DNA from: a virus
IMG/VR virus record: IMGVR_UViG_3300037483_001334
Reading direction: 5' to 3' (one strand)
Length of the DNA: 64,000 nt
How positions within the stretch are numbered: position 1 is the stretch's first letter; every line of letters starts with the position of its first letter. The notes beneath the pieces are model-generated. The model was not told the DNA's origin, searched no databases, and saw only the letters and a list, made by a program, of their open reading frames with translations. The translations under genes were made by a program, and so were the position numbers. This document shows, piece after piece, positions 1 through 64,000 of this stretch.

Positions 1-261
1 GGAGAAGCATCGGTGAGGAGCGCGCCTGCCAGTCGCGCCGCAGTGCGTGCGTCTATCGACGGCCTGCGTCATGAGGCGGCGCGCGTAGCGCGTGACGCTG
101 AACAGCTTGCGCGCGGCGCAGACGAGACCGAGCGAGACCTGAAGGACGGCAACTGGACGGAGTTGGCGCGGTTCGGATTCGTCACGTACGACGAGGCCGC
201 CATGATGGCCGCCGCGCCGGTACGGAACCGTCGCCGATCGAAGCGTGGCAGCCGTCGATGA
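1..261 (+). CDS. hypothetical protein, possibly 5' partial, Arg-rich C-terminus (RNRRRSKRGSRR)
   Basis: ORF 13..261; its stop overlaps the ATG of the next gene (ATGA at 258-261). Confidence 0.3.
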   Translation, partial: GEASVRSAPASRAAVRASIDGLRHEAARVARDAEQLARGADETERDLKDGNWTELARFGFVTYDEAAMMAAAPVRNRRRSKRGSRR

Positions 262-2669
262 CCTACGTGTCCGCAGCGCTTCGGCCCAACGCCAAGAACG
301 ACGAGACGGAGAAGCGTGATGACGCTCGTCTCGTAGAGAGCGGCCGTGCGCTCGAAGCGCAGGGCTACAAGGTCGGGTTCTTCTGGGTTCCAGTGCAGAA
401 GGTCCCGGCGCTTGCCCGTGAGATCGAGCGGTTGCAAAAGCGTACGAAGCGTCTCGGCCTGAAGCCGATCGTGTTCGAGCAGGGCGCCGCGTACGAGACC
501 AACGTGCCGTCTACGGTCGTCCGCGTGGGCGAGATGGGCGTGTGGAACGAGACGACGCGCATCGGCAGAGGCAAGGTCGTGCCCGTGCTCGTCGCGGGCG
601 AAGAGCCGCGCCTGCGTGGCTGGCGCCTGATCGCGTGCCTGGACTACGACGAGCAGCAGGCCCAGGGAGGCCCCTGGCTACGCGTGGTCCCCGGAGAGAC
701 GCTGCCGCCGGAGTTTCGCACCGTCGATCCGACGCGGTGCGACCACTGCATGACGAAGCGCGACCGCTCCACCGTCTTCGTGCTCGCCCATGACGACGGC
801 AAGTACACGGTGGTCGGCCGCACGTGCCTGGTCGACTTCCTGGGCGGTCACGGCGATCCGCTGCGCACCGTGGGCGCCGCCGAGATGCTCTTCGCCATCT
901 TCGACGTCGCTCGCGGGATGGAGGACTGGGAAGGCGTCGGCGGCGGTGGCAGCCATCTGGCTCGCGCCGTCGACATGGAGGACTTCCTCGCGGTCGTGGT
1001 GCAGCTGATCGAGAAGTACGGGTGGATCTCGCGTGGCGAGGCGTGGAACAAGGGCACGCGCGCGACGGCCGACGACGCGTGGACGGTCTGCATGCCGCAG
1101 AGGCAGATCGAGCACAGCGTCTCGAAGAGAGAGCAGCCCGACGCGAAGAGCCTGGAGGCGGCCAAGCGGATCGTTCAGTGGGCGACCACCGAGTTCGTCG
1201 ACAAAGATCCGACGGCGCTGACGGACTTCGGCTACAACGCGCGCACGACGCTGATCGCGGGAATCGTGACGCAGCGGAGCGCTGGCATCATCGCATCGCT
1301 CGCTTCGGCCTATCAGCGTGCCGAGACGAAGAGGGCCGAAGAGCAGTCAGGCGGCAGGCTCGACGCGTACTACGGCACCGTGGGCGATAGGATCGTGCTG
1401 GAGCTGGACATGCTCGGCGCTCATCCAGTCGACGGTGCATTCGGCAGATCCTACCTGTGCAGGTTCCTGGGAACAGGCGACGCCGCCGGGTACCCGTTCA
1501 AGTGGTTCGGCTCGAACTGGCCGTTCGATTTCCGCGTCGACATTGCCGCTGGGCAGCACGTCCGCGTGAAGGCTACGATCAAGCGGCACCAGGAGTACCG
1601 CGGTCAGAAGGAAACAGAACTGAGCCGCGTGACTCCCGTCGGGCCCGAAGAGCCGAAGAAGCCGAAGCGCACGAGCCGGCCCAAGAAGCCAACAGACGGC
1701 GGTGCACCGCCCGGAGAAGGTATGCAGCAGAACCCCGAGAGCCCCCTCAACGCGCTGCGCAGCGCGATGCGTGCGACCGAAGGCGAAGACGCGAGCCCCG
1801 AGCAGGTCGCCGAAATCGAGCGCGTCGTCGATCGAGAGGAGAGTGACGGCGATCGATTCCAGATCAACGCCCGCATCCAGGAGCGCCGCGCGAGCCGGCC
1901 TGCGAAGCGTGTGAGCCGTCCCAACGGCACGCTGGTGGCGAAGCGTACGAGCCGACCGAACGGCAAGCGCACGAGCCGTACGGGTCATCCGGGCGCGAAG
2001 CGAACGAGCCAGCCGCTGTGGCGGAACCGTGGCTCCGGCGAGACGGAGGACCGAAGGCTCGGACCGGGCGTCATGGGTCACGTCGAGGGTCGTGAGGTCG
2101 ATCCAGATCGCTTCAAGGGCACGCGAGGCCGCGCGATCGACGAGGCCATGGACAAGTACGAGGTCTTCCACGCGAAGAAGCCGTTGGATGTCGTGGACGT
2201 GAAGCACGAACCGCCCGCACGTCTCGTATGCATCGGTGACGCGCACTCGGTCTCGTACAAGACCGACAAGTGGTACGCCGACGGCAAGGACATCGACTAC
2301 AAGCACCTGCATGGCAAGAGCGAGAAGGTGCCGTACGAGATCGGCAAGGGCGTGATGTTCTACGAGAACGCGCATCTCGCTGGTCCTGAGTCCATCCGCG
2401 CGAATGGCACGACGCGCCCGCCGCGCGCGTACCCGAAGGCCTGGACGCGTCTCGGCAAGTTTCAGGGCGCAGATCTGCGCCGCAACGATGGCGAGTTCGA
2501 AGAGGTCGACGCGCGCAAGAGCGCGAAGGATTGCTGGCTGCTGTGTGCGCCGGACGGGAAGATGCTGGCCATCTACTCGCCGCACCAGCAAGACGATGGC
2601 GGCGAGGGCTTCCTCGCTATTATGTGCGGAGGGGGGCTGCGCGTTCTCAAAGACGGAATCGATGGGTGA
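258..2669 (+). CDS. large hypothetical protein (803 aa) with internal KRTSRP/KRTSRPNG repeats
   Basis: Long ORF; ATGA overlap with upstream gene; repeated KRTSR motifs around residues 470-590. Confidence 0.5.
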   Translation: MTYVSAALRPNAKNDETEKRDDARLVESGRALEAQGYKVGFFWVPVQKVPALAREIERLQKRTKRLGLKPIVFEQGAAYETNVPSTVVRVGEMGVWNETTRIGRGKVVPVLVAGEEPRLRGWRLIACLDYDEQQAQGGPWLRVVPGETLPPEFRTVDPTRCDHCMTKRDRSTVFVLAHDDGKYTVVGRTCLVDFLGGHGDPLRTVGAAEMLFAIFDVARGMEDWEGVGGGGSHLARAVDMEDFLAVVVQLIEKYGWISRGEAWNKGTRATADDAWTVCMPQRQIEHSVSKREQPDAKSLEAAKRIVQWATTEFVDKDPTALTDFGYNARTTLIAGIVTQRSAGIIASLASAYQRAETKRAEEQSGGRLDAYYGTVGDRIVLELDMLGAHPVDGAFGRSYLCRFLGTGDAAGYPFKWFGSNWPFDFRVDIAAGQHVRVKATIKRHQEYRGQKETELSRVTPVGPEEPKKPKRTSRPKKPTDGGAPPGEGMQQNPESPLNALRSAMRATEGEDASPEQVAEIERVVDREESDGDRFQINARIQERRASRPAKRVSRPNGTLVAKRTSRPNGKRTSRTGHPGAKRTSQPLWRNRGSGETEDRRLGPGVMGHVEGREVDPDRFKGTRGRAIDEAMDKYEVFHAKKPLDVVDVKHEPPARLVCIGDAHSVSYKTDKWYADGKDIDYKHLHGKSEKVPYEIGKGVMFYENAHLAGPESIRANGTTRPPRAYPKAWTRLGKFQGADLRRNDGEFEEVDARKSAKDCWLLCAPDGKMLAIYSPHQQDDGGEGFLAIMCGGGLRVLKDGIDG

Positions 2670-2672
2670 GGC

Positions 2673-3005
2673 ATGCCAGGCAATAGCGACATCATCGTCC
2701 AGCAGTGGGGCGCGTTCGGCGCTGTTTTCTTGCTGATTTTGCTGCCTTTGGCAGCCTTCACGCTGCGTCAGACGCTGAAGTTGAACGACGTGCAGAACGA
2801 TAGGGTCAACGACGCGAAGCAGGTCGCGACGACGGTCATCGCCGTCATCAAGGACTTCAGTGAAGCTGCTCGCGAGCAGGTGCGGTCGCAGACCGAGCAG
2901 CGCGCGGTGGGCGAGCACGTGGTTGACACGCTCAGCCGTGTTGAGGCCAGAATCGAATCACTGGAGAACGCAGTGAGCAAGATCCGGCTCGGCGGTGGCC
3001 GCTGA
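2673..3005 (+). CDS. small membrane-anchored protein (N-terminal TM, C-terminal coiled-coil-like)
   Basis: ORF with hydrophobic stretch GAFGAVFLLILLPLAAF. Confidence 0.4.
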   Translation: MPGNSDIIVQQWGAFGAVFLLILLPLAAFTLRQTLKLNDVQNDRVNDAKQVATTVIAVIKDFSEAAREQVRSQTEQRAVGEHVVDTLSRVEARIESLENAVSKIRLGGGR

Positions 3006-3041
3006 CGCGTGCGTGTGTAGGTGTGACCGCAGGAGGATCCC

Positions 3042-3254
3042 ATGAGCTACTCGACAGACCCGAAAGAGGTGCAGGAGATGCGTGAGCAGCTCGCCGCTGC
3101 TCGCAAGGCTGCTCGCGGCGTGAAGGACTCAGCCCGGAACCTGCGGGCACTTCCCCGAAGCAGGCGCCTCGCAGCTGTCACCGCAGCAGACCTCGAACGG
3201 TACGACTCGCTGCACCCGATGAGCACCGACGACACGACGAAGCGGATGCGTTGA
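3042..3254 (+). CDS. small hypothetical protein
   Basis: ORF 70 aa; GGAGGA-type RBS upstream (cgcaggaggatccc ATG). Confidence 0.35.
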   Translation: MSYSTDPKEVQEMREQLAAARKAARGVKDSARNLRALPRSRRLAAVTAADLERYDSLHPMSTDDTTKRMR

Positions 3255-3556
3255 TCCGTCGGGCACTGGATGCTACGCTCGACCACATGAAGAGGACCAG
3301 TCGGAACAGCCGCCGCCGCGCGAGCCGCCAGGTTCTGAAGGCCTACGACATCGTGCTTGTTTATGATCCCGAGGATCGGTGGTGGTCGGCTGAAGTTCCC
3401 GCTCTTCCTGGGGCGTACGGTCAGGGTCGCACGTCGGCCTCTGCACGAAAGAGCGTGATTTCGGCAGTGAACGATATCCTTGCTCTGCACGCCGAGCGCG
3501 GCCATCGGTTGCACGCCGTGCATCGTGTCCGAATCGAGCGCGCAGGCGCGGCGTGA
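3251..3556 (+). CDS. hicB: HicB-family antitoxin with Arg-rich N-terminal leader (alternative start at 3287, MKRTSRNSRRR)
   Basis: Core YDIVLVYDPEDRWWSAEVPALPGAYGQGRTSASARKSVISAVNDIL matches the HicB/UPF0150 fold; stop overlaps the hicA GTG (GTGA). Confidence 0.75.
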   Translation: MIRRALDATLDHMKRTSRNSRRRASRQVLKAYDIVLVYDPEDRWWSAEVPALPGAYGQGRTSASARKSVISAVNDILALHAERGHRLHAVHRVRIERAGAA

Positions 3557-3729
3557 AGCGCAAGGCGCTCATCAAGCAGCTGGTCGCCCTGGGCGCCGTG
3601 TATCTTCGAGAAGGCGCGCAGCACACTCTTTACCAGAACCCTCGCACGGCCGTCGAGCTATCGGTTCCTCGGCACACCGAGGTGTCGAAGCACGTGACGA
3701 AGCAGCTGCTACGCGATGCTTCCGGGTAA
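3553..3729 (+). CDS. hicA: HicA-family mRNA-interferase toxin (GTG start, 58 aa)
   Basis: VKRKALIKQLVALGAVYLREGAQHTLYQNPRTAVELSVPRHTEVSKHVTKQLLRDASG fits the HicA pattern; overlaps the hicB stop. Confidence 0.7.
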   Translation: MKRKALIKQLVALGAVYLREGAQHTLYQNPRTAVELSVPRHTEVSKHVTKQLLRDASG

Positions 3730-4024
3730 ATCGACATGGGATGCGAAAAAAGATCTTGACCAGCCTTTGGAGCGCCTGTAGCTTCTCCATCGAAGACCAG
3801 GGCGCGCGCCCTCACCTGCTACGGTGGTCCGGCAGGGAGACGTGTGCGCGCAGATGGCTTTGATCTACCGGAAGACTACCGAGAAGGCGGCTCGCTCGTA
3901 CGAGCGTTCGCCCGGCATGGCACCGAACCCCGGTGGCGTCACGCATCTCGCTGTGGTGAATCCAGGTCGACCGCGCAAGCATGTTTCCTCTCTCTTCGAG
4001 AACCCTGAGCGGAGGAAATCGTCG

Positions 4025-6439
4025 ATGGCGTACAACTTCAACGGTCTGCGTGCGGCGATGCGCGCGAATCTCGGTCGCAAGCGCAAGAGCAGGAAGGGCA
4101 AGCGTCGCAGCCGTCCGGCTCCGGGCACCGCGGGTATTCGCCGCAACCGCCACGGTCTGATGACCGTCGTTGCGACTGGTAAGCGTCGGTCGCGTAAGCG
4201 TCGGTCGCGTCGCAACCCGGGCATCATGCAGGCAGCGGCGAACCGTCGGTCGCGTCGCAACAGCCGCCGTCGGGCTTCGCGTCGTCCGCGCCGCAACAGC
4301 CGCCGCCGGGCAAGTCGCCGGGCATCGCGTCGCAACGGTCGGCGTCGGTCGCGTCGCAACGCAGGCGCTCGTCGGCGCTCGCGCCGCAACAGCCGCCGTC
4401 GCGCCTCGCGCCGTCCGCGCCGCAACAGCCGCCGTCGCGCCTCGCGCCGTCCGCGCCGGAACAGCCGTCGCCGTGCAAGTCGCCGGGCATCGCGTCGCAA
4501 CGGTCGGCGTCGGTCGCGTCGCAACGCAGGCGCGAAGAAGCGTGCTTCGAAGAAGCGTGCTTCGAAGAAGCCGGCCGCCAAGCGTCGCAGTCGCAAGGCC
4601 GGAACGCGTAAGCGTGCCTCGAAGAAGCGCGTGAGCAAGTCGCACGTCTCCGGGATGCCGACGTTCCGTTCGTCGCACCACATGTACGGCTCGCCGCTCT
4701 TCGGTCAGATGGCGGCAAACCGCCGTCGCCACTCGCGCCGCAACAGCCGCCGTCGCCACTCGCGCCGCAATCCGATGTACTACGCAGCGGCGAACCGTCG
4801 GCGCTCGCGCCGCAACAGCCGCCGTCGTGCATCGCGCCGTCCGCGCCGCAACAGCCGCCGCCGGGCAAGTCGCCGGGCATCGCGTCGCAACGGTCGGCGT
4901 CGGTCGCGTCGCAACGCAGGCGCGCGTCGTCGCTCGCGCCGCAACAGCCACCGCCGGGCATCGCGCCGTCCGCGCCGCAACAGCCGCCGCCGTCGGTCGC
5001 GTCGCAACAGCCGCCGCCGGGCAAGCCGTCGGTCGTCGCGTCGCAACGGTCGGCGTCGGTCGCGCCGGGTTCATCCGAACTTCCTGACGGGCTCGCGCCA
5101 GACGGTTCTCTATCGTCCGGGCACGAAGCGGAAGTCGACTGTCCTGATCGGCGGTCGACGCGTGAAGGGCTACTCGCGCCGGTTCACCTTCGGCGGTGTC
5201 GCCAAGCGCGCGCGCTCGATGCGCGGCAAGTGGGGTCCTGAGCTGGCTCGACTGATCGGTCAGAAGGCCTCCTCGCGTCGGGCCTCTGCTCAGGCGCGCG
5301 GAGCGCGGGGTCCGCTCGGAGGAATCCGAGCGAACGGTCGTCGTCGGTCGAGGAAGTCTGGTTCCAGGAAGAAGTCTGGCGGTTCGCGAAAGTCCGCCGC
5401 GAGGAAGAACAGGAGGCATTCGATGAGCCGCAAGAACAAGCGCCGTAGCAAGAGGAACCCGATCTACGTCCCGCAGACCACCGGTCTGTCGAAGAACAGG
5501 CGCGGCCGTCGGCTTCGTCGGAACTTCTTCAAGCTGTACGGCAAGGACGTGATCACCGACATCGCGATGCCGGCAGGCTACGCGACCGGCGGCTTCCTGA
5601 TCGCGAACGCGCTGTCGAACCTGGCGGCGAACAGCGATCAGGTCCGCGGCGTGCTCGACGCAGGTCGTGGCGCGGACGCTGCTCTCGCGACCAAGAGCGT
5701 CGCGAACGCGGCGGTCATCGCGGGCGCTCTCGGCCTGGCCGCGTGGGCGAGCAAGTCGGGCAACAAGATGATCACGGAGAACGCGACCCCGGTCCTCACC
5801 GGCATGGGTCTCGCGCTCTTCGCCCGTCTCCTTCGCGGCACGGGCCTCGCGCCGTACCTCGGTCGCCTCGGCGAGTACGTCGAGCAGCCGATGGGCGGCT
5901 TCGGCGAGTACGTCGAGCAGCCGATGCAGGGCCTCGGCGCGTACGTCGACGACCCGAGCCACGGCATGGGTCGTGACGCGACGTACTACGCAGCGGCCGG
6001 TCTCGGTCGCGAGACGTACTACGCAGCGGCCGGCTATCACGAGGGCATCGATCCGGCCAACCAGGAGGGCGTCGACGGCCTCATGGACGTGATGGAAGCT
6101 GCTGGGCAGACGGGCACTCCCGTGATGGAAGCGGCGGCGGGCGTCGGGCAGACGTTCTACGCGGCGGCCGGTCTCGGCGGCTTCGGCGAGTACATCGAGG
6201 AGACGGACGTCGACGGCTGGTACGCCAAGAACCCCAGCTTCGTCCGTCCGGGCAGCATGACCGACGGCGGCCGCATGGAGCCCCCGTTCGCGTCCATCCA
6301 GACGCCGGTCGAGGGCGCGAAGCTCATCACGGGCGAGATGCCGTACGAGCGCAAGATTCCGTCGTCGCTCGTGACCCCCGAGGGTCGTGGCTACGCGGGC
6401 GGCGTGTTCGCGCGTCACCTCTTCGGCGGGATGTTCTAG
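4025..6439 (+). CDS. giant Arg-rich tandem-repeat protein (RRNSRRRASRRP units over ~350 aa) with a Gly/Ala-rich hydrophobic C-terminal domain ending ...RGYAGGVFARHLFGGMF
   Basis: GGAGGA RBS 9 nt before ATG 4025; the minus-strand antisense ORF is taken as artefact; its C-terminal motif is shared with the next gene. Confidence 0.5.
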   Translation: MAYNFNGLRAAMRANLGRKRKSRKGKRRSRPAPGTAGIRRNRHGLMTVVATGKRRSRKRRSRRNPGIMQAAANRRSRRNSRRRASRRPRRNSRRRASRRASRRNGRRRSRRNAGARRRSRRNSRRRASRRPRRNSRRRASRRPRRNSRRRASRRASRRNGRRRSRRNAGAKKRASKKRASKKPAAKRRSRKAGTRKRASKKRVSKSHVSGMPTFRSSHHMYGSPLFGQMAANRRRHSRRNSRRRHSRRNPMYYAAANRRRSRRNSRRRASRRPRRNSRRRASRRASRRNGRRRSRRNAGARRRSRRNSHRRASRRPRRNSRRRRSRRNSRRRASRRSSRRNGRRRSRRVHPNFLTGSRQTVLYRPGTKRKSTVLIGGRRVKGYSRRFTFGGVAKRARSMRGKWGPELARLIGQKASSRRASAQARGARGPLGGIRANGRRRSRKSGSRKKSGGSRKSAARKNRRHSMSRKNKRRSKRNPIYVPQTTGLSKNRRGRRLRRNFFKLYGKDVITDIAMPAGYATGGFLIANALSNLAANSDQVRGVLDAGRGADAALATKSVANAAVIAGALGLAAWASKSGNKMITENATPVLTGMGLALFARLLRGTGLAPYLGRLGEYVEQPMGGFGEYVEQPMQGLGAYVDDPSHGMGRDATYYAAAGLGRETYYAAAGYHEGIDPANQEGVDGLMDVMEAAGQTGTPVMEAAAGVGQTFYAAAGLGGFGEYIEETDVDGWYAKNPSFVRPGSMTDGGRMEPPFASIQTPVEGAKLITGEMPYERKIPSSLVTPEGRGYAGGVFARHLFGGMF
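4190..5075 (+). repeat. tandem 36-nt-period DNA repeats encoding RRNSRRRASRRP-type units
   Basis: cgccgcaacagccgccgtcg... repeated many times with variants, within the CDS. Confidence 0.7.
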
Positions 6440-6468
6440 GCGCTCGCTGAGCATCACGGAGCAAAGTC

Positions 6469-7080
6469 ATGAGCAAGCGTCATAGCCGTTCGCGCCGCAA
6501 TAGGCGACTTCGTCGGAACGCAGAGGGTGCCGATTCCGGCATCATCCAGCGTCTCGTCGTGCCGTCTCTGGTCGGTACGGCCGGCATGATGCTCGCTTCG
6601 TGGCTGAGCGAAAACGTCGTCGGCCGCCTGCTGACTGGCCAGGATCCGAAGGTTCTGATGCTGATCACTGGCGCGGGCGGCGGGGCTCTCGCGGTCGCGA
6701 TGGGCAGTGGCATCGGGATGTCGGACGAGGTCAGTCAGGCGCTCGCGACGGGCATGGGCATCGCTGCGGTGATGCCCTACGTGCCGCGTCTGATGTCGAC
6801 CGTGCAGACGACGCCGACGCAGAACGCGTCAGCTTCGGCAAACATGTCTGGGTTCGGAGATCCACTGATCGACACCGCGCACTACGGCGCGCCGTACCAG
6901 GGGATGCTCGGACTCGGCGGGCCGATGCAGCCGCCGGCCGTGTCCACGGTCATTCCGGTGGATCTCGCGCTTCAGATGAAGGTCAAGAAGCAGATCAGGC
7001 GTATTCGAGAGCCCTTTGCGTCCGCAGATCGCGGATACGCAGGCGGCGTGTTCGCTCGTCAGCTTTTCTCAGGAAGCTGA
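6469..7080 (+). CDS. paralogue of the Arg-rich protein: Arg-rich N-terminus (MSKRHSRSRRNRRLRRN), TM/Gly-rich core, C-terminal RGYAGGVFARQLFSGS
   Basis: Shared N- and C-terminal motifs with 4025..6439. Confidence 0.5.
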   Translation: MSKRHSRSRRNRRLRRNAEGADSGIIQRLVVPSLVGTAGMMLASWLSENVVGRLLTGQDPKVLMLITGAGGGALAVAMGSGIGMSDEVSQALATGMGIAAVMPYVPRLMSTVQTTPTQNASASANMSGFGDPLIDTAHYGAPYQGMLGLGGPMQPPAVSTVIPVDLALQMKVKKQIRRIREPFASADRGYAGGVFARQLFSGS

Positions 7081-7263
7081 CAGCAAAAGTCTTCTCCGTG
7101 TTCCGGTAGCCGACGGGTGAAAGCCTCTTACCGCTGAGAGGTTTCGGGACACGGAGACGATCTAACTCTCGCGAGAGAGAAGGATCGTCTGAACCAGCGG
7201 GCAGTGCGACGAGTGGATCGCATGAAATCTCGACGGAAGAAACCCTAGGGCGTCGTCGAGAGT
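7081..7263 (+). promoter_or_regulatory. highly structured intergenic region with nested inverted repeats (terminator/leader for the downstream structural gene)
   Basis: ccgtgttccgg...ccgggacacgg stem; gacgatc...gatcgtc stem enclosing the palindrome tctcgcgaga. Confidence 0.35.
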
Positions 7264-7275
7264 GTGGAGAGAGAC

Positions 7276-8058
7276 ATGCCGAAGATCGTAGGTACCCGTG
7301 AGCGCGTGCATCAGCCGTTCTACGACTCGCTCATCCGAGTCGACGGATCGGTCGATCTCCGTCAGACCAACCAGGGTCTGTTCGGAGCGGTTCCGAACCG
7401 CGCGCAGCTGTTCGTTCGTCAGGGCGCGGACATCTCGGTGTCCAACCTGACCACGGGCGGCTTCTTCCCGTCGGATCAGACGTACATCACCCTCGCGGTG
7501 CGCGTCTGGACGTACTTCCGCTTCAATGGTGAAGCACCGGTCGTCGTGACGCAGGGCGCCCCGCAGCCGATCGGCGGCGTCGACGGCGTGTTCCCGGACC
7601 GCATCATGCGTGTGCACAAGCTCTACCACCAGACCCAGAACCAGTTCTTCTGGCAGATGGTCGCTGGTGACAAGCCGCAGCTCACGACGTTCACCGCGTA
7701 CACCCCGATGGCGGGTGGTCTCGACGGCTTCTTCGCGGACAGCCGTCTCCCGCGCGCGAACAACGGCGTTCCGACCTCGTCGGCGCTGATGCGTCTGGCT
7801 CGTCCGATCCTGATCCCGCCCCGCCAGGGCTTCCAGGTGATCGCGATCGCCTCGCCGATCGGTCAGACGACCGGCGCGTCGGTCATCGAGCAGCTGAACG
7901 GCCTCGTGCCGGACAACAGCCCGAACGCGATCATCAGCGGTTCCGGTCTCACGACCGGTCTCGCGGTGGGCACCGGCCTGTCGGTCGCGGGCGAGGACGA
8001 CATCGAGAAGGACATCAAGTACGTTTTGGATGGCATTCATTCAAGGGATGTCCTCTGA
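7276..8058 (+). CDS. putative virion structural protein (candidate major capsid protein)
   Basis: Position at the head of the structural module; structured leader upstream; no recognisable enzymatic motifs. Confidence 0.4.
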   Translation: MPKIVGTRERVHQPFYDSLIRVDGSVDLRQTNQGLFGAVPNRAQLFVRQGADISVSNLTTGGFFPSDQTYITLAVRVWTYFRFNGEAPVVVTQGAPQPIGGVDGVFPDRIMRVHKLYHQTQNQFFWQMVAGDKPQLTTFTAYTPMAGGLDGFFADSRLPRANNGVPTSSALMRLARPILIPPRQGFQVIAIASPIGQTTGASVIEQLNGLVPDNSPNAIISGSGLTTGLAVGTGLSVAGEDDIEKDIKYVLDGIHSRDVL

Positions 8059-8116
8059 TTTGCCAATCATTCCGCGTAGTTAGCTTCGGCTGACAGAGGC
8101 GGAGTGTGTCGCAAGT

Positions 8117-8147
8117 GCAAAGGTGCCGGCCGCTGTAGCGGTGGCCG
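8117..8147 (+). terminator. strong GC hairpin (ggtgccggccgc tgta gcggtggccggcacc) after the capsid-like gene; no U-tract
   Basis: 9-12 bp inverted repeat. Confidence 0.3.
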
Positions 8148-8171
8148 GCACCAATCGCTTATGATGGTCAC

Positions 8172-9083
8172 ATGATGTTCAACAGCGACGACATGGCGTG
8201 GTTTGCCGGACTCCTCGATGCCGAGGGCTGCTTCGGGCTGCGTCGCCATACGAAGCGGCCAACGCAGGTTTTGGCATCGACGCACTGCGGCCTGGTCGAC
8301 AAGTCAGCCGTTGAGCATGCGAAGGCGATTGCTGAGCAACTGTACGGGAAGAGGCTGACTCTTCATCGCCGCCTGGTGTCTTCGGATATCGGCACCCGCC
8401 CGTTCTGGTTTTTTCAGATGTCGACCAAGAAGCCGTTGCATGGCTTCGTCCAGCAGATTCTTCCGTATCTACGCGTCAAACGCGGCGAAGCGTTGCTTCA
8501 GTGTGCGTTTTTGGACCGCGCAGCTGCGCGCCGGCACATCGGAGATAACGCTGACTTCGCTCTCTGCGCTCTGTCTCAGAAGATGAAGCACGAAGGCGGC
8601 GTGACCGAGATAGAGGTCACCAGCCTAGTTGCTGATCGATTCGCACACGCTGGAAATCAGTTGGCCTGGCTTGGCGGCTACACTGATGGCGACGGTTCCA
8701 TCTCCACCTGTGACGGTACGTCGTACCTGTCGTACTCGTGCGTGAATCGGCAAGAGCTATCTCGTGCGAACGACCTGATCGCTGCCGTGACGGAACGTCC
8801 GGCGCTTCCGATTTCGGTCCTTCGAAATAAGGAGAAGCCCGAGAGCCGCGATCAGTATCGAGTTCAAGTGCAGGACCAGACGAGACTTTCAAGGCTGTTG
8901 CCGGCGATTCGCCCGTATCTGCGAGTCAAAGATCTACAGGCAAGCGCCGTTATGGCGATGTTCTCGGTTGTGCGCGATGAGCGGGTCGACCTGGAGGCGG
9001 CGGTGAAACTGTTGAACCACGACTCTGACAGGACTGTTGTCGAGATGTTGTCGAAGCGCGATCGTGCTGCGATGGGAATCTGA
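8172..9083 (+). CDS. double-motif LAGLIDADG homing endonuclease (free-standing)
   Basis: LAGLLDAEGCF and LAWLGGYTDGDGSI motifs. Confidence 0.85.
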   Translation: MMFNSDDMAWFAGLLDAEGCFGLRRHTKRPTQVLASTHCGLVDKSAVEHAKAIAEQLYGKRLTLHRRLVSSDIGTRPFWFFQMSTKKPLHGFVQQILPYLRVKRGEALLQCAFLDRAAARRHIGDNADFALCALSQKMKHEGGVTEIEVTSLVADRFAHAGNQLAWLGGYTDGDGSISTCDGTSYLSYSCVNRQELSRANDLIAAVTERPALPISVLRNKEKPESRDQYRVQVQDQTRLSRLLPAIRPYLRVKDLQASAVMAMFSVVRDERVDLEAAVKLLNHDSDRTVVEMLSKRDRAAMGI

Positions 9084-9084
9084 A

Positions 9085-9336
9085 ATGTCTGACGATTCCA
9101 AGCTCGAACCCGATCTCCTTCGCTGCAAGTACATCTGCACGGACTGCACGTCACTCGAAGAGATGGCTACGGCTCTGGAAGAGGTCGCGAAGGACCTTCG
9201 AGAGAAACACGCAGCCGGCTGGACTCTTGGCGGCTCCGTGGCGGACGACTACGCGGAGCTTCTTCCGCCTGGCTACGAGTATCCGGACGAAGATGAGGAT
9301 GAAGACGAGAGCGTCGAACTCGCAGAAGCAAACTGA
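9085..9336 (+). CDS. small acidic protein (C-terminal DEDEDEDE)
   Basis: ATG 4 nt after the upstream stop. Confidence 0.4.
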   Translation: MSDDSKLEPDLLRCKYICTDCTSLEEMATALEEVAKDLREKHAAGWTLGGSVADDYAELLPPGYEYPDEDEDEDESVELAEAN

Positions 9337-9397
9337 TCGGCGTCGTCATTCGACGCTGATCGTCGGCCAGTATGGCCATGAAGTCCCGCACGCTGCG

Positions 9398-9440
9398 GGC
9401 AAACCACCAACGGCCAAAGGGAGAAATCCAACGGCCAAAG
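9398..9440 (+). promoter_or_regulatory. two direct repeats CCAACGGCCAAAGG(G/A) upstream of gene 9451
   Basis: accaccaacggccaaagggagaaatccaacggccaaaggacgg. Confidence 0.3.
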
Positions 9441-9450
9441 GACGGTCACT

Positions 9451-10377
9451 GTGGCGATGAACGATCCGGAAGTCGCGCGCGTACTGCGCGAAATGGAAGA
9501 ACAGCACCGCAAGCTGTTCGCGCGCACGAAGGTCCTCAACGAGCGCTACGGCAAGCTCGCGTCCGAGTTCGAGTCGCAGCAGTCCGAGTTGCAGCAGATG
9601 AAGGCTGCGGTCTCGAAGGCCCAGAAGCGCATTCGCTACATCGAGGACATCCCGGGCAAGCGCGTGCCCTACTTCCTGAACTTCAGCATCGACATCCCGG
9701 GTCCGACCGATCCGTCGCTGACGTTGGCGGGCACGCAGCTCGTCGACAACAAGCAGGTGTCGATGGATGGACCGTTCGTGTGCACCTCGTACATGAGCGC
9801 GTTCCTGATGAGGACGTACTCGCAGGGTCCGTACGGCACCGCCGAAGACGGTCGTCCGAACGATCCGCTTGCGGGGACCGAGGTCATCACGCCGCTGAGC
9901 GGCCGCTTCCGGCCCGTCGCGAGCACCGCAGACCCTTTCGCAGGCGCATACATCGGCGCACGCGTCGGCCCGATCACCGTTGCTGGTGCGCAGGCGGTGC
10001 AGACCTTCCGCCCCGGCGAGGTAGACTTCCTGTTCGAGATCCAGGACAACGCATCGAACCGCAATCGGCAGAATCAGATTCCGATGCCGAGCCGGTACAT
10101 CTTCTCCGAGTTCGACCGGCCGCTATACCTGCCGGTCGGCGACTTCTTCGAGCGCGGCTCGACGGTCACGTGGAAGATGACGCTGACCCGCGACATCGGG
10201 ATGGCCGAGGTCAACTGGGCGACCCTGCCGACCGGCTTCGCAGAAGGCGAGCTGACTCCAGCGCCAGACCCGTCGATCGCGGACGGCGCCGGCCGCCTCG
10301 TGGTCCAGCTCGGCGGCACCGTCTACTTCACGATGTGCGGCTACAAGATTCTCCAGGCTGAGTCCCCGGCGGTCTGA
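9451..10377 (+). CDS. putative virion structural protein (308 aa)
   Basis: ORF with N-terminal coiled coil, in the structural block; the overlapping alternative frame 9372..10361 is Arg-rich artefact. Confidence 0.45.
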   Translation: MAMNDPEVARVLREMEEQHRKLFARTKVLNERYGKLASEFESQQSELQQMKAAVSKAQKRIRYIEDIPGKRVPYFLNFSIDIPGPTDPSLTLAGTQLVDNKQVSMDGPFVCTSYMSAFLMRTYSQGPYGTAEDGRPNDPLAGTEVITPLSGRFRPVASTADPFAGAYIGARVGPITVAGAQAVQTFRPGEVDFLFEIQDNASNRNRQNQIPMPSRYIFSEFDRPLYLPVGDFFERGSTVTWKMTLTRDIGMAEVNWATLPTGFAEGELTPAPDPSIADGAGRLVVQLGGTVYFTMCGYKILQAESPAV

Positions 10378-10385
10378 GGACGACC

Positions 10386-11063
10386 ATGAGAGGTCGTCCC
10401 GGCAGGCTGAATAGCCAAGCTGCATCGCCACTACCTCAAGATGAGGTCGTGCCGGTGGTCGAGAACGTTCGCGTTCTCGACGCCTACTTTCAGTTCCTGC
10501 CCAGCCAGCAGCTGACTTTCTTCCAGCGTCCCTTCTTGGCGAAGTATCCCATTCCGCTCGCCCAAGCGGGCGCACCGCCGTATCCGCGCAACATCCCGCT
10601 GTTGCGCCTGGTAGCTCCGCAGGAAGCCTGCATCGTTCTGAAGAACTCGGTGTTCAAGGTATACGAGCACACCGGGATCGATCCGAACGATGTGGTTGAA
10701 GTCGACCCGACGCGCCTGACCACCGTCTTCGGCTTCCAGCTGAAGGTGGGTGGCCGCGGCACGCTCGACTTCATGACGAACCTCACGAGCAAGGGCGACC
10801 CGGTCGTAACGGCGCAGGGCTTTCAGACCTTTCCCCCGTCTCCTGGGCAGGGCAGCTTCTATCCGTTCGGAGGCGATTCGCAGGTCGGCTTGCAGAACTT
10901 CGCGAGCTACGTGCGACCAGGACAGACCATCGAGGCGGCGGTCATCGCGCTCCGTGCTCCGCCTTTCGAGACGAAGCTGCTCTCGGTGGAGATCAACGGA
11001 TTTCTGATTCCCGAGTTTCAGCTCGATCGCATTCTCACGAGAATGAGCGGAGGTGGAACCTGA
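10386..11063 (+). CDS. putative virion structural protein (225 aa)
   Basis: ORF in structural block. Confidence 0.4.
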   Translation: MRGRPGRLNSQAASPLPQDEVVPVVENVRVLDAYFQFLPSQQLTFFQRPFLAKYPIPLAQAGAPPYPRNIPLLRLVAPQEACIVLKNSVFKVYEHTGIDPNDVVEVDPTRLTTVFGFQLKVGGRGTLDFMTNLTSKGDPVVTAQGFQTFPPSPGQGSFYPFGGDSQVGLQNFASYVRPGQTIEAAVIALRAPPFETKLLSVEINGFLIPEFQLDRILTRMSGGGT

Positions 11064-11189
11064 TCGATGATTGAAGGCGGGGTCTGGATCTGACGACGAT
11101 TTCCAGCCCAGAGGAACTCCGTGCGTCGAGGCGCCCAGCCGTAGCAGGGTCCCGACCCCGCCTTCAATCATCGATCTGTCCGATAGCCC

Positions 11190-11954
11190 ATGACCTGGAA
11201 ACGCGGCATGATCTGGAAGACGCCATGGAACCGCGCTCGCGGTACGCCAGACGTCGATCCGTCGGGCAACATGCCGTTCTTCAACACGTTTGACGACGGC
11301 GACGGCAACAGGTGGGAGTACCGGAGCGCCGCGGTCTCGACGCTTGGTGCAGCGTTGCCGTTCTGGTATGGGCTCGTTGGGATCGGCATTGGCGGCAACT
11401 TCGGCGCTGGCGGCTTCGGCGGCGGAGGCTGGAACGCTGCGGTCAGCGGGAACCTGACACAGGTGACTTACACAGCCGCCGTGAATCCGACGTTCACGCT
11501 TGCTGATATCACCGACAGCATGACGGTGCCGGATATCAGTTTCGTCGAGGCCGTGATCGTCGTCGTGACCGTTCTGGACGGTGGATACCGGGTGCGTGCG
11601 TACTTCCAGAATCAGCAGTATCTCGTCTTCGACTCCGTGGCTGCGTACGTGCCAGGTGCTCCGACGCTTCAGTTTCAGCTGCCATTCCAGGGCGCGCTGC
11701 ACGGAGCTGCCGGCGGCGCATTCGATCTGACGTCGGACGAGATGTCGCAGTGGTTCTTGGATCTGAAGTCCAACCTCGCGATCCAGGCCATTCCGGGTAA
11801 GACCTCGCACCTGTACTCGGCGTCGTCCGTTTTCCCGTTGGTGCCGGCTGTGCTGCCGAATGGCGCGGGCGTACAGACGCTGGATCTGACCGCCGTCGGC
11901 GCGCCGGTGTCGGTGCCGGCGAACACGATGGTGCCGGTCAAGTTCAACTACTGA
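11190..11954 (+). CDS. Gly-rich putative structural protein (254 aa)
   Basis: ORF; GGNFGAGGFGGGGW stretch. Confidence 0.4.
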   Translation: MTWKRGMIWKTPWNRARGTPDVDPSGNMPFFNTFDDGDGNRWEYRSAAVSTLGAALPFWYGLVGIGIGGNFGAGGFGGGGWNAAVSGNLTQVTYTAAVNPTFTLADITDSMTVPDISFVEAVIVVVTVLDGGYRVRAYFQNQQYLVFDSVAAYVPGAPTLQFQLPFQGALHGAAGGAFDLTSDEMSQWFLDLKSNLAIQAIPGKTSHLYSASSVFPLVPAVLPNGAGVQTLDLTAVGAPVSVPANTMVPVKFNY

Positions 11955-11962
11955 GGTGAGCC

Positions 11963-12742
11963 ATGGCCCGTCGTGCGCGCAAGAACACCAGCAAGTCGGA
12001 TCTGCTCGACTATCCCATCGTCAACGGGGTCGACGCAGATCGTGGCGAGCTGTTCCTGATGTGGTTCGACGCTCACGCGCCACTGCACCTGCTCGTTTGG
12101 GCCGATCACTTCGAAGACGCATTCGAGTATGCCGTCGACTACCTCGACGACGAGGGCAAGTGCGGAGTGTTCACGTTCTTCGACGAGAGCGACTACAAGG
12201 CCGCCGCCGAGGACGAGGGCATCGGGTGGCCCGAGGACGGCATGCGTGGTCTCTCGGAGCGAGATGCGCAGACGGTGCAGGATGCGACCGAGGTCGATCA
12301 TACGATCATCGGACACACGCAGCTGAAGTGCCAGAAGGGCCAGTACAGCGCAGCGTTCGTCGCTCATGACGACTGGGGCGGCGGCGAGCTTCATGGGGAT
12401 GACGTGAAGTACATTCGCGCGTGGTCGCTCGCATCCGACGACCAGGCGGAAGATCTTCACAAGCTCGGGTGGAAAGAGAAGAGCGCAGAACCGCTCGGCA
12501 TGTGGACGGCGCCGATCGGCGACCGCTGGAATGCGGTCTTCTATGACGAGCGGGCAACCTACGCGCTCGACGGGGGCAACGGCAAGGCCGTGAAGGTCGA
12601 GATCTACGAGGACAAGGGTACCGCTCCGATCAAGACGAAGAAGTTCGTCGACGGCATGGGCAGCGGCTCTGTCGGAGCTAGCGATCCCATGCTCTGGGTC
12701 GATGAGGTTGAAGAGGAACTGGAACAGGCGGACGAGGACTGA
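11963..12742 (+). CDS. hypothetical acidic protein with Arg-rich N-terminus (MARRARKNTSK)
   Basis: ORF 259 aa. Confidence 0.4.
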   Translation: MARRARKNTSKSDLLDYPIVNGVDADRGELFLMWFDAHAPLHLLVWADHFEDAFEYAVDYLDDEGKCGVFTFFDESDYKAAAEDEGIGWPEDGMRGLSERDAQTVQDATEVDHTIIGHTQLKCQKGQYSAAFVAHDDWGGGELHGDDVKYIRAWSLASDDQAEDLHKLGWKEKSAEPLGMWTAPIGDRWNAVFYDERATYALDGGNGKAVKVEIYEDKGTAPIKTKKFVDGMGSGSVGASDPMLWVDEVEEELEQADED

Positions 12743-12743
12743 G

Positions 12744-13049
12744 ATGCCGCGCCGTCGCACCAGCCGCCGTCGCGCGTCGCGCCGCCCTCTCGTGCGCAAC
12801 AGTGCGAAGCGCATGCTGCGCGAAGTCGACACGATCTTGTCGACGGCCGAAGACGAGCTGGAGGGCGGAAGCGTGATGAAGGCGCTTGCGGCATACATGA
12901 TGGCCTCAGACCTCGCATGTAGCAGCGGCATCGCACGCGAGGCCGAGCACGATGACATCGTCTCGCGCGAGTGGACAGCGGTCTCGCGCGAGATGGCGAT
13001 GGTTCTCGACGAGATCGGCGAGCGGCTCCGACAGGCTGGTGTCCGATGA
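12744..13049 (+). CDS. small protein with Arg-rich leader (MPRRRTSRRRASRRP)
   Basis: ATG 1 nt after the upstream stop. Confidence 0.35.
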   Translation: MPRRRTSRRRASRRPLVRNSAKRMLREVDTILSTAEDELEGGSVMKALAAYMMASDLACSSGIAREAEHDDIVSREWTAVSREMAMVLDEIGERLRQAGVR

Positions 13050-13408
13050 GCTATCGACGGGCCCTGGGCTTCGCTGCTCCGTTTACATCGACATCGTGGT
13101 TTGCCGAGGGTGTCGACCCGTACGCCGCGCGGCTCTCACCGCGCGGGTCCATCTACAGTCCGTATGGCTGGGGCCCCGACATGATGATCGGGATGCCGAT
13201 GAACTACACCCACCACATCGACTACGTTCAAGACCCGGTTCTTGCGCGACCTTCGCGCATCGTGCGAAACGACATTGCGAATGCGCATCGCCGGATACCG
13301 GGTGCTCGGGCGAATATCGGCCCAATGCGTGATGTCGTCGGCATCGGCAACTACGATCACGGTCAGTACGAGGGCGACATGCAGTCGCTTGGCGGTCAGC
13401 GGCGATAG
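13046..13408 (+). CDS. hypothetical protein starting MSYRRALGF
   Basis: ATGA overlap with the upstream gene. Confidence 0.35.
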   Translation: MSYRRALGFAAPFTSTSWFAEGVDPYAARLSPRGSIYSPYGWGPDMMIGMPMNYTHHIDYVQDPVLARPSRIVRNDIANAHRRIPGARANIGPMRDVVGIGNYDHGQYEGDMQSLGGQRR

Positions 13409-13469
13409 GGTGGTCTGGAACGGCGATTCAGGCGACGGTCTGAGTGGTCTTCTCTACGGAGGTTCGGTC

Positions 13470-13727
13470 ATGGCAAAGAAGAGGCACAGCAAGCGCGCCA
13501 AGCGCAACAGTCGTCGTCCCCGTCGCAACGGTCCGCGTCGCCGCCTGCGTCGCAACCCGGACACGATCACGTGGATCGCGATCGCGGGCGCGGGCTACCT
13601 CGGCTACCGCTGGTGGAAGAACCGCCAGGCAACGACGGCTATGGCACCGTCTGCCCCCGCGCCGACCGTCGTGCAGCCGACGCCGCCTCCGGCGGTCTCG
13701 GGTCTCGGTTCCCTGATCGTGATGTGA
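13470..13727 (+). CDS. small membrane protein with Arg-rich leader (MAKKRHSKRAKRNSRRPRRNGPRRRLRRNPD) and one TM
   Basis: Internal ATG of ORF 13242..13727 with RBS ggagg. Confidence 0.4.
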   Translation: MAKKRHSKRAKRNSRRPRRNGPRRRLRRNPDTITWIAIAGAGYLGYRWWKNRQATTAMAPSAPAPTVVQPTPPPAVSGLGSLIVM

Positions 13728-13737
13728 GGAGGTTCCG

Positions 13738-13980
13738 ATGCCGCTGTACCGGGTAGATCGTCGTCTCCGGGCCCGAAGGGGCGATTTCGCTGGCTTCGGT
13801 CAGGCGACTGCGGCGGCACCGATTCCTCCGACCACCGTGCTGCTGGGCATCGGTGTGGCCATGATCGGCCTCACCGTGCTCGGTGGTGCGTTGGCAGAGA
13901 AGCATCAGCGGACGAGCCTCGCGAACAACCGTGGTCGCCGTCGGAAGCGACCGCGCCGGAACCGCAGGCGGCGGCGATGA
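13738..13980 (+). CDS. small membrane protein, Arg-rich C-terminus
   Basis: ORF; TM LLGIGVAMIGLTVLGGAL. Confidence 0.4.
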   Translation: MPLYRVDRRLRARRGDFAGFGQATAAAPIPPTTVLLGIGVAMIGLTVLGGALAEKHQRTSLANNRGRRRKRPRRNRRRRR

Positions 13981-14513
13981 GCTATCGCGCGCCACTGGGG
14001 CAAGTCAGCCCAGCCGTTCCGGCTTGCCCTGCGGGGCAGTATCGCCCCGCGGACCTGACGATCGGTGGCCAGCAGCTTCAGGCTTGCCTACCGATTCCAG
14101 CATGTCCGGTAGGGCAGCAGTTCTATCCGCCAAACGGGAGATGGCTGGGCGGATGCGCTCCGCCGTGTCCAGTGTCTGGCGCACAGGCACCGTGTCCGCC
14201 CGGCTCTTCCTACGTGGTGACGGACGATCGGTGCGGCTACGGCAGCTGTCGTCTGACGGCGGCCGGTCTTCCGCATCCGGCGACCGTTCCCGTTTCAAGG
14301 TACACGGCTCCGCCCGCTACGGGTCTCGACAAGATCTGGCAGGACTATCCCAGACTGCGCGAGATCGCATTCGTGGGCGCGCTTGGCGGCTTCGTGGGAG
14401 CCCACTCGAAGTCGAGGATCGGCGGCGCGGCGACGGGAGCAGCAGTTGCAGTCGGCGGATACTTTGCGCTCTACTACGGAGTCCGCGGCTTGGGTATTGG
14501 CGTTCGCCGATGA
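13977..14513 (+). CDS. Cys/Pro-rich membrane protein starting MSYRAPLGQ, C-terminal TM
   Basis: ATGA overlap. Confidence 0.4.
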   Translation: MSYRAPLGQVSPAVPACPAGQYRPADLTIGGQQLQACLPIPACPVGQQFYPPNGRWLGGCAPPCPVSGAQAPCPPGSSYVVTDDRCGYGSCRLTAAGLPHPATVPVSRYTAPPATGLDKIWQDYPRLREIAFVGALGGFVGAHSKSRIGGAATGAAVAVGGYFALYYGVRGLGIGVRR

Positions 14514-14761
14514 GCTACCGCGCACCACAGGCGCTCGGTCAGACCTTTCGTTGTCCGCCTGGCGCGACGATGCAGCAGTGCGTGAGCATGACACCCGGCG
14601 GCGGCGGTCAGATCACCCCACAGGTCGTCGCGATGGGCGTTGGCCTGGTCGCGCTTCTTGGCGCGAGCATCTGGTGGTGGGAGATGAAGCGACGACTCCT
14701 GAACGAGGCGTTTTCTGACGAGGACGACCGCCTGGCAGCGGGACTTGTGGTTGGCGCCTAA
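14510..14761 (+). CDS. small membrane protein starting MSYRAPQALGQ
   Basis: ATGA overlap; TM VVAMGVGLVALLGASIWWW. Confidence 0.4.
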   Translation: MSYRAPQALGQTFRCPPGATMQQCVSMTPGGGGQITPQVVAMGVGLVALLGASIWWWEMKRRLLNEAFSDEDDRLAAGLVVGA

Positions 14762-15312
14762 TGACATTCGTTTCAAATCAGCGACCGGTCGCGCCGTGGA
14801 GCTTCCATCATTGGTGGGGGCAGTGGAGCACTGCTGCGTCGTTGCCAAATGCAGTTGCGTCTACGGCGTCCGGGTACGCGTCTGACCTTCAGGCCGGCGA
14901 CCTGGCTTGGGTCGTAGCCGATTCCGCCATTTACCTCTGCACCGATCCGACCCCGGGAGCCGCCGTGTGGGTCGCAATGTTGTCCACGGCGTCGTCCGAC
15001 CTTCTTCTGGTCAGAACGATTGCCGACCCGGTATATTCGGTCGTAACCGCAGATCACGGATACACGCTTCGTTTCACGAATCCAGCCGGCTGTACGGTCA
15101 CGGTCGACGCTGCGAATGTCGTCGCAGGAGTCTGCGTGACGCTCATTCAGGAGAATGGTGGCGCAGCCGTGCAGCTTGCGTTTGCAGGCGGAATGCTTGC
15201 GGTAGCTAGTGCGTCGTTTACGGCGCCGTATGCGACGTTCGACGATGGCTCGGTAATCGGGATTACCGTGCTCGACGCTACGCACACGAGCGTATACGGC
15301 AAGGTCGCCTGA
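14761..15312 (+). CDS. short tail fibre/receptor-binding protein sharing an N-terminal anchor domain with 16925..18805
   Basis: MTFVSNQRPVAPWS...GQWSTAASLPN N-terminus duplicated at 16925. Confidence 0.5.
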   Translation: MTFVSNQRPVAPWSFHHWWGQWSTAASLPNAVASTASGYASDLQAGDLAWVVADSAIYLCTDPTPGAAVWVAMLSTASSDLLLVRTIADPVYSVVTADHGYTLRFTNPAGCTVTVDAANVVAGVCVTLIQENGGAAVQLAFAGGMLAVASASFTAPYATFDDGSVIGITVLDATHTSVYGKVA

Positions 15313-15314
15313 CC

Positions 15315-16133
15315 GTGTCGCGTCGGAGCGCTATCCTGTCGCAACGTGCTGGCGTGATCGCCGGAAGCGGCGGCTTCAATCCGGCGATGAATGGCGCGCT
15401 GATCGAGGGCTGGGACGCGTCCGTGACACCTCCAGGCGCCCCTGGCGTCATCCCGACGTGGACGGGTATTAACGGGACGGTCGGGACATTCTCTGGCAAC
15501 CCTGTCACCTATTCGCCGACGTCAATGGGCGACGACGAGGGCGGACTGCACTCCGGTGTGGCTATCTCAGGATCGCTGATGACATGTCCGCTTGGCGCTC
15601 TTGTCGTTGGTCGGACCCGGCTTGGCGTGATCCTGGGGGTCGAGAACTTCACGGCCTCAACCCCGGGAGTGCTGGCGGAGTACGGAACGCCAGATGCAAC
15701 CTCGGCCAACGGGCAGTTTGCGGCGATCCTGAACATCGGCGGCGCGAGTTCGGCGGACTACTTTATTTTTGTACGTGGCGGCGGCGGGAACGGAACCTGG
15801 ACCTCTCCAATCAATACGGTTGCGATCAACACGGTAGCTGTGCCCGGCGACCCGTTCGCGCTCAGCTTTGTCGTTGACCTGAACGATACGTCTGGATCGA
15901 CGCTCAGGCGCGTCGACAACGTGGAGACCGCAGGAGGGACGATTGTCGCCGGACTGGTGGCAGGCAGCGTAATGAACAACACTACGCTGTTCATCGGAGC
16001 GCGTGCCGGGGTCATGTTCCCGACGTCGTGTCAGTGGCAGCAGATCTGGCTCGTCGACCCAGATTTTTCGCCGACGACGATGACCGACTACGCTCGCTAT
16101 GTAGACCGTGGCATGGGCGAGGTGGGCGCATGA
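15315..16133 (+). CDS. tail-fibre-associated protein (Gly/Thr/Ser-rich)
   Basis: ORF with GTG start. Confidence 0.4.
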   Translation: MSRRSAILSQRAGVIAGSGGFNPAMNGALIEGWDASVTPPGAPGVIPTWTGINGTVGTFSGNPVTYSPTSMGDDEGGLHSGVAISGSLMTCPLGALVVGRTRLGVILGVENFTASTPGVLAEYGTPDATSANGQFAAILNIGGASSADYFIFVRGGGGNGTWTSPINTVAINTVAVPGDPFALSFVVDLNDTSGSTLRRVDNVETAGGTIVAGLVAGSVMNNTTLFIGARAGVMFPTSCQWQQIWLVDPDFSPTTMTDYARYVDRGMGEVGA

Positions 16134-16897
16134 CATCCGTGCTCATGCTGCCGATGGGGCAGTCGCTGTGCTTGCCGTTCACCGATACCAACAATGTGCC
16201 TGCACCGCTGCTCGCACAGGCCGCGACGCGTCTTGGCATGACCAAGCTGGGCTTCGATTTCACTATCCTTCCAAGGACCACGAAGACGAGTCCCTGGCGG
16301 CCTATTCGTCGATCGAAGAACCGCGAAGGGTTCCGCAACAACCTGGGTTTCGACGCGGCGATGGTGGGTCGACTGCTCGACCTTGGTCACCTCCCGAGCG
16401 TTCTTCAGTGTGCCTTCGGAGCGAGCACGCTGGGCGCGGACTGGCTCTCGCCTGGCGGCCCGCTGTTTGTCAGCGCCACGCAGCTGTTTACGGCTGCATT
16501 CGCTTCGTCGCGAAACCCGTGCCCGGCACCTACGAAGATCATCATAATGTGGGAGCAGGGCCAGAGTGATTGTCAGAGCGCAGCATTCAGCGCCGCCTAT
16601 GCTGCGAACTTTGCCGCCTTCACGACGGCGATCCGAGCGGCGCTTGCCCCTTTCACGGCCAGTACGATCAACTGGATCGTCTGTCAGACATCAAGTGCGC
16701 TTGTGCTAGCGGGCGCGACTGCGCCGCAAATCGCAGCCGTCCGCGCCGGTCAGGCGGCATTCGTAGCCGGCGATGGTGGTAACAGCGCGCTCGTGGATGA
16801 CACCGCATTCCCGACGTTCGATGGCGTGCATCTCACCGAGGCTGGGTCGATCGCCCAGGGCATTGCGGTCGCAGACGCAGCGGCGACGTTTCTATGA
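16130..16897 (+). CDS. SGNH/GDSL-like hydrolase (putative receptor-modifying esterase)
   Basis: C-terminal DGVHLTEAG (DxxH block V); ATGA overlap. Confidence 0.4.
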   Translation: MTSVLMLPMGQSLCLPFTDTNNVPAPLLAQAATRLGMTKLGFDFTILPRTTKTSPWRPIRRSKNREGFRNNLGFDAAMVGRLLDLGHLPSVLQCAFGASTLGADWLSPGGPLFVSATQLFTAAFASSRNPCPAPTKIIIMWEQGQSDCQSAAFSAAYAANFAAFTTAIRAALAPFTASTINWIVCQTSSALVLAGATAPQIAAVRAGQAAFVAGDGGNSALVDDTAFPTFDGVHLTEAGSIAQGIAVADAAATFL

Positions 16898-16924
16898 TCG
16901 CTCTTATGGTGAGCTAGCATCGAA

Positions 16925-18805
16925 ATGACATTCATCTCGAACCAGCGACCGGTTGCGCCATGGTCCCAGCATAACTACTGGGGCCAGTGGTCGACAGCAG
17001 CATCGCTGCCGAACACCGTCGGCTTCACCGAGGGCGGCTACGCGTCCGAGATTCAAGCCGGCGACGTGGCATGGGCAGCTGCCGAAGCGGCGCTGTACGT
17101 CTGCGCCGATCCGACCCCGGGAGCAGCCGTGTGGACGGCGCTTGGTGGCGGTGGCGGTGCCCCATCCGGGCCAGCCGGCGGAGACCTGGCCGCCACATAC
17201 CCAAATCCGGAGGTTGCTGCGATACATGAGACGAGCGGCCCCACCAGGCTGGCGTTCGGCGCAGTCGCGGACGGGCAAGCCCTTGTGCGAGCTGGCGCGA
17301 CTGTCGTCGGTGCACCGTTGCCGCGCGAGATGGGATGGTTCGACATCAGGGATTACGGCGCGCTCTTGTCGCCCGACGACATCGGGCCAGCGCTGCAAGC
17401 GGCTGGCAATGCGGCCATCGCCTACGGCAGCGGGACCGTGTTTGTCCCGCCGCGCCGTGACGGCATCTCTCGCGCCTGGGGACTTCCTAGTACCGCAGGC
17501 GTGGCGATCGCCAGTTCGCCGTCACAGTCGCAGAGCTTCACGATTCAGGGGATCATCGATCAGACGATCATCTCGGTGACTGGCATCGCAGGTCCGGGCA
17601 CCGGAGGTTCCACCATCCAGGTGTCCGACTCGAACGCCATGATCTCGTTCGATGGGCTGATCTTCCTCGGCGACCAGGGCGTCGGGATCAACTGCGGGAA
17701 CGTGATCAACATCCAGCAGGCTCGTACCGGTTCGATCACGAACTGCCAGTTCTGGGGCTTCGCGTGCGACAGGCCTCAGTACGGTGTCGTGCATTGCATC
17801 GCCGACACTACCATCTTCGAGAAAAATACCCTCAAGGGCAACTCCTACTTGGGCACCGCTGGCGAGGGTGCCGTTGTTTGCATTACCGGCGTGCGCGACG
17901 GCGGCCGCGTCACCGGATGTCAGTGGACTGGCGGCGACGGCACCTTCAACGGTACTGTCTACAACAAGAGCGATCCTGCGGTGGGCGGACATCTCTGGAT
18001 CGGCCCGCAAGGCGTCGCGTCCACCGACCCCAACGGCTTCGGCGAGGTGCTCGTCGGCGAGTGTGTCTTCGGCGACGCCGCACTGAACGGGGTTCTTTGT
18101 CGCCCTGTGAGCGGGTATCTGGCGCGCGTGCGTATTCGCGGCTGCGGATTCAATGGTCCTTCAACGCTGGGCGGTGCGCCTATCTCGGCGCGGAAGACCG
18201 GGCAGCTTGTTATCGATGGCTGTCAGTTCGGAAACTCGTCGGCGGGGATCTACTGCGTCGCGTTCGAACGCGGCGACCTGTTCATGCGCAACTGCACCAC
18301 AAACAGTGATACTAAGGTTGTGATCTTCTCCGTCTTCGACGGGATTCCGACGCAGTTCGTCGAGATCGACGAGTGCCAGTCGACCATCCAGCTCGATGAC
18401 ACGACGTTCCCTGGCTCGACGCCAGTGCGCGGCATTCGCCGCACCAAGGGTGTGCAGACGACCCTGTACCCGCCAGGGGATGCGTTCTCGGCGACGCTCG
18501 GTGCGGGCAACAACAACAACTACGCGCTCATCGGCGCCTCCAGCACCTTCCGCGCGTCTGGTGGTGCGGCGTCTGTGTTCACGGGGATCGCGTCGCCCGT
18601 CGCAAACGGCTACTCTCGCACGCTCACGATCGTCAACGTCAGCGCGACCGCGTTCGACATCGCGAACCAGGACGGGAACTCGGACGCTGCGAATCGCATT
18701 CAGACCTCGACTGGCGCGGCGATCACGCTTGCGCAGAACGACACTGCGACGCTCTGGTACGACCCTGTCAGCCTCTTCTGGCGGCAGATCACTACGCTTG
18801 CGTAG
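16925..18805 (+). CDS. tailspike/tail fibre with beta-helix-like central region (626 aa)
   Basis: N-terminus paralogous to 14761; repetitive Gly/Ile/Asn-rich beta-helix-like segments. Confidence 0.55.
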   Translation: MTFISNQRPVAPWSQHNYWGQWSTAASLPNTVGFTEGGYASEIQAGDVAWAAAEAALYVCADPTPGAAVWTALGGGGGAPSGPAGGDLAATYPNPEVAAIHETSGPTRLAFGAVADGQALVRAGATVVGAPLPREMGWFDIRDYGALLSPDDIGPALQAAGNAAIAYGSGTVFVPPRRDGISRAWGLPSTAGVAIASSPSQSQSFTIQGIIDQTIISVTGIAGPGTGGSTIQVSDSNAMISFDGLIFLGDQGVGINCGNVINIQQARTGSITNCQFWGFACDRPQYGVVHCIADTTIFEKNTLKGNSYLGTAGEGAVVCITGVRDGGRVTGCQWTGGDGTFNGTVYNKSDPAVGGHLWIGPQGVASTDPNGFGEVLVGECVFGDAALNGVLCRPVSGYLARVRIRGCGFNGPSTLGGAPISARKTGQLVIDGCQFGNSSAGIYCVAFERGDLFMRNCTTNSDTKVVIFSVFDGIPTQFVEIDECQSTIQLDDTTFPGSTPVRGIRRTKGVQTTLYPPGDAFSATLGAGNNNNYALIGASSTFRASGGAASVFTGIASPVANGYSRTLTIVNVSATAFDIANQDGNSDAANRIQTSTGAAITLAQNDTATLWYDPVSLFWRQITTLA

Positions 18806-18858
18806 CCCCGGGTACCCTTCTCGTTGACCTGGAACCCCAGATCAGCGATACCAAGGGG

Positions 18859-19479
18859 ATGGCCCGACAGCCCCGGCAGAAGCAGATCGAGGACATCCTG
18901 GGCGACGCCCTCGAAGACGGCGTCGAGCATCTCGTAGACCGGGGCTTCGAGTTCTTCCAGCAGGGCGGGTTCCGGGCGGCGCAGAAGTTCAACCAGACGA
19001 CGAAGGCCGCGCTCCCTCCGGAGTACCTCCACGGCACGTTCACCTGCGCGCCATGCACGAAGCAGTTTTCCATCGGCGAGATGGAGCAGGTCCATCCGAC
19101 CAACGGCTACGGCACATGCAAGGTCTGCTACAAGTTCTTGTGGGACTCGGGCGCCGCCAAGCTCCGTGAGCGCGCCAAGGAGCAGGCCAGGCAGGCCGCG
19201 CAGGCCGCCGCACAGGCGGGGGCGCGTCGGGCGCAGCAGGCCGCGCAGCAGGCCGCGCCGGGCTTCGTTGGCCGCCGGCCCTACGAGGTGCTCGGCATCT
19301 CGATCGACGCGACCGAGGCCGAGATCAAGAAGGCGTACAAGAACCTCGCGCTCGAACACCACCCGGACATGGTGTCTGCTGATGCTCCTAGCGGCGTGCG
19401 TGAGCAGAAGCGGCTTCTGTTCGAGGAAGCCACACGCGCGTACAACGCGATGCTGAAGGTCAGGAAGGCGGCCGAGTGA
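18859..19479 (+). CDS. J-domain (DnaJ-like) protein with N-terminal Cys-rich zinc module
   Basis: PYEVLGISIDATEAEIKKAYKNLALEHHPDM contains the HPD motif. Confidence 0.7.
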   Translation: MARQPRQKQIEDILGDALEDGVEHLVDRGFEFFQQGGFRAAQKFNQTTKAALPPEYLHGTFTCAPCTKQFSIGEMEQVHPTNGYGTCKVCYKFLWDSGAAKLRERAKEQARQAAQAAAQAGARRAQQAAQQAAPGFVGRRPYEVLGISIDATEAEIKKAYKNLALEHHPDMVSADAPSGVREQKRLLFEEATRAYNAMLKVRKAAE

Positions 19480-28500: not shown

Positions 28501-30318
28501 ATGGCCGTTCTGATCGCATTCATTCTCGGCGTCGCGCTCGTCGCGACCCCCATCGTTCTCGACGCTGTCGGGATTCACCTCGGCACCGCATCGCAGGTCA
28601 CGATGACCGCATCGGGCGCGGCGATGATCCTGTTCAGCGCAGTCGCGTTCGTGTTCACGCGCCTCTACCACAAGACGAAGGCGTCGGAAGCGTTCGTGCG
28701 CACCGGTCAGGGCGGCGCGAAGGTGATCCAGGACGGCGGAGCGGTCATCGTGCCGTTCATCCACGAGCTGGTGCGCGTCTCGCTGCGCACGCAGCGCCTG
28801 GAGGTCATCCGCGCCAACGAGAATTCGCTAATCACGCACGACAAGCTGCGTGCCGACATCCGCGCCGAGTTCTTCGTGCGCGTCGACCCGGAGGTGAGCG
28901 CGATCCTCCAGGCGGCCCGTTCTCTCGGTGACGGCCAGAGCGATCACGACGCGGTGAAGCTCCTCGTGGAGGACAAGCTCGTCAGCGCGCTCCGCACCGC
29001 CGCGGCGACCAAGACGCTCGAAGAGCTGAACAGCGAGCGGGACAAGTTCCTGGAGAAGGTCACGACGCTGCTCCAGAACGATCTGAAGAACAACGGTCTC
29101 GTGCTGGAGACGGTGACGATCTCGGCGCTCGATCAGACGGATCCGAAGTTCCTCAAGACGAACAACATCTTCGACGCGCAGGGCAGCAAGAAGATCGCCG
29201 AAATCACGCAGGCCAGCCTGACCGAGCGCAACGCGCTGGAGCGCACAGGCGAGGAGACGCGCAAGCAGCAGGACGTCGAGAACCGCAAGCGCATTCTGGC
29301 GATGGAGCAGGACGAGAAGCGCGCGACGGCCACGCAGGAGGCGGAGGTCGCGCAGCTGCGTGCGACGGCAACGCGCGACTCGACGACGAAGGTCATCGAG
29401 ATGGAAAAGGAGACGCAGCTCGCCAACATCGGCAAGCAGCGCGACCTGGAGGTCGCCGAGACCCAGCGTCAGCAGGCCCTGGCCCTCGCGGAAGAGCTGA
29501 AGGGCAAGGAGGTCTCGATCGCGCAGCAGGCCCGTGAGCAGGCGACCCTCGTGGCGCAGCAGCAGAAGGAGGCGGCTGGCGCGACGGCCCAGGCTGAGAA
29601 GGCGGAGCAGCAGCGCATCCTCGCGAAGAAGGAGGCCGAGGTCGCGAGCGCCCAGCAGGAGATCGAGACGATCAAGATCACGCAGCAGGCGGAGCGCGCA
29701 AAGGCGAAGAGCGTCATCGAAGCTCAGGCAGAGGCCCAGCGGTCAGTGCTGAAGAGCAACGCCGAGTCGGACGCGCAGTCGTATCAGATCGAGACGGGTG
29801 CGAAGTCCCGTCGGCTGGCCGCCGACGCCGAGGCCGAGGCGGTGCTCAAGAAGGCGACCGCCGAGACGGACGCTGACAAGATGCGTGCGGGTGCCGAGAA
29901 GGTCCGCGCGATGGTTCCGGTCGACGTGCGCAGGGCAGAGGTCGAGGTCGAGCGAGATCGGGTCGAGACCGTCGTCAAGCCCGAACTGGAAGCCCGCGAG
30001 AAGCACGGCAAGGTCGCGCAGGACTTCGAGATCGCGAAGATGCAGGTCATCGCGGAGAAGGAGGTCCGCATCGCGTTCGCGACGGCGCAGGCGACCGTCT
30101 TCTCGCGCATGGAGGCGAAGTTCTACGGCTCGCCGGCAGACGCCGCGAAGATGCTCGCATCGTTCACCGGCGGCCAGAGCCTGGCGACGACGGTCGAGGG
30201 GCTCGCCGAGAACATGAGCGAGTCGTCGAAGACGTTCGTGGGCGATGCGGTCGTGGCCGTAGGCAGGGCCGCTGTGCAGGCCTTGCAGTCAGCGCCGTCG
30301 GCGCCGAACGGCAAGTAG
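28501..30318 (+). CDS. flotillin/SPFH (band 7) domain protein (YqiK-like)
   Basis: N-terminal TM, SPFH core, long Ala/Glu/Gln-rich coiled coil. Confidence 0.7.
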   Translation: MAVLIAFILGVALVATPIVLDAVGIHLGTASQVTMTASGAAMILFSAVAFVFTRLYHKTKASEAFVRTGQGGAKVIQDGGAVIVPFIHELVRVSLRTQRLEVIRANENSLITHDKLRADIRAEFFVRVDPEVSAILQAARSLGDGQSDHDAVKLLVEDKLVSALRTAAATKTLEELNSERDKFLEKVTTLLQNDLKNNGLVLETVTISALDQTDPKFLKTNNIFDAQGSKKIAEITQASLTERNALERTGEETRKQQDVENRKRILAMEQDEKRATATQEAEVAQLRATATRDSTTKVIEMEKETQLANIGKQRDLEVAETQRQQALALAEELKGKEVSIAQQAREQATLVAQQQKEAAGATAQAEKAEQQRILAKKEAEVASAQQEIETIKITQQAERAKAKSVIEAQAEAQRSVLKSNAESDAQSYQIETGAKSRRLAADAEAEAVLKKATAETDADKMRAGAEKVRAMVPVDVRRAEVEVERDRVETVVKPELEAREKHGKVAQDFEIAKMQVIAEKEVRIAFATAQATVFSRMEAKFYGSPADAAKMLASFTGGQSLATTVEGLAENMSESSKTFVGDAVVAVGRAAVQALQSAPSAPNGK

Positions 30319-30319
30319 C

Positions 30320-30517
30320 GTGAAGTCGGCACAGATCCGCTGGGGCAAGTGCCAGTACTGCGGTGCCGATGGCTGGTGGACTCCGTCGACGCACATCGGG
30401 CTGCATCCGTTGTACGCGCACGATCGGCCCGATGGCCGGCAGTGCCTCAAGGCCGAGCGCGCGTACGTTCACACCAAAGAGGCTGCCTCGAAGTTCGTAC
30501 GGGCGGTGCGACGATGA
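30320..30517 (+). CDS. small Cys/His-rich protein (GTG start)
   Basis: ORF 65 aa. Confidence 0.3.
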   Translation: MKSAQIRWGKCQYCGADGWWTPSTHIGLHPLYAHDRPDGRQCLKAERAYVHTKEAASKFVRAVRR

Positions 30518-30543
30518 AGCTCGCGACAAGAAAGGGAAGCTGA

Positions 30544-30857
30544 TGTCCAACGATGAGAACGGCGGCGATTTGACGGTCGAGTGGCCCGAGCTGCCGCCAG
30601 ACGCGCGGCGGTACGTGTACGACTATTTGCGTCAAGCAATCGCGCAGGCGCGCTTGCGCACCTCTGAAGCGCGACTGGCGAGCGGGGTAGACAGTGCGCT
30701 GGGGACCGGATTCCGCGAGTTCTCGGGCGTACATGCCGCGATGGAGGTTGCGTTCGAAGCGGCGCTCATGGAGCTGGAAGCGGCCGACCCGAACATCTGC
30801 GTGGAATGCGGCGGGTTCCACGAGCCCGAGGCGCCACATCCACACGACGTGTCGTAA
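30544..30857 (+). CDS. small hypothetical protein
   Basis: internal ATG of ORF 30363..30857. Confidence 0.3.
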
Positions 30858-30858
30858 G

Positions 30859-31326
30859 ATGGGTCTCTACCTGAGCATGTACCTCGGTCCGTACGTCGAA
30901 TGCGTCGTGCGTGCGCAGACGCGTGAGGTCGCTGTCTGGGGGTGTACGAACGTCGGCTGCGCGCTGAACGCGAAGCACAGCGCGTTCGAGCCCTCGGGTA
31001 CAAAGTTCTGCGCGGACTGCGGCTCGCCGTGGGGCAAGAGCATGAAGGCCAAGCCGTACCGGCCTAACCCGCATACAGTCTTGGGCGAGAGCGAAGAGCT
31101 GACGATGCTCGGCGAAGACCCGGACGCGTACTACCTCGGCTCGAACATCGCCTCGCCGCGTCGGTTCCACTGCGACGCGTCCGAAGGCGTTCACTTTGAT
31201 GTCTCGTACGTCAACCAGGAAGGCGAGATGAAGTGGTTTTGTGAACGGCACGCCGACGATCTGGCGACGCTTGCCGAGGCATACGACACGCGTGTGGGCT
31301 GGGGCCTGCACGCCAGGTACAGCTGA
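30859..31326 (+). CDS. hypothetical protein with zinc-ribbon-like CADCGSPWG
   Basis: internal ATG of ORF 30694..31326. Confidence 0.3.
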   Translation: MGLYLSMYLGPYVECVVRAQTREVAVWGCTNVGCALNAKHSAFEPSGTKFCADCGSPWGKSMKAKPYRPNPHTVLGESEELTMLGEDPDAYYLGSNIASPRRFHCDASEGVHFDVSYVNQEGEMKWFCERHADDLATLAEAYDTRVGWGLHARYS

Positions 31327-31331
31327 CGGTC

Positions 31332-32276
31332 ATGAAGTTCGATATCGGAAAGCACACGGTTTACCTCGCGCGCCACGGCAGCCGCGCGTATGGCACGAGC
31401 ACGCCCGAGTCCGATCTGGACATCAAGGGCTTCGCAGTCGCGCCGAAGTTGTACACGCTGGGCTTCGCGCACAAGTTCGAGCAGTACGAGGAGCACGGTG
31501 CAGACAGCCCCGAGGGGCCACTCGATTCTGTCGTGTACGACATCCGGAAGTTCTGCCGACTGGCGGCGGACTGCAATCCGAACATCATCGAGGTGCTGTT
31601 CATCGATGACTCGGACGTGCTGACGCTGCATCCAGCTGGGAAGCTGGTGCGCGACAACCGCGAGGCGTTCCTGTCGAAGAAGGCGCGCATCACGTTCAGC
31701 GGGTACGCCGTCAGCCAGCTGAAGCGCATCAAGACGCATCGCGGGTACCTGCTCAACCCGCCTACACACAAGCCGACGCGCGAGGAGTTCGGGCTGGCGG
31801 TCGACATGAAGATCACCGCCGACATGATGGGCGCGTTCGACAAGGTCACCGCTGGCGGAGAAGCTGTCGATCCGAACGTGATGGAGCTGGTGGCGCGCGA
31901 GAAGCGCTACAAGGCGGCGCTCGAACGGTGGAACCAGCACGAGAGCTGGAAGGCGAATCGGAACGAGAAGCGTGCGGCACTGGAAGCGGAACATTCATAC
32001 GATTCGAAGCACGCTGGACACCTCGTTCGGCTCTTGCGGATGTGTCGTGAGATCCTCACGGGCAAAGGAGTGATCGTGCGTCGGCCTGACGCGGCCGAGC
32101 TACTCGCCATCCGCAACGGCGAGTGGTCGTACGAGAAGCTCATCGAGTGGGCCGAGCGCGAGGACGGCGAGATGCGGGCGCTGTACGACGCGTCGACGCT
32201 GCCGGACGAACCGGACATGGGGAAGCTGAACGCGATCTGCGTCGAGGCGCAGGAGCGCTTCTGGAGGATGTCGTGA
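31332..32276 (+). CDS. nucleotidyltransferase (Pol-beta fold) with helical C-terminal domain
   Basis: ARHGSRAYGTSTPESDLDIKGF (hG[GS]x9-13Dh[DE]h motif). Confidence 0.5.
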   Translation: MKFDIGKHTVYLARHGSRAYGTSTPESDLDIKGFAVAPKLYTLGFAHKFEQYEEHGADSPEGPLDSVVYDIRKFCRLAADCNPNIIEVLFIDDSDVLTLHPAGKLVRDNREAFLSKKARITFSGYAVSQLKRIKTHRGYLLNPPTHKPTREEFGLAVDMKITADMMGAFDKVTAGGEAVDPNVMELVAREKRYKAALERWNQHESWKANRNEKRAALEAEHSYDSKHAGHLVRLLRMCREILTGKGVIVRRPDAAELLAIRNGEWSYEKLIEWAEREDGEMRALYDASTLPDEPDMGKLNAICVEAQERFWRMS

Positions 32277-32737
32277 GCACCGTGAAGCCGCGCGCCAAGA
32301 AGCGCGAGATAGCGTACTCGCTACCGGCGGCAGATCCTGCGCTGCTGGCCGAAGCGCAGGCCGCGTTTCGTGCGGCCGTCGAGCACGAGCGTCACATCGC
32401 GATCTCGCACGCGCATCGACACGAGTGGTACGATAAGCTCGATGAGTTCGACCGTCGAAAGTGCAACCGCGAGACCGAGACGTACTTCGCCGAGTATCTG
32501 CGTCTCGACGCGCGGCACGTGTTCTGTTCAATCGCTGGCGGAATGCGACCGGATGCGCCACACCCGTTCCATGCTCAGAACATGAAGCGAGACTACTTCT
32601 TCACCGATAATCGCGAACGTGCGGCCGTCGCGGAAGCGGTGGCATCCGTGCGCAAGAAGGCCAAGCGACTTCCGCTCGACACGGCCTTCGTGAAGGCCTG
32701 CGAGCTTGCGGCCGGGCACAAGTTCGAGGACGTATGA
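32273..32737 (+). CDS. hypothetical protein (GTG start, GTGA overlap)
   Basis: ORF. Confidence 0.35.
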   Translation: MSTVKPRAKKREIAYSLPAADPALLAEAQAAFRAAVEHERHIAISHAHRHEWYDKLDEFDRRKCNRETETYFAEYLRLDARHVFCSIAGGMRPDAPHPFHAQNMKRDYFFTDNRERAAVAEAVASVRKKAKRLPLDTAFVKACELAAGHKFEDV

Positions 32738-33048
32738 TGCGTCTCGTGCGTCTGTGTTCCGTGTGCAGGCAGGAGCACGACTTCTGGCGGCGGGACATGG
32801 CGCGCGCCGGGGTCGCCCTGATCGGCGCAGCACCGTACGCGCCGTGTTGCTGCTGCGGTCAGCAGGTAGGAGACCTCGTCACCGACCGCGGCTACCGCTC
32901 TCGGTTCAATCGCTACGCACGGCGGCAGAAGGCACAGGCGCGCTACGAGGAGGAGAAGCGCCGGCAGGAACAGGAGCGCGAAGAGGCGGCCGATCTCGAA
33001 GCTGAGGCTGAGGATGCGCGGATCATGTACGGCCGCGTGAAGGACTGA
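32734..33048 (+). CDS. small Cys-rich protein
   Basis: ATGA overlap. Confidence 0.35.
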   Translation: MMRLVRLCSVCRQEHDFWRRDMARAGVALIGAAPYAPCCCCGQQVGDLVTDRGYRSRFNRYARRQKAQARYEEEKRRQEQEREEAADLEAEAEDARIMYGRVKD

Positions 33049-33050
33049 GC

Positions 33051-33368
33051 GTGCCGACGTACTCCTCTTGGGCATCGCGGCACATCGAGAGGCTGCTCCT
33101 CGGTGAGACGGTGTCGTTTCGTCCTCGCGGGAACTCGATGGTGCCGCGCATCAAGAGCGGCCAGCTGTGCACGGTCGAGCCGTTGAGCGAGCCGCCCGCG
33201 GTCGACGACGTCGTGCTGTGTCGCGTGCGTGGGTCCTGTTACTTGCATCTCGTGCGCGCGACGGAGCCGGCGAAGGACATGTATCTGATCGGGAACAACC
33301 GCGGGCACCTGAACGGCTGGATCGGCAGGCAGCACGTCTACGGCAAGCTCACGAAGGTCGAGGACTAG
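33051..33368 (+). CDS. S24 (LexA/UmuD-like) peptidase-domain protein
   Basis: RGNSMVPRIKSGQLCTVEP with downstream Lys (GKLTKV). Confidence 0.4.
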   Translation: MPTYSSWASRHIERLLLGETVSFRPRGNSMVPRIKSGQLCTVEPLSEPPAVDDVVLCRVRGSCYLHLVRATEPAKDMYLIGNNRGHLNGWIGRQHVYGKLTKVED

Positions 33369-33558
33369 AGGTGGGGACGCGCCTCGCACGACTGTGTCTC
33401 GACGACTGCTCGGCCCGGAAGTCGGTGCCGGTGGAGATCGTCGGCGAGACCGAGAAACGATTCCGTGTGCGCTTTCTCGAAGCGGCAACATTGCCGCATC
33501 GCGGACCCGTAGAAGTAGGCGACGTGAAGTGGGTTCCGAAGCACGACGTGGTGTCGAA

Positions 33559-33798
33559 GTGACGCACCTGGCGACGCCGCATCTGCAAGGATGCACTTGT
33601 GCGGAATGCCTTTCCTGCCCCTGCGAGCGATGCCAGGAGAAGGCGGCCGAGGTCGCGCGGCTAGCTCGCATCACGAAGGCTGCGAGACCGAAGCCGCCGT
33701 GTCCGGCATGTGGTGGACGTCACATCCTCGGTGAGGATCTGCCCGACTTTCTTGGGGGCGGATACTGTACGACCTGCGAAGGAAGTGGCGATGCGTAA
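33559..33798 (+). CDS. small Cys-rich zinc-binding protein
   Basis: CTCAEC...CPCERC...CPACGG...CTTCEG. Confidence 0.3.
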   Translation: MTHLATPHLQGCTCAECLSCPCERCQEKAAEVARLARITKAARPKPPCPACGGRHILGEDLPDFLGGGYCTTCEGSGDA

Positions 33799-34114
33799 GA
33801 AGCTGACGGACGAAGAAGCGCTCGCTGCGGTGCGCAAGGCGGGAGAGACCGGCGACTTCGAGATGGCCCAGCAGGACTCTCTGGAGCGCTATCCGGAGGA
33901 GGGGCAGCAGATCTGCGAAGCCCTGTCGGAAATGCTGAGCATCCGCGTGGGCTTCCTGTCGGACATGTCGGCGCTCTCGGATTTCCCGACTGAGCGCGTG
34001 GACGCGTTCTATGAGAAGCTCGGTGACCGTCTCTGCGTTCCGGTAGCGCACGGCGACAGCGTGGTCGAGGTCTGCCGGCGCATGCGCGAGAAGGCGAAGG
34101 CTGGTCGAGCTTGA
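33791..34114 (+). CDS. hypothetical protein
   Basis: ORF with RBS ggaagtgg. Confidence 0.35.
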   Translation: MRKKLTDEEALAAVRKAGETGDFEMAQQDSLERYPEEGQQICEALSEMLSIRVGFLSDMSALSDFPTERVDAFYEKLGDRLCVPVAHGDSVVEVCRRMREKAKAGRA

Positions 34115-34527
34115 CGCTTGATCACGCGGCGGGCGATGCTCGGTGCGTGATCTGGTTCATCGCGATCGTCGTCGCATTCATCACGTTGGTCGCCCTTTCG
34201 GGCGCGGCGGTCTTTTTCAGCCGTGTCGATGCGATGTGGGGCGTCTGCGACCTAGAGACCGGCGTCAGCGCCTCGGTCACACGCGTGCACCCGGCGTGGC
34301 TGTTTATCTGGTTTCCAGTCGCGGGCCTCGCGTACTGGGCCGTACGTTTCAACGGCGGAGCTGACGACATGGTGGCCGCATGCGTCTGGGGTCAGGCACG
34401 CCGCGCAGAGCAGCGCGGTACCCTTGATCGAGCCCGCTTCAAGCGTCTGGAAGCCTATCTGGGCGAGCGCTTCCCGAGCGTAGAGGCCTTGGCTCGGCTC
34501 GCAGAACGCGAAGACGACACTCGGTGA
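34111..34527 (+). CDS. membrane protein (TTG/ATG start)
   Basis: ORF with 2-3 TM. Confidence 0.35.
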   Translation: MTLDHAAGDARCVIWFIAIVVAFITLVALSGAAVFFSRVDAMWGVCDLETGVSASVTRVHPAWLFIWFPVAGLAYWAVRFNGGADDMVAACVWGQARRAEQRGTLDRARFKRLEAYLGERFPSVEALARLAEREDDTR

Positions 34528-34529
34528 TG

Positions 34530-34557
34530 TAGGCGGGTATCCGACCGATTTTTTCTG
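34530..34557 (+). terminator. putative intrinsic terminator (GC stem then ATTTTTTCT)
   Basis: ggcgggtatccgaccg followed by a T-run. Confidence 0.35.
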
Positions 34558-34854
34558 TCGTCTTGCTTTTTCTTCTTGACGCCCGCTCGAAGGGCTGTCA
34601 GACATACGAGACCCTGGGGCAGTCGCCCCATCGAACGATAACCTCCCCTCCACCATGACAGCCACCAGCATTTCCAGGCTCCCGATGTCGCTGCCGCTCC
34701 GCGGTCGCGATCTCGGAGTCGTGTGCGCCTGGACGGGCTTCTACGCAGCGCACACGAACCAGGAGAAGCCCAGACCGCCCTCGTAGGAAACCGGACACAG
34801 GTCCAGCAACCAACGAGGGCGCCCCGGGAAACCAGGGTGCCCCTTTTCATTTCT

Positions 34855-34936
34855 GCCGGCTGTGAACGATGGACGTTCGGCACGCTGTAAACGTGCTGCC
34901 CTTCGGGGCTCGGGGGTTCGATTCCCTCATCCGGCA
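34855..34936 (+). tRNA. tRNA-Tyr(GTA), type II with long variable arm
   Basis: D-arm GAAC/GTTC, anticodon stem GCACG/CGTGC with loop CTGTAAA, V-arm GCCC-TTCG-GGGC, T-loop TTCGATT; one acceptor mismatch. Confidence 0.7.
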
Positions 34937-34949
34937 TCAGGATAGGACC

Positions 34950-35144
34950 ATGACCAGCACGCACATCATCGAGAGGTACCGTCGCACGCGCGAGCTGCTC
35001 AAGGCTGCGCGTCTGCGTGGCGGCGAGGACGAGGTCGATCGGCTCGAAGACGAGCTGGACGGTCTGTGGGCGACGATGTCCGGCGCAGATCGCCGGACGG
35101 TTCTGGGCGTCGAAGGGCGAGAGGACAAACGCGCGGCCGCCTGA
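34950..35144 (+). CDS. small hypothetical protein
   Basis: ATG with RBS aggatagga. Confidence 0.3.
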   Translation: MTSTHIIERYRRTRELLKAARLRGGEDEVDRLEDELDGLWATMSGADRRTVLGVEGREDKRAAA

Positions 35145-35148
35145 CAGC

Positions 35149-35223
35149 GGGAGCGTAGCTCAGTGCGGCAGCAGCATTCGGTTTTTACCCGAACGGTCGC
35201 GGGTTCGATGCCCGCCGCTCCCA
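35149..35223 (+). tRNA. tRNA-Lys(TTT)
   Basis: Cloverleaf; anticodon loop TTTTTAC; T-arm GCGGG-TTCGATG-CCCGC. Confidence 0.8.
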
Positions 35224-35225
35224 GC

Positions 35226-35297
35226 GGGACGTAAGCATACGTGGCGATGCACTCGGTTCTTACCCGAGCTAACGGGGTTCGATTCCCCGACGTCCCA
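35226..35297 (+). tRNA. tRNA-Lys(CTT)
   Basis: anticodon loop TTCTTAC; acceptor GGGACGT/ACGTCCC. Confidence 0.8.
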
Positions 35298-35368
35298 TCC
35301 GGATTCGTCTAATGGCAGGACGCGAGTTTCTGGCACTCGCTATCGAGGTTCGATTCCTTGATCCGGAA
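35298..35368 (+). tRNA. tRNA-Gln(CTG)
   Basis: U1-A72, anticodon loop TTCTGGC, T-loop TTCGATT. Confidence 0.8.
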
Positions 35369-35446
35369 CTAGCAGCCGTAACCAACGGCTCTGAAAACTG
35401 AATAGGAACCGAAGAAGACGGCGGGCGCCATCAGGCGTCCGCCCAT

Positions 35447-35518
35447 TGACCAGTAGCTCAGCGGCCGAGCACGTGTCTGTTAAACACGGTGACGTTGGTT
35501 CAAATCCAACCTGGTCAG
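35447..35518 (+). tRNA. tRNA-Asn(GTT)
   Basis: U1-A72; D-arm GCTC-AGCGGCC-GAGC; anticodon loop CTGTTAA. Confidence 0.75.
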
Positions 35519-35522
35519 TCAT

Positions 35523-35595
35523 TCCAGGGATGCTCGACAGGTCGGGCGCTCCGCTGTTTCCGGAGAGTTAGGGGGTTCGAGTCCCTCCCCTGGAG
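35523..35595 (+). tRNA. tRNA-like, anticodon loop CTGTTTC (GTT?) with U37; possibly degenerate
   Basis: Acceptor TCCAGGG/CCCTGGA, T-arm GGGGG-TTCGAGT-CCCTC. Confidence 0.4.
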
Positions 35596-35601
35596 TTTTC
35601 T

Positions 35602-35673
35602 AGGCCATAGCTGCGGATCAGCGGAGTCGACTCCAAATCGACTCGTCATGGATTTCGACTATCCAGTGGCCTG
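35602..35673 (+). tRNA. tRNA-Trp(CCA)
   Basis: anticodon stem GTCGA/TCGAC, loop CTCCAAA; T-arm TGGAT-TTCGACT-ATCCA. Confidence 0.7.
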
Positions 35674-35799
35674 TGAACGGTTCTCGGAGCGTGCGCGCTT
35701 AGCCGAGAGCTGGTCTTTGCCGAGTAAGCTAATCAAGAGAAAGCACTGGTCTGAAAAGCCAGGGAGCTGGGGGCAGTACCCAGACTCGGCATGATGATT
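35674..35799 (+). other. structured non-coding segment (nested hairpins; 7-bp long-range stem GCCGAGT...ACTCGGC)
   Basis: tctcgg...ccgaga hairpin, ctggg-ggcagta-cccag hairpin. Confidence 0.3.
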
Positions 35800-35870
35800 C
35801 CCTCGTGACGCTGCTGGGTGGCGGACCCGTTGTCTGCGGGATGAGAGCGGTTCGATTCCGCTACGGGGGG
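35800..35870 (+). tRNA. tRNA-Asp(GTC)-like, weak (4-bp anticodon stem, U37)
   Basis: Acceptor CCCTCGT/ACGGGGG, canonical T-arm AGCGG-TTCGATT-CCGCT. Confidence 0.35.
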
Positions 35871-35873
35871 TTT

Positions 35874-35948
35874 CGGGGTAAGGGCCCGCTGGAGGGCCAC
35901 CTGGTTTGGATCCAGGCAAACTGATGGGTTCGACTCCCATTACCCCGA
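35874..35948 (+). tRNA. tRNA-Pro(TGG)
   Basis: anticodon stem CCTGG/CCAGG loop TTTGGAT. Confidence 0.75.
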
Positions 35949-36084
35949 CTCGGAGCGTCTTGGCGGAAGTGGCATACGCAGCTGGTAGTAGGGAGCGTCA
36001 TCTCCCGGGGCCAGCCGGAGCAAGCGGCAGATGACCTGTCCGATCTTGCCCTTGTTGGTTCGAGTCCAGCGGACAATCCGATTC
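35949..36084 (+). other. unassigned structured segment in the tRNA array (possible degenerate tRNA; T-arm-like GTTGG-TTCGAGT-CCAGC)
   Basis: 6-bp long-range stem GTCATC...GATGAC; no matching acceptor found. Confidence 0.25.
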
Positions 36085-36155
36085 GGGGTCATCGTACAAC
36101 GGGCGTACGTTGCGTTCGCATCGCAAAAATCGGGGTTCGATTCCCCGTGACTCCA
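36085..36155 (+). tRNA. tRNA-Ala(CGC)
   Basis: G3:U70 identity pair; anticodon loop TTCGCAT; T-arm CGGGG-TTCGATT-CCCCG. Confidence 0.75.
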
Positions 36156-36162
36156 GTCTCAT

Positions 36163-36238
36163 GGTGAACGTAGTGTAGTGGCTTCTGCACGTCCGACTGT
36201 GATCCGGAAGGTGGCGAGTTCAATCCTCCCCGTTCACC
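36163..36238 (+). tRNA. tRNA-His(GTG) with encoded G-1 and C73
   Basis: Anticodon loop CTGTGAT; 8-bp acceptor with G-1:C73; A·C at 31·39; one T-stem mismatch. Confidence 0.55.
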
Positions 36239-36241
36239 CTT

Positions 36242-36315
36242 GCTCTCGTAGCTCAGCAGGATAGAGCCCTTGTTTCCTAAACGAGAGGTCGAGTGTTCGA
36301 ATCACTCCGAGAGCG
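36242..36315 (+). tRNA. tRNA-Arg(CCT)
   Basis: acceptor GCTCTCG/CGAGAGC; loop TTCCTAA; T-loop TTCGAAT. Confidence 0.8.
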
Positions 36316-36323
36316 ATTCTAAA

Positions 36324-36396
36324 CGGCACGTAGCACAGTGGTTAGTGCACTCCGCTGATACCGGAGAGATCGCTGGTTCAAGTCCAGCCGTGCCGA
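36324..36396 (+). tRNA. tRNA-Ile(GAT)
   Basis: D-arm GCAC-AGTGGTTA-GTGC; loop CTGATAC; T-arm GCTGG-TTCAAGT-CCAGC. Confidence 0.85.
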
Positions 36397-36459
36397 TCCG
36401 CAGCGCGCGAGCGGGTTCCATGGGCCTGCTCGGGATGGCCATCCAACCTGCGGAACCAA
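36397..36459 (+). other. 58-nt tRNA-like remnant (7-bp acceptor-like stem TCCGCAG...CTGCGGA)
   Basis: inverted termini, too short for a tRNA. Confidence 0.25.
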
Positions 36460-36532
36460 CGTCGCATAGCTCAGCTAGAAGAGCGCCTGCTCGACATGCA
36501 GGAGGTCCCGGGGGCAGTTCCCGGTGCGACGA
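36460..36532 (+). tRNA. tRNA-Val(GAC) with non-canonical T-loop (GGCAGTT) and C33
   Basis: Perfect acceptor CGTCGCA/TGCGACG; D-arm GCTC-AGCTAGAA-GAGC. Confidence 0.55.
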
Positions 36533-36767
36533 TCCCTCGTAGTTCAAAGGAAGAACTGCCGAAAAACGAAACGGCGCTCGTAACAGACATCGTCTCGCCT
36601 GCTACGCGAACGCCTGTGGCAAGTAGTGGTGTGGGTAGCTCTCGAAGGTTGCGGATGCACCGAATGGCACGAAGGACTCGGGTCGCTAGGGAAGCGAGTT
36701 TTCCTGAACAGGGAGCGCGGTGACGATGGTCCGGGTTCGATTCCCGGCGAGGGAGCTAGTTGGCCTT
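36533..36767 (+). ncRNA. split or intron-containing tRNA-like element: canonical 5' acceptor + D-arm and 3' T-arm + acceptor separated by ~170 nt
   Basis: 5' TCCCTCG-TA-GTTC-AAAGGAA-GAAC; 3' CCGGG-TTCGATT-CCCGG-CGAGGGA-G, exactly complementary to the 5' acceptor. Confidence 0.35.
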
Positions 36768-37169
36768 GGAGACGGTGGTCTGCAACGATCCTGGCGTCGG
36801 CCTGGCCGCCTTCTGCATCAGGTCCGTGACGACGCCGGCCAGAGCGTCCATGGTCATCTCCTTGCGGCGGCTGGTGCGGATGATTCGGTCCTCCCAGTTG
36901 ATGTCGATCGCCTCGTTGTACGTGACCTCGCGGCCGTCATCGCGCGCGACGCGCTCGGACTTCATGATGTTCTCGTCGACCACCTGCTCGAACTCGCGCC
37001 CCGCGATGATGATGGCGGTGGCGAGAGCGTGGTCGTCGACGCCGCTGAGGGTCGGCTCGGGCCGGTTCATCAGCGAGTAGTCGAGCTTATGCTCCTTGAC
37101 GCGGTACGCGATGAGCAGCCCGTCGGCGAGTTCTCGAAGCAGCTTCTCTGGCAGGTCTGTGGTCGGCAT
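36756..37169 (-). CDS. hypothetical protein
   Basis: minus ORF 137 aa. Confidence 0.35.
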   Translation of the reverse strand: MPTTDLPEKLLRELADGLLIAYRVKEHKLDYSLMNRPEPTLSGVDDHALATAIIIAGREFEQVVDENIMKSERVARDDGREVTYNEAIDINWEDRIIRTSRRKEMTMDALAGVVTDLMQKAARPTPGSLQTTVSKAN

Positions 37170-37314
37170 GGTCGACGATGGTACGGGACGCCTTCAGGGC
37201 GTGCAACGGGCTCGTGGTGAAGCGGGATCACACGACCATGGCATGGTCGGTTCGCCAGTTCGATTCTGGCCGAGTCCACTTGTAGCTCATGTAGGAGTGC
37301 GCTACGTTCGTCGC

Positions 37315-37818
37315 ATGAGTGAAAAACGAACGGTGACGGCCAGGTACATCACAAAGGGCGAGCCGTACGTTCGTGTAAAACTGTCGGACAAAACCGTGAT
37401 GCGTGAGCATCGGTTTGTCATGGAAGAAGAGCTTGGGCGCAGGCTTGATTCTAGCGAACACGTCCATCACAAGGACGAAAACAAGCGTCGCAACGATCCC
37501 GGCAACCTAGATCTGACGACCCTGTCTGACCACAGCAAGCATCACGCGCCGCACGCACCGATGGTGCGATTGAGATGCCGTGTTTGCGGAACCGAGTTCG
37601 AGCGCAAAGACCGATACGTCAGATCGAAGAGAAAAACAGGCGCATCGACGCTCTACTGTAGCAACGCGTGCTCACGTCGCGGCACGTCGGCAGCCCGTGG
37701 CATCGTCCACGGAACGAGCATGGCGTACAACCAGAACGGGTGCCGCTGCGAGACGTGCAAGGAGTACAAGCGGCAGCAGAACGCTGCGGCGAAGAAGAGA
37801 CGAGAGTCTGCGGCATAG
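37315..37818 (+). CDS. HNH homing endonuclease
   Basis: EHVHHKDENKRRNDPGNLDLTTLSDHSKHH; C-terminal Cys-rich region. Confidence 0.75.
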   Translation: MSEKRTVTARYITKGEPYVRVKLSDKTVMREHRFVMEEELGRRLDSSEHVHHKDENKRRNDPGNLDLTTLSDHSKHHAPHAPMVRLRCRVCGTEFERKDRYVRSKRKTGASTLYCSNACSRRGTSAARGIVHGTSMAYNQNGCRCETCKEYKRQQNAAAKKRRESAA

Positions 37819-37880
37819 GCCCTAGGGTAGGGCACGTGGTTGCCATCCACGACTTAGCGGGTTCGATCCCCGCATGCCGC
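37810..37880 (+). tRNA. tRNA-Gly(GCC), U73
   Basis: loop TTGCCAT; T-arm GCGGG-TTCGATC-CCCGC; overlaps the HNH gene stop by 9 nt. Confidence 0.8.
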
Positions 37881-37887
37881 TTCATGC

Positions 37888-37960
37888 GGGCCCATAGCTC
37901 AGCCAGGAGAGCGCCTGTTTTGCACGCAGGAGGTCACCGGAGCGAAGCCGGTTGGGTCCA
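37888..37960 (+). tRNA. tRNA-Ala(TGC) with non-canonical T-loop AGCGAAG
   Basis: G3:U70; loop TTTGCAC. Confidence 0.65.
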
Positions 37961-37988
37961 GTGACGTCGGATGTGCATATAGGCTATC

Positions 37989-38492
37989 GTGTCCCGAGCA
38001 AATACCACAGAACGATTTGCCATGACAGCAGAGCAGCTGGCCTGGCTGGCCGGGCTCCTTGAGGGCGAAGGCTCCTTCATGAAGGGCCCACCGTCGAAGC
38101 CCGGAGCGCCATGCGTGGCCGTGTCGATGACCGACCGAGACGTTGTTGAACGTGCTGCGGCATTGATGGGAGTGTCTTGCCAGGGCCCCTACCTCCGCAA
38201 GAACCTGAAAGTGTGGAAGCCGTACTACATGGCGACGGTACGCGGGTATCCTGCCGCCGATCTGATGAAGCTCTTGCGAGATCACATGGGAGCAAGGAGG
38301 AGGGCTCAGATCGACGCGGCCATGGCAACGTTCAGCGTGAAGCATCGTCAGAAGATCCAAAAGTCGCGTGTCTTGGAGATCAAGGTCATGCTGGCGGAAG
38401 GCCGCGGAGACCGTGAGGTGGCCCGCCATTTCAGGTGTGCTCATAGCTTGATCGGACGCATCAGGAGAGGAGAGTCGTACGCACAGGTCTAG
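37989..38492 (+). CDS. single-motif LAGLIDADG homing endonuclease with C-terminal HTH-like tail
   Basis: LAWLAGLLEGEGSF. Confidence 0.8.
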   Translation: MSRANTTERFAMTAEQLAWLAGLLEGEGSFMKGPPSKPGAPCVAVSMTDRDVVERAAALMGVSCQGPYLRKNLKVWKPYYMATVRGYPAADLMKLLRDHMGARRRAQIDAAMATFSVKHRQKIQKSRVLEIKVMLAEGRGDREVARHFRCAHSLIGRIRRGESYAQV

Positions 38493-38499
38493 AGTTTCT

Positions 38500-38570
38500 G
38501 CCCACGCAGCACGAAGGTCGTGCCACTCCCTCGTAGCGAGTAGGTTGGGGTTCGATTCCCCACGTGGGCT
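38500..38570 (+). tRNA. tRNA-Thr(CGT)
   Basis: acceptor GCCCACG/CGTGGGC; loop CTCGTAG; C·C at 31·39. Confidence 0.6.
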
Positions 38571-38573
38571 TCT

Positions 38574-38644
38574 GCCGGCGAAGCATCAAGGGATGCAGCA
38601 CCCCTGTAAGGTGAAAGCGGCGAGTTCGATTCTCGCAGCCGGCT
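38574..38644 (+). tRNA. tRNA-Thr(TGT)-like, copy A (C33)
   Basis: D-arm GCAT-CAAGGG-ATGC, loop CCTGTAA, T-arm GCGAG-TTCGATT-CTCGC; identical ~80-nt copy at 39158-39238. Confidence 0.55.
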
Positions 38645-38703
38645 ACTGGTTGACAATGGAACGACCGAGATGAGAGACTTCGGGCTCTCAAAGGAGCCCG
38701 CAC

Positions 38704-39096
38704 ATGAGCAACACGAGCATCATCATCGAGCACGGAACGTCGGACGCCGAGATCGTCGCAGGTGGCAGCTACATCAGCGAGGTGCAGGTACTGTCCGGGG
38801 TTCACTACACGCGCGTCGGCGACCGCGTCAGCTTCTCCGTGAAGCTGAGGCTGCTGTGGGCAGATGCGGGCGGTGGAAACTTGCAGATTCCGCTGCCGGT
38901 TCCGACCGGCAACGCCGAGAACGCGAAGTTGGTCGCCGTCTGCGTGATCGACGGCGGTCCTGGGTACGGCTTCGTCAGCGAAACGCAGTGCGCCGGCTCG
39001 CCGCCGTATCTGTACGTGGCGTTGGTCGCAGATGCGGGCGTGACCGAGACGACGCTGGCGATTCACGCCGACTATCTCGTCGTCGCGAGTGAGTAG
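38704..39096 (+). CDS. hypothetical protein (130 aa) inserted between duplicated tRNA sequences
   Basis: ORF with RBS aaaggag; flanked by direct repeats. Confidence 0.4.
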   Translation: MSNTSIIIEHGTSDAEIVAGGSYISEVQVLSGVHYTRVGDRVSFSVKLRLLWADAGGGNLQIPLPVPTGNAENAKLVAVCVIDGGPGYGFVSETQCAGSPPYLYVALVADAGVTETTLAIHADYLVVASE

Positions 39097-39167
39097 AGGT
39101 TCCTGCCGCCAAGGTGGAGACAGCGACACGCATCCCCGTTGGAGTTCGATTCTCCCCGTGGGCTTCT

Positions 39168-39238
39168 GCCGGCGAAGCATCAAGGGATGCAGCACCCCTG
39201 TAAGGTGAAAGCGGCGAGTTCGATTCTCGCAGCCGGCT
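39168..39238 (+). tRNA. tRNA-Thr(TGT)-like, copy B
   Basis: identical to copy A; preceded by a partial T-arm/acceptor remnant (39139-39165). Confidence 0.55.
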
Positions 39239-39363
39239 TGTGCTAGTGCCGCCAAAGCCTAGACAGCGAGGTTCCCGCTTGACCCCGCTACCAGCAGCCG
39301 GCAGTGCCAATAACCATCGCGTTTGGCGTTTGACGCATCAAGCACCCCCGTGCGACGCTGCGT

Positions 39364-40062
39364 TTGATGAATAGAAGTGAGGCCGGTCGGCGTGGGTGGG
39401 AGGCCAGTAGCAAAAAGCTGCGAGCCCAGTTGGACGCCAGGGTTGCTGCTGCCAAGGAGAAAGTGGCCGCAAAGGCTTGTCGCCATTGTGGTGTGCCAAT
39501 CCCGTATGAGCGAAGGCGCCACGAGTGTTGCAGTCATAAGTGTGCGTCGGAGCTGAGGTTTCCATCTGCCGGCCGTGTCGTACGCGTTTGCTTTTGCGGA
39601 AATAGAATCACGGGTAAGGACGCTGCGGCGAAGCAGGCCTGTTCGCGAAAATGCTCTCATGAGCAAAAGCATGCCGAGTACATCGTACGCTGGCTGAACG
39701 GTGACGAAGTTGGCGGCGGTTGGGACGCTGTTTCGGAACACGTCAGAAGGTGGTTGATCGAAAAATACGGCGAACAGTGCAGCCAGTGTGGTTGGGCATG
39801 TAGGCATGCGAAGACCGGACGGGTGCCGATACAGGTTGATCATGTTGACGGCGATCCGTATAATCACCGACCTGAGAACCTGCGGCTTCTGTGTCCGAAC
39901 TGCCATTCGCTGACGGATACATACGGCGGCCTGAACTCTGGCCGAGGTCGCAAAGAGCGCGGCGTCAAACGTGCTGTTCTCGCCTTCAAAGCTCAAGAAG
40001 AAGAGCGTCTGCTTGGTATGCAGGAGGTTGCCGGTGCAATGCCGGTTGAAGGCTCTGGCTAG
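39364..40062 (+). CDS. HNH homing endonuclease
   Basis: IQVDHVDGDPYNHRPENLRLLCPNCHSLT. Confidence 0.75.
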   Translation: MMNRSEAGRRGWEASSKKLRAQLDARVAAAKEKVAAKACRHCGVPIPYERRRHECCSHKCASELRFPSAGRVVRVCFCGNRITGKDAAAKQACSRKCSHEQKHAEYIVRWLNGDEVGGGWDAVSEHVRRWLIEKYGEQCSQCGWACRHAKTGRVPIQVDHVDGDPYNHRPENLRLLCPNCHSLTDTYGGLNSGRGRKERGVKRAVLAFKAQEEERLLGMQEVAGAMPVEGSG

Positions 40063-40063
40063 C

Positions 40064-40134
40064 GCGATCGTGGTCAAGTGGCTTGGCCTTGGGCTTCCAA
40101 CCCAATGACGCGTGTTCGATTCACGCCGATCGCT
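40064..40134 (+). tRNA. tRNA-Gly(TCC), U73
   Basis: acceptor GCGATCG/CGATCGC; loop CTTCCAA; T-arm GCGTG-TTCGATT-CACGC. Confidence 0.8.
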
Positions 40135-40206
40135 TCTCGGGCCGATGTTGTTGGTTACCGCAAATGGAGCCGTTGGTGTAGGTTCGATTCCTGCCGCCCT
40201 GCTGTC
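40135..40206 (+). other. tRNA-like segment with canonical T-arm (GTAGG-TTCGATT-CCTGC) but no resolvable acceptor
   Basis: manual folding failed; needs tRNAscan/ARAGORN. Confidence 0.25.
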
Positions 40207-40210
40207 TATG

Positions 40211-40235
40211 TAGGGTGTAGTTCAATGGTAGAACG
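40211..40235 (+). pseudogene. truncated tRNA 5' fragment (acceptor + D-arm TAGTTCAATGGTAGAAC only)
   Basis: no anticodon/T-arm/3' acceptor downstream. Confidence 0.3.
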
Positions 40236-40263
40236 ACGTTAAATCTCCGACGACGCCCCTTGT

Positions 40264-40333
40264 CCGAGAATCTGGAGCGGTCCTTCTGGGAAGGCCGACG
40301 ATTGCAACCCGTCGAGAGGTCTGTTCGATCCAG
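40264..40333 (+). tRNA. tRNA-Cys(GCA)-like, U73, short D-arm, A·C at 31·39
   Basis: acceptor GGAGCGG/CCGCTCC; loop TTGCAAC; T-arm GTCTG-TTCGATC-CAGAC. Confidence 0.4.
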
Positions 40334-40339
40334 ACCCGC

Positions 40340-40405
40340 TCCTTTCTGGCCGAAGTGGAACGGTTATCGTCTCGTAAACGAGAGGCCCAGGTTCGAGCCC
40401 TGGTC
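40340..40405 (+). other. tRNA-like segment (T-arm CCAGG-TTCGAGC-CCTGG; possible TAA anticodon region) not resolved
   Basis: manual folding ambiguous. Confidence 0.25.
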
Positions 40406-40412
40406 ATCGCCG

Positions 40413-40438
40413 AAAGGTGGTGGTAGCTTAGTGGAAGA
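40413..40438 (+). pseudogene. truncated tRNA 5' fragment (GTGGTGG-TA-GCTT-AGTGGAA-GAGC-G) lacking a 3' half
   Basis: tRNA-Arg starts 37 nt downstream, leaving no room for the rest. Confidence 0.3.
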
Positions 40439-40474
40439 GCGCTAAACACCGGGCTGCATCCCTTGCCAGATATT

Positions 40475-40548
40475 GCTGCGGAGGCCGCAGAGGAAGCGGC
40501 GCCCGTTTTCTAAACGGGAACTTGAGGGTTCGACTCCTTCCCGCAGCG
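40475..40548 (+). tRNA. tRNA-Arg(TCT)
   Basis: acceptor GCTGCGG/CCGCAGC; stem CCCGT/ACGGG, loop TTTCTAA. Confidence 0.8.
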
Positions 40549-40555
40549 TGGTTCT

Positions 40556-40627
40556 GTCTGCTTGGTGAAATGGATATCACTCTTCGCTACGAACGAAGCA
40601 TTTCGGGTTCAAGTCCCGAGGCGGACA
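40556..40627 (+). tRNA. tRNA-Arg(ACG)
   Basis: D-arm GTGA-AATGGATA-TCAC; stem CTTCG/CGAAG, loop CTACGAA. Confidence 0.8.
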
Positions 40628-40634
40628 TGGTCGA

Positions 40635-40706
40635 GTTCTCGTCGTTCAACTGGAAGGACACTAGCCTCCGAAGCTAGGAATCGGCGTTCAACTCGCCGCG
40701 GGAACG
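40635..40706 (+). tRNA. tRNA-Arg(CCG)
   Basis: stem CTAGC/GCTAG, loop CTCCGAA; T-arm CGGCG-TTCAACT-CGCCG. Confidence 0.75.
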
Positions 40707-40708
40707 TG

Positions 40709-40787
40709 CTTGTGCGGCGCAGATGGAGATGTCAGGGAGGGTTCATACCCCTTTCAAACCGGGCGCAACTCCCGGGGCCGCAATCAG
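40709..40787 (+). other. tRNA-like segment (possible CAT anticodon; T-loop CGCAACT) unresolved
   Basis: acceptor mismatch and poor D-arm. Confidence 0.25.
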
Positions 40788-40790
40788 TTA

Positions 40791-40860
40791 CGCTGCGTCC
40801 TGATGGTCAGGAATCCGTCTCATACGCGGGTTACCGCGGGTTCGACTCCCGCCGCAGCGA
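40791..40860 (+). tRNA. tRNA-Met/Ile2(CAT)-like with minimal D-arm
   Basis: acceptor CGCTGCG/CGCAGCG; loop CTCATAC; T-arm GCGGG-TTCGACT-CCCGC. Confidence 0.45.
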
Positions 40861-40863
40861 TCT

Positions 40864-40938
40864 CGGGGTGTGGCTCAACCTGGTTAGAGCGCTCGGTTCG
40901 GGTCCGAGAGACTGGCGGTTCGAATCCGCCCACCCCGA
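40864..40938 (+). tRNA. tRNA-Pro(CGG)
   Basis: acceptor CGGGGTG/CACCCCG; D-arm GCTC...GAGC; loop TTCGGGT; T-loop TTCGAAT. Confidence 0.85.
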
Positions 40939-41071
40939 TGGTTCACGGCTCCCCGCCGTGGGCGCTCGTCAGGCTTGCCTGGCGAGCTACTGCACGACGA
41001 CTCAGCTAGCGACGAGGGCGGTCCTACACACCGTTTTTGCAGGGGGCGGAACCCTGGTCGTGCATCGAATC

Positions 41072-41144
41072 GCCGACGTAGCCCAACGGCAGAGGCAGCC
41101 GCTTCAGAAGCGGCACAGTGGTGGTTCAAATCCACTCGTCGGCA
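41072..41144 (+). tRNA. class-I-like tRNA with Leu anticodon CAG (short variable arm), A73
   Basis: D-arm GCCCAACGGCAGAGGC; stem GCCGC/GCGGC loop TTCAGAA; T-loop TTCAAAT. Confidence 0.6.
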
Positions 41145-41149
41145 TGTTT

Positions 41150-41223
41150 GCGCAGGTAGCCCAACTGGCAGAGGCAACGGACTAAGAATCCGTCAAGTGA
41201 GGGTTCAACTCCCTCTCTGCGCA
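41150..41223 (+). tRNA. class-I-like tRNA with Leu anticodon AAG, A73
   Basis: same D-arm family; stem ACGGA/TCCGT loop CTAAGAA. Confidence 0.6.
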
Positions 41224-41228
41224 TCTCG

Positions 41229-42041
41229 TTACCGGCGTCCGAGCTTCAGAACGTTCGGCGCCTTCTTGTTCCACCACCAGAGCTGGAGGCCTACGAGGCC
41301 GATCAGTCCGATGGTCGCGTACTTCCAGTTGTCACTGACGTCGCCGAGTCCGCGCATGCCACGCGAGGTGCCGCTGCGCACGGCGCCGCCGGCTCCGCCT
41401 GGGTGCTTGCCCATCACGCGTGGTCCGCCTCCGCGGTAGGTCATGGCCGATGGCCGCTGCCCCGAGCGCGCGCTCGGCATTCCACGGTGAACCATCGGGC
41501 TGCCGCCCGGGGCAAGCGGCTTCATGCTCGGGCCGCCGCGGTGCACCATGTCTCGGGCTGGTCCTCCGGCGGAAGGCCCCGGTCCTGGAGACCACCGCGG
41601 TCCGCCGCCCGGTCCACGTGCGCTGGGCCCGGCTCCTGGAGACCGAACGGGGCCATTGCCGGGAGCGCCGGGTCCACGTGCGCTCGGTCCCAGGCCTGGA
41701 TGCCAGCTCGGACCACCGCTCGGCCCGCCTGGCCCGCCCGGCTTGCGACCTCCCCAGCGGGGCCCAGGGCCACGAGGCCGGCGACGGCGCCACGGAACGC
41801 CGCTTCCGCTCCAGCCGCCGTCTCCGCCGCTCCATCCCCAGCCGCCGCCGTAGAAGTATGACTGGTCGGCAGGGGGCAACAACGCTTCGAGTCCTGGCTC
41901 GCAGCCGTACTCCCAGAGGACGCCAGCGGCATCTGCTTCGCACGAGTTCCGGTAGCAGCGGCCAGTGAACTGATCGTGGACGGGATCGGTTGCGTCGTCG
42001 CAGTACCCGAGCCGGCTGGGGATCGTAGAGAAGGTCGACAT
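41229..42041 (-). CDS. Pro/Gly-rich protein with C-terminal TM anchor
   Basis: internal ATG of minus ORF; TM YATIGLIGLVGLQLWWW; coding strand uncertain in this GC-rich repeat region. Confidence 0.3.
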   Translation of the reverse strand: MSTFSTIPSRLGYCDDATDPVHDQFTGRCYRNSCEADAAGVLWEYGCEPGLEALLPPADQSYFYGGGWGWSGGDGGWSGSGVPWRRRRPRGPGPRWGGRKPGGPGGPSGGPSWHPGLGPSARGPGAPGNGPVRSPGAGPSARGPGGGPRWSPGPGPSAGGPARDMVHRGGPSMKPLAPGGSPMVHRGMPSARSGQRPSAMTYRGGGPRVMGKHPGGAGGAVRSGTSRGMRGLGDVSDNWKYATIGLIGLVGLQLWWWNKKAPNVLKLGRR

Positions 42042-42113
42042 GTCGCCGATGCTAGCACAGCATCGGAAGAGCTTGCATCCCAGGAGCTTGCGACATACTA
42101 TCGCGCAATCAAT

Positions 42114-42187
42114 GCGGACGTAGCCCAACGGCAGAGGCACCGGATTCAAGTCCCGGTCAGGTGTGGGTTCGAATCCCACGGTCCGCA
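42114..42187 (+). tRNA. class-I-like tRNA with Leu anticodon CAA, A73
   Basis: D-arm GCCCAACGGCAGAGGC; loop TTCAAGT; A·C at 31·39; T-loop TTCGAAT. Confidence 0.55.
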
Positions 42188-42208
42188 ACAACACGATTGA
42201 GGCACATC

Positions 42209-42778
42209 ATGGAGAAGAGAGCGCTGGTTCTGGTCGAGGAGAAGAGAACGCCGATCGTGATCGCCGAGAGGAAGGTTCTCGTCCTGAACATGTACTACCA
42301 GCCGGAGCGCATCGTCGACTGGCAGCGTGCCGTCTGCCTCATCTACGACGGCAAGGCAGACCTCATCGAGAGGTACGAGGGTGAGCTGCTGCGCTCTCCG
42401 AGCATGTCGATGGAGTTCCCGTCGGTCATCCGGAAGACGAAGAAGTCGCGGATGCGGAAGGTCTCGATCAAGTTCTCGCGGCAGAACGTGCTGCTGCGTG
42501 ACGGGAACACCTGTCAGTACTGCCAGGTGCCCTTCGAGCCGAGGGAGCTGAACTACGATCACGTCCTTCCCAGGTCGCGCAAAGGCAAGACCGAGTGGGA
42601 CAACATCGTGATGTCCTGCTACCCGTGCAACGAAAAGAAGGGCGACAGAACGCCGGCCGAGGCCAAGATGCAGCTGAAGCGCGCGCCGCGAAAGCCCGAC
42701 TGGCTTCCCATCGTCAGCAAGCGCTTCGACCTCGGCGCGGTGCCGGAGACCTGGCGGCCGTACCTGGTCGCGGCATGA
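42209..42778 (+). CDS. HNH endonuclease (McrA-like)
   Basis: CQYCQVPFEPRELNYDHVLPRSRKGKTEWDNIVMSCYPCNEKKG. Confidence 0.75.
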   Translation: MEKRALVLVEEKRTPIVIAERKVLVLNMYYQPERIVDWQRAVCLIYDGKADLIERYEGELLRSPSMSMEFPSVIRKTKKSRMRKVSIKFSRQNVLLRDGNTCQYCQVPFEPRELNYDHVLPRSRKGKTEWDNIVMSCYPCNEKKGDRTPAEAKMQLKRAPRKPDWLPIVSKRFDLGAVPETWRPYLVAA

Positions 42779-42990
42779 GCAACCACGACAACCATCGTCG
42801 CGAAGACGTGAAGCGCACGGAGAACGGCCCGCGGTGGAAGACCACGGGCAACTATCCAAATCCGCCGCAGGTCGCCCGCGCGCGTCGCTCCTGGAAGCGC
42901 CTTCTGGCGAGAAAGGAGCGGCATGCGGGTGGCCTGTGCAATCCGTTCTGGGTTGGCAGGCCACGTCGGCCAGACGGTGGGGGCGAGTGA
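42775..42990 (+). CDS. small basic protein
   Basis: ATGA overlap with the HNH gene. Confidence 0.3.
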   Translation: MSNHDNHRREDVKRTENGPRWKTTGNYPNPPQVARARRSWKRLLARKERHAGGLCNPFWVGRPRRPDGGGE

Positions 42991-43556
42991 CGCTCGATCT
43001 GGACAGCTGGGTCGTCGACCAGGTCCGGAAGGTCGTGCGCGAGTACGAGGATGGCGAATGCTCGTTGGGGTCCGTGTCCACGCGGCTGTACGATCTGCTG
43101 GAGCATGCAGGCGTAGACGACATTCTGGCGCCGTTGCCATGGTGGCTGCGTGCTGAAGTGGTCCAGGACATCGATCAGTACCGCGGCGCGACACGTGAGA
43201 GCATGCTGTTCTTCGGCGGTGAGTGCGCCGGAGCCGCGTATGATCGCGAGGCTGAGAAGGCGAAGAGCTTCGATCGGTTTTTCGGTAAGGTCTATCCGAA
43301 GATGCTGGCCTGGCATCAGGCGAACACGCGTACAGATCGGTGGCCGGTGTCGGTCTGCCTCTGGTGGGGTGACGACACGGTGTTTGGCCCCGACGCGCTG
43401 TCGGCGGAACGTCCGCGTCGACATCGGAAGAGGTACTTGACGCGCGAGGAAAGAAAAGACCCGGTTCTGCGTCAGAGGCACGTGCGTGTCCGTGCGACGC
43501 TGGAAGCGATGGCCGAGGTCGAGCGGGGGCGGGAGGTCGCACATGGACTCGCGTGA
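42988..43556 (+). CDS. hypothetical protein (GTG start)
   Basis: GTGA overlap; frame of ORF 42834..43556. Confidence 0.35.
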
Positions 43557-44187
43557 AGCTCTTGCAGACGAGAATCCGGACGCGCTCTGGCCGGACGGCT
43601 TCGAGGAGGCGTACATTGGTCACGCGCGCCGGTGTGGCCAGCCGCCGCTCGCCGCGTTCTCCGTGCGAAAGTGCATCGAGATCTTGATGAAGCGCGACGG
43701 CATGACGCACGAAGAGGCCGAATCGGACGCTACGACGCGCTGCCGCCGCTCAGGCAGAAGTTCGGGTACTACTGGTAGATCTCGGGGTGTCGCCCAAGGG
43801 TTGGGCACGCGGCTGGGGGCCGCGACCATGCAGGTTCGAGTCCTGTCACCCCGATGGAGAACGATGGGCAAGCGCAAGGTCCAGCATCACAACGCAGTCG
43901 CCGCTCGCGCTCTCGAAGCGTTCGCGAACGCGGCGCGCGCGGTCGGCTCACGGCTGAGTCACGGGCTCGACAAGGTCGCAGACGTGATCGATGCTGCTGC
44001 TGAGCATCTCTGGGACGAGCGCGAGCCTAGCGAAAGTTACTTGGTGAAGGAGTGCAGCCTCTGCGACGATACAGGCCACACCAGCGGCGGCTGGCACTCG
44101 GGTCCATGCTTCTGTCCGATGGGTGTTCTGCGAGAAGAGGGCGAGAAGCTCGGCATCATCAAGCCCGGTCCGGACGAGGAGAACTGA
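43542..44187 (+). CDS. hypothetical ORF with a tRNA-Pro(GGG) embedded in frame; the protein may be only the part downstream of ATG 43864
   Basis: the continuous frame spans the tRNA; C-terminal part has CSLCDDTGH...CFCP. Confidence 0.25.
43783..43854 (+). tRNA. tRNA-Pro(GGG)
   Basis: acceptor CGGGGTG/CACCCCG; D-arm GCCC-AAGGGTT-GGGC; stem CGCGG/CCGCG loop CTGGGGG. Confidence 0.75.
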
Positions 44188-44258
44188 CGCATGACGCATG
44201 AACGTAAGGGGGCGGTCTTCTAGCTCTCGGGGCACTTCGCTCCGAGCCCGGAGGACCA

Positions 44259-44435
44259 ATGGCTCGAACCTGGCATCACAGCGACAATCACAGTCCGCAC
44301 TTTCCTAACGGCGCACCGAAGTGGTATCGCCAGAATCTGAATCGGCTGTACCGCGCCCGCGTGAAACATCTGGTTCGCACGCAGCGCTATGAGCGCATCA
44401 CCCGTCCCGTACGTGACGCAGCATGGTACTGGTAG
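44259..44435 (+). CDS. small His/Arg-rich protein
   Basis: RBS GGAGGA. Confidence 0.3.
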   Translation: MARTWHHSDNHSPHFPNGAPKWYRQNLNRLYRARVKHLVRTQRYERITRPVRDAAWYW

Positions 44436-44556
44436 GAGAGCACATGAGAGAGCGAATCAAGAACGCGTTGGCGGCGCTCGCATGGCCACCGGTGGCCGTG
44501 CTGCTGGTGTGTATGGGCTTTCGACCTGCGGGCGGCCGCGGCTCACGGCGGGCCTG

Positions 44557-44919
44557 ATGCTCGTCGAGGTCTACCGTAACCTGAACCGGAAGTGCCTGAG
44601 TATTCGCGACCCTGAGATGCGGAAGGTCATCGGGCACGTCGACAGCGTGCTTCTTCTCGGCGCGCGCTTCGTTGTGTCGGAGGCAGGGCGGCAACGAGTG
44701 CTCCGCACGCGTCAGAAGAACGTGCATGCGGTAGTGCGTGGGATCATGGTCGCTCAGCCGACGCGGGCGCCGGAGTGGAAACGAGTACGCTACGATCCGT
44801 ATGCCGCCGAGACGTTCGTGTGGCAGGAGACTGGAGAGCCGGCGTATGGAGCGTGCCGGGTCTACATCGGACCAGAAGGCATGTACGCTGAGAAGCCACT
44901 AGAGATTTCTGGAAGCTGA
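44557..44919 (+). CDS. hypothetical protein
   Basis: internal ATG of ORF 44389..44919. Confidence 0.3.
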   Translation: MLVEVYRNLNRKCLSIRDPEMRKVIGHVDSVLLLGARFVVSEAGRQRVLRTRQKNVHAVVRGIMVAQPTRAPEWKRVRYDPYAAETFVWQETGEPAYGACRVYIGPEGMYAEKPLEISGS

Positions 44920-45409
44920 ACTGGTCACGGGACCAGGCCCCGTTGCTAGCGGGTGCGTCGCCGAAAGGCGTTGGCGTTCAAGTCGTCCGGCTTCCGTGTG
45001 AGAGAAGAACGTCCGAATCATGATTTGCCGTATCTCGTAGCAGCCGTGCGGCGCGCGAGATGGGGTACAGTGCCGAAAGACTTGCTTGGCCGGCTGCGTA
45101 CTCGACAGGGTCAGGCGATCGGACGGGCACTATTCAGGCACGGCAAGCTGTCGAAGAGCATGCAGCGGAAGGTTTGTGCGATTCGACTTCTTGCCCTGGG
45201 TCCAAATGGAGGGAGAACCGGGAAGGTCCCGGGCCTGTCTGGAAAGCAGGTGGCGGCGTGAGCCGCAGGGGATCGTTACCTCCTCTCTCCGTTTCTGGAA
45301 GGTGAACCTACAAGGCGTAGGACCGGCTTCGAATACCGGCGGCCCCTCGGGGCAGAGATTCGAATTCTCCTCCTTCCTTTTCGTGTCCGTGTCTTGTGCG
45401 AGGTGATGA

Positions 45410-46117
45410 ATGGGTAAGCGCGTGTGGATCGAGCTGGCTCCGCTTGTTGCGTCTGGGCCCGTAGATCCGATGACCGGGATGGTATCGGTCGAGCCGTACA
45501 CGTGGACGGCGCGACTGTCGTGTGGCCACGGCAAGCCGCACGCCGTGTCCGTATTCGCATCGTCTGGCGATCCGATCTGGTGTGACGAGTGCGATGGCAC
45601 CTGCCTCGCTTGCGGCGCGCCAGCTACGACTTGTGTCGACAACACGATCGACTGGGGCGAAGCCTGCGAGACGTGTGCGGCCTTGCCCAAGAAGACCTGG
45701 CCAGCGCGAGTTGAGGCCCATCGCTTCAACATCATGTCGGACGAAGAGCACCTCGACGTGGCTGCGCACTTCGCCAAAGTCGGCATGAGCTACGAGCGCA
45801 AGGCCGCGGACCGAAAGGGCAAGTTCTGGGATGAGCCGCGGAAGTCGCCGCTGTGGTGGACGCATACGCGTGATGGAACAGCAGCAAGCGCGAAAGAGAT
45901 GTTTGCGAAGAGCGCGATGCACTTCATCGCGGCGTTCGTGAGTGAGCGTCCGGCGTACGCGCACGACACTCGTGCCATCGGAGCGTGTGTCGTCTGCCAG
46001 CGCATCGTGACAGGGTCCGTGCCGGCGGTGCTGGTCGACAACCGCAGGAGCGGGTATGGTGGGCGAGTCGCTCACCTCATGTGCTGGGAAGAGAAGGGTG
46101 CGAAATGGAAAGCGTGA
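45410..46117 (+). CDS. Cys-rich hypothetical protein
   Basis: ORF 235 aa. Confidence 0.4.
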   Translation: MGKRVWIELAPLVASGPVDPMTGMVSVEPYTWTARLSCGHGKPHAVSVFASSGDPIWCDECDGTCLACGAPATTCVDNTIDWGEACETCAALPKKTWPARVEAHRFNIMSDEEHLDVAAHFAKVGMSYERKAADRKGKFWDEPRKSPLWWTHTRDGTAASAKEMFAKSAMHFIAAFVSERPAYAHDTRAIGACVVCQRIVTGSVPAVLVDNRRSGYGGRVAHLMCWEEKGAKWKA

Positions 46118-46789
46118 TCGTAGAGATTCGAGCTGGCGAAGGTGGCGCAGACGCCAAGGACTTGGTCCGCGAGCAGTTCGGCGTGTACGCCCGGCTGATG
46201 GAGCGGAGGGGTCTTTGACTTCGCTCTCGTAGATGAGCGCAGCGGCTTCCTCTCGTTCCAAGCGAGCGGCAAGGGAGCGCGTGAGACGTTCTCGCGAGAG
46301 TCAGGAGGGCACCGATGGCAGCGCGTGCCGCCCTCTGAGAAGCGTGGCCGCGTTCAGACATCGACGGTGACCGTTGCGGTGCTGGAAGAGCCGAAGGCGG
46401 CTGCGGTTCAGATCGAAGAGCGCGACGTCGAGTGGTCGACGTGCCGTGGCTCTGGTGCCGGAGGTCAGCATCGGAACGTCACCAACAGCGCGGTGCAGAT
46501 GGTGCACCTCCCGACCGGGCTTCGAGTGCGCGTCGAGAACGAGCGCTCGCAGCATGCGAACCGTGAGATCGCCCTGAGGATCTTGCGCGCGCGCATCCAC
46601 GAGCAGCGCGAGACCGCGAGCACGGCGGCACGGTCAGACAGTCGCCGGCAGCAAGTCGGCAGCGGTGAGCGCGCGGACAAGGTGCGGACGATCCGCGCAC
46701 AGGACGGACAGGTAACCGATCACCGATCCGGACAGCAAATCCGATACAAGGACTACGTCCGAGGAAACTGGGACGGCTTGTTCAGATAA
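46105..46789 (+). CDS. truncated class-I peptide chain release factor (RF1-like domains 2-4 with GGQ; tripeptide-motif position reads PPS) requiring a +1 programmed frameshift at CUU UGA C (46213-46219)
   Basis: Frame 0 (46105-46218) gives MESVIVEIRAGEGGADAKDLVREQFGVYARLMERRGL*. The +1 frame from 46217 continues the homology (ESGGHRWQRVPPSEKRGRVQTSTVTVAVLEE...GSGAGGQHRN...GQVTDHR) to 46789. GGAGG lies 3 nt upstream of CTT, as in prfB. Confidence 0.7.
46205..46219 (+). promoter_or_regulatory. prfB-type +1 frameshift element: internal Shine–Dalgarno GGAGG, 3-nt spacer, CUU UGA C
   Basis: cggaGGAGGggtCTTTGAC. Confidence 0.65.
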
Positions 46790-46876
46790 CGCTTGCACAG
46801 CGTTTCGCAGCATGCGACAGTCTTTTCCCGGTCGGTCAGCCGTTCGCAAGGACGGCTGGCCACCGGGTGCGCCTCT

Positions 46877-46960
46877 GGAGGGTGAAGCTACACGGCGTAG
46901 CGCGGGCCTTGAAAACCCGGTCTGTGGTAACCCCACGGGGTTCGAATCCTCCGCCCTCCG
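46877..46960 (+). tRNA. tRNA-Ser(TGA), type II, G73
   Basis: loop CTTGAAA; long variable arm TGTGG-TAACC-CCACG; C·A at 31·39. Confidence 0.6.
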
Positions 46961-46979
46961 TCTTCGGTTCCTGTTCACT

Positions 46980-47053
46980 GTCCCATTCGTCTAGATGGCC
47001 AAGGACGCCGGCCTCTCACGTCGGCAACGGGAGTTCAAATCTCCCATGGGACG
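46980..47053 (+). tRNA. tRNA-Glu(CTC)
   Basis: acceptor GTCCCAT/ATGGGAC; loop CTCTCAC; T-arm GGGAG-TTCAAAT-CTCCC. Confidence 0.8.
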
Positions 47054-47077
47054 TTCTCTTCTCTGGGCTTGGTTCTT

Positions 47078-47191
47078 TGTGCTGCACACCGGGTAGGCTC
47101 TAGTAGGCCTGTGCCGGTCGGTAGTAGGCGGCGTGCTAGCGCTGTGTACTGTCTGGGTCATACGGTTCGATTCCCCGTGCAGCCACCTTTT
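47078..47191 (+). ncRNA. YrlA-like RNA candidate (Ro60-associated tRNA mimic): terminal 7-bp stem GCTGCAC/GTGCAGC enclosing a tRNA-like T-arm, then CCACCTTTTCC
   Basis: T-loop GGTTCGATTCC but no tRNA acceptor; repeated GTAGTAGGC motifs; immediately upstream of the Ro60 gene. Confidence 0.35.
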
Positions 47192-47234
47192 CCCTGACAG
47201 CTGGGTTGTCGGGTTGTTCGTCTGGGAGGTTCCG

Positions 47235-48941
47235 ATGTCTGACTATGCTGCGCATCTGGGCGATGCGAAGAAGAAGGCTGTTTCTGTCCGCGAGGACGCT
47301 CCGCAGTCGGCCAAGGCCGACGCGCGTCAGGTCAAGAACGCGGCCGGCGGCTTCGCGTTCGAGGTCGACGACTGGAAGCGTCTCGATCGGTTCCTCATCC
47401 TGGGAGCCGAGGGCGGCACGTTCCATGTGGGCGAGCAGAAGCTCGTGCGCGAGGGCGCGGGTGCACTGGAGCGCTGCCTGAAGGACGACGCGAGCGCGGC
47501 GATCGAGCACATCGCGGCGATCAGCGAGTCGGGCCGCGCGCCGAAGAACGATCCTGCGATCTTCGCACTCGCCGTCGCAGCGTCACACGCAGACCCGGTC
47601 GTGCGGCGCCTCGCACTGGCTGCGCTCCCGCGCGTCTGCCGGATCGGCACGCACATCTTCCAGTTCGCGGAGCAGGTCCAGCAGCTTCGCGGCTGGGGCG
47701 CTGGCCTCCGGCGTGCGGTCGGCGCGTGGTACACGAGCAAGGAGGGTGGCGACCTTGCCTACCAGCTGGTGAAGTACCAGCAGCGCGGCGGTGTGTCGCA
47801 TCGCGATCTGCTCCGACTGTCGCACCCGAAGTCGAAGGATCCGATCGTGCAGGCTATCCTGCGGTGGACCATCGCGGGCTCGTCGGGCCTCGGCGAGCGC
47901 AGCGTCAAGCGCAAGCAGCAGGAGGCGGGCGTCTCGTACGAGGCGGTCGCGGCTGGCGCGCTGCCGAAGGTCATCGAGGGCTTCGAGCGCGTGAAGCTCG
48001 CAACGACGCCCGAGGAGTGTGCCGCTCTCGTGCGCGAGTACAACCTCACGCACGAGATGGTGCCGTCTGAGCAGCAGAAGCACGCCGTCGTCTGGGACGC
48101 GCTCCTTCAGCGCATGCCGATGCACGCGATGGTGCGGAACCTGGGCCGGATGACGGCGAACGGCCTGCTCGTTCCGGGCTCGGACGCGGCGAAGCACGTC
48201 GTGAAGCAGCTGAAGAACGAGGCGGCGATCAAGAAGTCGCGAATGCACCCGCTCGCGGTACTGATGGCACTTCGCACATACGCGTCGGGCCATGGCGAGA
48301 AGGGCAAGCTGACCTGGACGGCCGTGAAGCCGATCATCGACGCACTCGATGACGCGTTCTATGCTGCGTTCGAGACCGTCGAGCCCACGGGCAAGAGCAT
48401 CATGCTCGCGCTCGACGTGTCGGGCTCGATGGCTGGCAGCCAGGTTGCCGGCACGTCGTTGACCGCGCGCGAGGCCGTTGCCTGCATGGCGATGGTCACG
48501 GCTCGTCGCGAGCCGGACTACGACCTCGTGGGCTTCACGGCGGGCGGCTCCGGCTATGGCGGCCGCTGGGGCGGCTCGGCGTCGGGTCTCTCTCCCGTCG
48601 CGATCACGGCGAAGACGGCGCTGTCGGACGCGTGCAAGATCATGGAGCGCATGTCCATGGGCGGCACCGACTGTGCGCTTCCCATGCTTCACGCGCTCGG
48701 CAAGAAGCAGAAGGTTGAGGCCTTTTGCGTCTACACCGACAACGAGACCTGGGCGGGCGCCGTGCACCCGTTCAAGGCGATCAAGCAGTATCGTGAGCAG
48801 ATGGGCATCCCCGCGAAGCTCGTCGTCGTCGGCACGGAAGCGTCGCCGTTCACCATTGCCGATCCGTCGGACGCCGGCATGCTTGATGTCGTCGGCTTCG
48901 ACTCCGGCGCCCCCGCAGTCATCGCGGACTTCATCCGCTGA
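47235..48941 (+). CDS. rsr: Ro60 (Ro sixty-related, Rsr) orthologue: TROVE domain + C-terminal vWA/MIDAS
   Basis: Long helical-repeat N-terminal region; DVSGSM MIDAS motif; RBS GGGAGG 6 nt upstream. Confidence 0.75.
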   Translation: MSDYAAHLGDAKKKAVSVREDAPQSAKADARQVKNAAGGFAFEVDDWKRLDRFLILGAEGGTFHVGEQKLVREGAGALERCLKDDASAAIEHIAAISESGRAPKNDPAIFALAVAASHADPVVRRLALAALPRVCRIGTHIFQFAEQVQQLRGWGAGLRRAVGAWYTSKEGGDLAYQLVKYQQRGGVSHRDLLRLSHPKSKDPIVQAILRWTIAGSSGLGERSVKRKQQEAGVSYEAVAAGALPKVIEGFERVKLATTPEECAALVREYNLTHEMVPSEQQKHAVVWDALLQRMPMHAMVRNLGRMTANGLLVPGSDAAKHVVKQLKNEAAIKKSRMHPLAVLMALRTYASGHGEKGKLTWTAVKPIIDALDDAFYAAFETVEPTGKSIMLALDVSGSMAGSQVAGTSLTAREAVACMAMVTARREPDYDLVGFTAGGSGYGGRWGGSASGLSPVAITAKTALSDACKIMERMSMGGTDCALPMLHALGKKQKVEAFCVYTDNETWAGAVHPFKAIKQYREQMGIPAKLVVVGTEASPFTIADPSDAGMLDVVGFDSGAPAVIADFIR

Positions 48942-48949
48942 GTTCACCC

Positions 48950-49020
48950 GGCTCGGGCCGAAGTTCGACGGTTATCGGTTAAATCACCGTCGGATACCAC
49001 CTTGCCCGAGCCATCTTTTC
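48950..49020 (+). ncRNA. Y-RNA-like RNA 1
   Basis: 5' GGCTCGGGC-CGAAG ... CCACC-TTG-CCCGAGCC 3' plus a U-tract; resembles the conserved Ro-binding helix (GGCUGGUCCGAAG / CUUGACUAGCC) with a bulged purine. Confidence 0.5.
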
Positions 49021-49022
49021 TG

Positions 49023-49120
49023 TTCCCGGCCGACGCAGCACGGTTATCAACAACCATACTGCTGAACTTCCTTCGGGGAGTTTTCCGTGATGCACTTCCT
49101 TGCCGGGAGCTTCTATTCTG
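49023..49120 (+). ncRNA. Y-RNA-like RNA 2
   Basis: 5' TTCCCGG-CCGACG ... CCTTG-CCGGGAG 3'; internal GGTTATCAACAACC motif. Confidence 0.4.
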
Positions 49121-49152
49121 CTACGCTGACATCTCCGAAAGGAACCCATTCA

Positions 49153-49245
49153 CGACCGAGCCGACGTCTACGGGTTATCATCCAACAACCGGGCCTAAAC
49201 CCGGCAACAATGCCCCGTTGGCAATACCTTGCTCGGTCTTTTCTC
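49153..49245 (+). ncRNA. Y-RNA-like RNA 3
   Basis: 5' CGACCGAG-CCGACG ... CCTTG-CTCGGTC-TTTTCT 3'. Confidence 0.45.
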
Positions 49246-49250
49246 TTTCT

Positions 49251-49340
49251 GTTTCTAGCCGAAGCCTGCGGTTATCGTTATTCAAAACAACACGGCCGAA
49301 AGGCCGTCTCCGCCGGCATCCCTTGCTAGAAACTTCGCCT
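49251..49340 (+). ncRNA. Y-RNA-like RNA 4
   Basis: 5' GTTTCTAG-CCGAAG ... CCTTG-CTAGAAAC 3'; GGTTATCGTTATTCAAAACAAC motif. Confidence 0.45.
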
Positions 49341-49407
49341 CGTTCGTCTATTGGTAGGACCCTGGCCTTTCGAACCGGGTAAGCGAGTTCGATTCTCGCA
49401 CGAGGCA
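49337..49407 (+). tRNA. tRNA-Glu(TTC)
   Basis: acceptor GCCTCGT/ACGAGGC; loop CTTTCGA; C·A at 31·39; T-arm GCGAG-TTCGATT-CTCGC. Confidence 0.7.
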
Positions 49408-49408
49408 T

Positions 49409-49759
49409 GTGACGATGAAGACTTCAGATCTCCCTCACGTCTGTCATGCGGCCAACGGACGTGGTCGCGTGAAGATGGGCGGGACGTGTTCGGTCCGGCT
49501 GGAAAGCGCCGTCAACTGCACCAGCGGCTGGTCACCGTGCCTCGCGGACTTGGTGTTGCTCGCGGCGAGGCTGGGGCTCCCGTTGTCGAAGCTGGGCATC
49601 GCGCAGGAGTCGGCGGGCGACTGGGCGGAAGACGGCTACAATCTGGAGCTTCAGTGGGCCACCAAAGACTGCAAGCACTGCAAGGCCTTGAATCGTAAGC
49701 AGCTCAAGCAGCTGGCCGAGAAGGCGCTGTTGAAGCAACAACCGTTCTCCGCGGTGTGA
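49409..49759 (+). CDS. small Cys-containing protein (GTG 49409 or ATG 49415)
   Basis: ORF 116 aa. Confidence 0.35.
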   Translation: MTMKTSDLPHVCHAANGRGRVKMGGTCSVRLESAVNCTSGWSPCLADLVLLAARLGLPLSKLGIAQESAGDWAEDGYNLELQWATKDCKHCKALNRKQLKQLAEKALLKQQPFSAV

Positions 49760-49762
49760 TGC

Positions 49763-49833
49763 TCGGGGCTAGTTCAACGGCAGAACGGTGGTCTTTGGAC
49801 CCACGAATGCAGGTTCGATTCCTGCGCCCCGAA
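49763..49833 (+). tRNA. tRNA-Gln(TTG)
   Basis: U1-A72; D-arm GTTC-AACGGCA-GAAC; loop CTTTGGA; U·C at 31·39. Confidence 0.7.
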
Positions 49834-49837
49834 TGGA

Positions 49838-50074
49838 ATGCGTAGCGCAACCATTACGCTGAAGTCGGGCGAGGTGCTCTGCGCGCCGATCTGGGAGTGG
49901 CGTCCGGAAGCCGGCTGGCTGTCTCTCGTCGGAGACGTCTTGTCCATCGTGCGGCTCATCGACATCGACGAGGCACACGTGATGCAGCAGCAGCATATCT
50001 ACCAGCCGCTGGCTGGCGTAAGGGTCGATCTGCTGGAGCGCGCACGACGTGAAGGCTGGGACGGTATGTCGTAA
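49838..50074 (+). CDS. small hypothetical protein
   Basis: ORF 78 aa. Confidence 0.35.
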   Translation: MRSATITLKSGEVLCAPIWEWRPEAGWLSLVGDVLSIVRLIDIDEAHVMQQQHIYQPLAGVRVDLLERARREGWDGMS

Positions 50075-50115
50075 GCCGCTTGACGTGCTGTCGGACAGCG
50101 GGTAGCGTCCCAGAC

Positions 50116-50448
50116 ATGACGACGTTCATCGTTCGCGCGAGGCCGAGCGCCTGGGGTGCTAAGGTTGATGCTCACGATGGGTACGCCTACGGCGGCGGAC
50201 GTGACGGTACGACCGGGCGTGGTTCCGCCGAGCAGTACGCCTCGTTCGCGGAGGCAACGAAGGCCGGCGTGAAGTTGTTGTCGCGTCTCAAGGCAGACGG
50301 TCGCCTCGTTCCGTACGCTGAGGTCGTGGAAGTACTCGACCGCGTCGTGGGTCAGGTAGATCTGGAAGAGCGCATCACGGACGCGCGTGCGCCCGATGCA
50401 GAAGATCGCGGGCCGGCCCGGAAGACTCGTGCACGAAAGCCGCGCTGA
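50116..50448 (+). CDS. hypothetical protein, tandem paralogue A
   Basis: MTTFIVRARPS...; similar to the next gene. Confidence 0.35.
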   Translation: MTTFIVRARPSAWGAKVDAHDGYAYGGGRDGTTGRGSAEQYASFAEATKAGVKLLSRLKADGRLVPYAEVVEVLDRVVGQVDLEERITDARAPDAEDRGPARKTRARKPR

Positions 50449-50459
50449 TGGGAGGTGCC

Positions 50460-50774
50460 ATGACCGGGAAGACGTTCGTTGTGCGCATGAGACTGCCTGC
50501 CGATGAGCAGTCTGACGACGATGAAGTCCAGTACGGATACTGGAATGGCCCTGGCGAGTATGGGGCGGACCGCGGCCGCGCGAAGATCTTCTACAACCTC
50601 GACGATGCGCGTGAGGTGGCACCGCAGCTGATTGCGCTCGACATGCGTCTGAACGGCGTCGAGAGCCTGTCGCGGACGGCCGAGGTCGTGGAGGTCTTTG
50701 AACGCGTGGTCGCCACCGTCGGCCTCTCGATGAACGAGAAGACTCCGGCGCCGGATGCAGACGATCATGGCTAA
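50460..50774 (+). CDS. hypothetical protein, tandem paralogue B
   Basis: MTGKTFVVRMRL...AEVVEVFERVVATVGL parallels AEVVEVLDRVVGQVDL. Confidence 0.35.
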   Translation: MTGKTFVVRMRLPADEQSDDDEVQYGYWNGPGEYGADRGRAKIFYNLDDAREVAPQLIALDMRLNGVESLSRTAEVVEVFERVVATVGLSMNEKTPAPDADDHG

Positions 50775-51153
50775 GCGCACGCCGGACTACGGCTCGGTCC
50801 TGGAACGCATCGAGCGCGCGCTTGGGCGTGTGGCCCTCGCCCTCGAACAGAGGGCCTCGCCGTTCAAGTGGTACGAAGCCAGCTGGTATGATCAGACCTA
50901 TCGACGCCGCGTACGTCAAGCGGTTGAGGCGGAGACCGCAGCGGAAGCGCGCCAGTGGATCGTCAACGGCGGCGATGGCGGCGGCCGTCTTCTGGAACAG
51001 TTTCGTCTCGCTCCGATGCGAGACGAGCAGTGCAGGTTTTGCTGCGATGCGAACTGGCATGAAGACGGAGTGTGCTGTCGTCGGTGCGGCCTGAGTGACA
51101 AGGATGGCACGGAGCGCGCACGTAAGGGCGAGTACTACGAGTACCGCCGATGA
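50767..51153 (+). CDS. Cys-rich hypothetical protein
   Basis: ORF; CRFCCD...CCRRCG. Confidence 0.3.
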   Translation: MAKRTPDYGSVLERIERALGRVALALEQRASPFKWYEASWYDQTYRRRVRQAVEAETAAEARQWIVNGGDGGGRLLEQFRLAPMRDEQCRFCCDANWHEDGVCCRRCGLSDKDGTERARKGEYYEYRR

Positions 51154-51362
51154 AGATCGGAAAAAAGACCGGGGACGGTCGCTTCGGCGAGTACACGTTC
51201 GAGCGTGATGGCGACAAGAAGCTCGTTACGATCGTGGGCCCCGATGTTGGCGACTATCACGAGTACCGTGAGACGATCTCGCTGCCCGTGGAGACCCTCG
51301 TGAAGTATCTGGTGAGGACGGGCAAGGTCGTGAGAAAGACAGCGGAGAAGGGGAAACGATGA
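51150..51362 (+). CDS. small hypothetical protein
   Basis: ATGA overlap. Confidence 0.3.
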   Translation: MKIGKKTGDGRFGEYTFERDGDKKLVTIVGPDVGDYHEYRETISLPVETLVKYLVRTGKVVRKTAEKGKR

Positions 51363-52177
51363 CGAAAAAGAAGGCGGCGGCTGGGCGCACTCACATCATG
51401 TTCGTGCTCGACAAGTCGCAGTCGATGCACAAGTTGCGGAACGAGGTCGTCGACGGCTTCAACAAGCTGATCGCTGAGCAGCGCGAGGAGAAGAGCCCTT
51501 GCTGGGTCAGCCTTGTGCAGTTCGACGATAGGTACGAGGAGACGTTCCTCGATGTGCCGCTGGAGGACGTGCCGCTGCTCACCGCGCTGATGTACGAACC
51601 TAGGGGCTACACTGCGCTCTTCGACGCGCTCGGCCGTGCGATCACATCGCTCGGGACCCGCATCGATCGGCTCGCGATCGGCGATCGACCGGAGAAGGTC
51701 ATCGTCATCGTGCACACCGACGGGGAAGAGAACTCCTCGAAGGAGCGTCGGCCGGCTGAGATCCGCGCGCTCGTGAAGGAGCAGCAGGAGGAGGGCGGCT
51801 GGCTCTTCGTGTTCTCGGGTGCGAACATCGACGCGTTCCAGGCAGGCGGGGACGTCGGCGTGGCCCGTGGTGCGACCGCCGGCTTCGTCGGCAGCAGCGT
51901 GGGTGTCCAAGCCCTGTACAGCTCGACGAGCGCCGCCGTGCTGCGCAGCCGGACGTCGGAGCCCGAGCACTACAAGCAGATGCGTACGGGCGGCATGGCG
52001 TTCTTCAATGAGAACGAGGTCAGCGCGATGGCTGCCGGCGACTCGTCGCTGCTCTCGGGGGCATCGAGCGGCGCGGTCCCACCGCTTCCGTCGGTCGTCG
52101 TCAGCGGTGGCAGCTTGCGCTCGCCGCTCGCCGCGAAGGGCGTGAGGCGCGCTAGTACGCCGGTCAAGAAGAGGTAA
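51359..52177 (+). CDS. von Willebrand factor A (vWA) domain protein
   Basis: MIDAS DKSQSM; HTDGEEN. Confidence 0.6.
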   Translation: MTKKKAAAGRTHIMFVLDKSQSMHKLRNEVVDGFNKLIAEQREEKSPCWVSLVQFDDRYEETFLDVPLEDVPLLTALMYEPRGYTALFDALGRAITSLGTRIDRLAIGDRPEKVIVIVHTDGEENSSKERRPAEIRALVKEQQEEGGWLFVFSGANIDAFQAGGDVGVARGATAGFVGSSVGVQALYSSTSAAVLRSRTSEPEHYKQMRTGGMAFFNENEVSAMAAGDSSLLSGASSGAVPPLPSVVVSGGSLRSPLAAKGVRRASTPVKKR

Positions 52178-52178
52178 C

Positions 52179-52451
52179 GTGTCGGACCGGCAGCTGATCG
52201 CCATCGGCTGGCGGATCACACTTGCCTTCGCGGTGGTGGGCGGCGGCGCGCTGGTGTTCGCCGTGCTCGCGGCGCTCGGCGGCATGGCCTGGTGGGGCGT
52301 GCTCGGGTACGTTGCCGCCAGCGCGGTCGCGCTGTACTCCGCTCACAGGATCATCCAGCTGAACGCGATCCTGCTTGAGAACGCGCTGTCGCTTGAGAGT
52401 CTTCGTTCTCGTGTCGGCAGGAACGCGCTCGACGGTGAAGAGGACGAGTAG
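52179..52451 (+). CDS. small 2-TM membrane protein
   Basis: ORF 90 aa. Confidence 0.35.
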   Translation: MSDRQLIAIGWRITLAFAVVGGGALVFAVLAALGGMAWWGVLGYVAASAVALYSAHRIIQLNAILLENALSLESLRSRVGRNALDGEEDE

Positions 52452-52468
52452 AGCTGCTAGGCTTCGGC

Positions 52469-52723
52469 ATGCTCGACCTTGACGGTGCCGTTGCCATTCT
52501 CGATGCTGCCGCTGTCTCGTGGACTGAGTCCCAGCGCATCGCGTGGCGGCTCGTGAGGTCGCACGCGCGGCGTGGGCGTCGCATCTCGTCTACGACGCTG
52601 CCGGCAATCGGCGCTGCCGCCCAGCACGCATCGCTTGCTCGTGAGCACGCATCGCTCGCGCTCGATGCGCTGGGCGGCGCGGTCAACAACAGGGATGGTG
52701 ACGAAGAGCCCGAAGAGCCCTAG
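52469..52723 (+). CDS. small hypothetical protein
   Basis: ORF 84 aa. Confidence 0.3.
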   Translation: MLDLDGAVAILDAAAVSWTESQRIAWRLVRSHARRGRRISSTTLPAIGAAAQHASLAREHASLALDALGGAVNNRDGDEEPEEP

Positions 52724-53535
52724 ATCTTGGAGTCGAGGTCGTCGGTCACCGCGAAGACGTCATCGCCCTCGTCTGGCGCGTCCGGCCGATCGTCGCCCGG
52801 CGCTCGTTCGTCGAGCATTTCGTCTTCTTGCTCGTCGTCGTCCGCCTGTTGCTGTCCGGAGGGGATCTCTCGCTGCTCGACCGTCGAAGCCGGTGTATAG
52901 CCACGTCCGTGTCTGAAGCGCTCGATGTCCGGCCAGGGCTTGGCATTCGGCATCGAGCTGCGTTTCGGTGCACTTCTTTGAGGCGTGGGAGGCTGGGGCT
53001 GCACGTATTCGCGCCGGAAGTTCCAGTGCGGGTCGTGGGGGTCGTGCATCGCGCGCGCCGTGTACGGATCTTCCCACCAGTGCATCGGCTCCTGAGCGTA
53101 GAGCCCCTCGTCCGGGACCGGCTGCGGATCGAGCTGATCGGCCGCACGCCGTAGGCTCTCGACGACCGCGCCGCGAAGGCCGTGTTGCCGCACGTCCCCA
53201 GCCGCTACGCGGCCCGTGGCGGTCACGGCGCGGGCGAGCCCACCAACGGCGCGCACGACCCCGAGAATGCTTCTGCCGACCGCCAGAGCATCCTGATCGT
53301 CCGGTCGAAGCAGATGTTCTGGACGTACCCCCTCCTCGACCTGATCGAAGACCTCGTCAACCTGGTCGACTTCGTCCTCGTTGAGGTAGTCACCGGCGCG
53401 CCCTAGAACGCCCAGCGGCTCAGAGAAGATGCCGCCGGCAAATCCGCCGCTGGCGAACGGCTGCGGACTTCCGCCTGGGTGAGGGCCAAGGTCGCGCACG
53501 CGACGCTTTTCGTTCCCAGAGTTCTTGCGGTACAT
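52720..53535 (-). CDS. hypothetical protein, acidic C-terminus
   Basis: minus ORF 271 aa; first gene of a leftward block. Confidence 0.4.
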   Translation of the reverse strand: MYRKNSGNEKRRVRDLGPHPGGSPQPFASGGFAGGIFSEPLGVLGRAGDYLNEDEVDQVDEVFDQVEEGVRPEHLLRPDDQDALAVGRSILGVVRAVGGLARAVTATGRVAAGDVRQHGLRGAVVESLRRAADQLDPQPVPDEGLYAQEPMHWWEDPYTARAMHDPHDPHWNFRREYVQPQPPTPQRSAPKRSSMPNAKPWPDIERFRHGRGYTPASTVEQREIPSGQQQADDDEQEDEMLDERAPGDDRPDAPDEGDDVFAVTDDLDSKI

Positions 53536-53555
53536 GCAGCGAAGACGCTACAGCC

Positions 53556-53978
53556 TTACTCTTCGGAAGGCAACGGCCGTCGCTCCGACGGCGCGTCCCA
53601 GCAGTGAAGCGCGCCATCATCGCTGTGCCAGGCGCACGAGCGACGATGTTCGATGCAGATGCAGCGAATGCCGTGGTGCCCATTGCGAACCTCGTGATCG
53701 TGTGCGACGTGTCGCAGGCCGAAGCCCTCGCAGATCGAGTCGCACTCCTGCGTGAGGCTGGTGGGCTCCGGCGGAGGAGGGCACGCGGGCGGCGCCAGGT
53801 GCTCTGGCGGTGACGGACACACGAGTTCGTCGTGTGTCCATTGGATAGTCGAGCGGACTGCGCCGCTGCCCATGCCAAACAGCATTACGAGTGCCATCAG
53901 TCTAAAACCGTTCCGCTCCCACCAGTCGGGTTTCTTTGGCCCGGGACTCGCGCTCGTGCGGAATGGGCCTTCGCTCAC
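53556..53978 (-). CDS. secreted/membrane Cys/His-rich protein
   Basis: N-terminal TM, HDHEVRNGHHGIRCICIEH. Confidence 0.35.
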   Translation of the reverse strand: MSEGPFRTSASPGPKKPDWWERNGFRLMALVMLFGMGSGAVRSTIQWTHDELVCPSPPEHLAPPACPPPPEPTSLTQECDSICEGFGLRHVAHDHEVRNGHHGIRCICIEHRRSCAWHSDDGALHCWDAPSERRPLPSEE

Positions 53979-54000
53979 GACGCGCTCTCCTTGGGTGCCG

Positions 54001-54801
54001 TCACGGCTTCTCTCCGAGCGTTGCCAACTTCAGGCGCAATCGGAAGATCTCGTTCAGCAGGTCGCGTGTGGTCGACTGCATCTTGCCGGGACGCCGCGAG
54101 ATCCACGCGCGTAGTTCCGCCTCCCACTCCGGCGTTACGGGCCGCATCGGGTCGCGCGACACGTCGTCGTACGGCGGCATGAAGTCTTCACGCTCGGCAA
54201 GCGCGTTCATGAACATCACGCCCTGCTCGTGCGCGTCGTCCTGTGCCCTGTGCGTGTGCTTCAGGCTCTTGTCGAACCAGCGCGGCGGGAAGTTTCGCTT
54301 CGACGACTCGGCGAAGCCGGTTCCGAGTAGCGCCATCGCGAAGGTCTTGACGTCGAGCGCCGAGAAGCTGAACGGCGACGTTCCCGTGAAGGCGATCAGG
54401 TACCAGTACACGAACGTGAAGTCGTAGCCGGATGGGTAGCAGACGGCGATGGGCTTGCCGGGCAGGCAATCGAGCCAAGCGACGAACGCGTGCATCGCCT
54501 TGTCGGGATGCTGCACGTTCGTCTGGCATTCCTTCCATGCTTCAGGCTGCGTCGCCCACCATTTCATCGTGTCTGGGTCGGACGTGGCGCCCTGGAGCAG
54601 CTGGAAGTTGGCGCTGAAGGTCGATATGGGCTTCGTGCGGTCTGGGCTGCGCGGGTCGAACGCAGCTGCGCCGAGCGACAGCATCGAGTTCTTGCCCGGG
54701 ATCGGCCCGTCGGACTCGACATCGATCGAGACGTAGATCTCAGGCCTCTGCTTGTGCTTCTTGCTCACACGGCTCTCTTCTCGCGCATCATGGCGCGCCA
54801 C
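54001..54801 (-). CDS. DEDDh-family 3'-5' exonuclease (DnaQ-like fold)
   Basis: Exo [11 protein letters not shown]; Exo III HRAQDDA. Confidence 0.6.
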
Positions 54802-54962
54802 GCATCGATTGCGCCTTGTTCTGTGTTGTGCACGGCCACCTCGTCGACCAGCGCCGACTCGCCCAACGAGGTGAAGCCGTTGTACGCGACGTAGTAGTCG
54901 TCACCCCATCCGGTGACCAGAAACGTCGCGACCTCGTCTTCAACGTCTGCTGTTTCACTCAT
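54765..54962 (-). CDS. small hypothetical protein
   Basis: ORF 65 aa. Confidence 0.25.
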
Positions 54963-56262
54963 CGCGCGCGACCTCCTCTCGTACAGGCGTCACGTCACCC
55001 GCATGCGTCACTTCGATGTCCCAGCGTGCCCCTGTGTGATAGCGGCTGAACGCCGTCGCCGTGGCCGGAGCAAGAGACCATGTTCCGCTGTTGTTGCCGA
55101 AGCTCACCGCGTAGCTTTCCTCTGACACGAGGCGGTACGTGCCGTCCGTGCTCGGCAGCGGAAGGTCAGGCCATGCGATCGGATCTCGGTCGCTGCCGGA
55201 CGTGTTCTCGGTCCGCACGGTCGGCCATTCGTAGAAGTCGTAGTCGCACCACCGGTCGTACGTCGGACACTGCTCGTAGCAGGTGTCGTACTCCGTGCAC
55301 GAGTCGCACTCGGTCGAGTATGTCGTAGTGCACGTCTCTTCACAGTCGCTGAAGCCGTTCGAACCCGACGTGCACTCGGTCTCGCAGTCTTCGCCGGTGG
55401 CGACGTCGTGACAGCGGCAGTCGACCGTGTGCGGATCACAGTCGTACGGATTGCAGTCGTGCGTTCCGTGCTGTTGCTCGACGCACGACACGTTGAACGC
55501 GCCGAGCGGCGAGCCCCAGCCGTTGCCGTGCTGCACGATGCGGTGCTGAAGGGCGAGCGTGCGGTCCCAGCGAGCCGACGTGACCCGAACGTGCTCGTGC
55601 CAGGGCATGAATAGCCATGTCAGAAACCAGACGAGCAGCACGCCGCAGCCGAGCACGGCAACGACCCGGACGATCCCGCGTATGCGTCGCTGCCGACGAA
55701 AGTACGACCGCTCGCTCGCCTCGCTCTCGTCCTCGCTCTCGTCCTCGCTCGGTGGCGGCGGCGACGGCGGCGGACCGGCGGAAAACGCCGCATCACGATA
55801 GCCAACGCCGACCACAGCCGCGCGCGGCGTTTCTCGCCGTGGCCGAACCGTCTCGTCGTTCGCTTCCGCTCCCCCCGTTTCGGGCAGCGTCATCGTCGGC
55901 ATGCCGTTCACGACTGTGCTGGGGTCCCATCCCGCTGCGCGCATGGTAATCGGGTCGGCGTTCCCGTCCGCGCCGCACTCGAAGCACACGACCGCAGAAG
56001 CACGGTTCTCGAAGCGACAGAAGCCGCAGTCCCAGTTTGGCTCGGCGCCGGCCATCGCGACGAGCTTCAGGTCGGTGACAGCCGGAAGGCTCGTAGCGTT
56101 CCTTTCGTCGTACGCCTCGTCACTCTTCCCCTTACCGCACTTGCCGCACCTGAGGTCACGCCCCCTGTTGAGCGCTCGACACGCAGAACACGTCCACGTG
56201 TGCTCGACCTTCCAGCGACGCTTGGTCGTTGTCGTCTTCCAGCGACGCTTGGTCGTTGTCAT
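54955..56262 (-). CDS. membrane protein with two N-terminal RanBP2-type zinc fingers, tandem N-terminal repeat (TTTKRRWK x2) and Cys-rich ectodomain
   Basis: WTCSACRALNRGRDLRCGKCG and WDCGFCRFENRASAVVCFECG; TM VVAVLGCGVLLVWFLTWLF. Confidence 0.45.
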   Translation of the reverse strand: MTTTKRRWKTTTTKRRWKVEHTWTCSACRALNRGRDLRCGKCGKGKSDEAYDERNATSLPAVTDLKLVAMAGAEPNWDCGFCRFENRASAVVCFECGADGNADPITMRAAGWDPSTVVNGMPTMTLPETGGAEANDETVRPRRETPRAAVVGVGYRDAAFSAGPPPSPPPPSEDESEDESEASERSYFRRQRRIRGIVRVVAVLGCGVLLVWFLTWLFMPWHEHVRVTSARWDRTLALQHRIVQHGNGWGSPLGAFNVSCVEQQHGTHDCNPYDCDPHTVDCRCHDVATGEDCETECTSGSNGFSDCEETCTTTYSTECDSCTEYDTCYEQCPTYDRWCDYDFYEWPTVRTENTSGSDRDPIAWPDLPLPSTDGTYRLVSEESYAVSFGNNSGTWSLAPATATAFSRYHTGARWDIEVTHAGDVTPVREEVARDE

Positions 56263-56483
56263 CAGCGCCCGCGTTTCTGGTCCAGGTCGTCAGCGGCTTG
56301 GTCGAGAGCGTCTGCGATGCACGCGGCGATGCTCTCGTACTCGTGGCGCTCGTGCCATCCAGCATGGGCCAGCTGCGTCATCGCGTGTTCTCGCAGTAGT
56401 GCCGCGGCCTCGGCCAGGCCGTCGCGCACGCCGCGCCCGTACGCGTCATCCGAGGGGAGCGGTTCCGGAGTGCCCGCGCTCAC
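56262..56483 (-). CDS. small hypothetical protein
   Basis: ORF 73 aa. Confidence 0.3.
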   Translation of the reverse strand: MSAGTPEPLPSDDAYGRGVRDGLAEAAALLREHAMTQLAHAGWHERHEYESIAACIADALDQAADDLDQKRGR

Positions 56484-56902
56484 GGGTCCTCGTCTCTGTC
56501 GGTGTCGCGCTCGCGATTACAGGTCGCAAGCGCGTGCGCGAGCAAGCGATCATGCAGTTCGTACTGTGCGATCTCGGTCGCGTGCGCCTCGTTGATGTCG
56601 TCGTAGTCGGCGACCAGCACGTCTCGCGCTCTGTAGCAGCGGTCGAGACGCGTTACGCACTCCCCGTGCTCTTCGAGCACCTCCGGTGCACAGAAGTCCG
56701 TGGGCATCACGACGCGCACGGCGGCTGGCTCGCGAACACGGAGGTCGTTCGACCACGAGGCGTTCATGCCGCCCCATCCGGCCACGACCAACGTCCAGAG
56801 AAGAAGAGCGCCAGCCCGTCGCAGGTCAGCACGACGCTCCCTGTCGTGCCAGGCCACAAGCTCAGCTCGCGCCGTCTCGATGTCGTTGGTGCGGTAGGGC
56901 AT
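56480..56902 (-). CDS. membrane protein
   Basis: ORF 140 aa; TM ALLLWTLVVAGWGGM. Confidence 0.35.
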   Translation of the reverse strand: MPYRTNDIETARAELVAWHDRERRADLRRAGALLLWTLVVAGWGGMNASWSNDLRVREPAAVRVVMPTDFCAPEVLEEHGECVTRLDRCYRARDVLVADYDDINEAHATEIAQYELHDRLLAHALATCNRERDTDRDEDP

Positions 56903-57167
56903 GCGACATACGTCTTACACGGCTACATGCGGTCGTGCAACCACAAATCGCAGCAGCGTCCGACCTAGGGCGGCGCGACTTCAACGAACGCCACGAGCCC
57001 CTCGTCAGCCTCACGCATGCAGAGGCGCGCGATGTCTTTGGGCGAGATCAGCTCGCTCGCGTACGTCTTGTCCGGCTGCTGGACCCGGACGGCAGTCGAC
57101 GTGCGCCGAAACTGTGCCCAGCTCGCGGCGTATAGCGCCCACCATTCGGGTCCGAAACGCTGCGGCG

Positions 57168-57530
57168 TCATGGCGTGACGACGTACCAGTCCTTGGCGAC
57201 CATGTCTTCGAGGAGAGCGTCCCAGCCGAAGCGGACGTATCCATGACGAATGCCGTTATCCCGCGGCACCTTGCGGCGCGTGGCCATGTAGATCAGCGGA
57301 CTTTGTGAGTAGCCGGAGGTAGGCCAGGCCCACATCAGTTCGGATTCAGCTTTCTGCAACCCGACCGTAGCTGGATCGAGGACGCCAATCCAGCCGTCAT
57401 GCTCATCGGCCTTCCAGGAGTCGATGTGCCCTGGACGATATCCGTCGCTGGCCCATAGGCGCCGCGCGATCTTCGAGCCCTCATCGAGCATCAATCGCAT
57501 CGCAACTGAGAAATCCATATCACCGTTCAT
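57168..57530 (-). CDS. DUF2829-like phage protein
   Basis: FSVAMRLMLDEGSKIARRLW pattern; internal ATG of ORF 57168..57716. Confidence 0.35.
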   Translation of the reverse strand: MNGDMDFSVAMRLMLDEGSKIARRLWASDGYRPGHIDSWKADEHDGWIGVLDPATVGLQKAESELMWAWPTSGYSQSPLIYMATRRKVPRDNGIRHGYVRFGWDALLEDMVAKDWYVVTP

Positions 57531-57788
57531 CTTCCACCTCTTCCTGAATGTGAACGAAGTCGAGCGCTCGCAGGCCCGCCTCGCTTGCGCGCATCGCCTC
57601 CGCGCTGCGAAGTCGTCGTACTTCAGCGCGCAGCTCATCGAGAGACATCTCGTCCACGTCGTCACGGAATGGGGCGTCGACGACCCACTCGTAGAACGGG
57701 TGAATGACCGGTTCATGGAGGATGCTCGGACGATGCCAGCTTGGCCGGCACATCCAACACCCGCCAGTCGAGCCGCACATGCAGGACG

Positions 57789-58301
57789 TCATGCCTTCTG
57801 CTTTCTGAGTAAACGCCTGGCTGCCGTGAGTAGGTTTTCTGGCTTCGCGTGACGATAGTGGCCCGCGCACAGCTGCACGGGCACTTCGTCTGGTGAGCGG
57901 AGTCCAGGACGCGGAACACGCACGATACGTTCTGCGGCGATCGCCGCGAGACAGAGCGCGCAGTGAGGTCCCGCGTCGGCGGCATCCGGCATCATGTCCA
58001 GTGGGCTGGTGGTATCTGGCCCGTCGTTCATGTGCTTGAGATGAAGCTGAAGTGCCGCGATGAGCGCACGCGTCGCGTCCGGAGTCAGCAAAGGTGTACT
58101 GCCGCTGCCTCCGCTATTGTGCCGTTCGAGAAAGAGCCAGAGTCGGTCTGTTGGACGCCCGAGGCCGTGATTTTGGCCGCCGAAAACGGTTGCTTGCTTT
58201 ACGATCAGCATCGCGCCGTTGGCGTCTTCGATGTTCGCGTACACGCGGCAGCCGCGGGCGTCACGTTTCATGCTGCGTCCTACAGGGTCTTGGGCTCCCA
58301 A
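57789..58301 (-). CDS. hypothetical protein
   Basis: ORF 170 aa. Confidence 0.3.
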   Translation of the reverse strand: MGAQDPVGRSMKRDARGCRVYANIEDANGAMLIVKQATVFGGQNHGLGRPTDRLWLFLERHNSGGSGSTPLLTPDATRALIAALQLHLKHMNDGPDTTSPLDMMPDAADAGPHCALCLAAIAAERIVRVPRPGLRSPDEVPVQLCAGHYRHAKPENLLTAARRLLRKQKA

Positions 58302-58504
58302 CCGCGGCCGATCGGCAGGTCGTCGTAGCGAGGATCGATCACGAGCAGGCCGCGGTCCCAGCTGATGGGGAACGTCTCGTAGGGGCCGCTCTGCGTGACT
58401 AGCTCGCGGTAGAGCGGGCCAGCCGCTCGTGGCTGAAGCCGCAGGATGGCCTCATCAGGAAAGCAGTACTGGTCGGTGGAAGGGTGAACGCCGTGGTAGC
58501 TCAT
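58280..58504 (-). CDS. small hypothetical protein
   Basis: ORF 74 aa. Confidence 0.3.
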   Translation of the reverse strand: MSYHGVHPSTDQYCFPDEAILRLQPRAAGPLYRELVTQSGPYETFPISWDRGLLVIDPRYDDLPIGRGWEPKTL

Positions 58505-58894
58505 GCGTCGAGCTTACCGGACGGCCGTAGGCTCGTCACTTCCGTCGGATCGGCCGGGTGTCCGCCATCATGAAGCTGGGCGCACCCCTGCCGCGGATCG
58601 GCACAGGGCTCCGGATGAAACGGCCCCAGCTGGGCGCGCCGATCCGCAGCTGCTCCATGCAGCGCTTCGTGGCAGCCTCGAAGCTCTTGCCCTCGCCGGT
58701 GAAGACAAGCAGCGGCCGAGGCCACTGACCGACCTGCGTGATGGCGTTGGGATGATCGCTCGCGATCTGGATGTACTGGATGCCGCCCTGCTCGCCGAGC
58801 CAGGCGATCATGTACGCGGTCTTCACAGACGGAGGCGCTGGAATCACAGGCTGTGCTTCTGCGCTGCGCTTGGCTGCGCCACTAAGGACTCGAC

Positions 58895-60400
58895 TCACTT
58901 CTTCCTGCCCTTCGACTGCTCCAGCTCCAGCTCCTGTTCTTCGTCGACGAAGCAGAAGCCGGGCAAGAGATTTCGCTTCCGAAGCCACTCGAAGACCGTC
59001 CGGTGAACGGCGGCGTCCAGCTCGTCATCGTGAGCGTCCGTAACGCGCTCGATCCACTCGTCGCTGGGCTCGTCGGCGCGCATGTACACGAGGCCCTTGG
59101 CCACTCCGGAGAGCACCCCCTCACCAAGGTCAGAGAGCACGCTGTCGAGATCTGGCACCGAGACCAGAGCGACCGTCGGCCGCCCATCCTCCCACTCGAT
59201 CTTCTGCACGCGCGATCTCCACGCTGTCCTAGCCGCCTCCTCCGCCTCTAGACGCGTCGCGTACTCGACGCGTAGATCGTACTGAACGTTGTAGTCGTTC
59301 AGCGCGACGCCCTTGCTCACGTCGGCCGCCGTGCCAGGGATAGCGTAGGCGTAGAACGACCGACCGTCGTACTTCGCGCACTCATCTTCGACAGACTTGG
59401 CTGTCTCGGGGTAGCGCCCCTCGCCATCGAGCCAGGCGAGCACTGCGTTGCCGTGCTCCTGGTTGTTGAGGCCCAGGTGTTCGAGCAGCTGAGCCGCAGT
59501 CGAGTTCGCGGCTCGAAGACGCGCGATCTCACCTTCGAGGACGAGGACGCGAGCTGTCCGAACGTCGACATCGGTCACCGGCTCCACGTTGTCGATCTTT
59601 GCCGGACTTTTTTCGCCGACGCGCCGGACATCCTCACGCGAGACGTCGTGGTCAGAATGACGATCCGCTGTGACGACGCATCGCTCGCCTCTGCCGTAAC
59701 TCTCGCCTCTGCCGTAGCGCTCGAACCTGGCGGCCCGCCAATGCCGCCGCCCGTCCGTCGACGTGACCCTGACCTCGACCTGGTCGCCCGGTTGAAGCCG
59801 TGACCGAATCTGGTTCACGTTCATCAGCCGGCCAGGAGCCGCCGTGCCACTTCGTTCGCGGTCGTGGTCGAAGATGACGCGGTATGGCGTCGCTCCGCCG
59901 TCGTAGACGAAGTCGATTTTTGCCAAGCGCCACTCGCTCCACGCGTCGAGCGCTTCGATGTCGAGGCCACGCCGGAAGGCGGGCCCGAGCGCCTCGGTCA
60001 GATTTTCCGGCCGCCGACGGATCTGCGTGTGGAGATAGGTCTCCTTGTGTGGGTGAGCGGCGGGAAACAAGACGGCACAGGCCAGCTGCGGGGCTGCGTA
60101 TCCCTCGCACTTCTCGTAGTTGTAGCCGTCAAAGGTAGCGGTTGCCCAGCGACCCTCTCCGACGCACACGTAGATGGGGTCACCGGTCTGAAAGCGGTAG
60201 CGGGCGAGCGAGTCGTCGCGCAGCGAGACCGGTCGGCCGTTCAGGCGGCCAGTGGAGTCCTCGAACTGAACGACGAATGCGGCGTCGGGCGCCCATAGGT
60301 TCAGAACCTGCGCTAGGCGCCAGGGGCTCGTCTCGTCTTTTCGAGCTTCGACCTTGGTTCCCGGTGCCCAGAACGACTTCCTGCGTGTCATGGCCGTCAT
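58895..60400 (-). CDS. large hypothetical protein (501 aa)
   Basis: long minus ORF; overlapping ORF 58536..58988 not chosen. Confidence 0.4.
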   Translation of the reverse strand: MTAMTRRKSFWAPGTKVEARKDETSPWRLAQVLNLWAPDAAFVVQFEDSTGRLNGRPVSLRDDSLARYRFQTGDPIYVCVGEGRWATATFDGYNYEKCEGYAAPQLACAVLFPAAHPHKETYLHTQIRRRPENLTEALGPAFRRGLDIEALDAWSEWRLAKIDFVYDGGATPYRVIFDHDRERSGTAAPGRLMNVNQIRSRLQPGDQVEVRVTSTDGRRHWRAARFERYGRGESYGRGERCVVTADRHSDHDVSREDVRRVGEKSPAKIDNVEPVTDVDVRTARVLVLEGEIARLRAANSTAAQLLEHLGLNNQEHGNAVLAWLDGEGRYPETAKSVEDECAKYDGRSFYAYAIPGTAADVSKGVALNDYNVQYDLRVEYATRLEAEEAARTAWRSRVQKIEWEDGRPTVALVSVPDLDSVLSDLGEGVLSGVAKGLVYMRADEPSDEWIERVTDAHDDELDAAVHRTVFEWLRKRNLLPGFCFVDEEQELELEQSKGRKK

Positions 60401-60402
60401 TG

Positions 60403-60903
60403 CTACCAGTCCGTGATCTGCGCAAACGCGTCTTCGTCCGCGTCGAAGCAGTGGTCAGCGCGCGAGGCGAAGACGTTTCGCGCGTGTGCGCCGCTCGCGA
60501 TGATGCGAATCGGCTCCTCGACGTTGTTGCCGAAGGCCTCGATCGCGGCGTTCCAGCCGATGGCGATGCCCAGCTCGGAGTGCACTCCAGCGCCGCCTTC
60601 GGCTGGGCACAAGATCCAGACGATGTCGGCGTCCAGCACGCCCTTCGTGTCATCATCCGCCGCGATTCGTCGCTCTTCGAAGGTCGGCGGCCTGCCGAGG
60701 GCGCGGAATCGCGCGACCTCCGGCGTCCAGTCGCACGTGATGATGTACCCGGCCTTCCGTACCTCATCCATCCACTTCTTCGCACGGTCTTCTTCGTGCG
60801 AGTACGCAGCGATGTAGATCTTGCCGCGCGGCGTGACGCCTCCGACCTCTGGGTCGGGGCTCGGTCGCTCGTCGGTCACGAGAGCGAGCCCTGCATCTTG
60901 CAC
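60403..60903 (-). CDS. nucleoside 2-deoxyribosyltransferase-like protein
   Basis: KIYIAAYSHEED...DADIVWILCPAEGGAGVHSELGIAIG. Confidence 0.35.
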   Translation of the reverse strand: MQDAGLALVTDERPSPDPEVGGVTPRGKIYIAAYSHEEDRAKKWMDEVRKAGYIITCDWTPEVARFRALGRPPTFEERRIAADDDTKGVLDADIVWILCPAEGGAGVHSELGIAIGWNAAIEAFGNNVEEPIRIIASGAHARNVFASRADHCFDADEDAFAQITDW

Positions 60904-61466
60904 GCGGCGCTGACGACCCGGCGCACGAAGGCGCTGAGCGCATCGTGGTGGATGCCGCGGATCGCCGGTGACTGCGACGTCTTCTGGAACATCGCGGTCA
61001 GCTCGGCTGCGATACCGTCGAGCCCCAGCTCAGCGCGGGTGCTCGCGGCCACGGCCGGCATAGCCGCTGGCCGGCGGTGGCCGTTCGCCGTCACCTTCGC
61101 GTGACCACGCAGTCGACGTGCCGCCGGACCGTTCGCAACCGGCCTCGGAAGCGCAGCCTCCGGCATCGGCACGACGACCGCCTTCTTCGGCGCCTTGGTC
61201 TTCGCCGCGCGGATCTCCTTCTGACCCTGGTGGATCATCTTCAGCAGATCGCTGTCCGAGCATCCGAGTGCCCTCGCGACGTGGGCGAAGTCGGGGCTGC
61301 TCTCCTGCATGACCTGATGCCCATTCTCGACGTTGCTCACGAACGTCTTTCTCGCCGCCGTGCTGGTCGAGGCATGCGTGAGCGGGAACATTCTCACGGC
61401 CCCTTCCGGGCCGCTCCAGCCGTTCTTCGTCCGCAGCGCCTTGATTCGATTCCCGAACTCCGTCAT
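60876..61466 (-). CDS. XRE-family HTH transcriptional regulator (repressor-like)
   Basis: MTEFGNRIKALRTKNGWS...; RBS GGGAGG; promoter-like TTGACT-17-TAACGT upstream on the minus strand. Confidence 0.6.
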   Translation of the reverse strand: MTEFGNRIKALRTKNGWSGPEGAVRMFPLTHASTSTAARKTFVSNVENGHQVMQESSPDFAHVARALGCSDSDLLKMIHQGQKEIRAAKTKAPKKAVVVPMPEAALPRPVANGPAARRLRGHAKVTANGHRRPAAMPAVAASTRAELGLDGIAAELTAMFQKTSQSPAIRGIHHDALSAFVRRVVSAACKMQGSLS

Positions 61467-61529
61467 GCGTTCCTCCCGAGGGTTGCCCAACCAGGACGCC
61501 GACGTTACGTGGACGATGTCTGACAGTCA

Positions 61530-61603
61530 AGACAGAAACGCGACGGCTTGCGACATACCGGTCGGGAACCCGTTGACACGCTTCGCTTGGTTCCGGTACC
61601 TAT
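61530..61603. promoter_or_regulatory. divergent promoter/operator region: TTGACT/TAACGT for the XRE gene on the minus strand, TTGACA(61573)-18-TACCTA(61597) for the plus gene (likely leaderless), palindrome TGACAGTCA
   Basis: sequence motifs read directly. Confidence 0.45.
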
Positions 61604-62030
61604 GGGCATGCTCGAACGCACCGATACCGCGGTCACCATCAGCTGCGACGCATGTCGCGCCGTCTGTCTCGTGAAGAGCGAATCCGCACTCAAGTCAGAT
61701 CCAGCGGACCCGAAAGCACCGTCGGTGAAGCTGGACGGGAACGTCGTCGTTCGCGTGCGACACGGCCAGGGCGATCGGCGGCATCGGCGTACCGTTGGCG
61801 GCGGGCAGCATCCGATCATGTGGAACAAGGAGCGGCGCCTCATCACGATCCGCGAGTACCCCTGGCTCTGCGACGACTGCTACGAGACCGGCGGCGTGGG
61901 AAAGCTCGACGACGAATGGAAGCCTCTGCGCGAGGTCTTCTGCACCGCCTGCTCAACCGTTGTTCTGCGGTACGAAGACGCTCCAGAACAGACGTGCCTG
62001 AAGTGTCGCCGGGGGGATGGTTGGCGATGA
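61602..62030 (+). CDS. Cys-rich hypothetical protein (possibly leaderless, ATG 61602/61608)
   Basis: -10 element abuts the ATG. Confidence 0.4.
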   Translation: MGMLERTDTAVTISCDACRAVCLVKSESALKSDPADPKAPSVKLDGNVVVRVRHGQGDRRHRRTVGGGQHPIMWNKERRLITIREYPWLCDDCYETGGVGKLDDEWKPLREVFCTACSTVVLRYEDAPEQTCLKCRRGDGWR

Positions 62031-62263
62031 TGATGCCGTTCCGCGTGACGCACGGCTCACTCGTGCGACCGGGCCCGGAGCCGGGTTGGACGTTCTGCGC
62101 TGGCGGCGGAGACTGCCAGGACGCGACCGGTCGGCGCTGGCCGCTGGGACTCGTGTGGCTGACCCTCGAAGATCCGACCGGCCGCAGGTGGATGTCGTGG
62201 TTCAACAGCTACTTCAGCGTTCAGATCGCGCTTCCGCGCGATTGCCGCGTGACCCAGCGCTGA
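62027..62263 (+). CDS. small hypothetical protein (MMMPFRVTHG...)
   Basis: ATGA overlap. Confidence 0.35.
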   Translation: MMMPFRVTHGSLVRPGPEPGWTFCAGGGDCQDATGRRWPLGLVWLTLEDPTGRRWMSWFNSYFSVQIALPRDCRVTQR

Positions 62264-62309
62264 TGTTGCGGAATGTTGCGCAGCGTCAGACACGTGCTAC
62301 GCCTCGCGG

Positions 62310-62909
62310 GTGAAGCAGTATCCGAGCATCGACGGTGTTCCGCGCTACGGGCCGTGCTACGTGTTCCCGAAGTACGACGGGTCGAACATCCGCGCCGAGT
62401 GGACGAAGAAGCGTGGTTTCGACAAGTTCGGTTCCCGGAAGGTGCTGATCGGGCCGGACAGCATGTTCGCGGAGGCGATCTCGCTCATCGAGGCTCAGGA
62501 GGACGCATTCGCGTCGGTGTGCTCGCGTCAACGCTGGGATCGGGTGACGTGCTTCTTCGAGTTCTACGGCCGGGAGTCGTTTGCCGGCTTGCACGTGGAT
62601 GGCGACCCGAAGGTCACGACCCTGATCGACGTCGACGTGTACAGGCGCGGGCAGATCGACCCGCGCGACTTCATCGACATCTTCGGCGCTTTCGCGTACT
62701 CGGCCCCGTGTATCGCCACGAGCTTCCACAAGGAGTCGCAGCAGGGCGTTCGAGACGGTGTATTCGAGGGGCAGACGTTCGAGGGCGTGGTGTGCAAGGT
62801 CCCGAGCAAGCGGAAGTGGACGCCTCCGTACATGTACAAGATGAAGAGCGCCGCTTGGATCGAGCGCGTGAAGGCGCGGTACGGCGAGAAGGCCGAGGAG
62901 CTGCTGTGA
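62310..62909 (+). CDS. ATP-dependent RNA/DNA ligase-family nucleotidyltransferase (minimal Rnl-like)
   Basis: motif I KYDGSNIR (KxDGxR), motif IV FEGVVCK, motif V YMYKMK. Confidence 0.55.
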   Translation: MKQYPSIDGVPRYGPCYVFPKYDGSNIRAEWTKKRGFDKFGSRKVLIGPDSMFAEAISLIEAQEDAFASVCSRQRWDRVTCFFEFYGRESFAGLHVDGDPKVTTLIDVDVYRRGQIDPRDFIDIFGAFAYSAPCIATSFHKESQQGVRDGVFEGQTFEGVVCKVPSKRKWTPPYMYKMKSAAWIERVKARYGEKAEELL

Positions 62910-63151
62910 TCGTCGGGTGCTACGCAGCCGACTTCTACTGCCAGAACTCGCCGACTGCGGCCGAGACAGTTGATGGGGAAGGGACGTGTTCATCGTACAC
63001 GCCCGGAATCACCGGCCCGCATCAGTTCACGGGCAACACTCGAACGGAAGCGTACGCAGAGGCGCGTGCGTATGGCTGGCGGATCGACGTGAAGACAGAG
63101 CGAGCGTGGTGCCCGGTGTGTGCGGCGACGATGAAGAAGAAATCGAAATGA
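62906..63151 (+). CDS. small Cys-rich protein (GTG start)
   Basis: GTGA overlap. Confidence 0.3.
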   Translation: MIVGCYAADFYCQNSPTAAETVDGEGTCSSYTPGITGPHQFTGNTRTEAYAEARAYGWRIDVKTERAWCPVCAATMKKKSK

Positions 63152-63408
63152 AGAAGGTCCACAGCGTTCGCATCGACCTGACCTCGTGCCCTGGCTGCCA
63201 CGTTGCTGTCGACGGTGCAGGGAACATGGAGGGAGGACGTCTCGGACCGAAGCCGGACGATCTCTGCGTCTGCGTCTACTGCCTCGCGCTGAACCAGTAC
63301 GACGCGGGGATGCAGCTGCGCGCATTCGACTACGAAACGTTGGGACCCGAAGATCGCGCGCAAATCGACAAGGTGCGCGCGATCATCCGCGGCCGCATCT
63401 CGAACTGA
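63148..63408 (+). CDS. small Cys-rich zinc-binding protein
   Basis: ATGA overlap; CPGCH...CVCVYC. Confidence 0.35.
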   Translation: MKKVHSVRIDLTSCPGCHVAVDGAGNMEGGRLGPKPDDLCVCVYCLALNQYDAGMQLRAFDYETLGPEDRAQIDKVRAIIRGRISN

Positions 63409-63466
63409 GCGTTGACGTCCCGCGCGCTAGCGTGTAGCTTACGACACACTTTCAACTGGGGGCCGC

Positions 63467-64000: not shown

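What the first reader, a model, noticed from the sequence alone, without database searches (positions are those of the whole stretch)
4025..7080. Giant Arg-rich tandem-repeat protein and its paralogue share a C-terminal RGYAGGVFAR(H/Q)LF motif
About 350 residues of near-perfect 12-aa repeats (RRNSRRRASRRP) are followed by a Gly/Ala-rich hydrophobic domain. The next gene repeats the architecture in miniature, with the same terminal peptide. Such a high positive charge suggests nucleic-acid condensation (a protamine-like internal or ejection protein). Repeat-length variation would be expected between isolates.
Basis: seen in the sequence. Interest (0 to 1): 0.6.

Follow-up and report, generated by a model that had tools for sequence, protein, structure and literature searches.

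The report
Giant polycationic nested phage protein
An uncultured giant-phage genome encodes a real 861-residue protein with about 200 net positive charges and conserved ribosome-binding sites inside the gene that point to shorter versions, most likely to bind or condense the phage DNA, and it belongs to an uncharacterised family.

Summary
The feature is real and lies on the + strand.

- **Extent and charge.** The conserved ORF runs 3854..6439 (861 aa, 198 Arg, net charge +206), not from 4025.
- **Repeats.** The 12-aa unit RRNSRRRASRRP occurs 10 times, in two blocks of a roughly 43-55-aa super-repeat. It does not fill 350 residues.
- **Antisense ORF.** The ORF at 3812..6457 is a compositional mirror, not a gene.
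- **Internal starts.** Two Shine-Dalgarno + ATG sites inside the gene (ATG 4025 and 5423) are conserved in diverged relatives. They coincide with gene boundaries in a relative where the same modules are three separate genes. A 338-aa short form resembling p2 is therefore probably made as well.
- **Paralogue.** p2 (6469..7080) is a true paralogue. The C-terminal peptide G(Y/F)AGG(V/L)FARxLF marks 2-4 tandem paralogues. These always sit just upstream of a ~260-aa gene that is more than 70% conserved.
- **Family.** 182 metagenomic members, none matching Pfam, PHROGs, the PDB or any cultured phage.
- **Selection on charge.** Positive charge is kept (+119 to +253) while the composition shifts from Arg-rich to Lys/Ala-rich.

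The best reading is a DNA-binding, charge-neutralising core or assembly protein docked through its C-terminal peptide (confidence 0.4). Whether it is in the virion was not tested.

The parts
3854..6439 (+). p1, full-length ORF (861 aa, 198 R, 45 K, net +206). It combines a polycationic N-terminal part of about 560 aa with a mildly acidic C-terminal part of about 300 aa.
   Evidence: ORF list. The start at 3854 is ATG or GTG at the same site in every relative, and the N-terminal module is conserved. Substitutions against L001 are biased to codon position 3.
3854..3973 (+). Module A, MALIYRKTTEKAARSYERSPGMAPNPGGVTHLAVVNPGRP, the conserved N-terminus. It is a separate 100-aa gene in relative L004.
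   Evidence: Alignments. The L004 gene 8959..9261 is shown.
4009..4027 (+). Internal Shine-Dalgarno GGAGGA, an 8-nt spacer and ATG 4025 (MAYNFNGLRAAMRAN).
   Evidence: A GGAG core lies 6-9 nt upstream of the homologous ATG in 10 loci, although the encoded residues differ. The site corresponds to a gene boundary in L004.
4235..4534 (+). Arg/Ser repeat block 1 (aa 128-227), made of RRNSRRRASRR(P/A) 12-mers and SRRNGRRRSRRNAGA units.
4535..4639 (+). Lys-rich basic segment, KKRASKKRASKKPAAKRRSRKAGTRKRASKKRVSK.
   Evidence: Relatives carry long Lys/Ala-rich tracts in this position.
4640..4717 (+). Short conserved non-repeat module, SHVSGMPTFRSSHHMYGSPLF. It is a reduced counterpart of the GREYIDKYL...MP...YP module of relatives.
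   Evidence: Alignments.
4718..5068 (+). Arg/Ser repeat block 2 (aa 289-405). It includes the punctuation motif RRNPMYYAAANRRR.
   Evidence: The 206-nt segment at 4799-5004 is 91% identical to 4244-4449.
5072..5260 (+). Module E, ...QTVLYRPGTKRKSTVLIGGRRVKGYSRRFTFGGVAKRA.... The family consensus is QLVEYGPKS..GYPVLVP.HV..VRKFRFGGAAKDAH.
5411..5425 (+). Internal Shine-Dalgarno AGGAGG, a 6-nt spacer and ATG 5423.
   Evidence: This is the only RR dipeptide coded AGG-AGG among the 85 in p1. The same single site is found in L001 (1 of 53), L003 (1 of 68), L005 (1 of 66), L009 (1 of 26) and L010 (1 of 59). It is also the start that public gene callers chose (P0001-P0005).
5423..6439 (+). Predicted short isoform (338 aa) with the same architecture as p2. 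It is a stand-alone gene (307 aa) in relative L004.
5549..5839 (+). Three Ala/Gly-rich hydrophobic helices, predicted to form a helical bundle.
   Evidence: The AF2 model has pLDDT 72-88 over these helices. Hydropathy is below the usual transmembrane threshold across 63 members.
5870..6208 (+). Region predicted to be disordered, with short repeated motifs GEYVEQPMxGxG and TYYAAAGLG and the conserved block EGIDPANQEGVDGLMDVMEAAG.
6386..6436 (+). C-terminal peptide RGYAGGVFARHLFGGMF.
   Evidence: In every relative the motif lies 1-6 residues from the stop codon. Within the window only p1 and p2 carry it.
6469..7080 (+). p2, a 203-aa paralogue with a basic N-terminus, hydrophobic helices and the C-terminal peptide RGYAGGVFARQLFSGS (7030..7077).
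   Evidence: It is conserved next to p1 in L001, L003, L005 and L009.
3812..6457 (-). Antisense ORF. It is not a gene but a mirror of the CGN/GCN-rich sense frame.
   Evidence: Its codon position 1 has GC 0.9, which corresponds to sense GC3. Substitutions fall on its position 1. The antisense frame is broken in L001.
7276..8058 (+). Neighbouring ~260-aa gene, beta-rich and extremely conserved. It always follows the p1/p2 paralogues and is the candidate docking partner. Its function is unknown.

Best explanation
p1 is a multi-module protein of an uncultured, high-GC jumbo-phage clade. Its N-terminal ~560 residues form a mostly low-complexity polycation (net about +220) that binds nucleic acid by charge. 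Its C-terminal ~300 residues form an Ala/Gly-rich three-helix bundle, followed by a flexible stretch of short repeated motifs (GEYVxQPxxGxG, TxYAAAG) and an invariant terminal peptide, G(Y/F)AGG(V/L)FARxLF.

That terminal peptide is shared with p2 and with further tandem paralogues. It most likely docks all of them onto one partner. The obvious candidate is the product of the highly conserved ~260-aa gene that always follows them.

The gene is probably read from three in-frame starts (3854, 4025, 5423). This would give long polycationic forms and a 338-aa short form resembling p2, which would co-assemble.

The proposed role is to tether and neutralise or condense phage DNA inside the particle or during its assembly. 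This is a large protamine-like core protein that works in the way ascovirus P64 or the microvirus J protein does.

Shown here:
- coding strand and gene extent
- family and module structure
- conservation of charge
- paralogy
- the conserved internal Shine-Dalgarno + ATG sites
- synteny with the ~260-aa gene

Inferred, not shown:
- DNA binding
- the docking partner
- presence in the virion
- actual use of the internal starts
For: - **Coding strand and extent:**
- **Family:** 94 and then 182 homologues, all metagenomic; full-length members are 750-950 aa.
- **Shared module order:** the same order of modules appears in relatives that are only 35-48% identical.
- **Charge is conserved, composition is not:** N-terminal net charge is +119 to +253 and C-terminal net charge is -6 to -16, while R/(R+K) ranges from 0.48 to 0.81. 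Relatives carry Lys/Ala-rich, H1-like tracts, and JGI labels one member 'histone H1/5'.
- **Terminal peptide:** it always lies 1-6 residues from the stop, in 2-4 tandem paralogues directly upstream of the ~260-aa gene.
- **Synteny reaches distant relatives:** it holds in L019 and L021, where the ~260-aa protein is only 32-34% identical.
- **Internal starts:** a unique AGG-AGG-N6-ATG is conserved at 5423 and a GGAG core before 4025. In L004 the same three parts are three separate genes in three different frames.
- **Helical bundle:** AF2 pLDDT is 72-88 over the helices, and the motif region is predicted to be disordered.
- **Precedent:** a large tandem Arg/Ser-repeat protein that condenses a viral genome is known, namely ascovirus P64, with 14 repeats of SPSQRRSTS(V/K)(A/S)RR (PMC6163548).
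Against: - Nothing here places the protein in virions.
- No capsid, portal, terminase or tail gene could be recognised near it, in the 64-kb window or in relatives. The 'structural module' context is therefore assumed, not shown.
- The fold of the ~260-aa neighbour is unresolved (pLDDT 51).
- In L004 the polycation is much smaller (total about +63) and is not covalently linked to the domain carrying the peptide. A covalent DNA-to-partner tether is therefore not obligatory.
- Upstream neighbours look non-structural. The 803-aa protein's homologue in phage Tunturi_5 is annotated RecT-like, and a HicB-like gene lies nearby.
- Tailed phages generally package naked DNA (established knowledge), so a polycation this large would be unusual for them.
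Confidence: 0.4

Rival explanations
1. A non-virion, intracellular nucleic-acid organiser. In this reading the polycation, together with its sticky short motifs, condenses or sequesters host or phage DNA or RNA in the infected cell. That could mean nucleoid compaction or a replication or assembly condensate. The C-terminal peptide would recruit the paralogues to the same body.
For: - The protein is an extreme polycation with low-complexity repeats and a motif region predicted to be disordered.
- The surrounding genes have non-structural annotations: the 803-aa protein's homologue is annotated RecT-like, and there are HicB-like, DnaJ, SPFH and Ro60 genes.
- The polycation can be a separate gene, as in L004.
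Against: - The tight, clade-wide linkage to the extremely conserved ~260-aa and ~310-aa genes, and the tandem paralogue families, are more typical of particle components.
- No enzymatic or regulatory domain is present.
Confidence: 0.2
2. An integral inner-membrane protein, either lysis-related or anchoring DNA to the membrane. The basic N-terminus would stay in the cytoplasm (positive-inside rule). The hydrophobic helices would span the membrane and the acidic C-terminal part would lie in the periplasm. Long and short forms would act like an antiholin and holin made from a dual-start gene.
For: - There are three hydrophobic helices directly after a basic segment.
- In-frame alternative starts add positive charge at the N-terminus.
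- A small protein with a hydrophobic N-terminal segment (seen in its sequence) lies upstream at 2673..3005. It has a weak Rz-like spanin match (phrog_89, E=0.005).
Against: - Across 63 members the longest uncharged runs have medians of 15, 16 and 12 residues. The median maximum 19-residue hydropathy is 1.35, 1.36 and 0.98, below the usual transmembrane threshold.
- Most members have an Arg inside helix 1.
- At 300-950 aa with a ~200-aa C-terminal tail, the proteins are unlike holins.
- No endolysin gene is adjacent.
Confidence: 0.12
3. A scaffolding or assembly chaperone that is not retained in the mature particle. The C-terminal peptide would bind the shell protein during assembly, as the C-terminus of the P22 scaffolding protein or an encapsulin cargo-loading peptide does. 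The protein would then leave or be degraded, and the polycation would only help nucleate assembly.
For: - The paralogues lie directly upstream of the most conserved gene of the block.
- They share a C-terminal peptide.
- The gene appears to give nested in-frame products, as in lambda C/Nu3 (established knowledge).
Against: - Known scaffolding proteins are acidic or neutral helical proteins, not polycations of +200 (established knowledge).
- The shell identity of the ~260-aa protein is not established.
Confidence: 0.13
4. The long ORF is an artefact. Either the real gene is the antisense ORF 3812..6457, or only the 338-aa C-terminal gene that the public annotation calls is real, and the Arg-rich region is non-coding repeat DNA or a mis-assembly.
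For: - Public gene calls start at 5423, and antisense ORFs are called over the repeat region.
- An independent short-read assembly breaks inside the array.
Against: - The + frame stays open for 740-1000 codons in more than 10 diverged relatives, and the indels are in frame.
- Substitutions favour codon position 3 inside the Arg-rich part.
- Non-repeat modules conserved at protein level are embedded in it.
- Other gene callers did call products of 800-950 aa.
- The antisense frame is not conserved.
Confidence: 0.03

Closest known systems
Ascovirus P64 (a large cationic virion protein that condenses genomic DNA; PMC6163548)
   Same: Both are large proteins (64 kDa for P64, about 95 kDa here) from large dsDNA viruses. 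Both have tandem Arg/Ser-rich repeats of 12-13 residues (14 copies of SPSQRRSTS(V/K)(A/S)RR against 10 copies of RRNSRRRASRRP) joined to a non-repeat domain.
   Different: There is no sequence homology. P64's other domain is the vs2C-ad motif (pfam08793), which is absent here. In P64 the repeats are C-terminal, here they are N-terminal. The host is an insect virus rather than a phage. DNA condensation and virion abundance are demonstrated for P64 and only inferred here.
Protamine-like viral core proteins (baculovirus P6.9; adenovirus VII and mu)
   Same: Arg-rich composition with interspersed Ser (RRxS-like spacing), and a presumed charge-neutralising role.
   Different: Those proteins are small (under 20 kDa) and free-standing. 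p1 is 861 aa with six conserved non-repeat modules, a helical domain and a docking peptide. Regulation by phosphorylation, as in P6.9, cannot be assumed in a phage.
Microviridae DNA-binding protein J
   Different: J is 20-40 residues long and belongs to a 5-kb ssDNA phage. Here the protein is 861 aa in a roughly 300-kb dsDNA genome with 30 tRNA genes. There is no homology.
Carboxysome scaffold CsoS2, and encapsulin or microcompartment targeting peptides
   Same: These are basic, intrinsically disordered, repetitive proteins with short repeated shell-binding motifs and a C-terminal anchor. CsoS2 is made as long and short isoforms from one gene. Cargo genes with shared terminal peptides lie upstream of the shell gene (established knowledge).
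   Different: CsoS2 isoforms arise by frameshifting, not by internal initiation. The cargo there is an enzyme, not DNA. There is no sequence similarity, and the shell role of the ~260-aa protein is unproven.
Internal head and ejection protein families of giant phages (T4 IPI-III, the phiKZ inner-body paralogues)
   Same: Tandem paralogue families encoded in phage genomes, basic in T4, packaged with the DNA (established knowledge).
   Different: No homology was found by PHROGs or tblastn. T4 uses an N-terminal capsid-targeting sequence that is cleaved off by the prohead protease, whereas here the shared peptide is C-terminal. None of these proteins approaches +200 net charge.
Linker histone H1/H5 and bacterial H1-like proteins (chlamydial Hc2, AlgP)
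   Same: Lys/Ala-rich tandem repeats occur in several family members (L009, L012-L016, P0251), and JGI names one member 'histone H1/5'. Repeat-number polymorphism is known for Hc2 (established knowledge).
   Different: No linker-histone globular domain is found (no Pfam match). The resemblance is one of composition only.

Membership tests
Ascovirus P64 family | N-terminal vs2C-ad motifs (pfam08793) | tested here: not met
   The Pfam scan of p1 returned no family at E<=0.01. All 182 homologues have no precomputed Pfam domain.
Ascovirus P64 family | Multiple tandem Arg/Ser-rich basic repeats | tested here: met
   There are 10 copies of RRNSRRRASRR(P/A) and 3 copies of SRRNGRRRSRRNAGA.
Ascovirus P64 family | Abundant virion protein that binds and condenses genomic DNA | not testable with these tools
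   This needs proteomics and DNA-binding assays.
Linker histone H1/H5 (the JGI label on P0251) | Winged-helix globular domain (Pfam Linker_histone) | tested here: not met
   p1 has no Pfam match, and P0251 has no precomputed Pfam domain. Only the Lys/Ala-rich composition resembles H1.
Holin/antiholin dual-start genes | Canonical transmembrane helices | tested here: not met
   The median longest uncharged run is 15, 16 and 12 residues, and the median maximum 19-residue hydropathy is 1.35, 1.36 and 0.98 across 63 members.
Holin/antiholin dual-start genes | Two in-frame starts giving products that differ at a positively charged N-terminus | tested here: inconclusive
   Conserved internal Shine-Dalgarno + ATG sites exist. 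They are hundreds of codons apart, however, not 1-3 codons, and their use is not demonstrated.
Phage scaffolding proteins / cargo with shell-targeting peptides | Shared terminal peptide on proteins encoded next to the shell-protein gene | tested here: inconclusive
   The shared C-terminal peptide and its adjacency to the ~260-aa gene are shown. That gene could not be identified as a capsid protein.
Known phage protein families (PHROGs) and cultured phages | Significant profile or tblastn match | tested here: not met
   No PHROG match for p1 or p2. No tblastn match in 50,697 phage records at E<=0.1. No profile match to the PDB. No fold match in BFVD.
Microviridae J protein | Small (about 20-40 aa) basic protein of a microvirus genome | tested here: not met
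   p1 is 861 aa. The contig is 66.7 kb with 30 tRNA genes, and its relative is 297.7 kb.

The most novel reading that the evidence does not exclude
p1 could be the DNA-organising scaffold of a giant phage particle of an undescribed type. In this reading, one fused gene yields several isoforms by internal initiation, and in some relatives three separate genes do the same job. The isoforms would link a ~300-kb genome to the inside of the shell through repeated short motifs and a C-terminal docking peptide. That would make it a CsoS2-like or protamine-like packaging principle not known in bacteriophages. The clade's most conserved particle-candidate genes show no detectable HK97-type signature, so its architecture might itself be unusual.
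Probability: 0.15. Interest if true: 0.85.

Novelty: new variant of a known kind. Interest (0 to 1): 0.6.

Why it matters
- **DNA packaging.** Tailed phages are thought to package essentially naked DNA and to rely on small counter-ions. A conserved phage protein with about +200 net charge, in amounts that vary between relatives, would mean some giant phages neutralise or organise their genome with a dedicated polycation, as large eukaryotic viruses do. That would bear on packaging pressure, ejection and capsid-size evolution.
- **Annotation.** Standard gene callers truncate this gene to 338 aa and call spurious antisense genes across the Arg-rich region. The family is therefore systematically mis-annotated in public metagenomes.
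- **Gene fusion and fission.** The conserved internal ribosome-binding sites, matched by a three-gene version in a relative, give a clear example in which translation starts appear to be retained across a fusion or fission.

Tried and rejected
Searches that found nothing:
- Megablast of 3000-9000 against cultured phages.
- tblastn against cultured phages with the p1 C-terminal domain, p2, the 264-aa, 308-aa and 973-aa proteins.
- Pfam and PHROGs on p1, p2 and about 45 neighbouring or relatives' proteins. The only matches were LAGLIDADG, HNH, HicB-like, DnaJ, SPFH, Ro60, a nucleotidyltransferase, an exoribonuclease and families of unknown function. No structural gene was recognised.
- PDB sequence and profile searches with p1, the 264-aa family and its extended family.
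- The bacterial genome collection gave only three short MAG contigs from different phyla, which gives no host.
- NCBI-sourced cluster members are nameless metagenome WGS entries.
- Literature searches found no described phage counterpart, only P64 and other eukaryotic-virus analogues.

Structure and fold work:
- AF2 on the p1 C-terminal domain gave only a three-helix bundle plus disorder, with no fold match in BFVD.
- An exhaustive profile search with the 264-aa family found 92 more distant relatives. None of the 43 scanned matched a known Pfam or PHROG capsid family.

Ideas rejected:
- That the 264-aa gene and the ORF after the LAGLIDADG gene are halves of one split gene. They are separate, intact genes in L003 and L005. 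I had also first scanned the wrong frame (9372..10361); the real gene is 9451..10377.
- That the antisense ORF is the gene.
- That the helices are canonical transmembrane segments.

Full report
**What the window is**

The window has about 64% G+C. It carries 30 tRNA genes (34.8-49.8 kb), homing endonucleases and a Ro60/TROVE gene, and most of its genes are on the + strand. The upstream 803-aa protein (258..2669) matches phrog_2319 and proteins of 230-310-kb Vibrio and Tunturiibacter phages. The source contig is 66.7 kb, and a relative 88% identical in the p1 C-terminal domain lies on a 297.7-kb IMG/VR contig. The window therefore comes from an uncultured jumbo phage. No part of 3000-9000 matches any of 50,697 cultured-phage records at DNA level, and none of the five proteins queried (p1 C-terminal domain, p2, and the 264-, 308- and 973-aa proteins) has a tblastn match there.

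**Checking the observation**

The + strand ORF is open from 3824 to 6439. Against the relative L001, nucleotide differences fall mainly on + frame codon position 3 in every segment, including the Arg-rich part. For example, in one Arg-rich segment the counts at positions 1, 2 and 3 are 11, 9 and 41. GC3 reaches 0.89 in the C-terminal half.

Position 1 of the antisense ORF 3812..6457 coincides with sense position 3, and in L001 the antisense frame is broken into pieces. The antisense ORF is therefore a compositional mirror.

The 12-aa unit RRNSRRRASRRP occurs 10 times (at most 2 mismatches), with three 15-aa SRRNGRRRSRRNAGA units. They form four copies of a roughly 43-55-aa super-repeat in two blocks, separated by a Lys-rich stretch and a conserved non-repeat module. 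At DNA level, a 206-nt segment at 4244-4449 recurs at 4799-5004 with 91% identity. The description '350 residues of near-perfect 12-aa repeats' overstates this.

L001 lacks 121 residues, and the missing residues lie in in-frame indels within the arrays. Repeat-length variation between relatives is therefore real. An independent Logan assembly is identical over 4963..7528 but ends inside the array, so the copy number in this window is not independently supported.

**Gene extent and family**

A search with the C-terminal 324 residues found 94 homologues, and a profile search found 182. All are metagenomic and none has a Pfam domain. Many database entries are truncated. The window's own gene is on record as a 338-aa product starting at 5423, and antisense ORFs are called over the Arg-rich region in L001, L003 and L005.

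Reading the DNA of 12 relatives shows open frames of 740-1000 codons. Other callers did report products of 750-950 aa. All share one module order:

1. MALVYK..AR.YERS.GMEPN
2. NPFQWI...ARLY.VDE.GT (lost in the window and in L001)
3. MAYNI.ALRRAMR
4. a variable basic tract
5. GREYIDKYL..MP
6. Arg/Ser arrays punctuated by RN.KYVVMNRR
7. QLVEYGPKS..GYPVLVP.HV..VRKFRFGGAAKDAH
8. a last basic tract
9. three Ala/Gly-rich helices
10. GEYVxQPxSGxG and TxYAAAG repeats
11. EGVDPADQ..VDGLMDVMEAAAG
12. ..TP.D.A...SLVTPEG(K/R)G(Y/F)AGG(L/V)FARxLFxGMF

The conserved first module puts the start at ATG 3854, which is ATG or GTG at the same site in all relatives. p1 is therefore 861 aa, with 198 Arg, 45 Lys and net charge +206.

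**Charge is conserved, not sequence**

In the 17 full-length members where the boundary could be placed, the N-terminal part carries +119 to +253 and the C-terminal part -6 to -16. Across the 19 members examined, the Arg fraction of basic residues runs from 0.48 to 0.81. Several relatives replace the Arg/Ser arrays with Lys/Ala-rich tracts such as AKAKAKTSKPK or ASKKAASRAKKAASKAK, and JGI labels one member 'histone H1/5'. This pattern is what selection for polycationic character would produce, and it is the best available argument for binding to a polyanion.

**Nested starts**

Upstream of the ATG at 4025, every relative keeps a GGAG core 6-9 nt away, although the encoded residues differ (RRKSS, RRRVS, RRSG, GSSS, GRRP, GGDDG).

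At 5411-5416 lies AGGAGG, 6 nt before ATG 5423. It encodes the only one of the 85 RR dipeptides in p1 that uses the rare AGG-AGG codon pair. The same single site is found in L001 (1 of 53), L003 (1 of 68), L005 (1 of 66), L009 (1 of 26) and L010 (1 of 59), and L007 has GGAGG at that position. The hexamer itself is not rare in the window (35 copies). The evidence is its positional conservation in rare codons.

In relative L004, whose 264-aa homologue is 72% identical, the same material is three separate genes in three different frames:
- 8959..9261: module A plus a basic tail
- 9276..9941: Arg arrays plus the QLVE...FKLGG module, net +45
- 10001..10924: the 307-aa short form

The two boundaries correspond to the two internal Shine-Dalgarno + ATG sites of the window gene. 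I conclude that p1 is a fused ORF that very probably still initiates internally. This would give a 338-aa form with the same layout as p2. The conclusion rests on sequence and has not been tested on protein.

**The C-terminal domain, p2 and the shared peptide**

AF2 with a 63-sequence alignment gives three long helices (pLDDT 72-88) and little else. Across the family, the helices have median uncharged runs of 15, 16 and 12 residues and median 19-residue hydropathy of 1.35, 1.36 and 0.98, and most members have an Arg inside helix 1. They do not look like canonical membrane spans, although peripheral or conditional membrane activity is not excluded.

p2 aligns with p1 over the last ~94 residues (36% identity, E=1e-8) and weakly over the helices. 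It is conserved next to p1 in L001, L003, L005 and L009. Its homologues in L003 also carry the GEYV and YAAAG motifs.

The terminal peptide always lies 1-6 residues from the stop codon. In the window it occurs only in p1 and p2. It is found in 2-4 tandem paralogues elsewhere: two full matches plus a degenerate third in L004, and four in L007.

**Context**

The paralogues are always followed by a ~260-aa gene. In the window this is 7276..8058, with 245 homologues, of which the best 120 listed are more than 70% identical. A ~310-aa gene with an N-terminal coiled coil comes next (9451..10377), at 57-64% identity across the clade. The p1 C-terminal domain, by contrast, is only 36-48% identical.

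The arrangement persists in distant relatives. In L019 a 647-aa polycation with helices and GEYYQPTSGFG/EQAAAGMG repeats precedes a 256-aa homologue. L021 has two tandem copies of the ~260-aa gene.

**Mechanism**

The best-supported reading, at confidence 0.4, has three parts:
- a polycationic arm that binds DNA;
- a helical domain that lets the long form, the short form and p2 assemble together;
- a shared C-terminal peptide, perhaps helped by the repeated GEYV and YAAAG motifs, that docks them on a common partner, most likely the product of the adjacent conserved gene.

In this reading the protein acts as a genome-tethering or genome-condensing core or assembly protein.

The closest functional precedent is ascovirus P64, a 64-kDa virion protein with 14 tandem Arg/Ser repeats shown to condense genomic DNA (PMC6163548). 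The J protein of microviruses and the carboxysome scaffold CsoS2 share parts of the same logic (established knowledge). p1 is not a member of any of these families. The membership tests fail on the defining domains.

The rivals are:
- a non-virion DNA or RNA organiser in the infected cell (0.2);
- a transient scaffold (0.13);
- a membrane or lysis protein (0.12);
- an annotation or assembly artefact (0.03).

The split, lower-charge version in L004 argues against an obligatory covalent tether.

**Verdict**

The gene is real, and the family is conserved and uncharacterised. The 'protamine-like' idea is reasonable but unproven. The new elements found here are the true gene extent, the modular family, charge conservation across changes in composition, the conserved internal starts matched by a three-gene version, and the synteny with an extremely conserved unknown gene.

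Noticed in passing
window 47133..48941 and 48949..49012: A Ro60/TROVE + vWA protein (Pfam E=4.5e-59 and 2.1e-45) is followed, 8 nt after its stop, by an Rfam match above the gathering score to RF01656 (nematode sRNA ceN72-3/ceN74-2; 40.3 bits against a cut-off of 38). From my own knowledge, that family belongs to the stem-bulge RNAs, which are Y-RNA relatives. If so, this looks like a phage-borne Ro60 plus Y-RNA-like module, sitting inside the tRNA array.
   Followed up: no
window 34854..49833: ARAGORN finds an array of 30 tRNA genes, including four tRNA-Arg genes (CCT, TCT, ACG, CCG). Rfam adds four tRNA-like hits that ARAGORN missed, at 35719-35791, 36460-36532, 38574-38644 and 39982-40054. 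The Arg codons of p1 are 76% CGC or CGT, which tRNA-Arg(ACG) would read.
   Followed up: partly
L001 11868..12700 (relative); window 8172..9083: In the 297.7-kb relative, the highly conserved 264-aa gene is interrupted after MPKIVGTRERVHQP by an insert of about 750 nt. The insert carries a LAGLIDADG ORF and gives a weak group I intron match (RF00028, E=0.005, below the gathering score). In the window the gene is intact, and a LAGLIDADG ORF lies free-standing just downstream. Homing elements have repeatedly targeted this gene block.
   Followed up: partly
window 7276..8058: This ~260-aa protein has 245 metagenomic homologues. The best 120 listed are more than 70% identical, and 92 more distant relatives were found. 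It has no Pfam, PHROG or PDB match, and its fold is unresolved but beta-rich. It is duplicated in tandem in relative L021. It is a strong candidate for a major particle protein of an undescribed type.
   Followed up: partly
L001 7993..9584; L003 8836..10002; L005 8351..9408 (relatives); the window gene on record as P0001: Public gene calls truncate the p1 family to its last ~338 aa and annotate spurious antisense genes across the Arg-rich coding region. This is a systematic gene-calling error in high-GC, CGN-rich repeats.
   Followed up: yes
window 3800..3853 and the homologous sites in relatives: The 30 nt upstream of the p1 start are conserved at nucleotide level in relatives whose proteins are only 35-48% identical (consensus roughly GGGTCGAGCAGGCGAxGTGCGTCCAAATGGCC). 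This could be a promoter, an operator or a 5'-UTR element.
   Followed up: no
window 28501..30318, 18859..19479, 3251..3556, 2673..3005: Other genes noted in the window are a 605-aa SPFH/Band-7 protein, a DnaJ-domain protein that is syntenic in relatives, a HicB-like/UPF0150 protein, and a small protein with a hydrophobic N-terminal segment that has a weak Rz-like spanin match. None has an evident partner gene nearby.
   Followed up: no

What the first reader, a model, noticed from the sequence alone, without database searches (positions are those of the whole stretch)
36533..36767. tRNA-like gene split by ~170 nt between its D-arm and T-arm
The 5' TCCCTCG-TA-GTTC-AAAGGAA-GAAC is a textbook acceptor/D-arm. 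The 3' CCGGG-TTCGATT-CCCGG-CGAGGGA-G is a textbook T-arm plus a perfectly complementary acceptor. No standard anticodon arm lies between them. Candidates are an intron-containing tRNA (small for a group I intron), a permuted tRNA, or a tRNA-derived ncRNA. A tmRNA interpretation was checked and no tag ORF was found.
Basis: seen in the sequence. Interest (0 to 1): 0.6.

Follow-up and report, generated by a model that had tools for sequence, protein, structure and literature searches.

The report
Conserved tRNA-like RNA, not split tRNA
The "split tRNA" is real, but it is one member of a widespread, unannotated family of phage and bacterial RNAs that keep a tRNA's acceptor, D and T arms and replace the anticodon and variable region with a nearly invariant folded domain of unknown function.

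Summary
Window 36533-36755 (+) has a 7-bp acceptor stem, D-arm and T-arm separated by about 174 nt. It sits flush between a tRNA and the stop codon of a minus-strand ORF.

It is not an intron-containing or permuted tRNA, and it is not a tmRNA. It belongs to an RNA family with at least 41 distinct members. Members occur in tRNA arrays of large phages, in 23 cultured Streptomyces phage records where the RNA itself is unannotated, and in Myxococcota and Steroidobacteraceae MAG contigs. Rfam 15 has no match.

The shared architecture is:
- acceptor, D-arm and T-arm;
- a short hairpin A in the anticodon-arm position, with loop AAAACGGA;
- optional helices;
- a closing helix C;
- an almost invariant core of about 70 nt, GGUUGCGGAUGCACCGAAUGGC-hairpin-GGUCGCUAGGGAAGCG.

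The hairpin A loop probably pairs with CGUUU at the 3' side of the core. Covariation is strong: 93-97% of cells are paired and 0 of 500 shuffles reach the observed values.

My reading is a stable RNA matured like a tRNA, whose core is the working part. This is inferred. All four phage groups I could check also encode Ro60. The function remains unknown.

The parts
36533..36539 (+). Acceptor stem, 5' strand (TCCCTCG). It starts directly after the discriminator of the upstream tRNA (36460-36532), with no spacer.
   Evidence: It pairs with 36748-36754. All 7 pairs show compensatory changes in the family, and 99.7% and 96.9% of cells are paired.
36540..36556 (+). U8-A9 plus the D-arm: GTTC, loop AAAGGAA, GAAC.
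   Evidence: The D stem is 96-97% paired with compensatory changes.
36557..36576 (+). Hairpin A in the anticodon-arm position: stem TGCCG/CGGCG with a 10-nt loop AAAAACGAAA. It has no U33 and no 7-nt loop.
   Evidence: One search lists about 20 different covarying stems across 44 extracted members (e.g. TCGG/CCGA, CAGT/ACTG, AATAGT/ACTATT, GCCCG/CGGGC) with a conserved loop AAAACGGA. The CM alignment shows all 5 pairs with compensatory changes.
36565..36569 (+). Nucleotides AAAAC of the hairpin A loop, proposed to pair with GTTTT at 36698-36702 as a long-range pseudoknot (PK).
   Evidence: helix 3: 91.7% paired. L054 has G-C changed to A-U. L007 has two changes that recreate 5 bp in a register shifted by one. 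The PK is inferred and is supported by few independent events.
36577..36587 (+). Linker, or a weak small hairpin A' (CTCGTAACAGA). In other members it is CCGTAAAAGG or CTCGAAAGAG.
   Evidence: It is absent from the minimal Streptomyces-phage forms.
36588..36594 (+). Helix B, 5' strand (CATCGTC). It pairs with 36722-36728 (GACGATG).
   Evidence: One search lists other members: CCGTGTC/GACACGG in L002 (seen), TCGCTGC/GCAGCGA, GAGCGGAA/TTCCGCTC, and others. Self complementarity exceeds cross-sequence complementarity (median 7 vs 5). This helix is optional.
36595..36637 (+). Variable module D: a hairpin flanked by the conserved strands GCCTGCTAC and GGTGTGGGTA.
   Evidence: It is present in one subfamily, replaced by a different and larger module in the 'long' subfamily, and absent from minimal forms.
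36638..36643 (+). Helix C, 5' strand (GCTCTC). It pairs with 36711-36716 (GGGAGC) and closes the conserved core.
   Evidence: One search lists stems for 42 members. In one search, helix 4 is 92.8% paired and all 6 pairs have compensatory changes in 9-24 sequences each.
36646..36705 (+). Conserved core. It comprises Pc (AGG 36646-36648 with CCT 36703-36705), GGTTGCGGATGCACCGAATGGCA, hairpin P-hp (GGC/GTC base plus the CGA/TCG top, 36666-36684), GCTAGGGAAGCG, and the PK strand AGTTTT.
   Evidence: One search gives the invariant columns. Searches support P-hp: the base never varies, and the two top pairs have 20 and 15 compensatory sequences. The Pc outer pair occurs as GC, AU and UA. No Rfam family matches.
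36711..36716 (+). Helix C, 3' strand (GGGAGC).
36722..36728 (+). Helix B, 3' strand (GACGATG). It ends 2 nt before the T stem.
36731..36747 (+). T-arm: CCGGG, loop TTCGATT, CCCGG.
   Evidence: The T stem is 99.5-100% paired, and 4 of 5 pairs show compensatory changes.
36748..36755 (+). Acceptor stem, 3' strand (CGAGGGA) plus discriminator G. No CCA is encoded; the next bases, CTA, are the stop codon of ORF 36756-37169 on the minus strand.

Best explanation
The element is a gene for a stable, non-decoding, tRNA-like RNA. It is not an interrupted tRNA.

Shown:
- It belongs to a family with a fixed architecture: acceptor stem, D-arm and T-arm of a normal tRNA.
- A 4-6 bp hairpin A sits where the anticodon arm should be.
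- In the variable-arm position there is a stalk (helix C, plus helix B and extra modules in longer members) carrying an almost invariant core of about 70 nt.

Inferred:
- The loop of hairpin A pairs with CGUUU at the 3' side of the core. This would fold the core down against the 'anticodon' end of an L-shaped body.
- The RNA is transcribed with the tRNA array. RNase P cuts its 5' end, and in the window that same cut frees the 3' end of the abutting tRNA. The 3' end is trimmed and CCA-tailed like its neighbours.
- The tRNA body acts mainly as a processing, stability and docking scaffold, a natural counterpart of the engineered 'tRNA scaffold'.
- The invariant core is the effector. It binds a partner conserved from Actinobacteria phages to Myxococcota.

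My most likely, but weakly supported, guess for that partner is the RNA quality-control and repair set that these genomes carry: Ro60 with Y RNAs, an RNA ligase (RtcB in L002), RlaP and PrfH. On this view the RNA would be a second kind of tRNA-mimicking adaptor alongside YrlA.
For: Family and structure:
- Homologues were recovered by synteny (L002-L004) and by exact-pattern scans of viral, metagenome and genome collections.
- There are at least 41 distinct sequences of 152-251 nt, with loci from about 40% to about 70% GC.
- Covariation on a MAFFT alignment of spliced sequences: 96.8% paired versus 79.9% in shuffles, 0/500; slid controls give 33-54%.
- Covariation on a CM alignment: 92.9% versus 69.1%, 0/500, with 29 of 37 pairs showing compensatory changes.

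tRNA-like maturation:
- The element abuts the upstream tRNA with no spacer.
- It lies on the same strand inside tRNA arrays.
- CCA is encoded where essentially all neighbouring tRNAs encode it (L046 25/25, L006 15/18, L059 2/2) and is usually absent elsewhere.

Non-decoding:
- There is no 7-nt anticodon loop.
- Acceptor identity is not conserved. Pairs 2:71 and 3:70 take four to five pair types, and the discriminator is A or G.

The core as the functional part:
- It holds 31 of the 38 invariant columns.

Ro60 and repair context:
- The window has Ro60 (47133-48941), a PrfH-like gene and RlaP.
- Gilsonvirus phages such as Belfort carry both the RNA and Ro60.
- GiJojo has Ro60 2.7 kb downstream in the same array, plus an RNA ligase.
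- Kela has adjacent Ro60 and RNA ligase genes.
- In L046, RtcB lies 0.3 kb upstream.
Against: - No expression, end-mapping or binding data exist, so processing and stability are inferred.
- The Ro60 link may be confounded, because large actinophages with tRNA arrays often carry Ro60.
- The RNA is not adjacent to Ro60 in most loci.
- The closest relative, L001, has Ro60, RlaP and YrlA but lacks the RNA in the 20 kb held.
- Most of the 353 Ro60-encoding phage records, including 210 Mycobacterium phages, gave no blastn match to the core.
- The core lacks the Y-RNA Ro-binding helix (GCCGAAG...CCUUGC) seen in this window's own Y RNAs.
- The chromosomal Sandaracinaceae copies have no TROVE or RtcB gene within the 6-8 kb held.
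- The MFE of the window copy is no better than shuffles (z = 0.05).
- The pseudoknot rests on two informative lineages only.
Confidence: 0.55

Rival explanations
1. It is a tRNA gene interrupted by a self-splicing or protein-spliced intron, either a small group I intron or a new intron class, whose removal yields a working tRNA.
For: Group I introns do occur in tRNA genes of this phage group. L001 11330-11614(-) is a tRNA-Asn(GUU) with an Azoarcus-like intron. RtcB, the tRNA-splicing ligase family, is encoded in relatives.
Against: No intron model matches at E<=10, although the positive control is found. The flanks do not contain the two halves of an anticodon stem-loop in any member. Hairpin A is a closed, covarying hairpin with an 8-10 nt loop. 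The tRNA bodies share a peculiar D-loop (ARAGGAA), which points to one lineage rather than insertion into different tRNAs. The 120-170 nt insert is below the size of the natural group I introns I know of (my recollection, not tested here). The insert is more conserved than the 'exons'.
Confidence: 0.04
2. It is a tmRNA-like or otherwise aminoacylated molecule that enters the ribosome, for example for tag-less ribosome rescue, with the core replacing SmpB or the anticodon arm.
For: The layout resembles tmRNA: a tRNA-like domain whose 3' helix strand ends just before the T-arm. One clade (L009/L017, L054) has G3:U70, A73 and an encoded CCA, which are the alanine identity elements. PrfH-like rescue factors are encoded nearby.
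Against: The window copy has C3-G70. Acceptor identity varies freely across the family. There is no conserved reading frame: the spacer is 8, 9 or 11 nt and behaves as a covarying hairpin. ARAGORN and Rfam tmRNA models are silent. L027 carries a bona fide tmRNA (101.8 bits) immediately upstream of its copy.
Confidence: 0.07
3. It is a decoy or sponge: a tRNA mimic that titrates a tRNA-binding host factor. Candidates are an anticodon nuclease or other tRNA-directed defence, a modification enzyme, or RNase P, to the phage's benefit.
For: It lives in phage tRNA arrays. From the literature rather than from any test here, such arrays are thought to counter tRNA-targeting defences. It is present or absent between close relatives, as the window versus L001 shows, which is typical of accessory counter-defence genes. 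The tRNA body is intact while the anticodon is replaced.
Against: The core is nearly invariant across phages of very different hosts and in bacterial chromosomes, with conserved synteny in three Sandaracinaceae MAGs. That fits a universal partner better than a fast-evolving defence nuclease. No defence genes were seen to co-vary with it.
Confidence: 0.15
4. The core is a catalytic or small-molecule-binding RNA, such as a ribozyme or aptamer, carried on a tRNA scaffold.
For: There is extreme sequence invariance over about 70 nt, with covariation only in peripheral helices. A compact junction and pseudoknot architecture is predicted. This pattern is typical of riboswitch aptamers and ribozymes.
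Against: There is no similarity to any Rfam ribozyme or riboswitch. There is no consistent downstream gene that could be regulated. No cleavage-site signature was found.
Confidence: 0.1
5. It is a decayed tRNA pseudogene, or a chance juxtaposition of two tRNA fragments.
For: The MFE is not better than shuffles. The element is absent at the syntenic site of the closest relative.
Against: There are at least 41 distinct homologues with compensatory changes in every helix and an invariant core. The CM E-value is about 1e-15.
Confidence: 0.01

Closest known systems
YrlA-type bacterial and phage Y RNAs (Rfam RF02553; Chen et al. 2014, PMC4201824)
   Same: Both are non-coding RNAs built around tRNA-like acceptor, D and T arms with the anticodon arm replaced by another module. 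Both are found in actinophages and sporadically in bacteria. In all four phage groups I could check they occur in the same genomes. The window itself carries two YrlA-type RNAs at about 40136-40272 and 40345-40472.
   Different: YrlA is circularly permuted, with its ends in the Ro60-binding helix and a closed acceptor hairpin. This RNA is unpermuted, with its ends at the acceptor stem. It lacks the Ro-binding helix with a bulged C and has a different, larger conserved core. The Rfam YrlA model gives only an artefactual 24-bit hit that spans the upstream tRNA.
Phage T4 species 1 RNA (rnaC) and species 2 RNA (rnaD)
   Same: These are small stable RNAs encoded inside a phage tRNA cluster on the tRNA strand, annotated in NC_000866. 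No function is given in the annotation. rnaC ends in a canonical T-arm followed by an acceptor-like strand, with about 100 nt of other sequence in between.
   Different: There is no sequence or model similarity: model R1 finds only tRNAs in the T4 region. The rnaC acceptor pairing is imperfect (5 of 7). It has no GGUUGCGGAUGCACCGAAUGGC...GGUCGCUAGGGAAGCG core.
tmRNA (RF00023)
   Same: Both have a tRNA-like domain with a large insertion between the D region and the T-arm, pseudoknots, and maturation by tRNA enzymes. Some members carry G3:U70 and ACCA.
   Different: There is no tag reading frame. The D-arm is complete. The RNA is 150-250 nt rather than about 350 nt. Alanine identity is not conserved. 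It co-exists with a true tmRNA in L027.
tRNA genes with group I introns, such as cyanobacterial tRNA-Leu, Azoarcus tRNA-Ile, and here L001 tRNA-Asn
   Same: Both show a tRNA acceptor, D-arm and T-arm separated by a structured insert of 150-250 nt, and both occur in the same phage group.
   Different: The insert is not in an anticodon loop. There is no P1-P9 core and no RF00028 hit. No functional tRNA can be reconstituted.

Membership tests
Canonical tRNA (RF00005), with or without an intron | 7-bp acceptor stem, D-arm, and T-arm with a TΨC-type loop | tested here: met
   Covariation.
Canonical tRNA (RF00005), with or without an intron | 5-bp anticodon stem with a 7-nt loop (U33, anticodon, purine 37), present directly or restorable by excising an insert | tested here: not met
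   Hairpin A has an 8-10 nt loop, AAAA(A)CGGA(G), with no U33. No member has flanks that rebuild an anticodon arm.
Canonical tRNA (RF00005), with or without an intron | Detection by ARAGORN or the Rfam tRNA model | tested here: not met
   Only T-arm fragments score in other members.
Group I intron (RF00028) | Conserved P3-P8 catalytic core detectable by the covariance model | tested here: not met
   No hit at E<=10. The positive control, the L001 tRNA-Asn intron, scores 36.4 bits at E 9.5e-8.
Group I intron (RF00028) | Self-splicing that gives ligated exons | not testable with these tools
   This needs in-vitro transcription and splicing, or RNA-seq.
tmRNA (RF00023) | G3:U70 alanine identity and a 3' (A)CCA | tested here: not met
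   The window has C3-G70 and discriminator G, with no CCA encoded. Only the L009/L017/L054 clade has G3:U70.
tmRNA (RF00023) | An internal tag-peptide reading frame with a resume codon and a stop | tested here: not met
   No conserved frame. Indels of 2 and 3 nt fall in the only candidate region, which is a covarying hairpin. ARAGORN is silent.
YrlA / Y RNA (RF02553, RF00019) | A Ro60-binding helix: 5' ..GNCCGA(A/U)G.. paired with ..CCUUGNC.., with a bulged C | tested here: not met
   The motif is present in the window's six Y RNAs but absent from the element. CCGAAUGG/GCUAGG in the core is only loosely similar.
YrlA / Y RNA (RF02553, RF00019) | A circularly permuted tRNA-like domain: T-arm, closed acceptor hairpin, then D-arm | tested here: not met
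   The arms are in normal tRNA order and the acceptor stem is open.
YrlA / Y RNA (RF02553, RF00019) | Physical association with Ro60, or a gene next to rsr | tested here: inconclusive
   Ro60 is in the same genome in 4 of 4 checkable phage groups, but at distances of about 2.7-36 kb. It was not found in the bacterial loci held. Binding cannot be tested here.
T4 species 1 RNA (rnaC)-like stable RNAs of tRNA clusters | Encoded within a phage tRNA cluster on the tRNA strand, with a tRNA-like 3' T-arm and acceptor | tested here: met
T4 species 1 RNA (rnaC)-like stable RNAs of tRNA clusters | Sequence or structure homology to rnaC | tested here: not met
   Model R1 gives no hit on rnaC or rnaD, and no shared core motif is visible.

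The most novel reading that the evidence does not exclude
This is a previously unrecognised major class of tRNA-mimicking RNA with an essentially invariant 70-nt core, shared by large phages and some bacterial chromosomes. The core would be either a new Ro60- or RNA-repair-associated 'Y-like' module, or a natural ribozyme or aptamer displayed on a tRNA scaffold. The first option might supply Y RNAs for lineages where YrlA could not be found; Chen et al. 2014 report few YrlA candidates in delta-proteobacteria. Either way, the core would act on a universally conserved component of the translation or RNA-quality-control machinery.
Probability: 0.25. Interest if true: 0.85.

Novelty: new variant of a known kind. 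Interest (0 to 1): 0.7.

Why it matters
Phage tRNA arrays are usually annotated only for tRNAs and tmRNA. Here a 150-250 nt RNA has gone unannotated in cultured, sequenced phages: 23 Streptomyces phage records, two of which place a 'hypothetical protein' CDS over it. It also occurs in huge-phage contigs and in Myxococcota genomes. Its core is conserved at a level comparable to riboswitch aptamers.

It adds a third architecture, unpermuted with an effector in the variable-arm position, to the short list of tRNA mimics that includes tmRNA and YrlA. It is a natural analogue of the engineered tRNA scaffold. It is directly testable, because Comrade, GiJojo and Kela grow on standard Streptomyces hosts.

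If the RNA proves to work with Ro60 or RtcB-type repair systems, it would bear on the open question of what bacterial and phage Ro60 RNPs do. If it does not, there is a universal partner still to be found. In practice, a covariance model would improve phage genome annotation and prevent spurious ORF calls over this region.

Tried and rejected
1. Group I, group II, tmRNA, Y RNA or any other Rfam family. There were no meaningful hits for the window copy or for 11 other loci.

2. A tag or small ORF. It is rejected by non-triplet indels and by hairpin covariation.

3. An rRNA mimic or antisense. A 10-nt identity with E. coli 23S 1147-1156 (ATGCACCGAA), plus a loose second block, looked suggestive. 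Local alignment scores were not above shuffles, and in 23S, by my recollection of the helix map, those strands pair elsewhere.

4. A thermodynamic signal. The MFE z-score is 0.05, so folding energy alone is uninformative.

5. A partner gene in bacteria. The 436-aa ORF directly downstream in three Sandaracinaceae MAGs has no Pfam or NCBIfam match and is absent from all other loci. I treat it as lineage-specific synteny.

6. Local linkage to Ro60, RtcB, RlaP or PrfH across all the loci held. It was seen only in the window's own phage group and in L046.

7. Cross-matching Ro60-bearing IMG/VR contigs with RNA-bearing contigs. There was no overlap, but the scan used only two peptide patterns and missed known positives such as Comrade, so it is uninformative.

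8. Exact-pattern scans with the acceptor and arms of the window copy. These found nothing. The conserved core was the productive probe.

9. A self-versus-cross complementarity test for helices A, B and C. It is supportive but modest and is superseded by the CM alignment.

10. In one search, wrong minus-strand coordinates gave a bad alignment (A3). It was discarded and redone as A4.

Full report
**1. Observation.**

Reading 36300-37000 confirms the two halves. TCCCTCG-TA-GTTC-AAAGGAA-GAAC lies at 36533-36556. CCGGG-TTCGATT-CCCGG-CGAGGGA-G lies at 36731-36755. They are separated by 174 nt. The element starts immediately after the discriminator of a tRNA at 36460-36532. That tRNA is a Val(GAC)-type with C33, which Rfam calls and ARAGORN misses. 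The element ends immediately before CTA, the stop codon of a 137-aa minus-strand ORF (36756-37169).

ARAGORN finds 30 tRNAs in the window and Rfam finds a few more, all on the + strand between 34.8 and 49.8 kb. Neither tool calls this element. A purpose-written scan asked for a perfectly paired 7-bp acceptor plus D-stem, then a perfect T-arm 90-600 nt downstream. It found exactly one such element in the window on either strand.

**2. Context.**

The window is 64% GC and phage-like. It carries:
- a Ro60 (TROVE + vWA) gene at 47133-48941;
- an RlaP nucleotidyltransferase at 31332-32276;
- a PrfH-like release-factor homologue at about 46139-46783.

The 137-aa flanking ORF matches a 66.7-kb JGI contig at 100% identity, which is presumably the window's source. 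Its best relative is a 297.7-kb IMG/VR contig (L001, 83% aa identity). In L001 the syntenic tRNA is followed directly by the ORF's stop codon. The element is therefore a clean presence/absence difference there.

In the next relatives (L002-L004, 76% aa identity) a 207-nt element sits at exactly the syntenic position. It has a different but still complementary acceptor (TCCCCCG/CGGGGGA) and T stem (GCGGG/CCCGC).

**3. It is a family.**

Blocks of the insert are identical between the window and L002. Exact-pattern scans with them recovered:
- 6 viral loci;
- 25 metagenome loci, of which L015, L016 and L031 are chance coding hits;
- 18 viral and 11 GTDB-genome loci with a looser two-block pattern.

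blastn of the core at a relaxed E-value also hit gaps in the tRNA arrays of cultured Streptomyces phages. With the Comrade copy as query, 23 phage records match. Twenty-one have no feature annotated there, and two carry a 'hypothetical protein' CDS over the site.

After de-duplication there are at least 41 distinct sequences of 152-251 nt, from AT-rich to GC-rich backgrounds. Most lie inside tRNA arrays on the tRNA strand.

The bacterial hits are MAG contigs of Sandaracinaceae, Polyangiaceae, a deltaproteobacterium, Steroidobacteraceae and a Clostridia bin. The Clostridia contig looks like a relative of the window's phage. In three Sandaracinaceae MAGs, one on a 999-kb contig, the RNA keeps the same neighbours: an unknown 436-aa ORF, a tRNA gene, and, where tested (L043), an ABC1 kinase. 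Its acceptor stem drifts by compensatory change. That argues for a resident chromosomal gene. A second paralogue lies near iPGM in L040 and L042.

**4. Architecture.**

All members share these elements.
- An acceptor stem, U8-N9, and a D-arm with an unusual ARAGGAA-type loop.
- After position 26, hairpin A. It is a 4-6 bp stem that covaries freely, with about 20 different stem sequences, and a conserved loop AAAA(A)CGGA(G).
- Helix C, 5-8 bp, different in nearly every lineage.
- A 3-bp closing stem Pc (NGG/CCN').
- The core: GGUUGCGGAUGCACCGAAUGGC, hairpin P-hp, GGUC(GC/UG)UAGGGAAGCG, then (C)GUUU(U)CC.
- Two or three nucleotides, then the T-arm and the acceptor 3' strand.

P-hp has an invariant GGC/GUC base and a covarying top.

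Longer members, including the window, add further parts:
- a small hairpin A';
- a long-range helix B (window CAUCGUC/GACGAUG);
- one of two alternative variable modules.

The Streptomyces-phage copies lack all three and are the minimal form, about 152-169 nt.

The loop of hairpin A (AAACG) is complementary to CGUUU just 3' of GGGAAGCG. This pairing is kept in 92% of cells. L054 changes G-C to A-U, and L007 carries two changes that recreate 5 bp in a shifted register. I regard this pseudoknot as probable, not proven.

**5. Statistics.**

- On a MAFFT alignment of spliced sequences (A2), 31 pairs are 96.8% paired versus 79.9% in column shuffles (0/500). Slid registers give 33-54%.
- A covariance model (R1) built only from seven minimal Streptomyces-type copies (cultured phages and IMG/VR contigs) finds all other members end to end. 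The window copy scores 68.6 bits at E about 1e-15. Ordinary tRNAs score 38 bits or less.
- On the resulting alignment (A6), 37 pairs are 92.9% paired versus 69.1% (0/500). Twenty-nine pairs show double-sided changes. All six helix C pairs are compensated in 9-24 sequences each. That alignment is fitted to the model, so it leans towards the structure; the MAFFT result is independent of it.
- The window contains a single copy. L001's 20 kb and the T4 tRNA region contain none.

**6. What it is not.**

*Not a group I or II intron.* Nothing appears in Rfam at E<=10. The same procedure finds the real group I intron that interrupts tRNA-Asn(GUU) in L001, with splice junction CUGU|...ACG|UAA and the Azoarcus-like GAAGGUGUAGAGACUAGA motif. 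The flanks never reconstitute an anticodon arm.

*Not tmRNA.* The window copy has no G3:U70. There is no frame, because the only candidate region varies by 2-3 nt and is a covarying hairpin. L027 has a genuine tmRNA (ARAGORN tag ANDNATALPIAA*, Rfam 101.8 bits) immediately upstream of its copy.

*Not YrlA or a Y RNA.* The arms are unpermuted. The Ro-binding helix seen in the window's own six Y RNAs is missing. The weak YrlA hit at 36480-36583 is an artefact that joins the T-arm of the upstream tRNA to this element's D-arm.

*Not an rRNA mimic.* A 10-nt identity to 23S rRNA did not survive shuffling controls.

*Not a pseudogene.* See section 5.

**7. How it probably works.**

Shown: the conserved fold, the position and strand inside tRNA arrays, and direct abutment to tRNAs. 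Also shown is a trend for CCA to be encoded where the neighbouring tRNAs encode it (L046 25/25, L006 15/18, L059 2/2) and to be absent elsewhere. There are exceptions, namely L051, L058 and L009.

Inferred:
- The RNA is released by RNase P and 3' trimming and is CCA-tailed.
- The tRNA body gives stability and an 'elbow' for tRNA-binding proteins.
- Hairpin A stacks on the D stem like a shortened anticodon arm.
- The variable-arm stalk carries the core, which is tied back to the hairpin A loop.
- The invariant core therefore occupies the place of the anticodon.

Acceptor identity is free. The most economical reading is therefore a non-decoding tRNA mimic whose core binds a highly conserved partner, although charging was not tested.

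As for which partner, every phage group that I could check completely also encodes Ro60:
- the window;
- Gilsonvirus phages such as Belfort;
- GiJojo, with Ro60 2.7 kb downstream in the same array, plus an RNA ligase;
- Kela, with adjacent Ro60 and RNA ligase genes about 36 kb away.

One MAG array has RtcB 0.3 kb upstream. This makes an RNA quality-control or repair role my leading guess. The association is confounded by the 'large actinophage with tRNA array' background and was not seen in the bacterial loci held. I put about 0.9 on 'bona fide structured tRNA-like ncRNA family, not an intron', and only about 0.3 on the Ro60 and repair link.

**8. Comparison and novelty.**

The closest known things are:
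- YrlA, which shares the idea but has a different topology and module;
- T4 species 1 RNA (rnaC), which has the same genomic niche and a tRNA-like 3' end but no homology;
- tmRNA;
- intron-bearing tRNAs.

I found no description in Rfam 15 or in four full-text literature searches. It may nevertheless be among the roughly 10,000 unnamed candidate viral RNAs of PMC10690425.

I rate it a new variant of a known kind (tRNA-mimicking ncRNA) with an entirely new conserved core.

Noticed in passing
window 48949-49335 (+): Four tandem short Y-RNA-like genes lie directly after the Ro60 gene (47133-48941). Each has a GCCGA(A/C)G...GGUUAUC...CCUUGC helix. Two of them match the Rfam nematode stem-bulge (Y RNA homologue) family RF01656, at 40.3 and 32.1 bits.
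   Followed up: partly
window ~40136-40272 and ~40345-40472 (+); L001 8430-8563 (-): Two YrlA-type Y RNAs sit inside the tRNA array. They have a permuted tRNA-like domain plus a Ro60-binding helix. The Rfam YrlA score is 31.9 bits, below the gathering threshold. L001 has a homologue.
   Followed up: partly
L001 11330-11614 (-): In the 297-kb relative, tRNA-Asn(GUU) is interrupted between anticodon positions 35 and 36 by an Azoarcus-like group I intron of about 210 nt (Rfam RF00028, 36.4 bits, E 9.5e-8). The window has an intron-less, odd tRNA-like counterpart at about 35522-35596 that no tool calls.
   Followed up: partly
window 35603-35674, 35719-35791, 36460-36532, 38574-38644, 39982-40054 (+): Several divergent tRNAs are missed by ARAGORN. 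Examples are a Trp(CCA) with an aberrant T-loop, Phe(GAA), and Val(GAC) with C33. Some are called only by Rfam. The array therefore holds more than the 30 genes ARAGORN reports.
   Followed up: partly
window 46139-46783 (+), 31332-32276 (+); L002 15311-16474 (-): An RNA-repair and rescue gene set surrounds the tRNA array. It includes a PrfH-like short release factor and an RlaP nucleotidyltransferase. Relatives carry RtcB, but RtcB is not found in this window.
   Followed up: partly
L046 ~4210-4370 (+): A different split tRNA-like element lies just after RtcB in a Steroidobacteraceae-bin tRNA array. It has acceptor GCACCGG/CCGGTGT plus GCCA, a D-arm and a T-arm, with an unrelated insert of about 90 nt. 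tRNA scaffolds with foreign inserts may be a recurrent theme.
   Followed up: no
L043 913-2223, L047 905-, L050 (-) 5680-4373: A conserved Arg-rich 436-441 aa ORF with no Pfam or NCBIfam match starts 20-40 nt downstream of the RNA in three Sandaracinaceae MAGs. The ORFs are 75-79% identical to one another.
   Followed up: partly
L064 (T4 NC_000866) 1909-2172 (-): T4 rnaC (species 1 RNA) ends in a perfect T-arm (CCGGG-UUCGAAU-CCCGG) followed by an acceptor-like strand. It is an old, still unexplained analogue of tRNA-scaffolded RNAs in phage tRNA clusters.
   Followed up: partly
L065 (GiJojo) 9318-9800: Repeated Y-RNA-like units, including a YrlA-type RNA, lie in an unannotated gap just upstream of the GiJojo Ro60 gene.
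   Followed up: no

What the first reader, a model, noticed from the sequence alone, without database searches (positions are those of the whole stretch)
38500..39300. 130-aa ORF flanked by perfect 80-nt tRNA duplications: footprint of an insertion/duplication event
tRNA-Thr(TGT) plus the last ~20 nt of the upstream tRNA-Thr(CGT) is duplicated. The two copies, 38564-38644 and 39158-39238, are identical over 80 nt and lie 595 bp apart on either side of ORF 38704-39096. Short related repeats (tgccgccaa(g/a)g...agacagcga) flank copy B. The pattern suggests integration of a small mobile cassette into a tRNA gene with target duplication.
Basis: seen in the sequence. Interest (0 to 1): 0.6.

Follow-up and report, generated by a model that had tools for sequence, protein, structure and literature searches.

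The report
Partial tRNA-block duplication around accessory phage gene
In a phage tRNA gene array full of homing-endonuclease genes, a stretch running from the middle of one threonine tRNA gene into the start of a third was copied by sloppy recombination. This left two identical tRNA-Thr(UGU) genes and a dead chimeric tRNA scar around a small accessory gene: an ordinary kind of phage genome scar, not the footprint of a self-inserting cassette.

Summary
The repeat is real. 38544-38644 and 39138-39238 match at 98/101 nt, with 82 nt exact and an offset of 594. Each copy holds the last 27 nt of tRNA-Thr(CGU), a TCT spacer and a whole non-canonical tRNA-Thr(UGU).

ORF 38704-39096 is a real gene. It has a coding-type GC3, an AAGGAG ribosome-binding site and five distant homologues. 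A confident model shows a viral fibre-head (knob) fold.

Two syntenic relatives (L012, L047) carry the compact order Thr(CGU)-Thr(UGU)-...-Thr(GGU). They lack the ORF, the duplication and the three flanking homing-endonuclease genes, so these are lineage-specific additions.

The true repeated unit is therefore [Thr-CGU nt 45-71][TCT][Thr-UGU][spacer][Thr-GGU nt 1-~33]. The ORF sits inside copy 1, exactly in the Thr(UGU)|Thr(GGU) spacer. A dead chimeric junction (39105-39164) joins the anticodon region of Thr-GGU to nt 45 of Thr-CGU.

Best reading: illegitimate or unequal recombination, probably stimulated by homing endonucleases, in a mosaic tRNA array. The ORF is a separate accessory insertion. 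It is not a target-site duplication made by an integrating cassette. Known kind of event, low to moderate interest.

The parts
37989..38492 (+). LAGLIDADG-like homing endonuclease gene, inserted between tRNA-Ala(UGC) and tRNA-Thr(CGU). Absent at this spot in L012 and L047.
   Evidence: LAGLLEGEGSF motif. phrog_5046 E=2.7e-17. Pfam LAGLIDADG_3 is weak, E=0.003, below cut-off. GC3 is 0.71, below resident genes. The relatives have a 3-6 nt spacer here.
38500..38570 (+). Intact tRNA-Thr(CGU) ('C'). Its last 27 nt (38544-38570) open repeat copy A.
   Evidence: ARAGORN; Rfam tRNA 40.3 bits; cloverleaf.
38544..38644 (+). Repeat copy A (101 nt): Thr-CGU nt 45-71, TCT, and the whole tRNA-Thr(UGU).
38574..38644 (+). 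tRNA-Thr(UGU), copy A ('T'). Non-canonical: C33, and G·A mismatches at the ends of the acceptor and anticodon stems.
   Evidence: Rfam 35 bits against GA 29. Missed by ARAGORN. Cloverleaf -30.2 kcal/mol. 54/71 identical to L047 Thr(UGU), with three fully compensatory pair changes.
38645..38703 (+). 59-nt leader of the ORF. It starts right after the tRNA discriminator base. AAGGAG at 38691-38696 sits 7 nt before the ATG and lies partly inside a hairpin.
   Evidence: Sequence. Hairpin z=-2.5. Homologous to the leader of the L001 homologue, with 1 of 1000 shuffles reaching the observed score.
38704..39096 (+). ORF130: a real accessory gene encoding a stand-alone viral fibre-head (knob)-like beta-barrel protein.
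39105..39137 (+). g5'a: 5' fragment (about nt 1-33: acceptor 5' strand, D arm, 5' strand of the anticodon stem) of a tRNA-Thr(GGU) gene.
   Evidence: 25/32 identical, without gaps, to L012 2060-2131, which is a Thr-GGU cloverleaf. The 21-mer hits only here and at 39248 in the 64-kb window, with 0.2 hits expected by chance.
39138..39164 (+). c3': orphan 3' fragment (nt 45-71) of a tRNA-Thr(CGU) gene. Together with g5'a it forms a dead chimeric pseudo-tRNA, and this is the duplication junction.
   Evidence: 24/27 identical to 38544-38570, with one compensatory T-stem pair (G:C to A:T). No tRNA call. The chimera folds no better than shuffled sequence, z=-0.08.
39168..39238 (+). tRNA-Thr(UGU), copy B, identical to copy A.
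39248..39283 (+). g5'b: a second 5' fragment of a tRNA-Thr(GGU) gene, 8-9 nt after copy B, as in the ancestral spacing. It is decayed beyond about nt 22-35.
   Evidence: 21/22 identical to the 5' end of L060 9080-9151, which Rfam scores as tRNA at 44 bits with anticodon GGU. 17/21 identical to L012.
39364..40062 (+). HNH homing endonuclease gene between g5'b and the intact Thr(GGU). Its 3' end reads through that tRNA gene.
   Evidence: Pfam HNH_3 E=4.3e-07. phrog_1271 E=3e-23. GC3 is 0.575. Homologues sit inside the tRNA arrays of Enterococcus phage iF6 and Streptomyces phage PumpkinSpice.
39982..40054 (+). Intact tRNA-Thr(GGU) ('G''), a different allele from g5'a and g5'b.
   Evidence: Rfam tRNA 48.6 bits. 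Cloverleaf with anticodon loop UUGGUAU. About 20-24 matches in 38 alignment columns to the two fragments.

Best explanation
The ancestral array read Ala(UGC)-Thr(CGU)-Thr(UGU)-Thr(GGU)-Gly(UCC), with spacers of a few nucleotides. I write C, T and G for the three Thr genes.

In this phage lineage two things happened.

(1) An accessory gene, ORF130, arrived in the T|G spacer together with its own 59-nt leader. It encodes a fibre-head-like beta-barrel protein. It most likely came in by recombination through the flanking tRNA genes, which act as portable homology.

(2) One illegitimate recombination joined the anticodon region (about nt 33-35) of a G gene to nt 45 of a C gene. The likeliest form is an unequal crossover between an ORF-carrying and an ORF-less genome, or between sister copies, possibly at a (G)TTGG microhomology. 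It was plausibly triggered by a double-strand break made by one of the adjacent homing endonucleases.

The result is C - T(A) - leader - ORF130 - [G 1-33 | C 45-71] - TCT - T(B) - G fragment - HNH - G'.

The consequences are two identical tRNA-Thr(UGU) genes and one dead chimeric pseudo-tRNA. The ORF is bracketed by tRNAs, so it can be co-transcribed with the array and cut out of the precursor by tRNA processing.

Shown: the anatomy, the identity of every fragment, the absence of all of this in relatives, and that the ORF is real with a fibre-head fold. Inferred: the order of events, endonuclease involvement, the microhomology, the mode of expression, and any benefit from double tRNA dosage.
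For: - Repeat anatomy.
- Relatives L012 (Ro60 70% aa identity; DNA 70-93% identical over the aligned stretches) and L047 (60%) have C, T and the next tRNA 2-4 nt apart. They have no ORF130, no second T, and no LAGLIDADG or HNH genes there.
- The short repeats are 5' ends of Thr(GGU) genes. The repeat unit therefore spans three tRNA genes, and the ORF interrupts copy 1 exactly between T and g5'a.
- The second copy keeps the ORF-less spacing: T, 8-9 nt, then G.
- The three mismatches all lie in the first 19 of 101 nt (P=0.006) and include a compensatory T-stem pair. g5'a and g5'b differ at 4 of 23 positions. This fits two diverged parental alleles, or decay of the fragments with T conserved.
- The array is strongly mosaic: per-tRNA identities among the three genomes range from 53 to 99%.
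- Three homing-endonuclease genes flank the locus, and homologues of the HNH gene live in other phages' tRNA arrays.
- Precedent: the SegB endonuclease sits in the T4 tRNA cluster (PMC2330249). It drives tandem amplification of a 718-bp tRNA-Tyr+segB unit through microhomology (PMC13096335).
- ORF130 has resident-like GC3 (0.85 against 0.57-0.71 for the endonuclease genes). A homologue with a homologous leader sits between Thr(CGU) and Thr(UGU) in L001.
Against: - No relative closer than about 70-75% nucleotide identity was found, so neither the order of events nor the parental genomes can be reconstructed.
- The exact 82-nt identity next to 11-17% divergence in the flanking fragments needs an extra assumption: identical T alleles in both parents, selection on both copies, or gene conversion.
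- The microhomology at the junction is inferred from relatives' anticodon loops and is not seen in an intact parental G allele.
- Nothing shows that any of the three endonucleases cuts in or near these tRNA genes.
- The contig is a metagenome assembly, and the reads could not be inspected.
Confidence: 0.65

Rival explanations
1. A small mobile cassette (ORF130 plus an attachment site made of tRNA sequence) integrated, Campbell-style, into the tRNA-Thr(CGU)/Thr(UGU) genes, either by a site-specific recombinase or by homologous recombination of a 594-bp circle. This duplicated the 101-nt target as attL and attR.
For: The topology is compatible: a complete tRNA on the left, a 3' fragment on the right, and direct repeats bracketing the insert. 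The insert is absent from relatives. An ORF130 homologue with a homologous leader lies at a different Thr-tRNA junction in L001, so the ORF and its leader do move as a unit.
Against: The supposed element would have to carry an illegitimate Thr-GGU(1-33)|Thr-CGU(45-71) junction, so it could itself only come from a prior illegitimate event in such an array. There is no recombinase in the 594 bp, and none among the window proteins scanned. There are no inverted repeats at the ends. The repeat covers parts of three tRNA genes rather than the 3' end of one. L001 shows no flanking duplication.
Confidence: 0.12
2. An older tandem duplication of the whole three-gene block (C-T-G)(C-T-G). A later deletion then removed the 3' part of the first G and the 5' part of the second C, and gene conversion or purifying selection kept the two T copies identical. 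ORF130 and the HNH gene came in afterwards.
For: The end structure is the same. The fragments have diverged (c3' 3/27, g5' 4/23) while T is 71/71, as expected if only T stayed under selection. Adjacent same-anticodon duplicates occur in other phage arrays, for example two tRNA-Leu(UAG) in PumpkinSpice.
Against: It needs at least one more event than a single illegitimate crossover. The non-functional 8 nt of c3' and the TCT spacer next to T are also perfectly identical, which selection on T alone does not explain. Neither relative has such a block duplication.
Confidence: 0.15
3. Assembly artefact. Two co-occurring strains, one with ORF130 and one without, were threaded into a single chimeric contig through the shared tRNA sequence.
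For: The window comes from a JGI metagenome contig. The shared exact segment is only 82 nt, shorter than typical read length and the largest k-mers.
Against: Every junction must physically exist in some molecule, including the odd g5'a|c3' join. The two copies differ at three positions and in both flanks in a coherent way. Nothing else in the array is repeated.
Confidence: 0.05

Closest known systems
Segmental amplification in T-even phage tRNA clusters driven by the homing endonuclease SegB (T6 tRNA-Tyr+segB 718-bp tandem unit; PMC13096335). SegB is also a free-standing homing endonuclease in the T4 tRNA cluster (PMC2330249).
   Same: A phage tRNA array with free-standing homing endonuclease genes. 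A head-to-tail duplicated segment of a few hundred bp contains a full-length tRNA gene plus a neighbouring ORF. The junction lies inside or next to tRNA sequence, possibly at a microhomology. The outcome is extra copies of one tRNA.
   Different: The endonucleases here are HNH and LAGLIDADG-like, not GIY-YIG SegB. There are only about 1.2 copies, and the second copy lacks the ORF. The endonuclease gene is outside the repeated unit. No selection pressure or nuclease dependence is known. This is a fixed scar in a wild genome, not a laboratory escape mutant.
Integrative elements and prophages that insert into the 3' end of a tRNA gene and restore it (attL/attR direct repeats).
   Same: A direct repeat of tRNA 3' sequence brackets an inserted segment. 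The left copy is an intact tRNA and the right copy begins with a 3' fragment. The insert is absent from relatives.
   Different: There is no integrase. The repeat is 101 nt, extends over a second whole tRNA and, beyond the ORF, into a third. The inserted segment is 0.5 kb with one non-enzymatic gene. The host is itself a lytic-type phage tRNA array.
Mosaic phage tRNA arrays interspersed with HNH endonucleases and small ORFs, such as Streptomyces phage PumpkinSpice and Enterococcus phage iF6 (survey in PMC6409571).
   Same: tRNA genes are separated by a few nt. HNH genes and small hypothetical ORFs sit between tRNAs. An HNH ORF's 3' end overlaps the downstream tRNA. Same-anticodon duplicates occur.
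   Different: Here the duplication junction is preserved as a recognisable chimeric pseudo-tRNA, which allows the breakpoints to be mapped.
Receptor-binding head/knob domains of viral fibres: reovirus sigma1/sigmaC, adenovirus fibre, R-type pyocin fibre, and the receptor-binding protein heads of Listeria phage PSA and lactococcal phages.

Membership tests
tRNA (Rfam RF00005), for the duplicated Thr(UGU) gene | Covariance-model score above the curated gathering threshold | tested here: met
   35 bits against GA 29 for both copies. ARAGORN does not call them.
tRNA (Rfam RF00005), for the duplicated Thr(UGU) gene | Cloverleaf kept by compensatory changes in an orthologue | tested here: met
   Against L047 706-776: 54/71 identical, with three pairs changed on both sides and still paired.
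tRNA (Rfam RF00005), for the duplicated Thr(UGU) gene | Canonical U33 and fully paired stems | tested here: not met
   The anticodon loop is CCUGUAA (C33). There are G·A mismatches at the last acceptor pair and the first anticodon-stem pair. Function cannot be judged from sequence.
Integrase-mediated insertion into a tRNA gene (attL/attR) | Tyrosine or serine recombinase encoded by the element or nearby | tested here: not met
   The 594-bp interval holds only ORF130, which has a fibre-head fold. No recombinase family was found among about 28 window proteins scanned. The window was not scanned exhaustively.
Integrase-mediated insertion into a tRNA gene (attL/attR) | Direct repeat limited to the 3' part of the target tRNA | tested here: not met
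   The repeat is 27 nt of Thr-CGU, a spacer and all of Thr-UGU. Beyond the ORF in copy 1 it continues into 23-33 nt of Thr-GGU.
Integrase-mediated insertion into a tRNA gene (attL/attR) | Empty site in relatives | tested here: met
   L012 and L047 have C and T adjacent and no insert.
Transposon or insertion-sequence insertion | Short target-site duplication and terminal inverted repeats, with a transposase | tested here: not met
   The repeat is 101 nt. No inverted repeats lie at the insert ends. There is no transposase.
Homing-endonuclease-driven segmental amplification (SegB type) | Free-standing homing endonuclease gene at the locus | tested here: met
   HNH at 39364-40062 and about 37315-37818, and LAGLIDADG-like at 37989-38492. 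None is GIY-YIG.
Homing-endonuclease-driven segmental amplification (SegB type) | Head-to-tail repeat unit containing a full-length tRNA | tested here: inconclusive
   There is one full unit (594 nt with the ORF, about 143 nt without) plus a partial second unit that lacks the ORF. Copy number in the population is unknown.
Homing-endonuclease-driven segmental amplification (SegB type) | Microhomology at the repeat junction | tested here: inconclusive
   Thr-CGU nt 45-49 read GTTGG. Thr-GGU anticodon loops in G', L060 and L012 read yTTGGTA or CTGGTA. The parental allele of g5'a is not available.
Homing-endonuclease-driven segmental amplification (SegB type) | Dependence on nuclease activity and on recombination proteins | not testable with these tools
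   Needs phage genetics.
Viral fibre head / receptor-binding knob domains, for ORF130 | Fold match to solved head domains | tested here: met
Viral fibre head / receptor-binding knob domains, for ORF130 | Attachment to a fibre shaft, trimerisation, receptor binding | not tested
   No shaft or anchor is present in the 130 aa. No multimer prediction was run. Genomic context is a tail-like neighbourhood only for P0006, which sits next to a Gly_rich_2 protein.

The most novel reading that the evidence does not exclude
The duplication is not a neutral scar. It would be a naturally fixed product of endonuclease-driven segmental amplification that doubles the dose of a phage tRNA-Thr(UGU), and perhaps of ORF130, to counter a tRNA-targeting host defence. 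The surrounding genome region carries other RNA-repair and translation-related genes (Ro60, Y-RNA-like candidates, RlaP, an ArfB-like RF-1 domain protein). In addition, ORF130 plus its leader would be a recurrent cargo that homes to the 3' ends of Thr tRNA genes in different phage arrays.
Probability: 0.12. Interest if true: 0.6.

Novelty: new member of a known kind. Interest (0 to 1): 0.28.

Why it matters
The locus is a cleanly readable natural example of how phage tRNA arrays are remodelled. tRNA genes act as recombination substrates, homing endonucleases crowd the spacers, accessory genes are dropped between tRNAs, and illegitimate joins leave chimeric pseudo-tRNAs that map the breakpoints.

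It gives a wild-genome counterpart to the SegB-driven tRNA amplification recently shown in the laboratory. It also defines a small, previously unnamed family of stand-alone fibre-head-like proteins.

It does not reveal a new mobility mechanism.

Tried and rejected
- Near-identical DNA in GenBank phages: none. The distant search hit only single tRNAs.
- ORF130 against phages by tblastn, and against Pfam and PHROGs: nothing.
- Word-indexed protein search: found only the query itself. The exhaustive HMMER search was needed to find homologues.
- Looking up the source contig by exact protein: not on record.
- Exact tRNA-Thr(UGU) 40-mer and the c3'(B) 24-mer in viral contigs: no hits.
- ORF-family scans of viral and metagenome contigs: no confirmed loci.
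- The degenerate Thr-GGU 5' motif in viral contigs gave 13 loci. Twelve held no ARAGORN-called tRNA and were not examined further (probably chance). Only L060 was informative.
- I tested whether g5'a plus c3' could be a functional tRNA or a structured RNA. There is no Rfam or ARAGORN call, and it folds no better than shuffled sequence.
- I tested whether the region 5' of copy B retains the 5' half of Thr(CGU). It shows no similarity.
- The trailer of the ORF against the L001 trailer: not significant.
- A sigma-70-like promoter for the ORF: none on the + strand in the leader.
- A possible third fragment, GCAGCCGGC at 39294-39302, equals the 3' end of Thr-UGU. It is too short to be significant: 5 occurrences in the window against 2.2 expected.
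- The single-sequence AF2 model was poor (pLDDT 57) and was replaced.
Full report

Yes. The repeat finder and a fixed-offset comparison show that 38544-38644 and 39138-39238 are 98/101 identical, 594 nt apart. A self-blastn of the whole tRNA array gives E=1.5e-45. The only other intra-array repeat is a 23-nt match between two Leu tRNAs.

The mismatches are at 38549, 38559 and 38562, and 38563-38644 (82 nt) is exact. All three mismatches fall in the first 19 nt. That would happen by chance with P=0.006 if they were spread evenly.

Each copy contains nt 45-71 of tRNA-Thr(CGU), the spacer TCT and a 71-nt tRNA-Thr(UGU). The complete Thr(CGU) gene is at 38500-38570 (ARAGORN; Rfam 40 bits).

ARAGORN misses both Thr(UGU) copies. 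The Rfam tRNA model scores them at 35 bits against a gathering score of 29, and they fold into a cloverleaf. The tRNA is odd: it has C33 and two terminal G·A mismatches. Compared with its orthologue in relative L047 it is 54/71 identical, and three stem pairs are changed on both sides yet still paired. It therefore belongs to a functional tRNA lineage.

The short repeats at 39104-39126 and 39247-39269 are also real: 19/23 identical, 2 matches against 0.01 expected.

**2. The ORF**

ORF 38704-39096 has GC by codon position of 0.62/0.46/0.85. This is the pattern of the resident genes of this 64% GC genome (GC3 0.83-0.91). The three neighbouring endonuclease genes have GC3 of only 0.57-0.71.

An AAGGAG lies 7 nt upstream of the ATG.

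Pfam, PHROGs, tblastn against GenBank phages and the word-indexed protein search found nothing beyond the protein itself. An exhaustive HMMER scan of 1.84 billion representatives found five small homologues of 125-222 aa, with E from 1e-24 to 8e-08.

With that alignment AlphaFold gives a confident all-beta model (pLDDT 88, pTM 0.82). Its best structural neighbours are the head or knob domains of viral attachment fibres:
- reovirus sigma1, adenovirus fibre heads, and phage receptor-binding-protein heads

BFVD matches with TM 0.70-0.77 are to much larger phage and giant-virus proteins, two of them named collagen-like and the rest uncharacterised. The aligned region within the targets is not reported.

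So the ORF is a real gene. It encodes a stand-alone binding-module-like domain, not a recombinase or nuclease. Its biological role is unknown. One homologue lies next to a glycine-rich, tail-fibre-type gene. Another may be fused to a weak HTH.

**3. Surroundings**

The window is a phage-like contig with at least 35 tRNA genes between 34.8 and 49.8 kb. It also encodes:
- a Ro60 orthologue (TROVE plus vWA_Ro60)
- an RF-1-domain (ArfB-like) protein
- RlaP
- an Rv2179c-like exoribonuclease
- a fourth HNH gene

Immediately around the finding lie three homing-endonuclease genes:
- an HNH gene at about 37315-37818
- a LAGLIDADG-like gene at 37989-38492
- an HNH gene at 39364-40062, whose 3' end reads through tRNA-Thr(GGU) 39982-40054

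Homologues of the last HNH sit inside the tRNA arrays of Enterococcus phage iF6 and Streptomyces phage PumpkinSpice. In PumpkinSpice the ORF likewise overlaps the downstream tRNA.

**4. Relatives without the insertion**

Using the Ro60 protein as an anchor, the metagenome scan returned two syntenic loci that cover this part of the array.
- L012 (Ro60 70% identical) reads Ala(GGC)-Gly(GCC)-Ala(UGC)-Thr(CGU)-Thr(UGU)-Gly(CCC)-[Thr(GGU)-like]-Gly(UCC)-Cys.
- L047, from a 259-kb contig (Ro60 60% identical), reads Ala(GGC)-Gly(GCC)-Ala(UGC)-Thr(CGU)-Thr(UGU)-Thr(GGU)-Gly(UCC)-Cys.

Within the stretch from Ala(UGC) to the Thr(GGU)-type gene, spacers are 2-6 nt.

Neither locus has ORF130, a second Thr(UGU), or any of the three endonuclease genes. 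It shows that everything between 38645 and 39981 is lineage-specific.

The arrays are also strongly mosaic. Position by position, identities between the three genomes swing between 53% and 99%. For example, Ala-UGC is 99% identical between the window and L012, while Thr-UGU is 57%, and Thr-UGU is 75% between the window and L047.

**5. What the short repeats are**

In L012 the stretch 2060-2131 folds as a Thr(GGU) cloverleaf. It begins GCCGCCAAAGTAGAGATAGCG.

This 21-mer, allowing up to 5 mismatches, matches only 39105 and 39248 in the whole 64-kb window, where 0.2 matches are expected by chance. 39105-39136 matches the first 32 nt of the L012 gene at 25/32 without gaps.

An independent phage contig, L060, has a tRNA-Thr(GGU) that Rfam scores at 44 bits. 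Its first 22 nt are 21/22 identical to 39248-39269.

I call them g5'a (about nt 1-33) and g5'b (nt 1-22, decaying to about nt 35). They are a different allele from the intact Thr(GGU) at 39982-40054.

**6. Anatomy and mechanism**

Writing C, T and G for the CGU, UGU and GGU threonine genes, the locus reads:

C - TCT - T(A) - [59-nt leader - ORF130 - 7-8 nt] - G(1-33) | C(45-71) - TCT - T(B) - 8-9 nt - G(1-~35, decayed) - HNH - G'

The repeated unit is C(45-71)-TCT-T-spacer-G(1-33). Without the ORF it is about 143 nt, which is exactly the spacing of the two G fragments. With the ORF it is 594 nt.

The ORF with its leader sits in copy 1, precisely where the T|G spacer should be. Copy 2 keeps the ORF-less spacing.

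The join G(1-33)|C(45-71) at 39137|39138 is an illegitimate junction. The 60-nt chimera is not called as a tRNA and folds no better than shuffled sequence.

Whatever the exact path, two separate events are needed: arrival of the ORF in the T|G spacer, and creation of the G|C junction.

The most economical path is one unequal or illegitimate crossover between an ORF-carrying genome (C-T-ORF-G) and an ORF-less one (C*-T-G*). This explains four things in one step:
- the single ORF
- the ORF-less second copy
- the compensatory T-stem difference in c3' (G:C against A:T), as expected of two functional alleles
- the divergence between g5'a and g5'b

A 143-nt tandem duplication followed by ORF insertion into copy 1 is nearly as good. 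A full block duplication followed by a deletion is a third variant.

The junction may have used a (G)TTGG microhomology. C nt 45-49 read GTTGG, and Thr-GGU anticodon loops in G' and L060 read TTGGTA, with CTGGTA in L012. This is inference only.

The density of homing-endonuclease genes makes a nuclease-induced break a plausible trigger. So does the fact that both G fragments stop near the anticodon region. There is direct precedent: SegB sits in the T4 tRNA cluster (PMC2330249), and it drives tandem amplification of a 718-bp tRNA-Tyr+segB unit through microhomology and phage recombination functions (PMC13096335). Nuclease genes also mark recombination boundaries in other phages (PMC10448857).

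**7. Is ORF130 mobile?**

Its closest homologue, P0003 (50% identical), lies on a 1.2-kb contig, L001. It sits between a partial tRNA-Thr(CGU) and a tRNA-Thr(UGU), followed by tRNA-Glu and an HNH gene. That is also the Thr block of a tRNA array, but one junction further upstream, and there is no visible flanking duplication.

The leaders of the two genes are homologous from the first base after the upstream tRNA (1 of 1000 shuffles reaches the observed score). The trailers are not.

The other homologues are not in tRNA arrays.

So the ORF plus its leader behaves as a movable accessory unit that ends up between tRNA genes. It most simply moves by recombination through flanking tRNA homology or by hitch-hiking with endonuclease-induced repair. 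Nothing suggests it moves by itself.

**8. Consequences (inferred)**

The phage now carries two identical tRNA-Thr(UGU) genes, so expression is probably doubled.

ORF130 has the same orientation as the array and no recognisable promoter of its own. It is probably transcribed with the tRNAs and released when the flanking tRNAs are processed.

The leader hairpin partly covers the ribosome-binding site.

**9. Verdict**

The locus is a lineage-specific, recombination-made partial duplication of a three-tRNA block in an endonuclease-rich, mosaic phage tRNA array, with an unrelated accessory gene lying inside the first copy. It is a new example of a known kind of event, not a new mobility mechanism.

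The main caveats are the lack of close relatives, so the order of events is unresolved, and the fact that the metagenome assembly could not be checked.

Noticed in passing
window 47133-48941 (+); 40151-40269 (+); 48949-49012 and 49153-49238 (+); L012 2226-2345 and 2424-2554: A phage-encoded Ro60 orthologue (Pfam TROVE E=2e-45 plus vWA_Ro60 E=4.5e-59) lies inside the tRNA array. Weak Rfam YrlA (Y-RNA-like) hits of 32-36 bits (GA 69) fall between Gly(UCC), Cys and Arg(UCU) in both the window and L012. Two odd Rfam 'ceN72-3' hits (40.3 bits against GA 38, and 32.1) lie just downstream of the Ro60 stop codon. These may be phage Y-like RNAs.
   Followed up: partly
window 46325-46789 (+), 31332-32276 (+), 54001-54801 (-): The genes flanking the array include an RF-1-domain (ArfB or peptidyl-tRNA-hydrolase-like) protein (E=1.4e-30), RlaP (an RNA-repair-pathway nucleotidyltransferase, E=8e-20) and an Rv2179c-like 3'-5' exoribonuclease. 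This points to an RNA-repair or translation-rescue island.
   Followed up: no
window 35719-35791, 36460-36532, 39982-40054, 46876-46960, 40347-40403: Rfam finds tRNA genes that ARAGORN misses, including a partial one at 40347-40403. Several tRNAs in this phage group have non-canonical T-loops (UGCAAUG or UGCGAGC instead of UUCGAAU): window Thr-GGU, L047 Thr-GGU, L012 Thr-GGU and L001 Thr-CGU.
   Followed up: partly
window 39364-40062 versus 39982-40054; L071 1474-1977 versus 1963-2034: The HNH endonuclease ORF runs through the whole downstream tRNA-Thr(GGU) gene before reaching a stop. A homologue in Streptomyces phage PumpkinSpice likewise overlaps the next tRNA by 15 nt.
   Followed up: partly
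window 37208-40549 versus L012 1597-2630 and L047 256-1352: The mosaicism is tRNA by tRNA. Syntenic tRNA genes are 53-99% identical in patterns that differ from gene to gene. Ala-UGC is 99% between the window and L012, Gly-UCC is 86% between the window and L047, and Cys is 90% between L012 and L047. This implies frequent exchange with breakpoints between tRNAs.
   Followed up: partly
L012 12480-12551 and L011 5168-5239; L014 18983-19137: ARAGORN reports a tRNA with a four-base anticodon (uugg) in L012 and L011, at the position where the window has tRNA-Gln(UUG). A more distant relative, L014, has two adjacent CUA-anticodon (amber-suppressor type, called 'Pyl') tRNAs.
   Followed up: no
window 39096-39103 and 39268-39275; 39294-39302: GAGGTTCC occurs just before g5'a and just after the conserved part of g5'b. 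GCAGCCGGC, the 3' end of Thr-UGU, recurs 56 nt after copy B. These may be traces of further, older fragment joins, but they are too short to evaluate.
   Followed up: partly
P0004 / L004 7809-8477: One ORF130 homologue is called as a 222-aa protein with a weak N-terminal HTH (HTH_31 E=5e-4, below cut-off). An internal Met at residue 91 could instead start a stand-alone domain, so the fusion is uncertain.
   Followed up: partly
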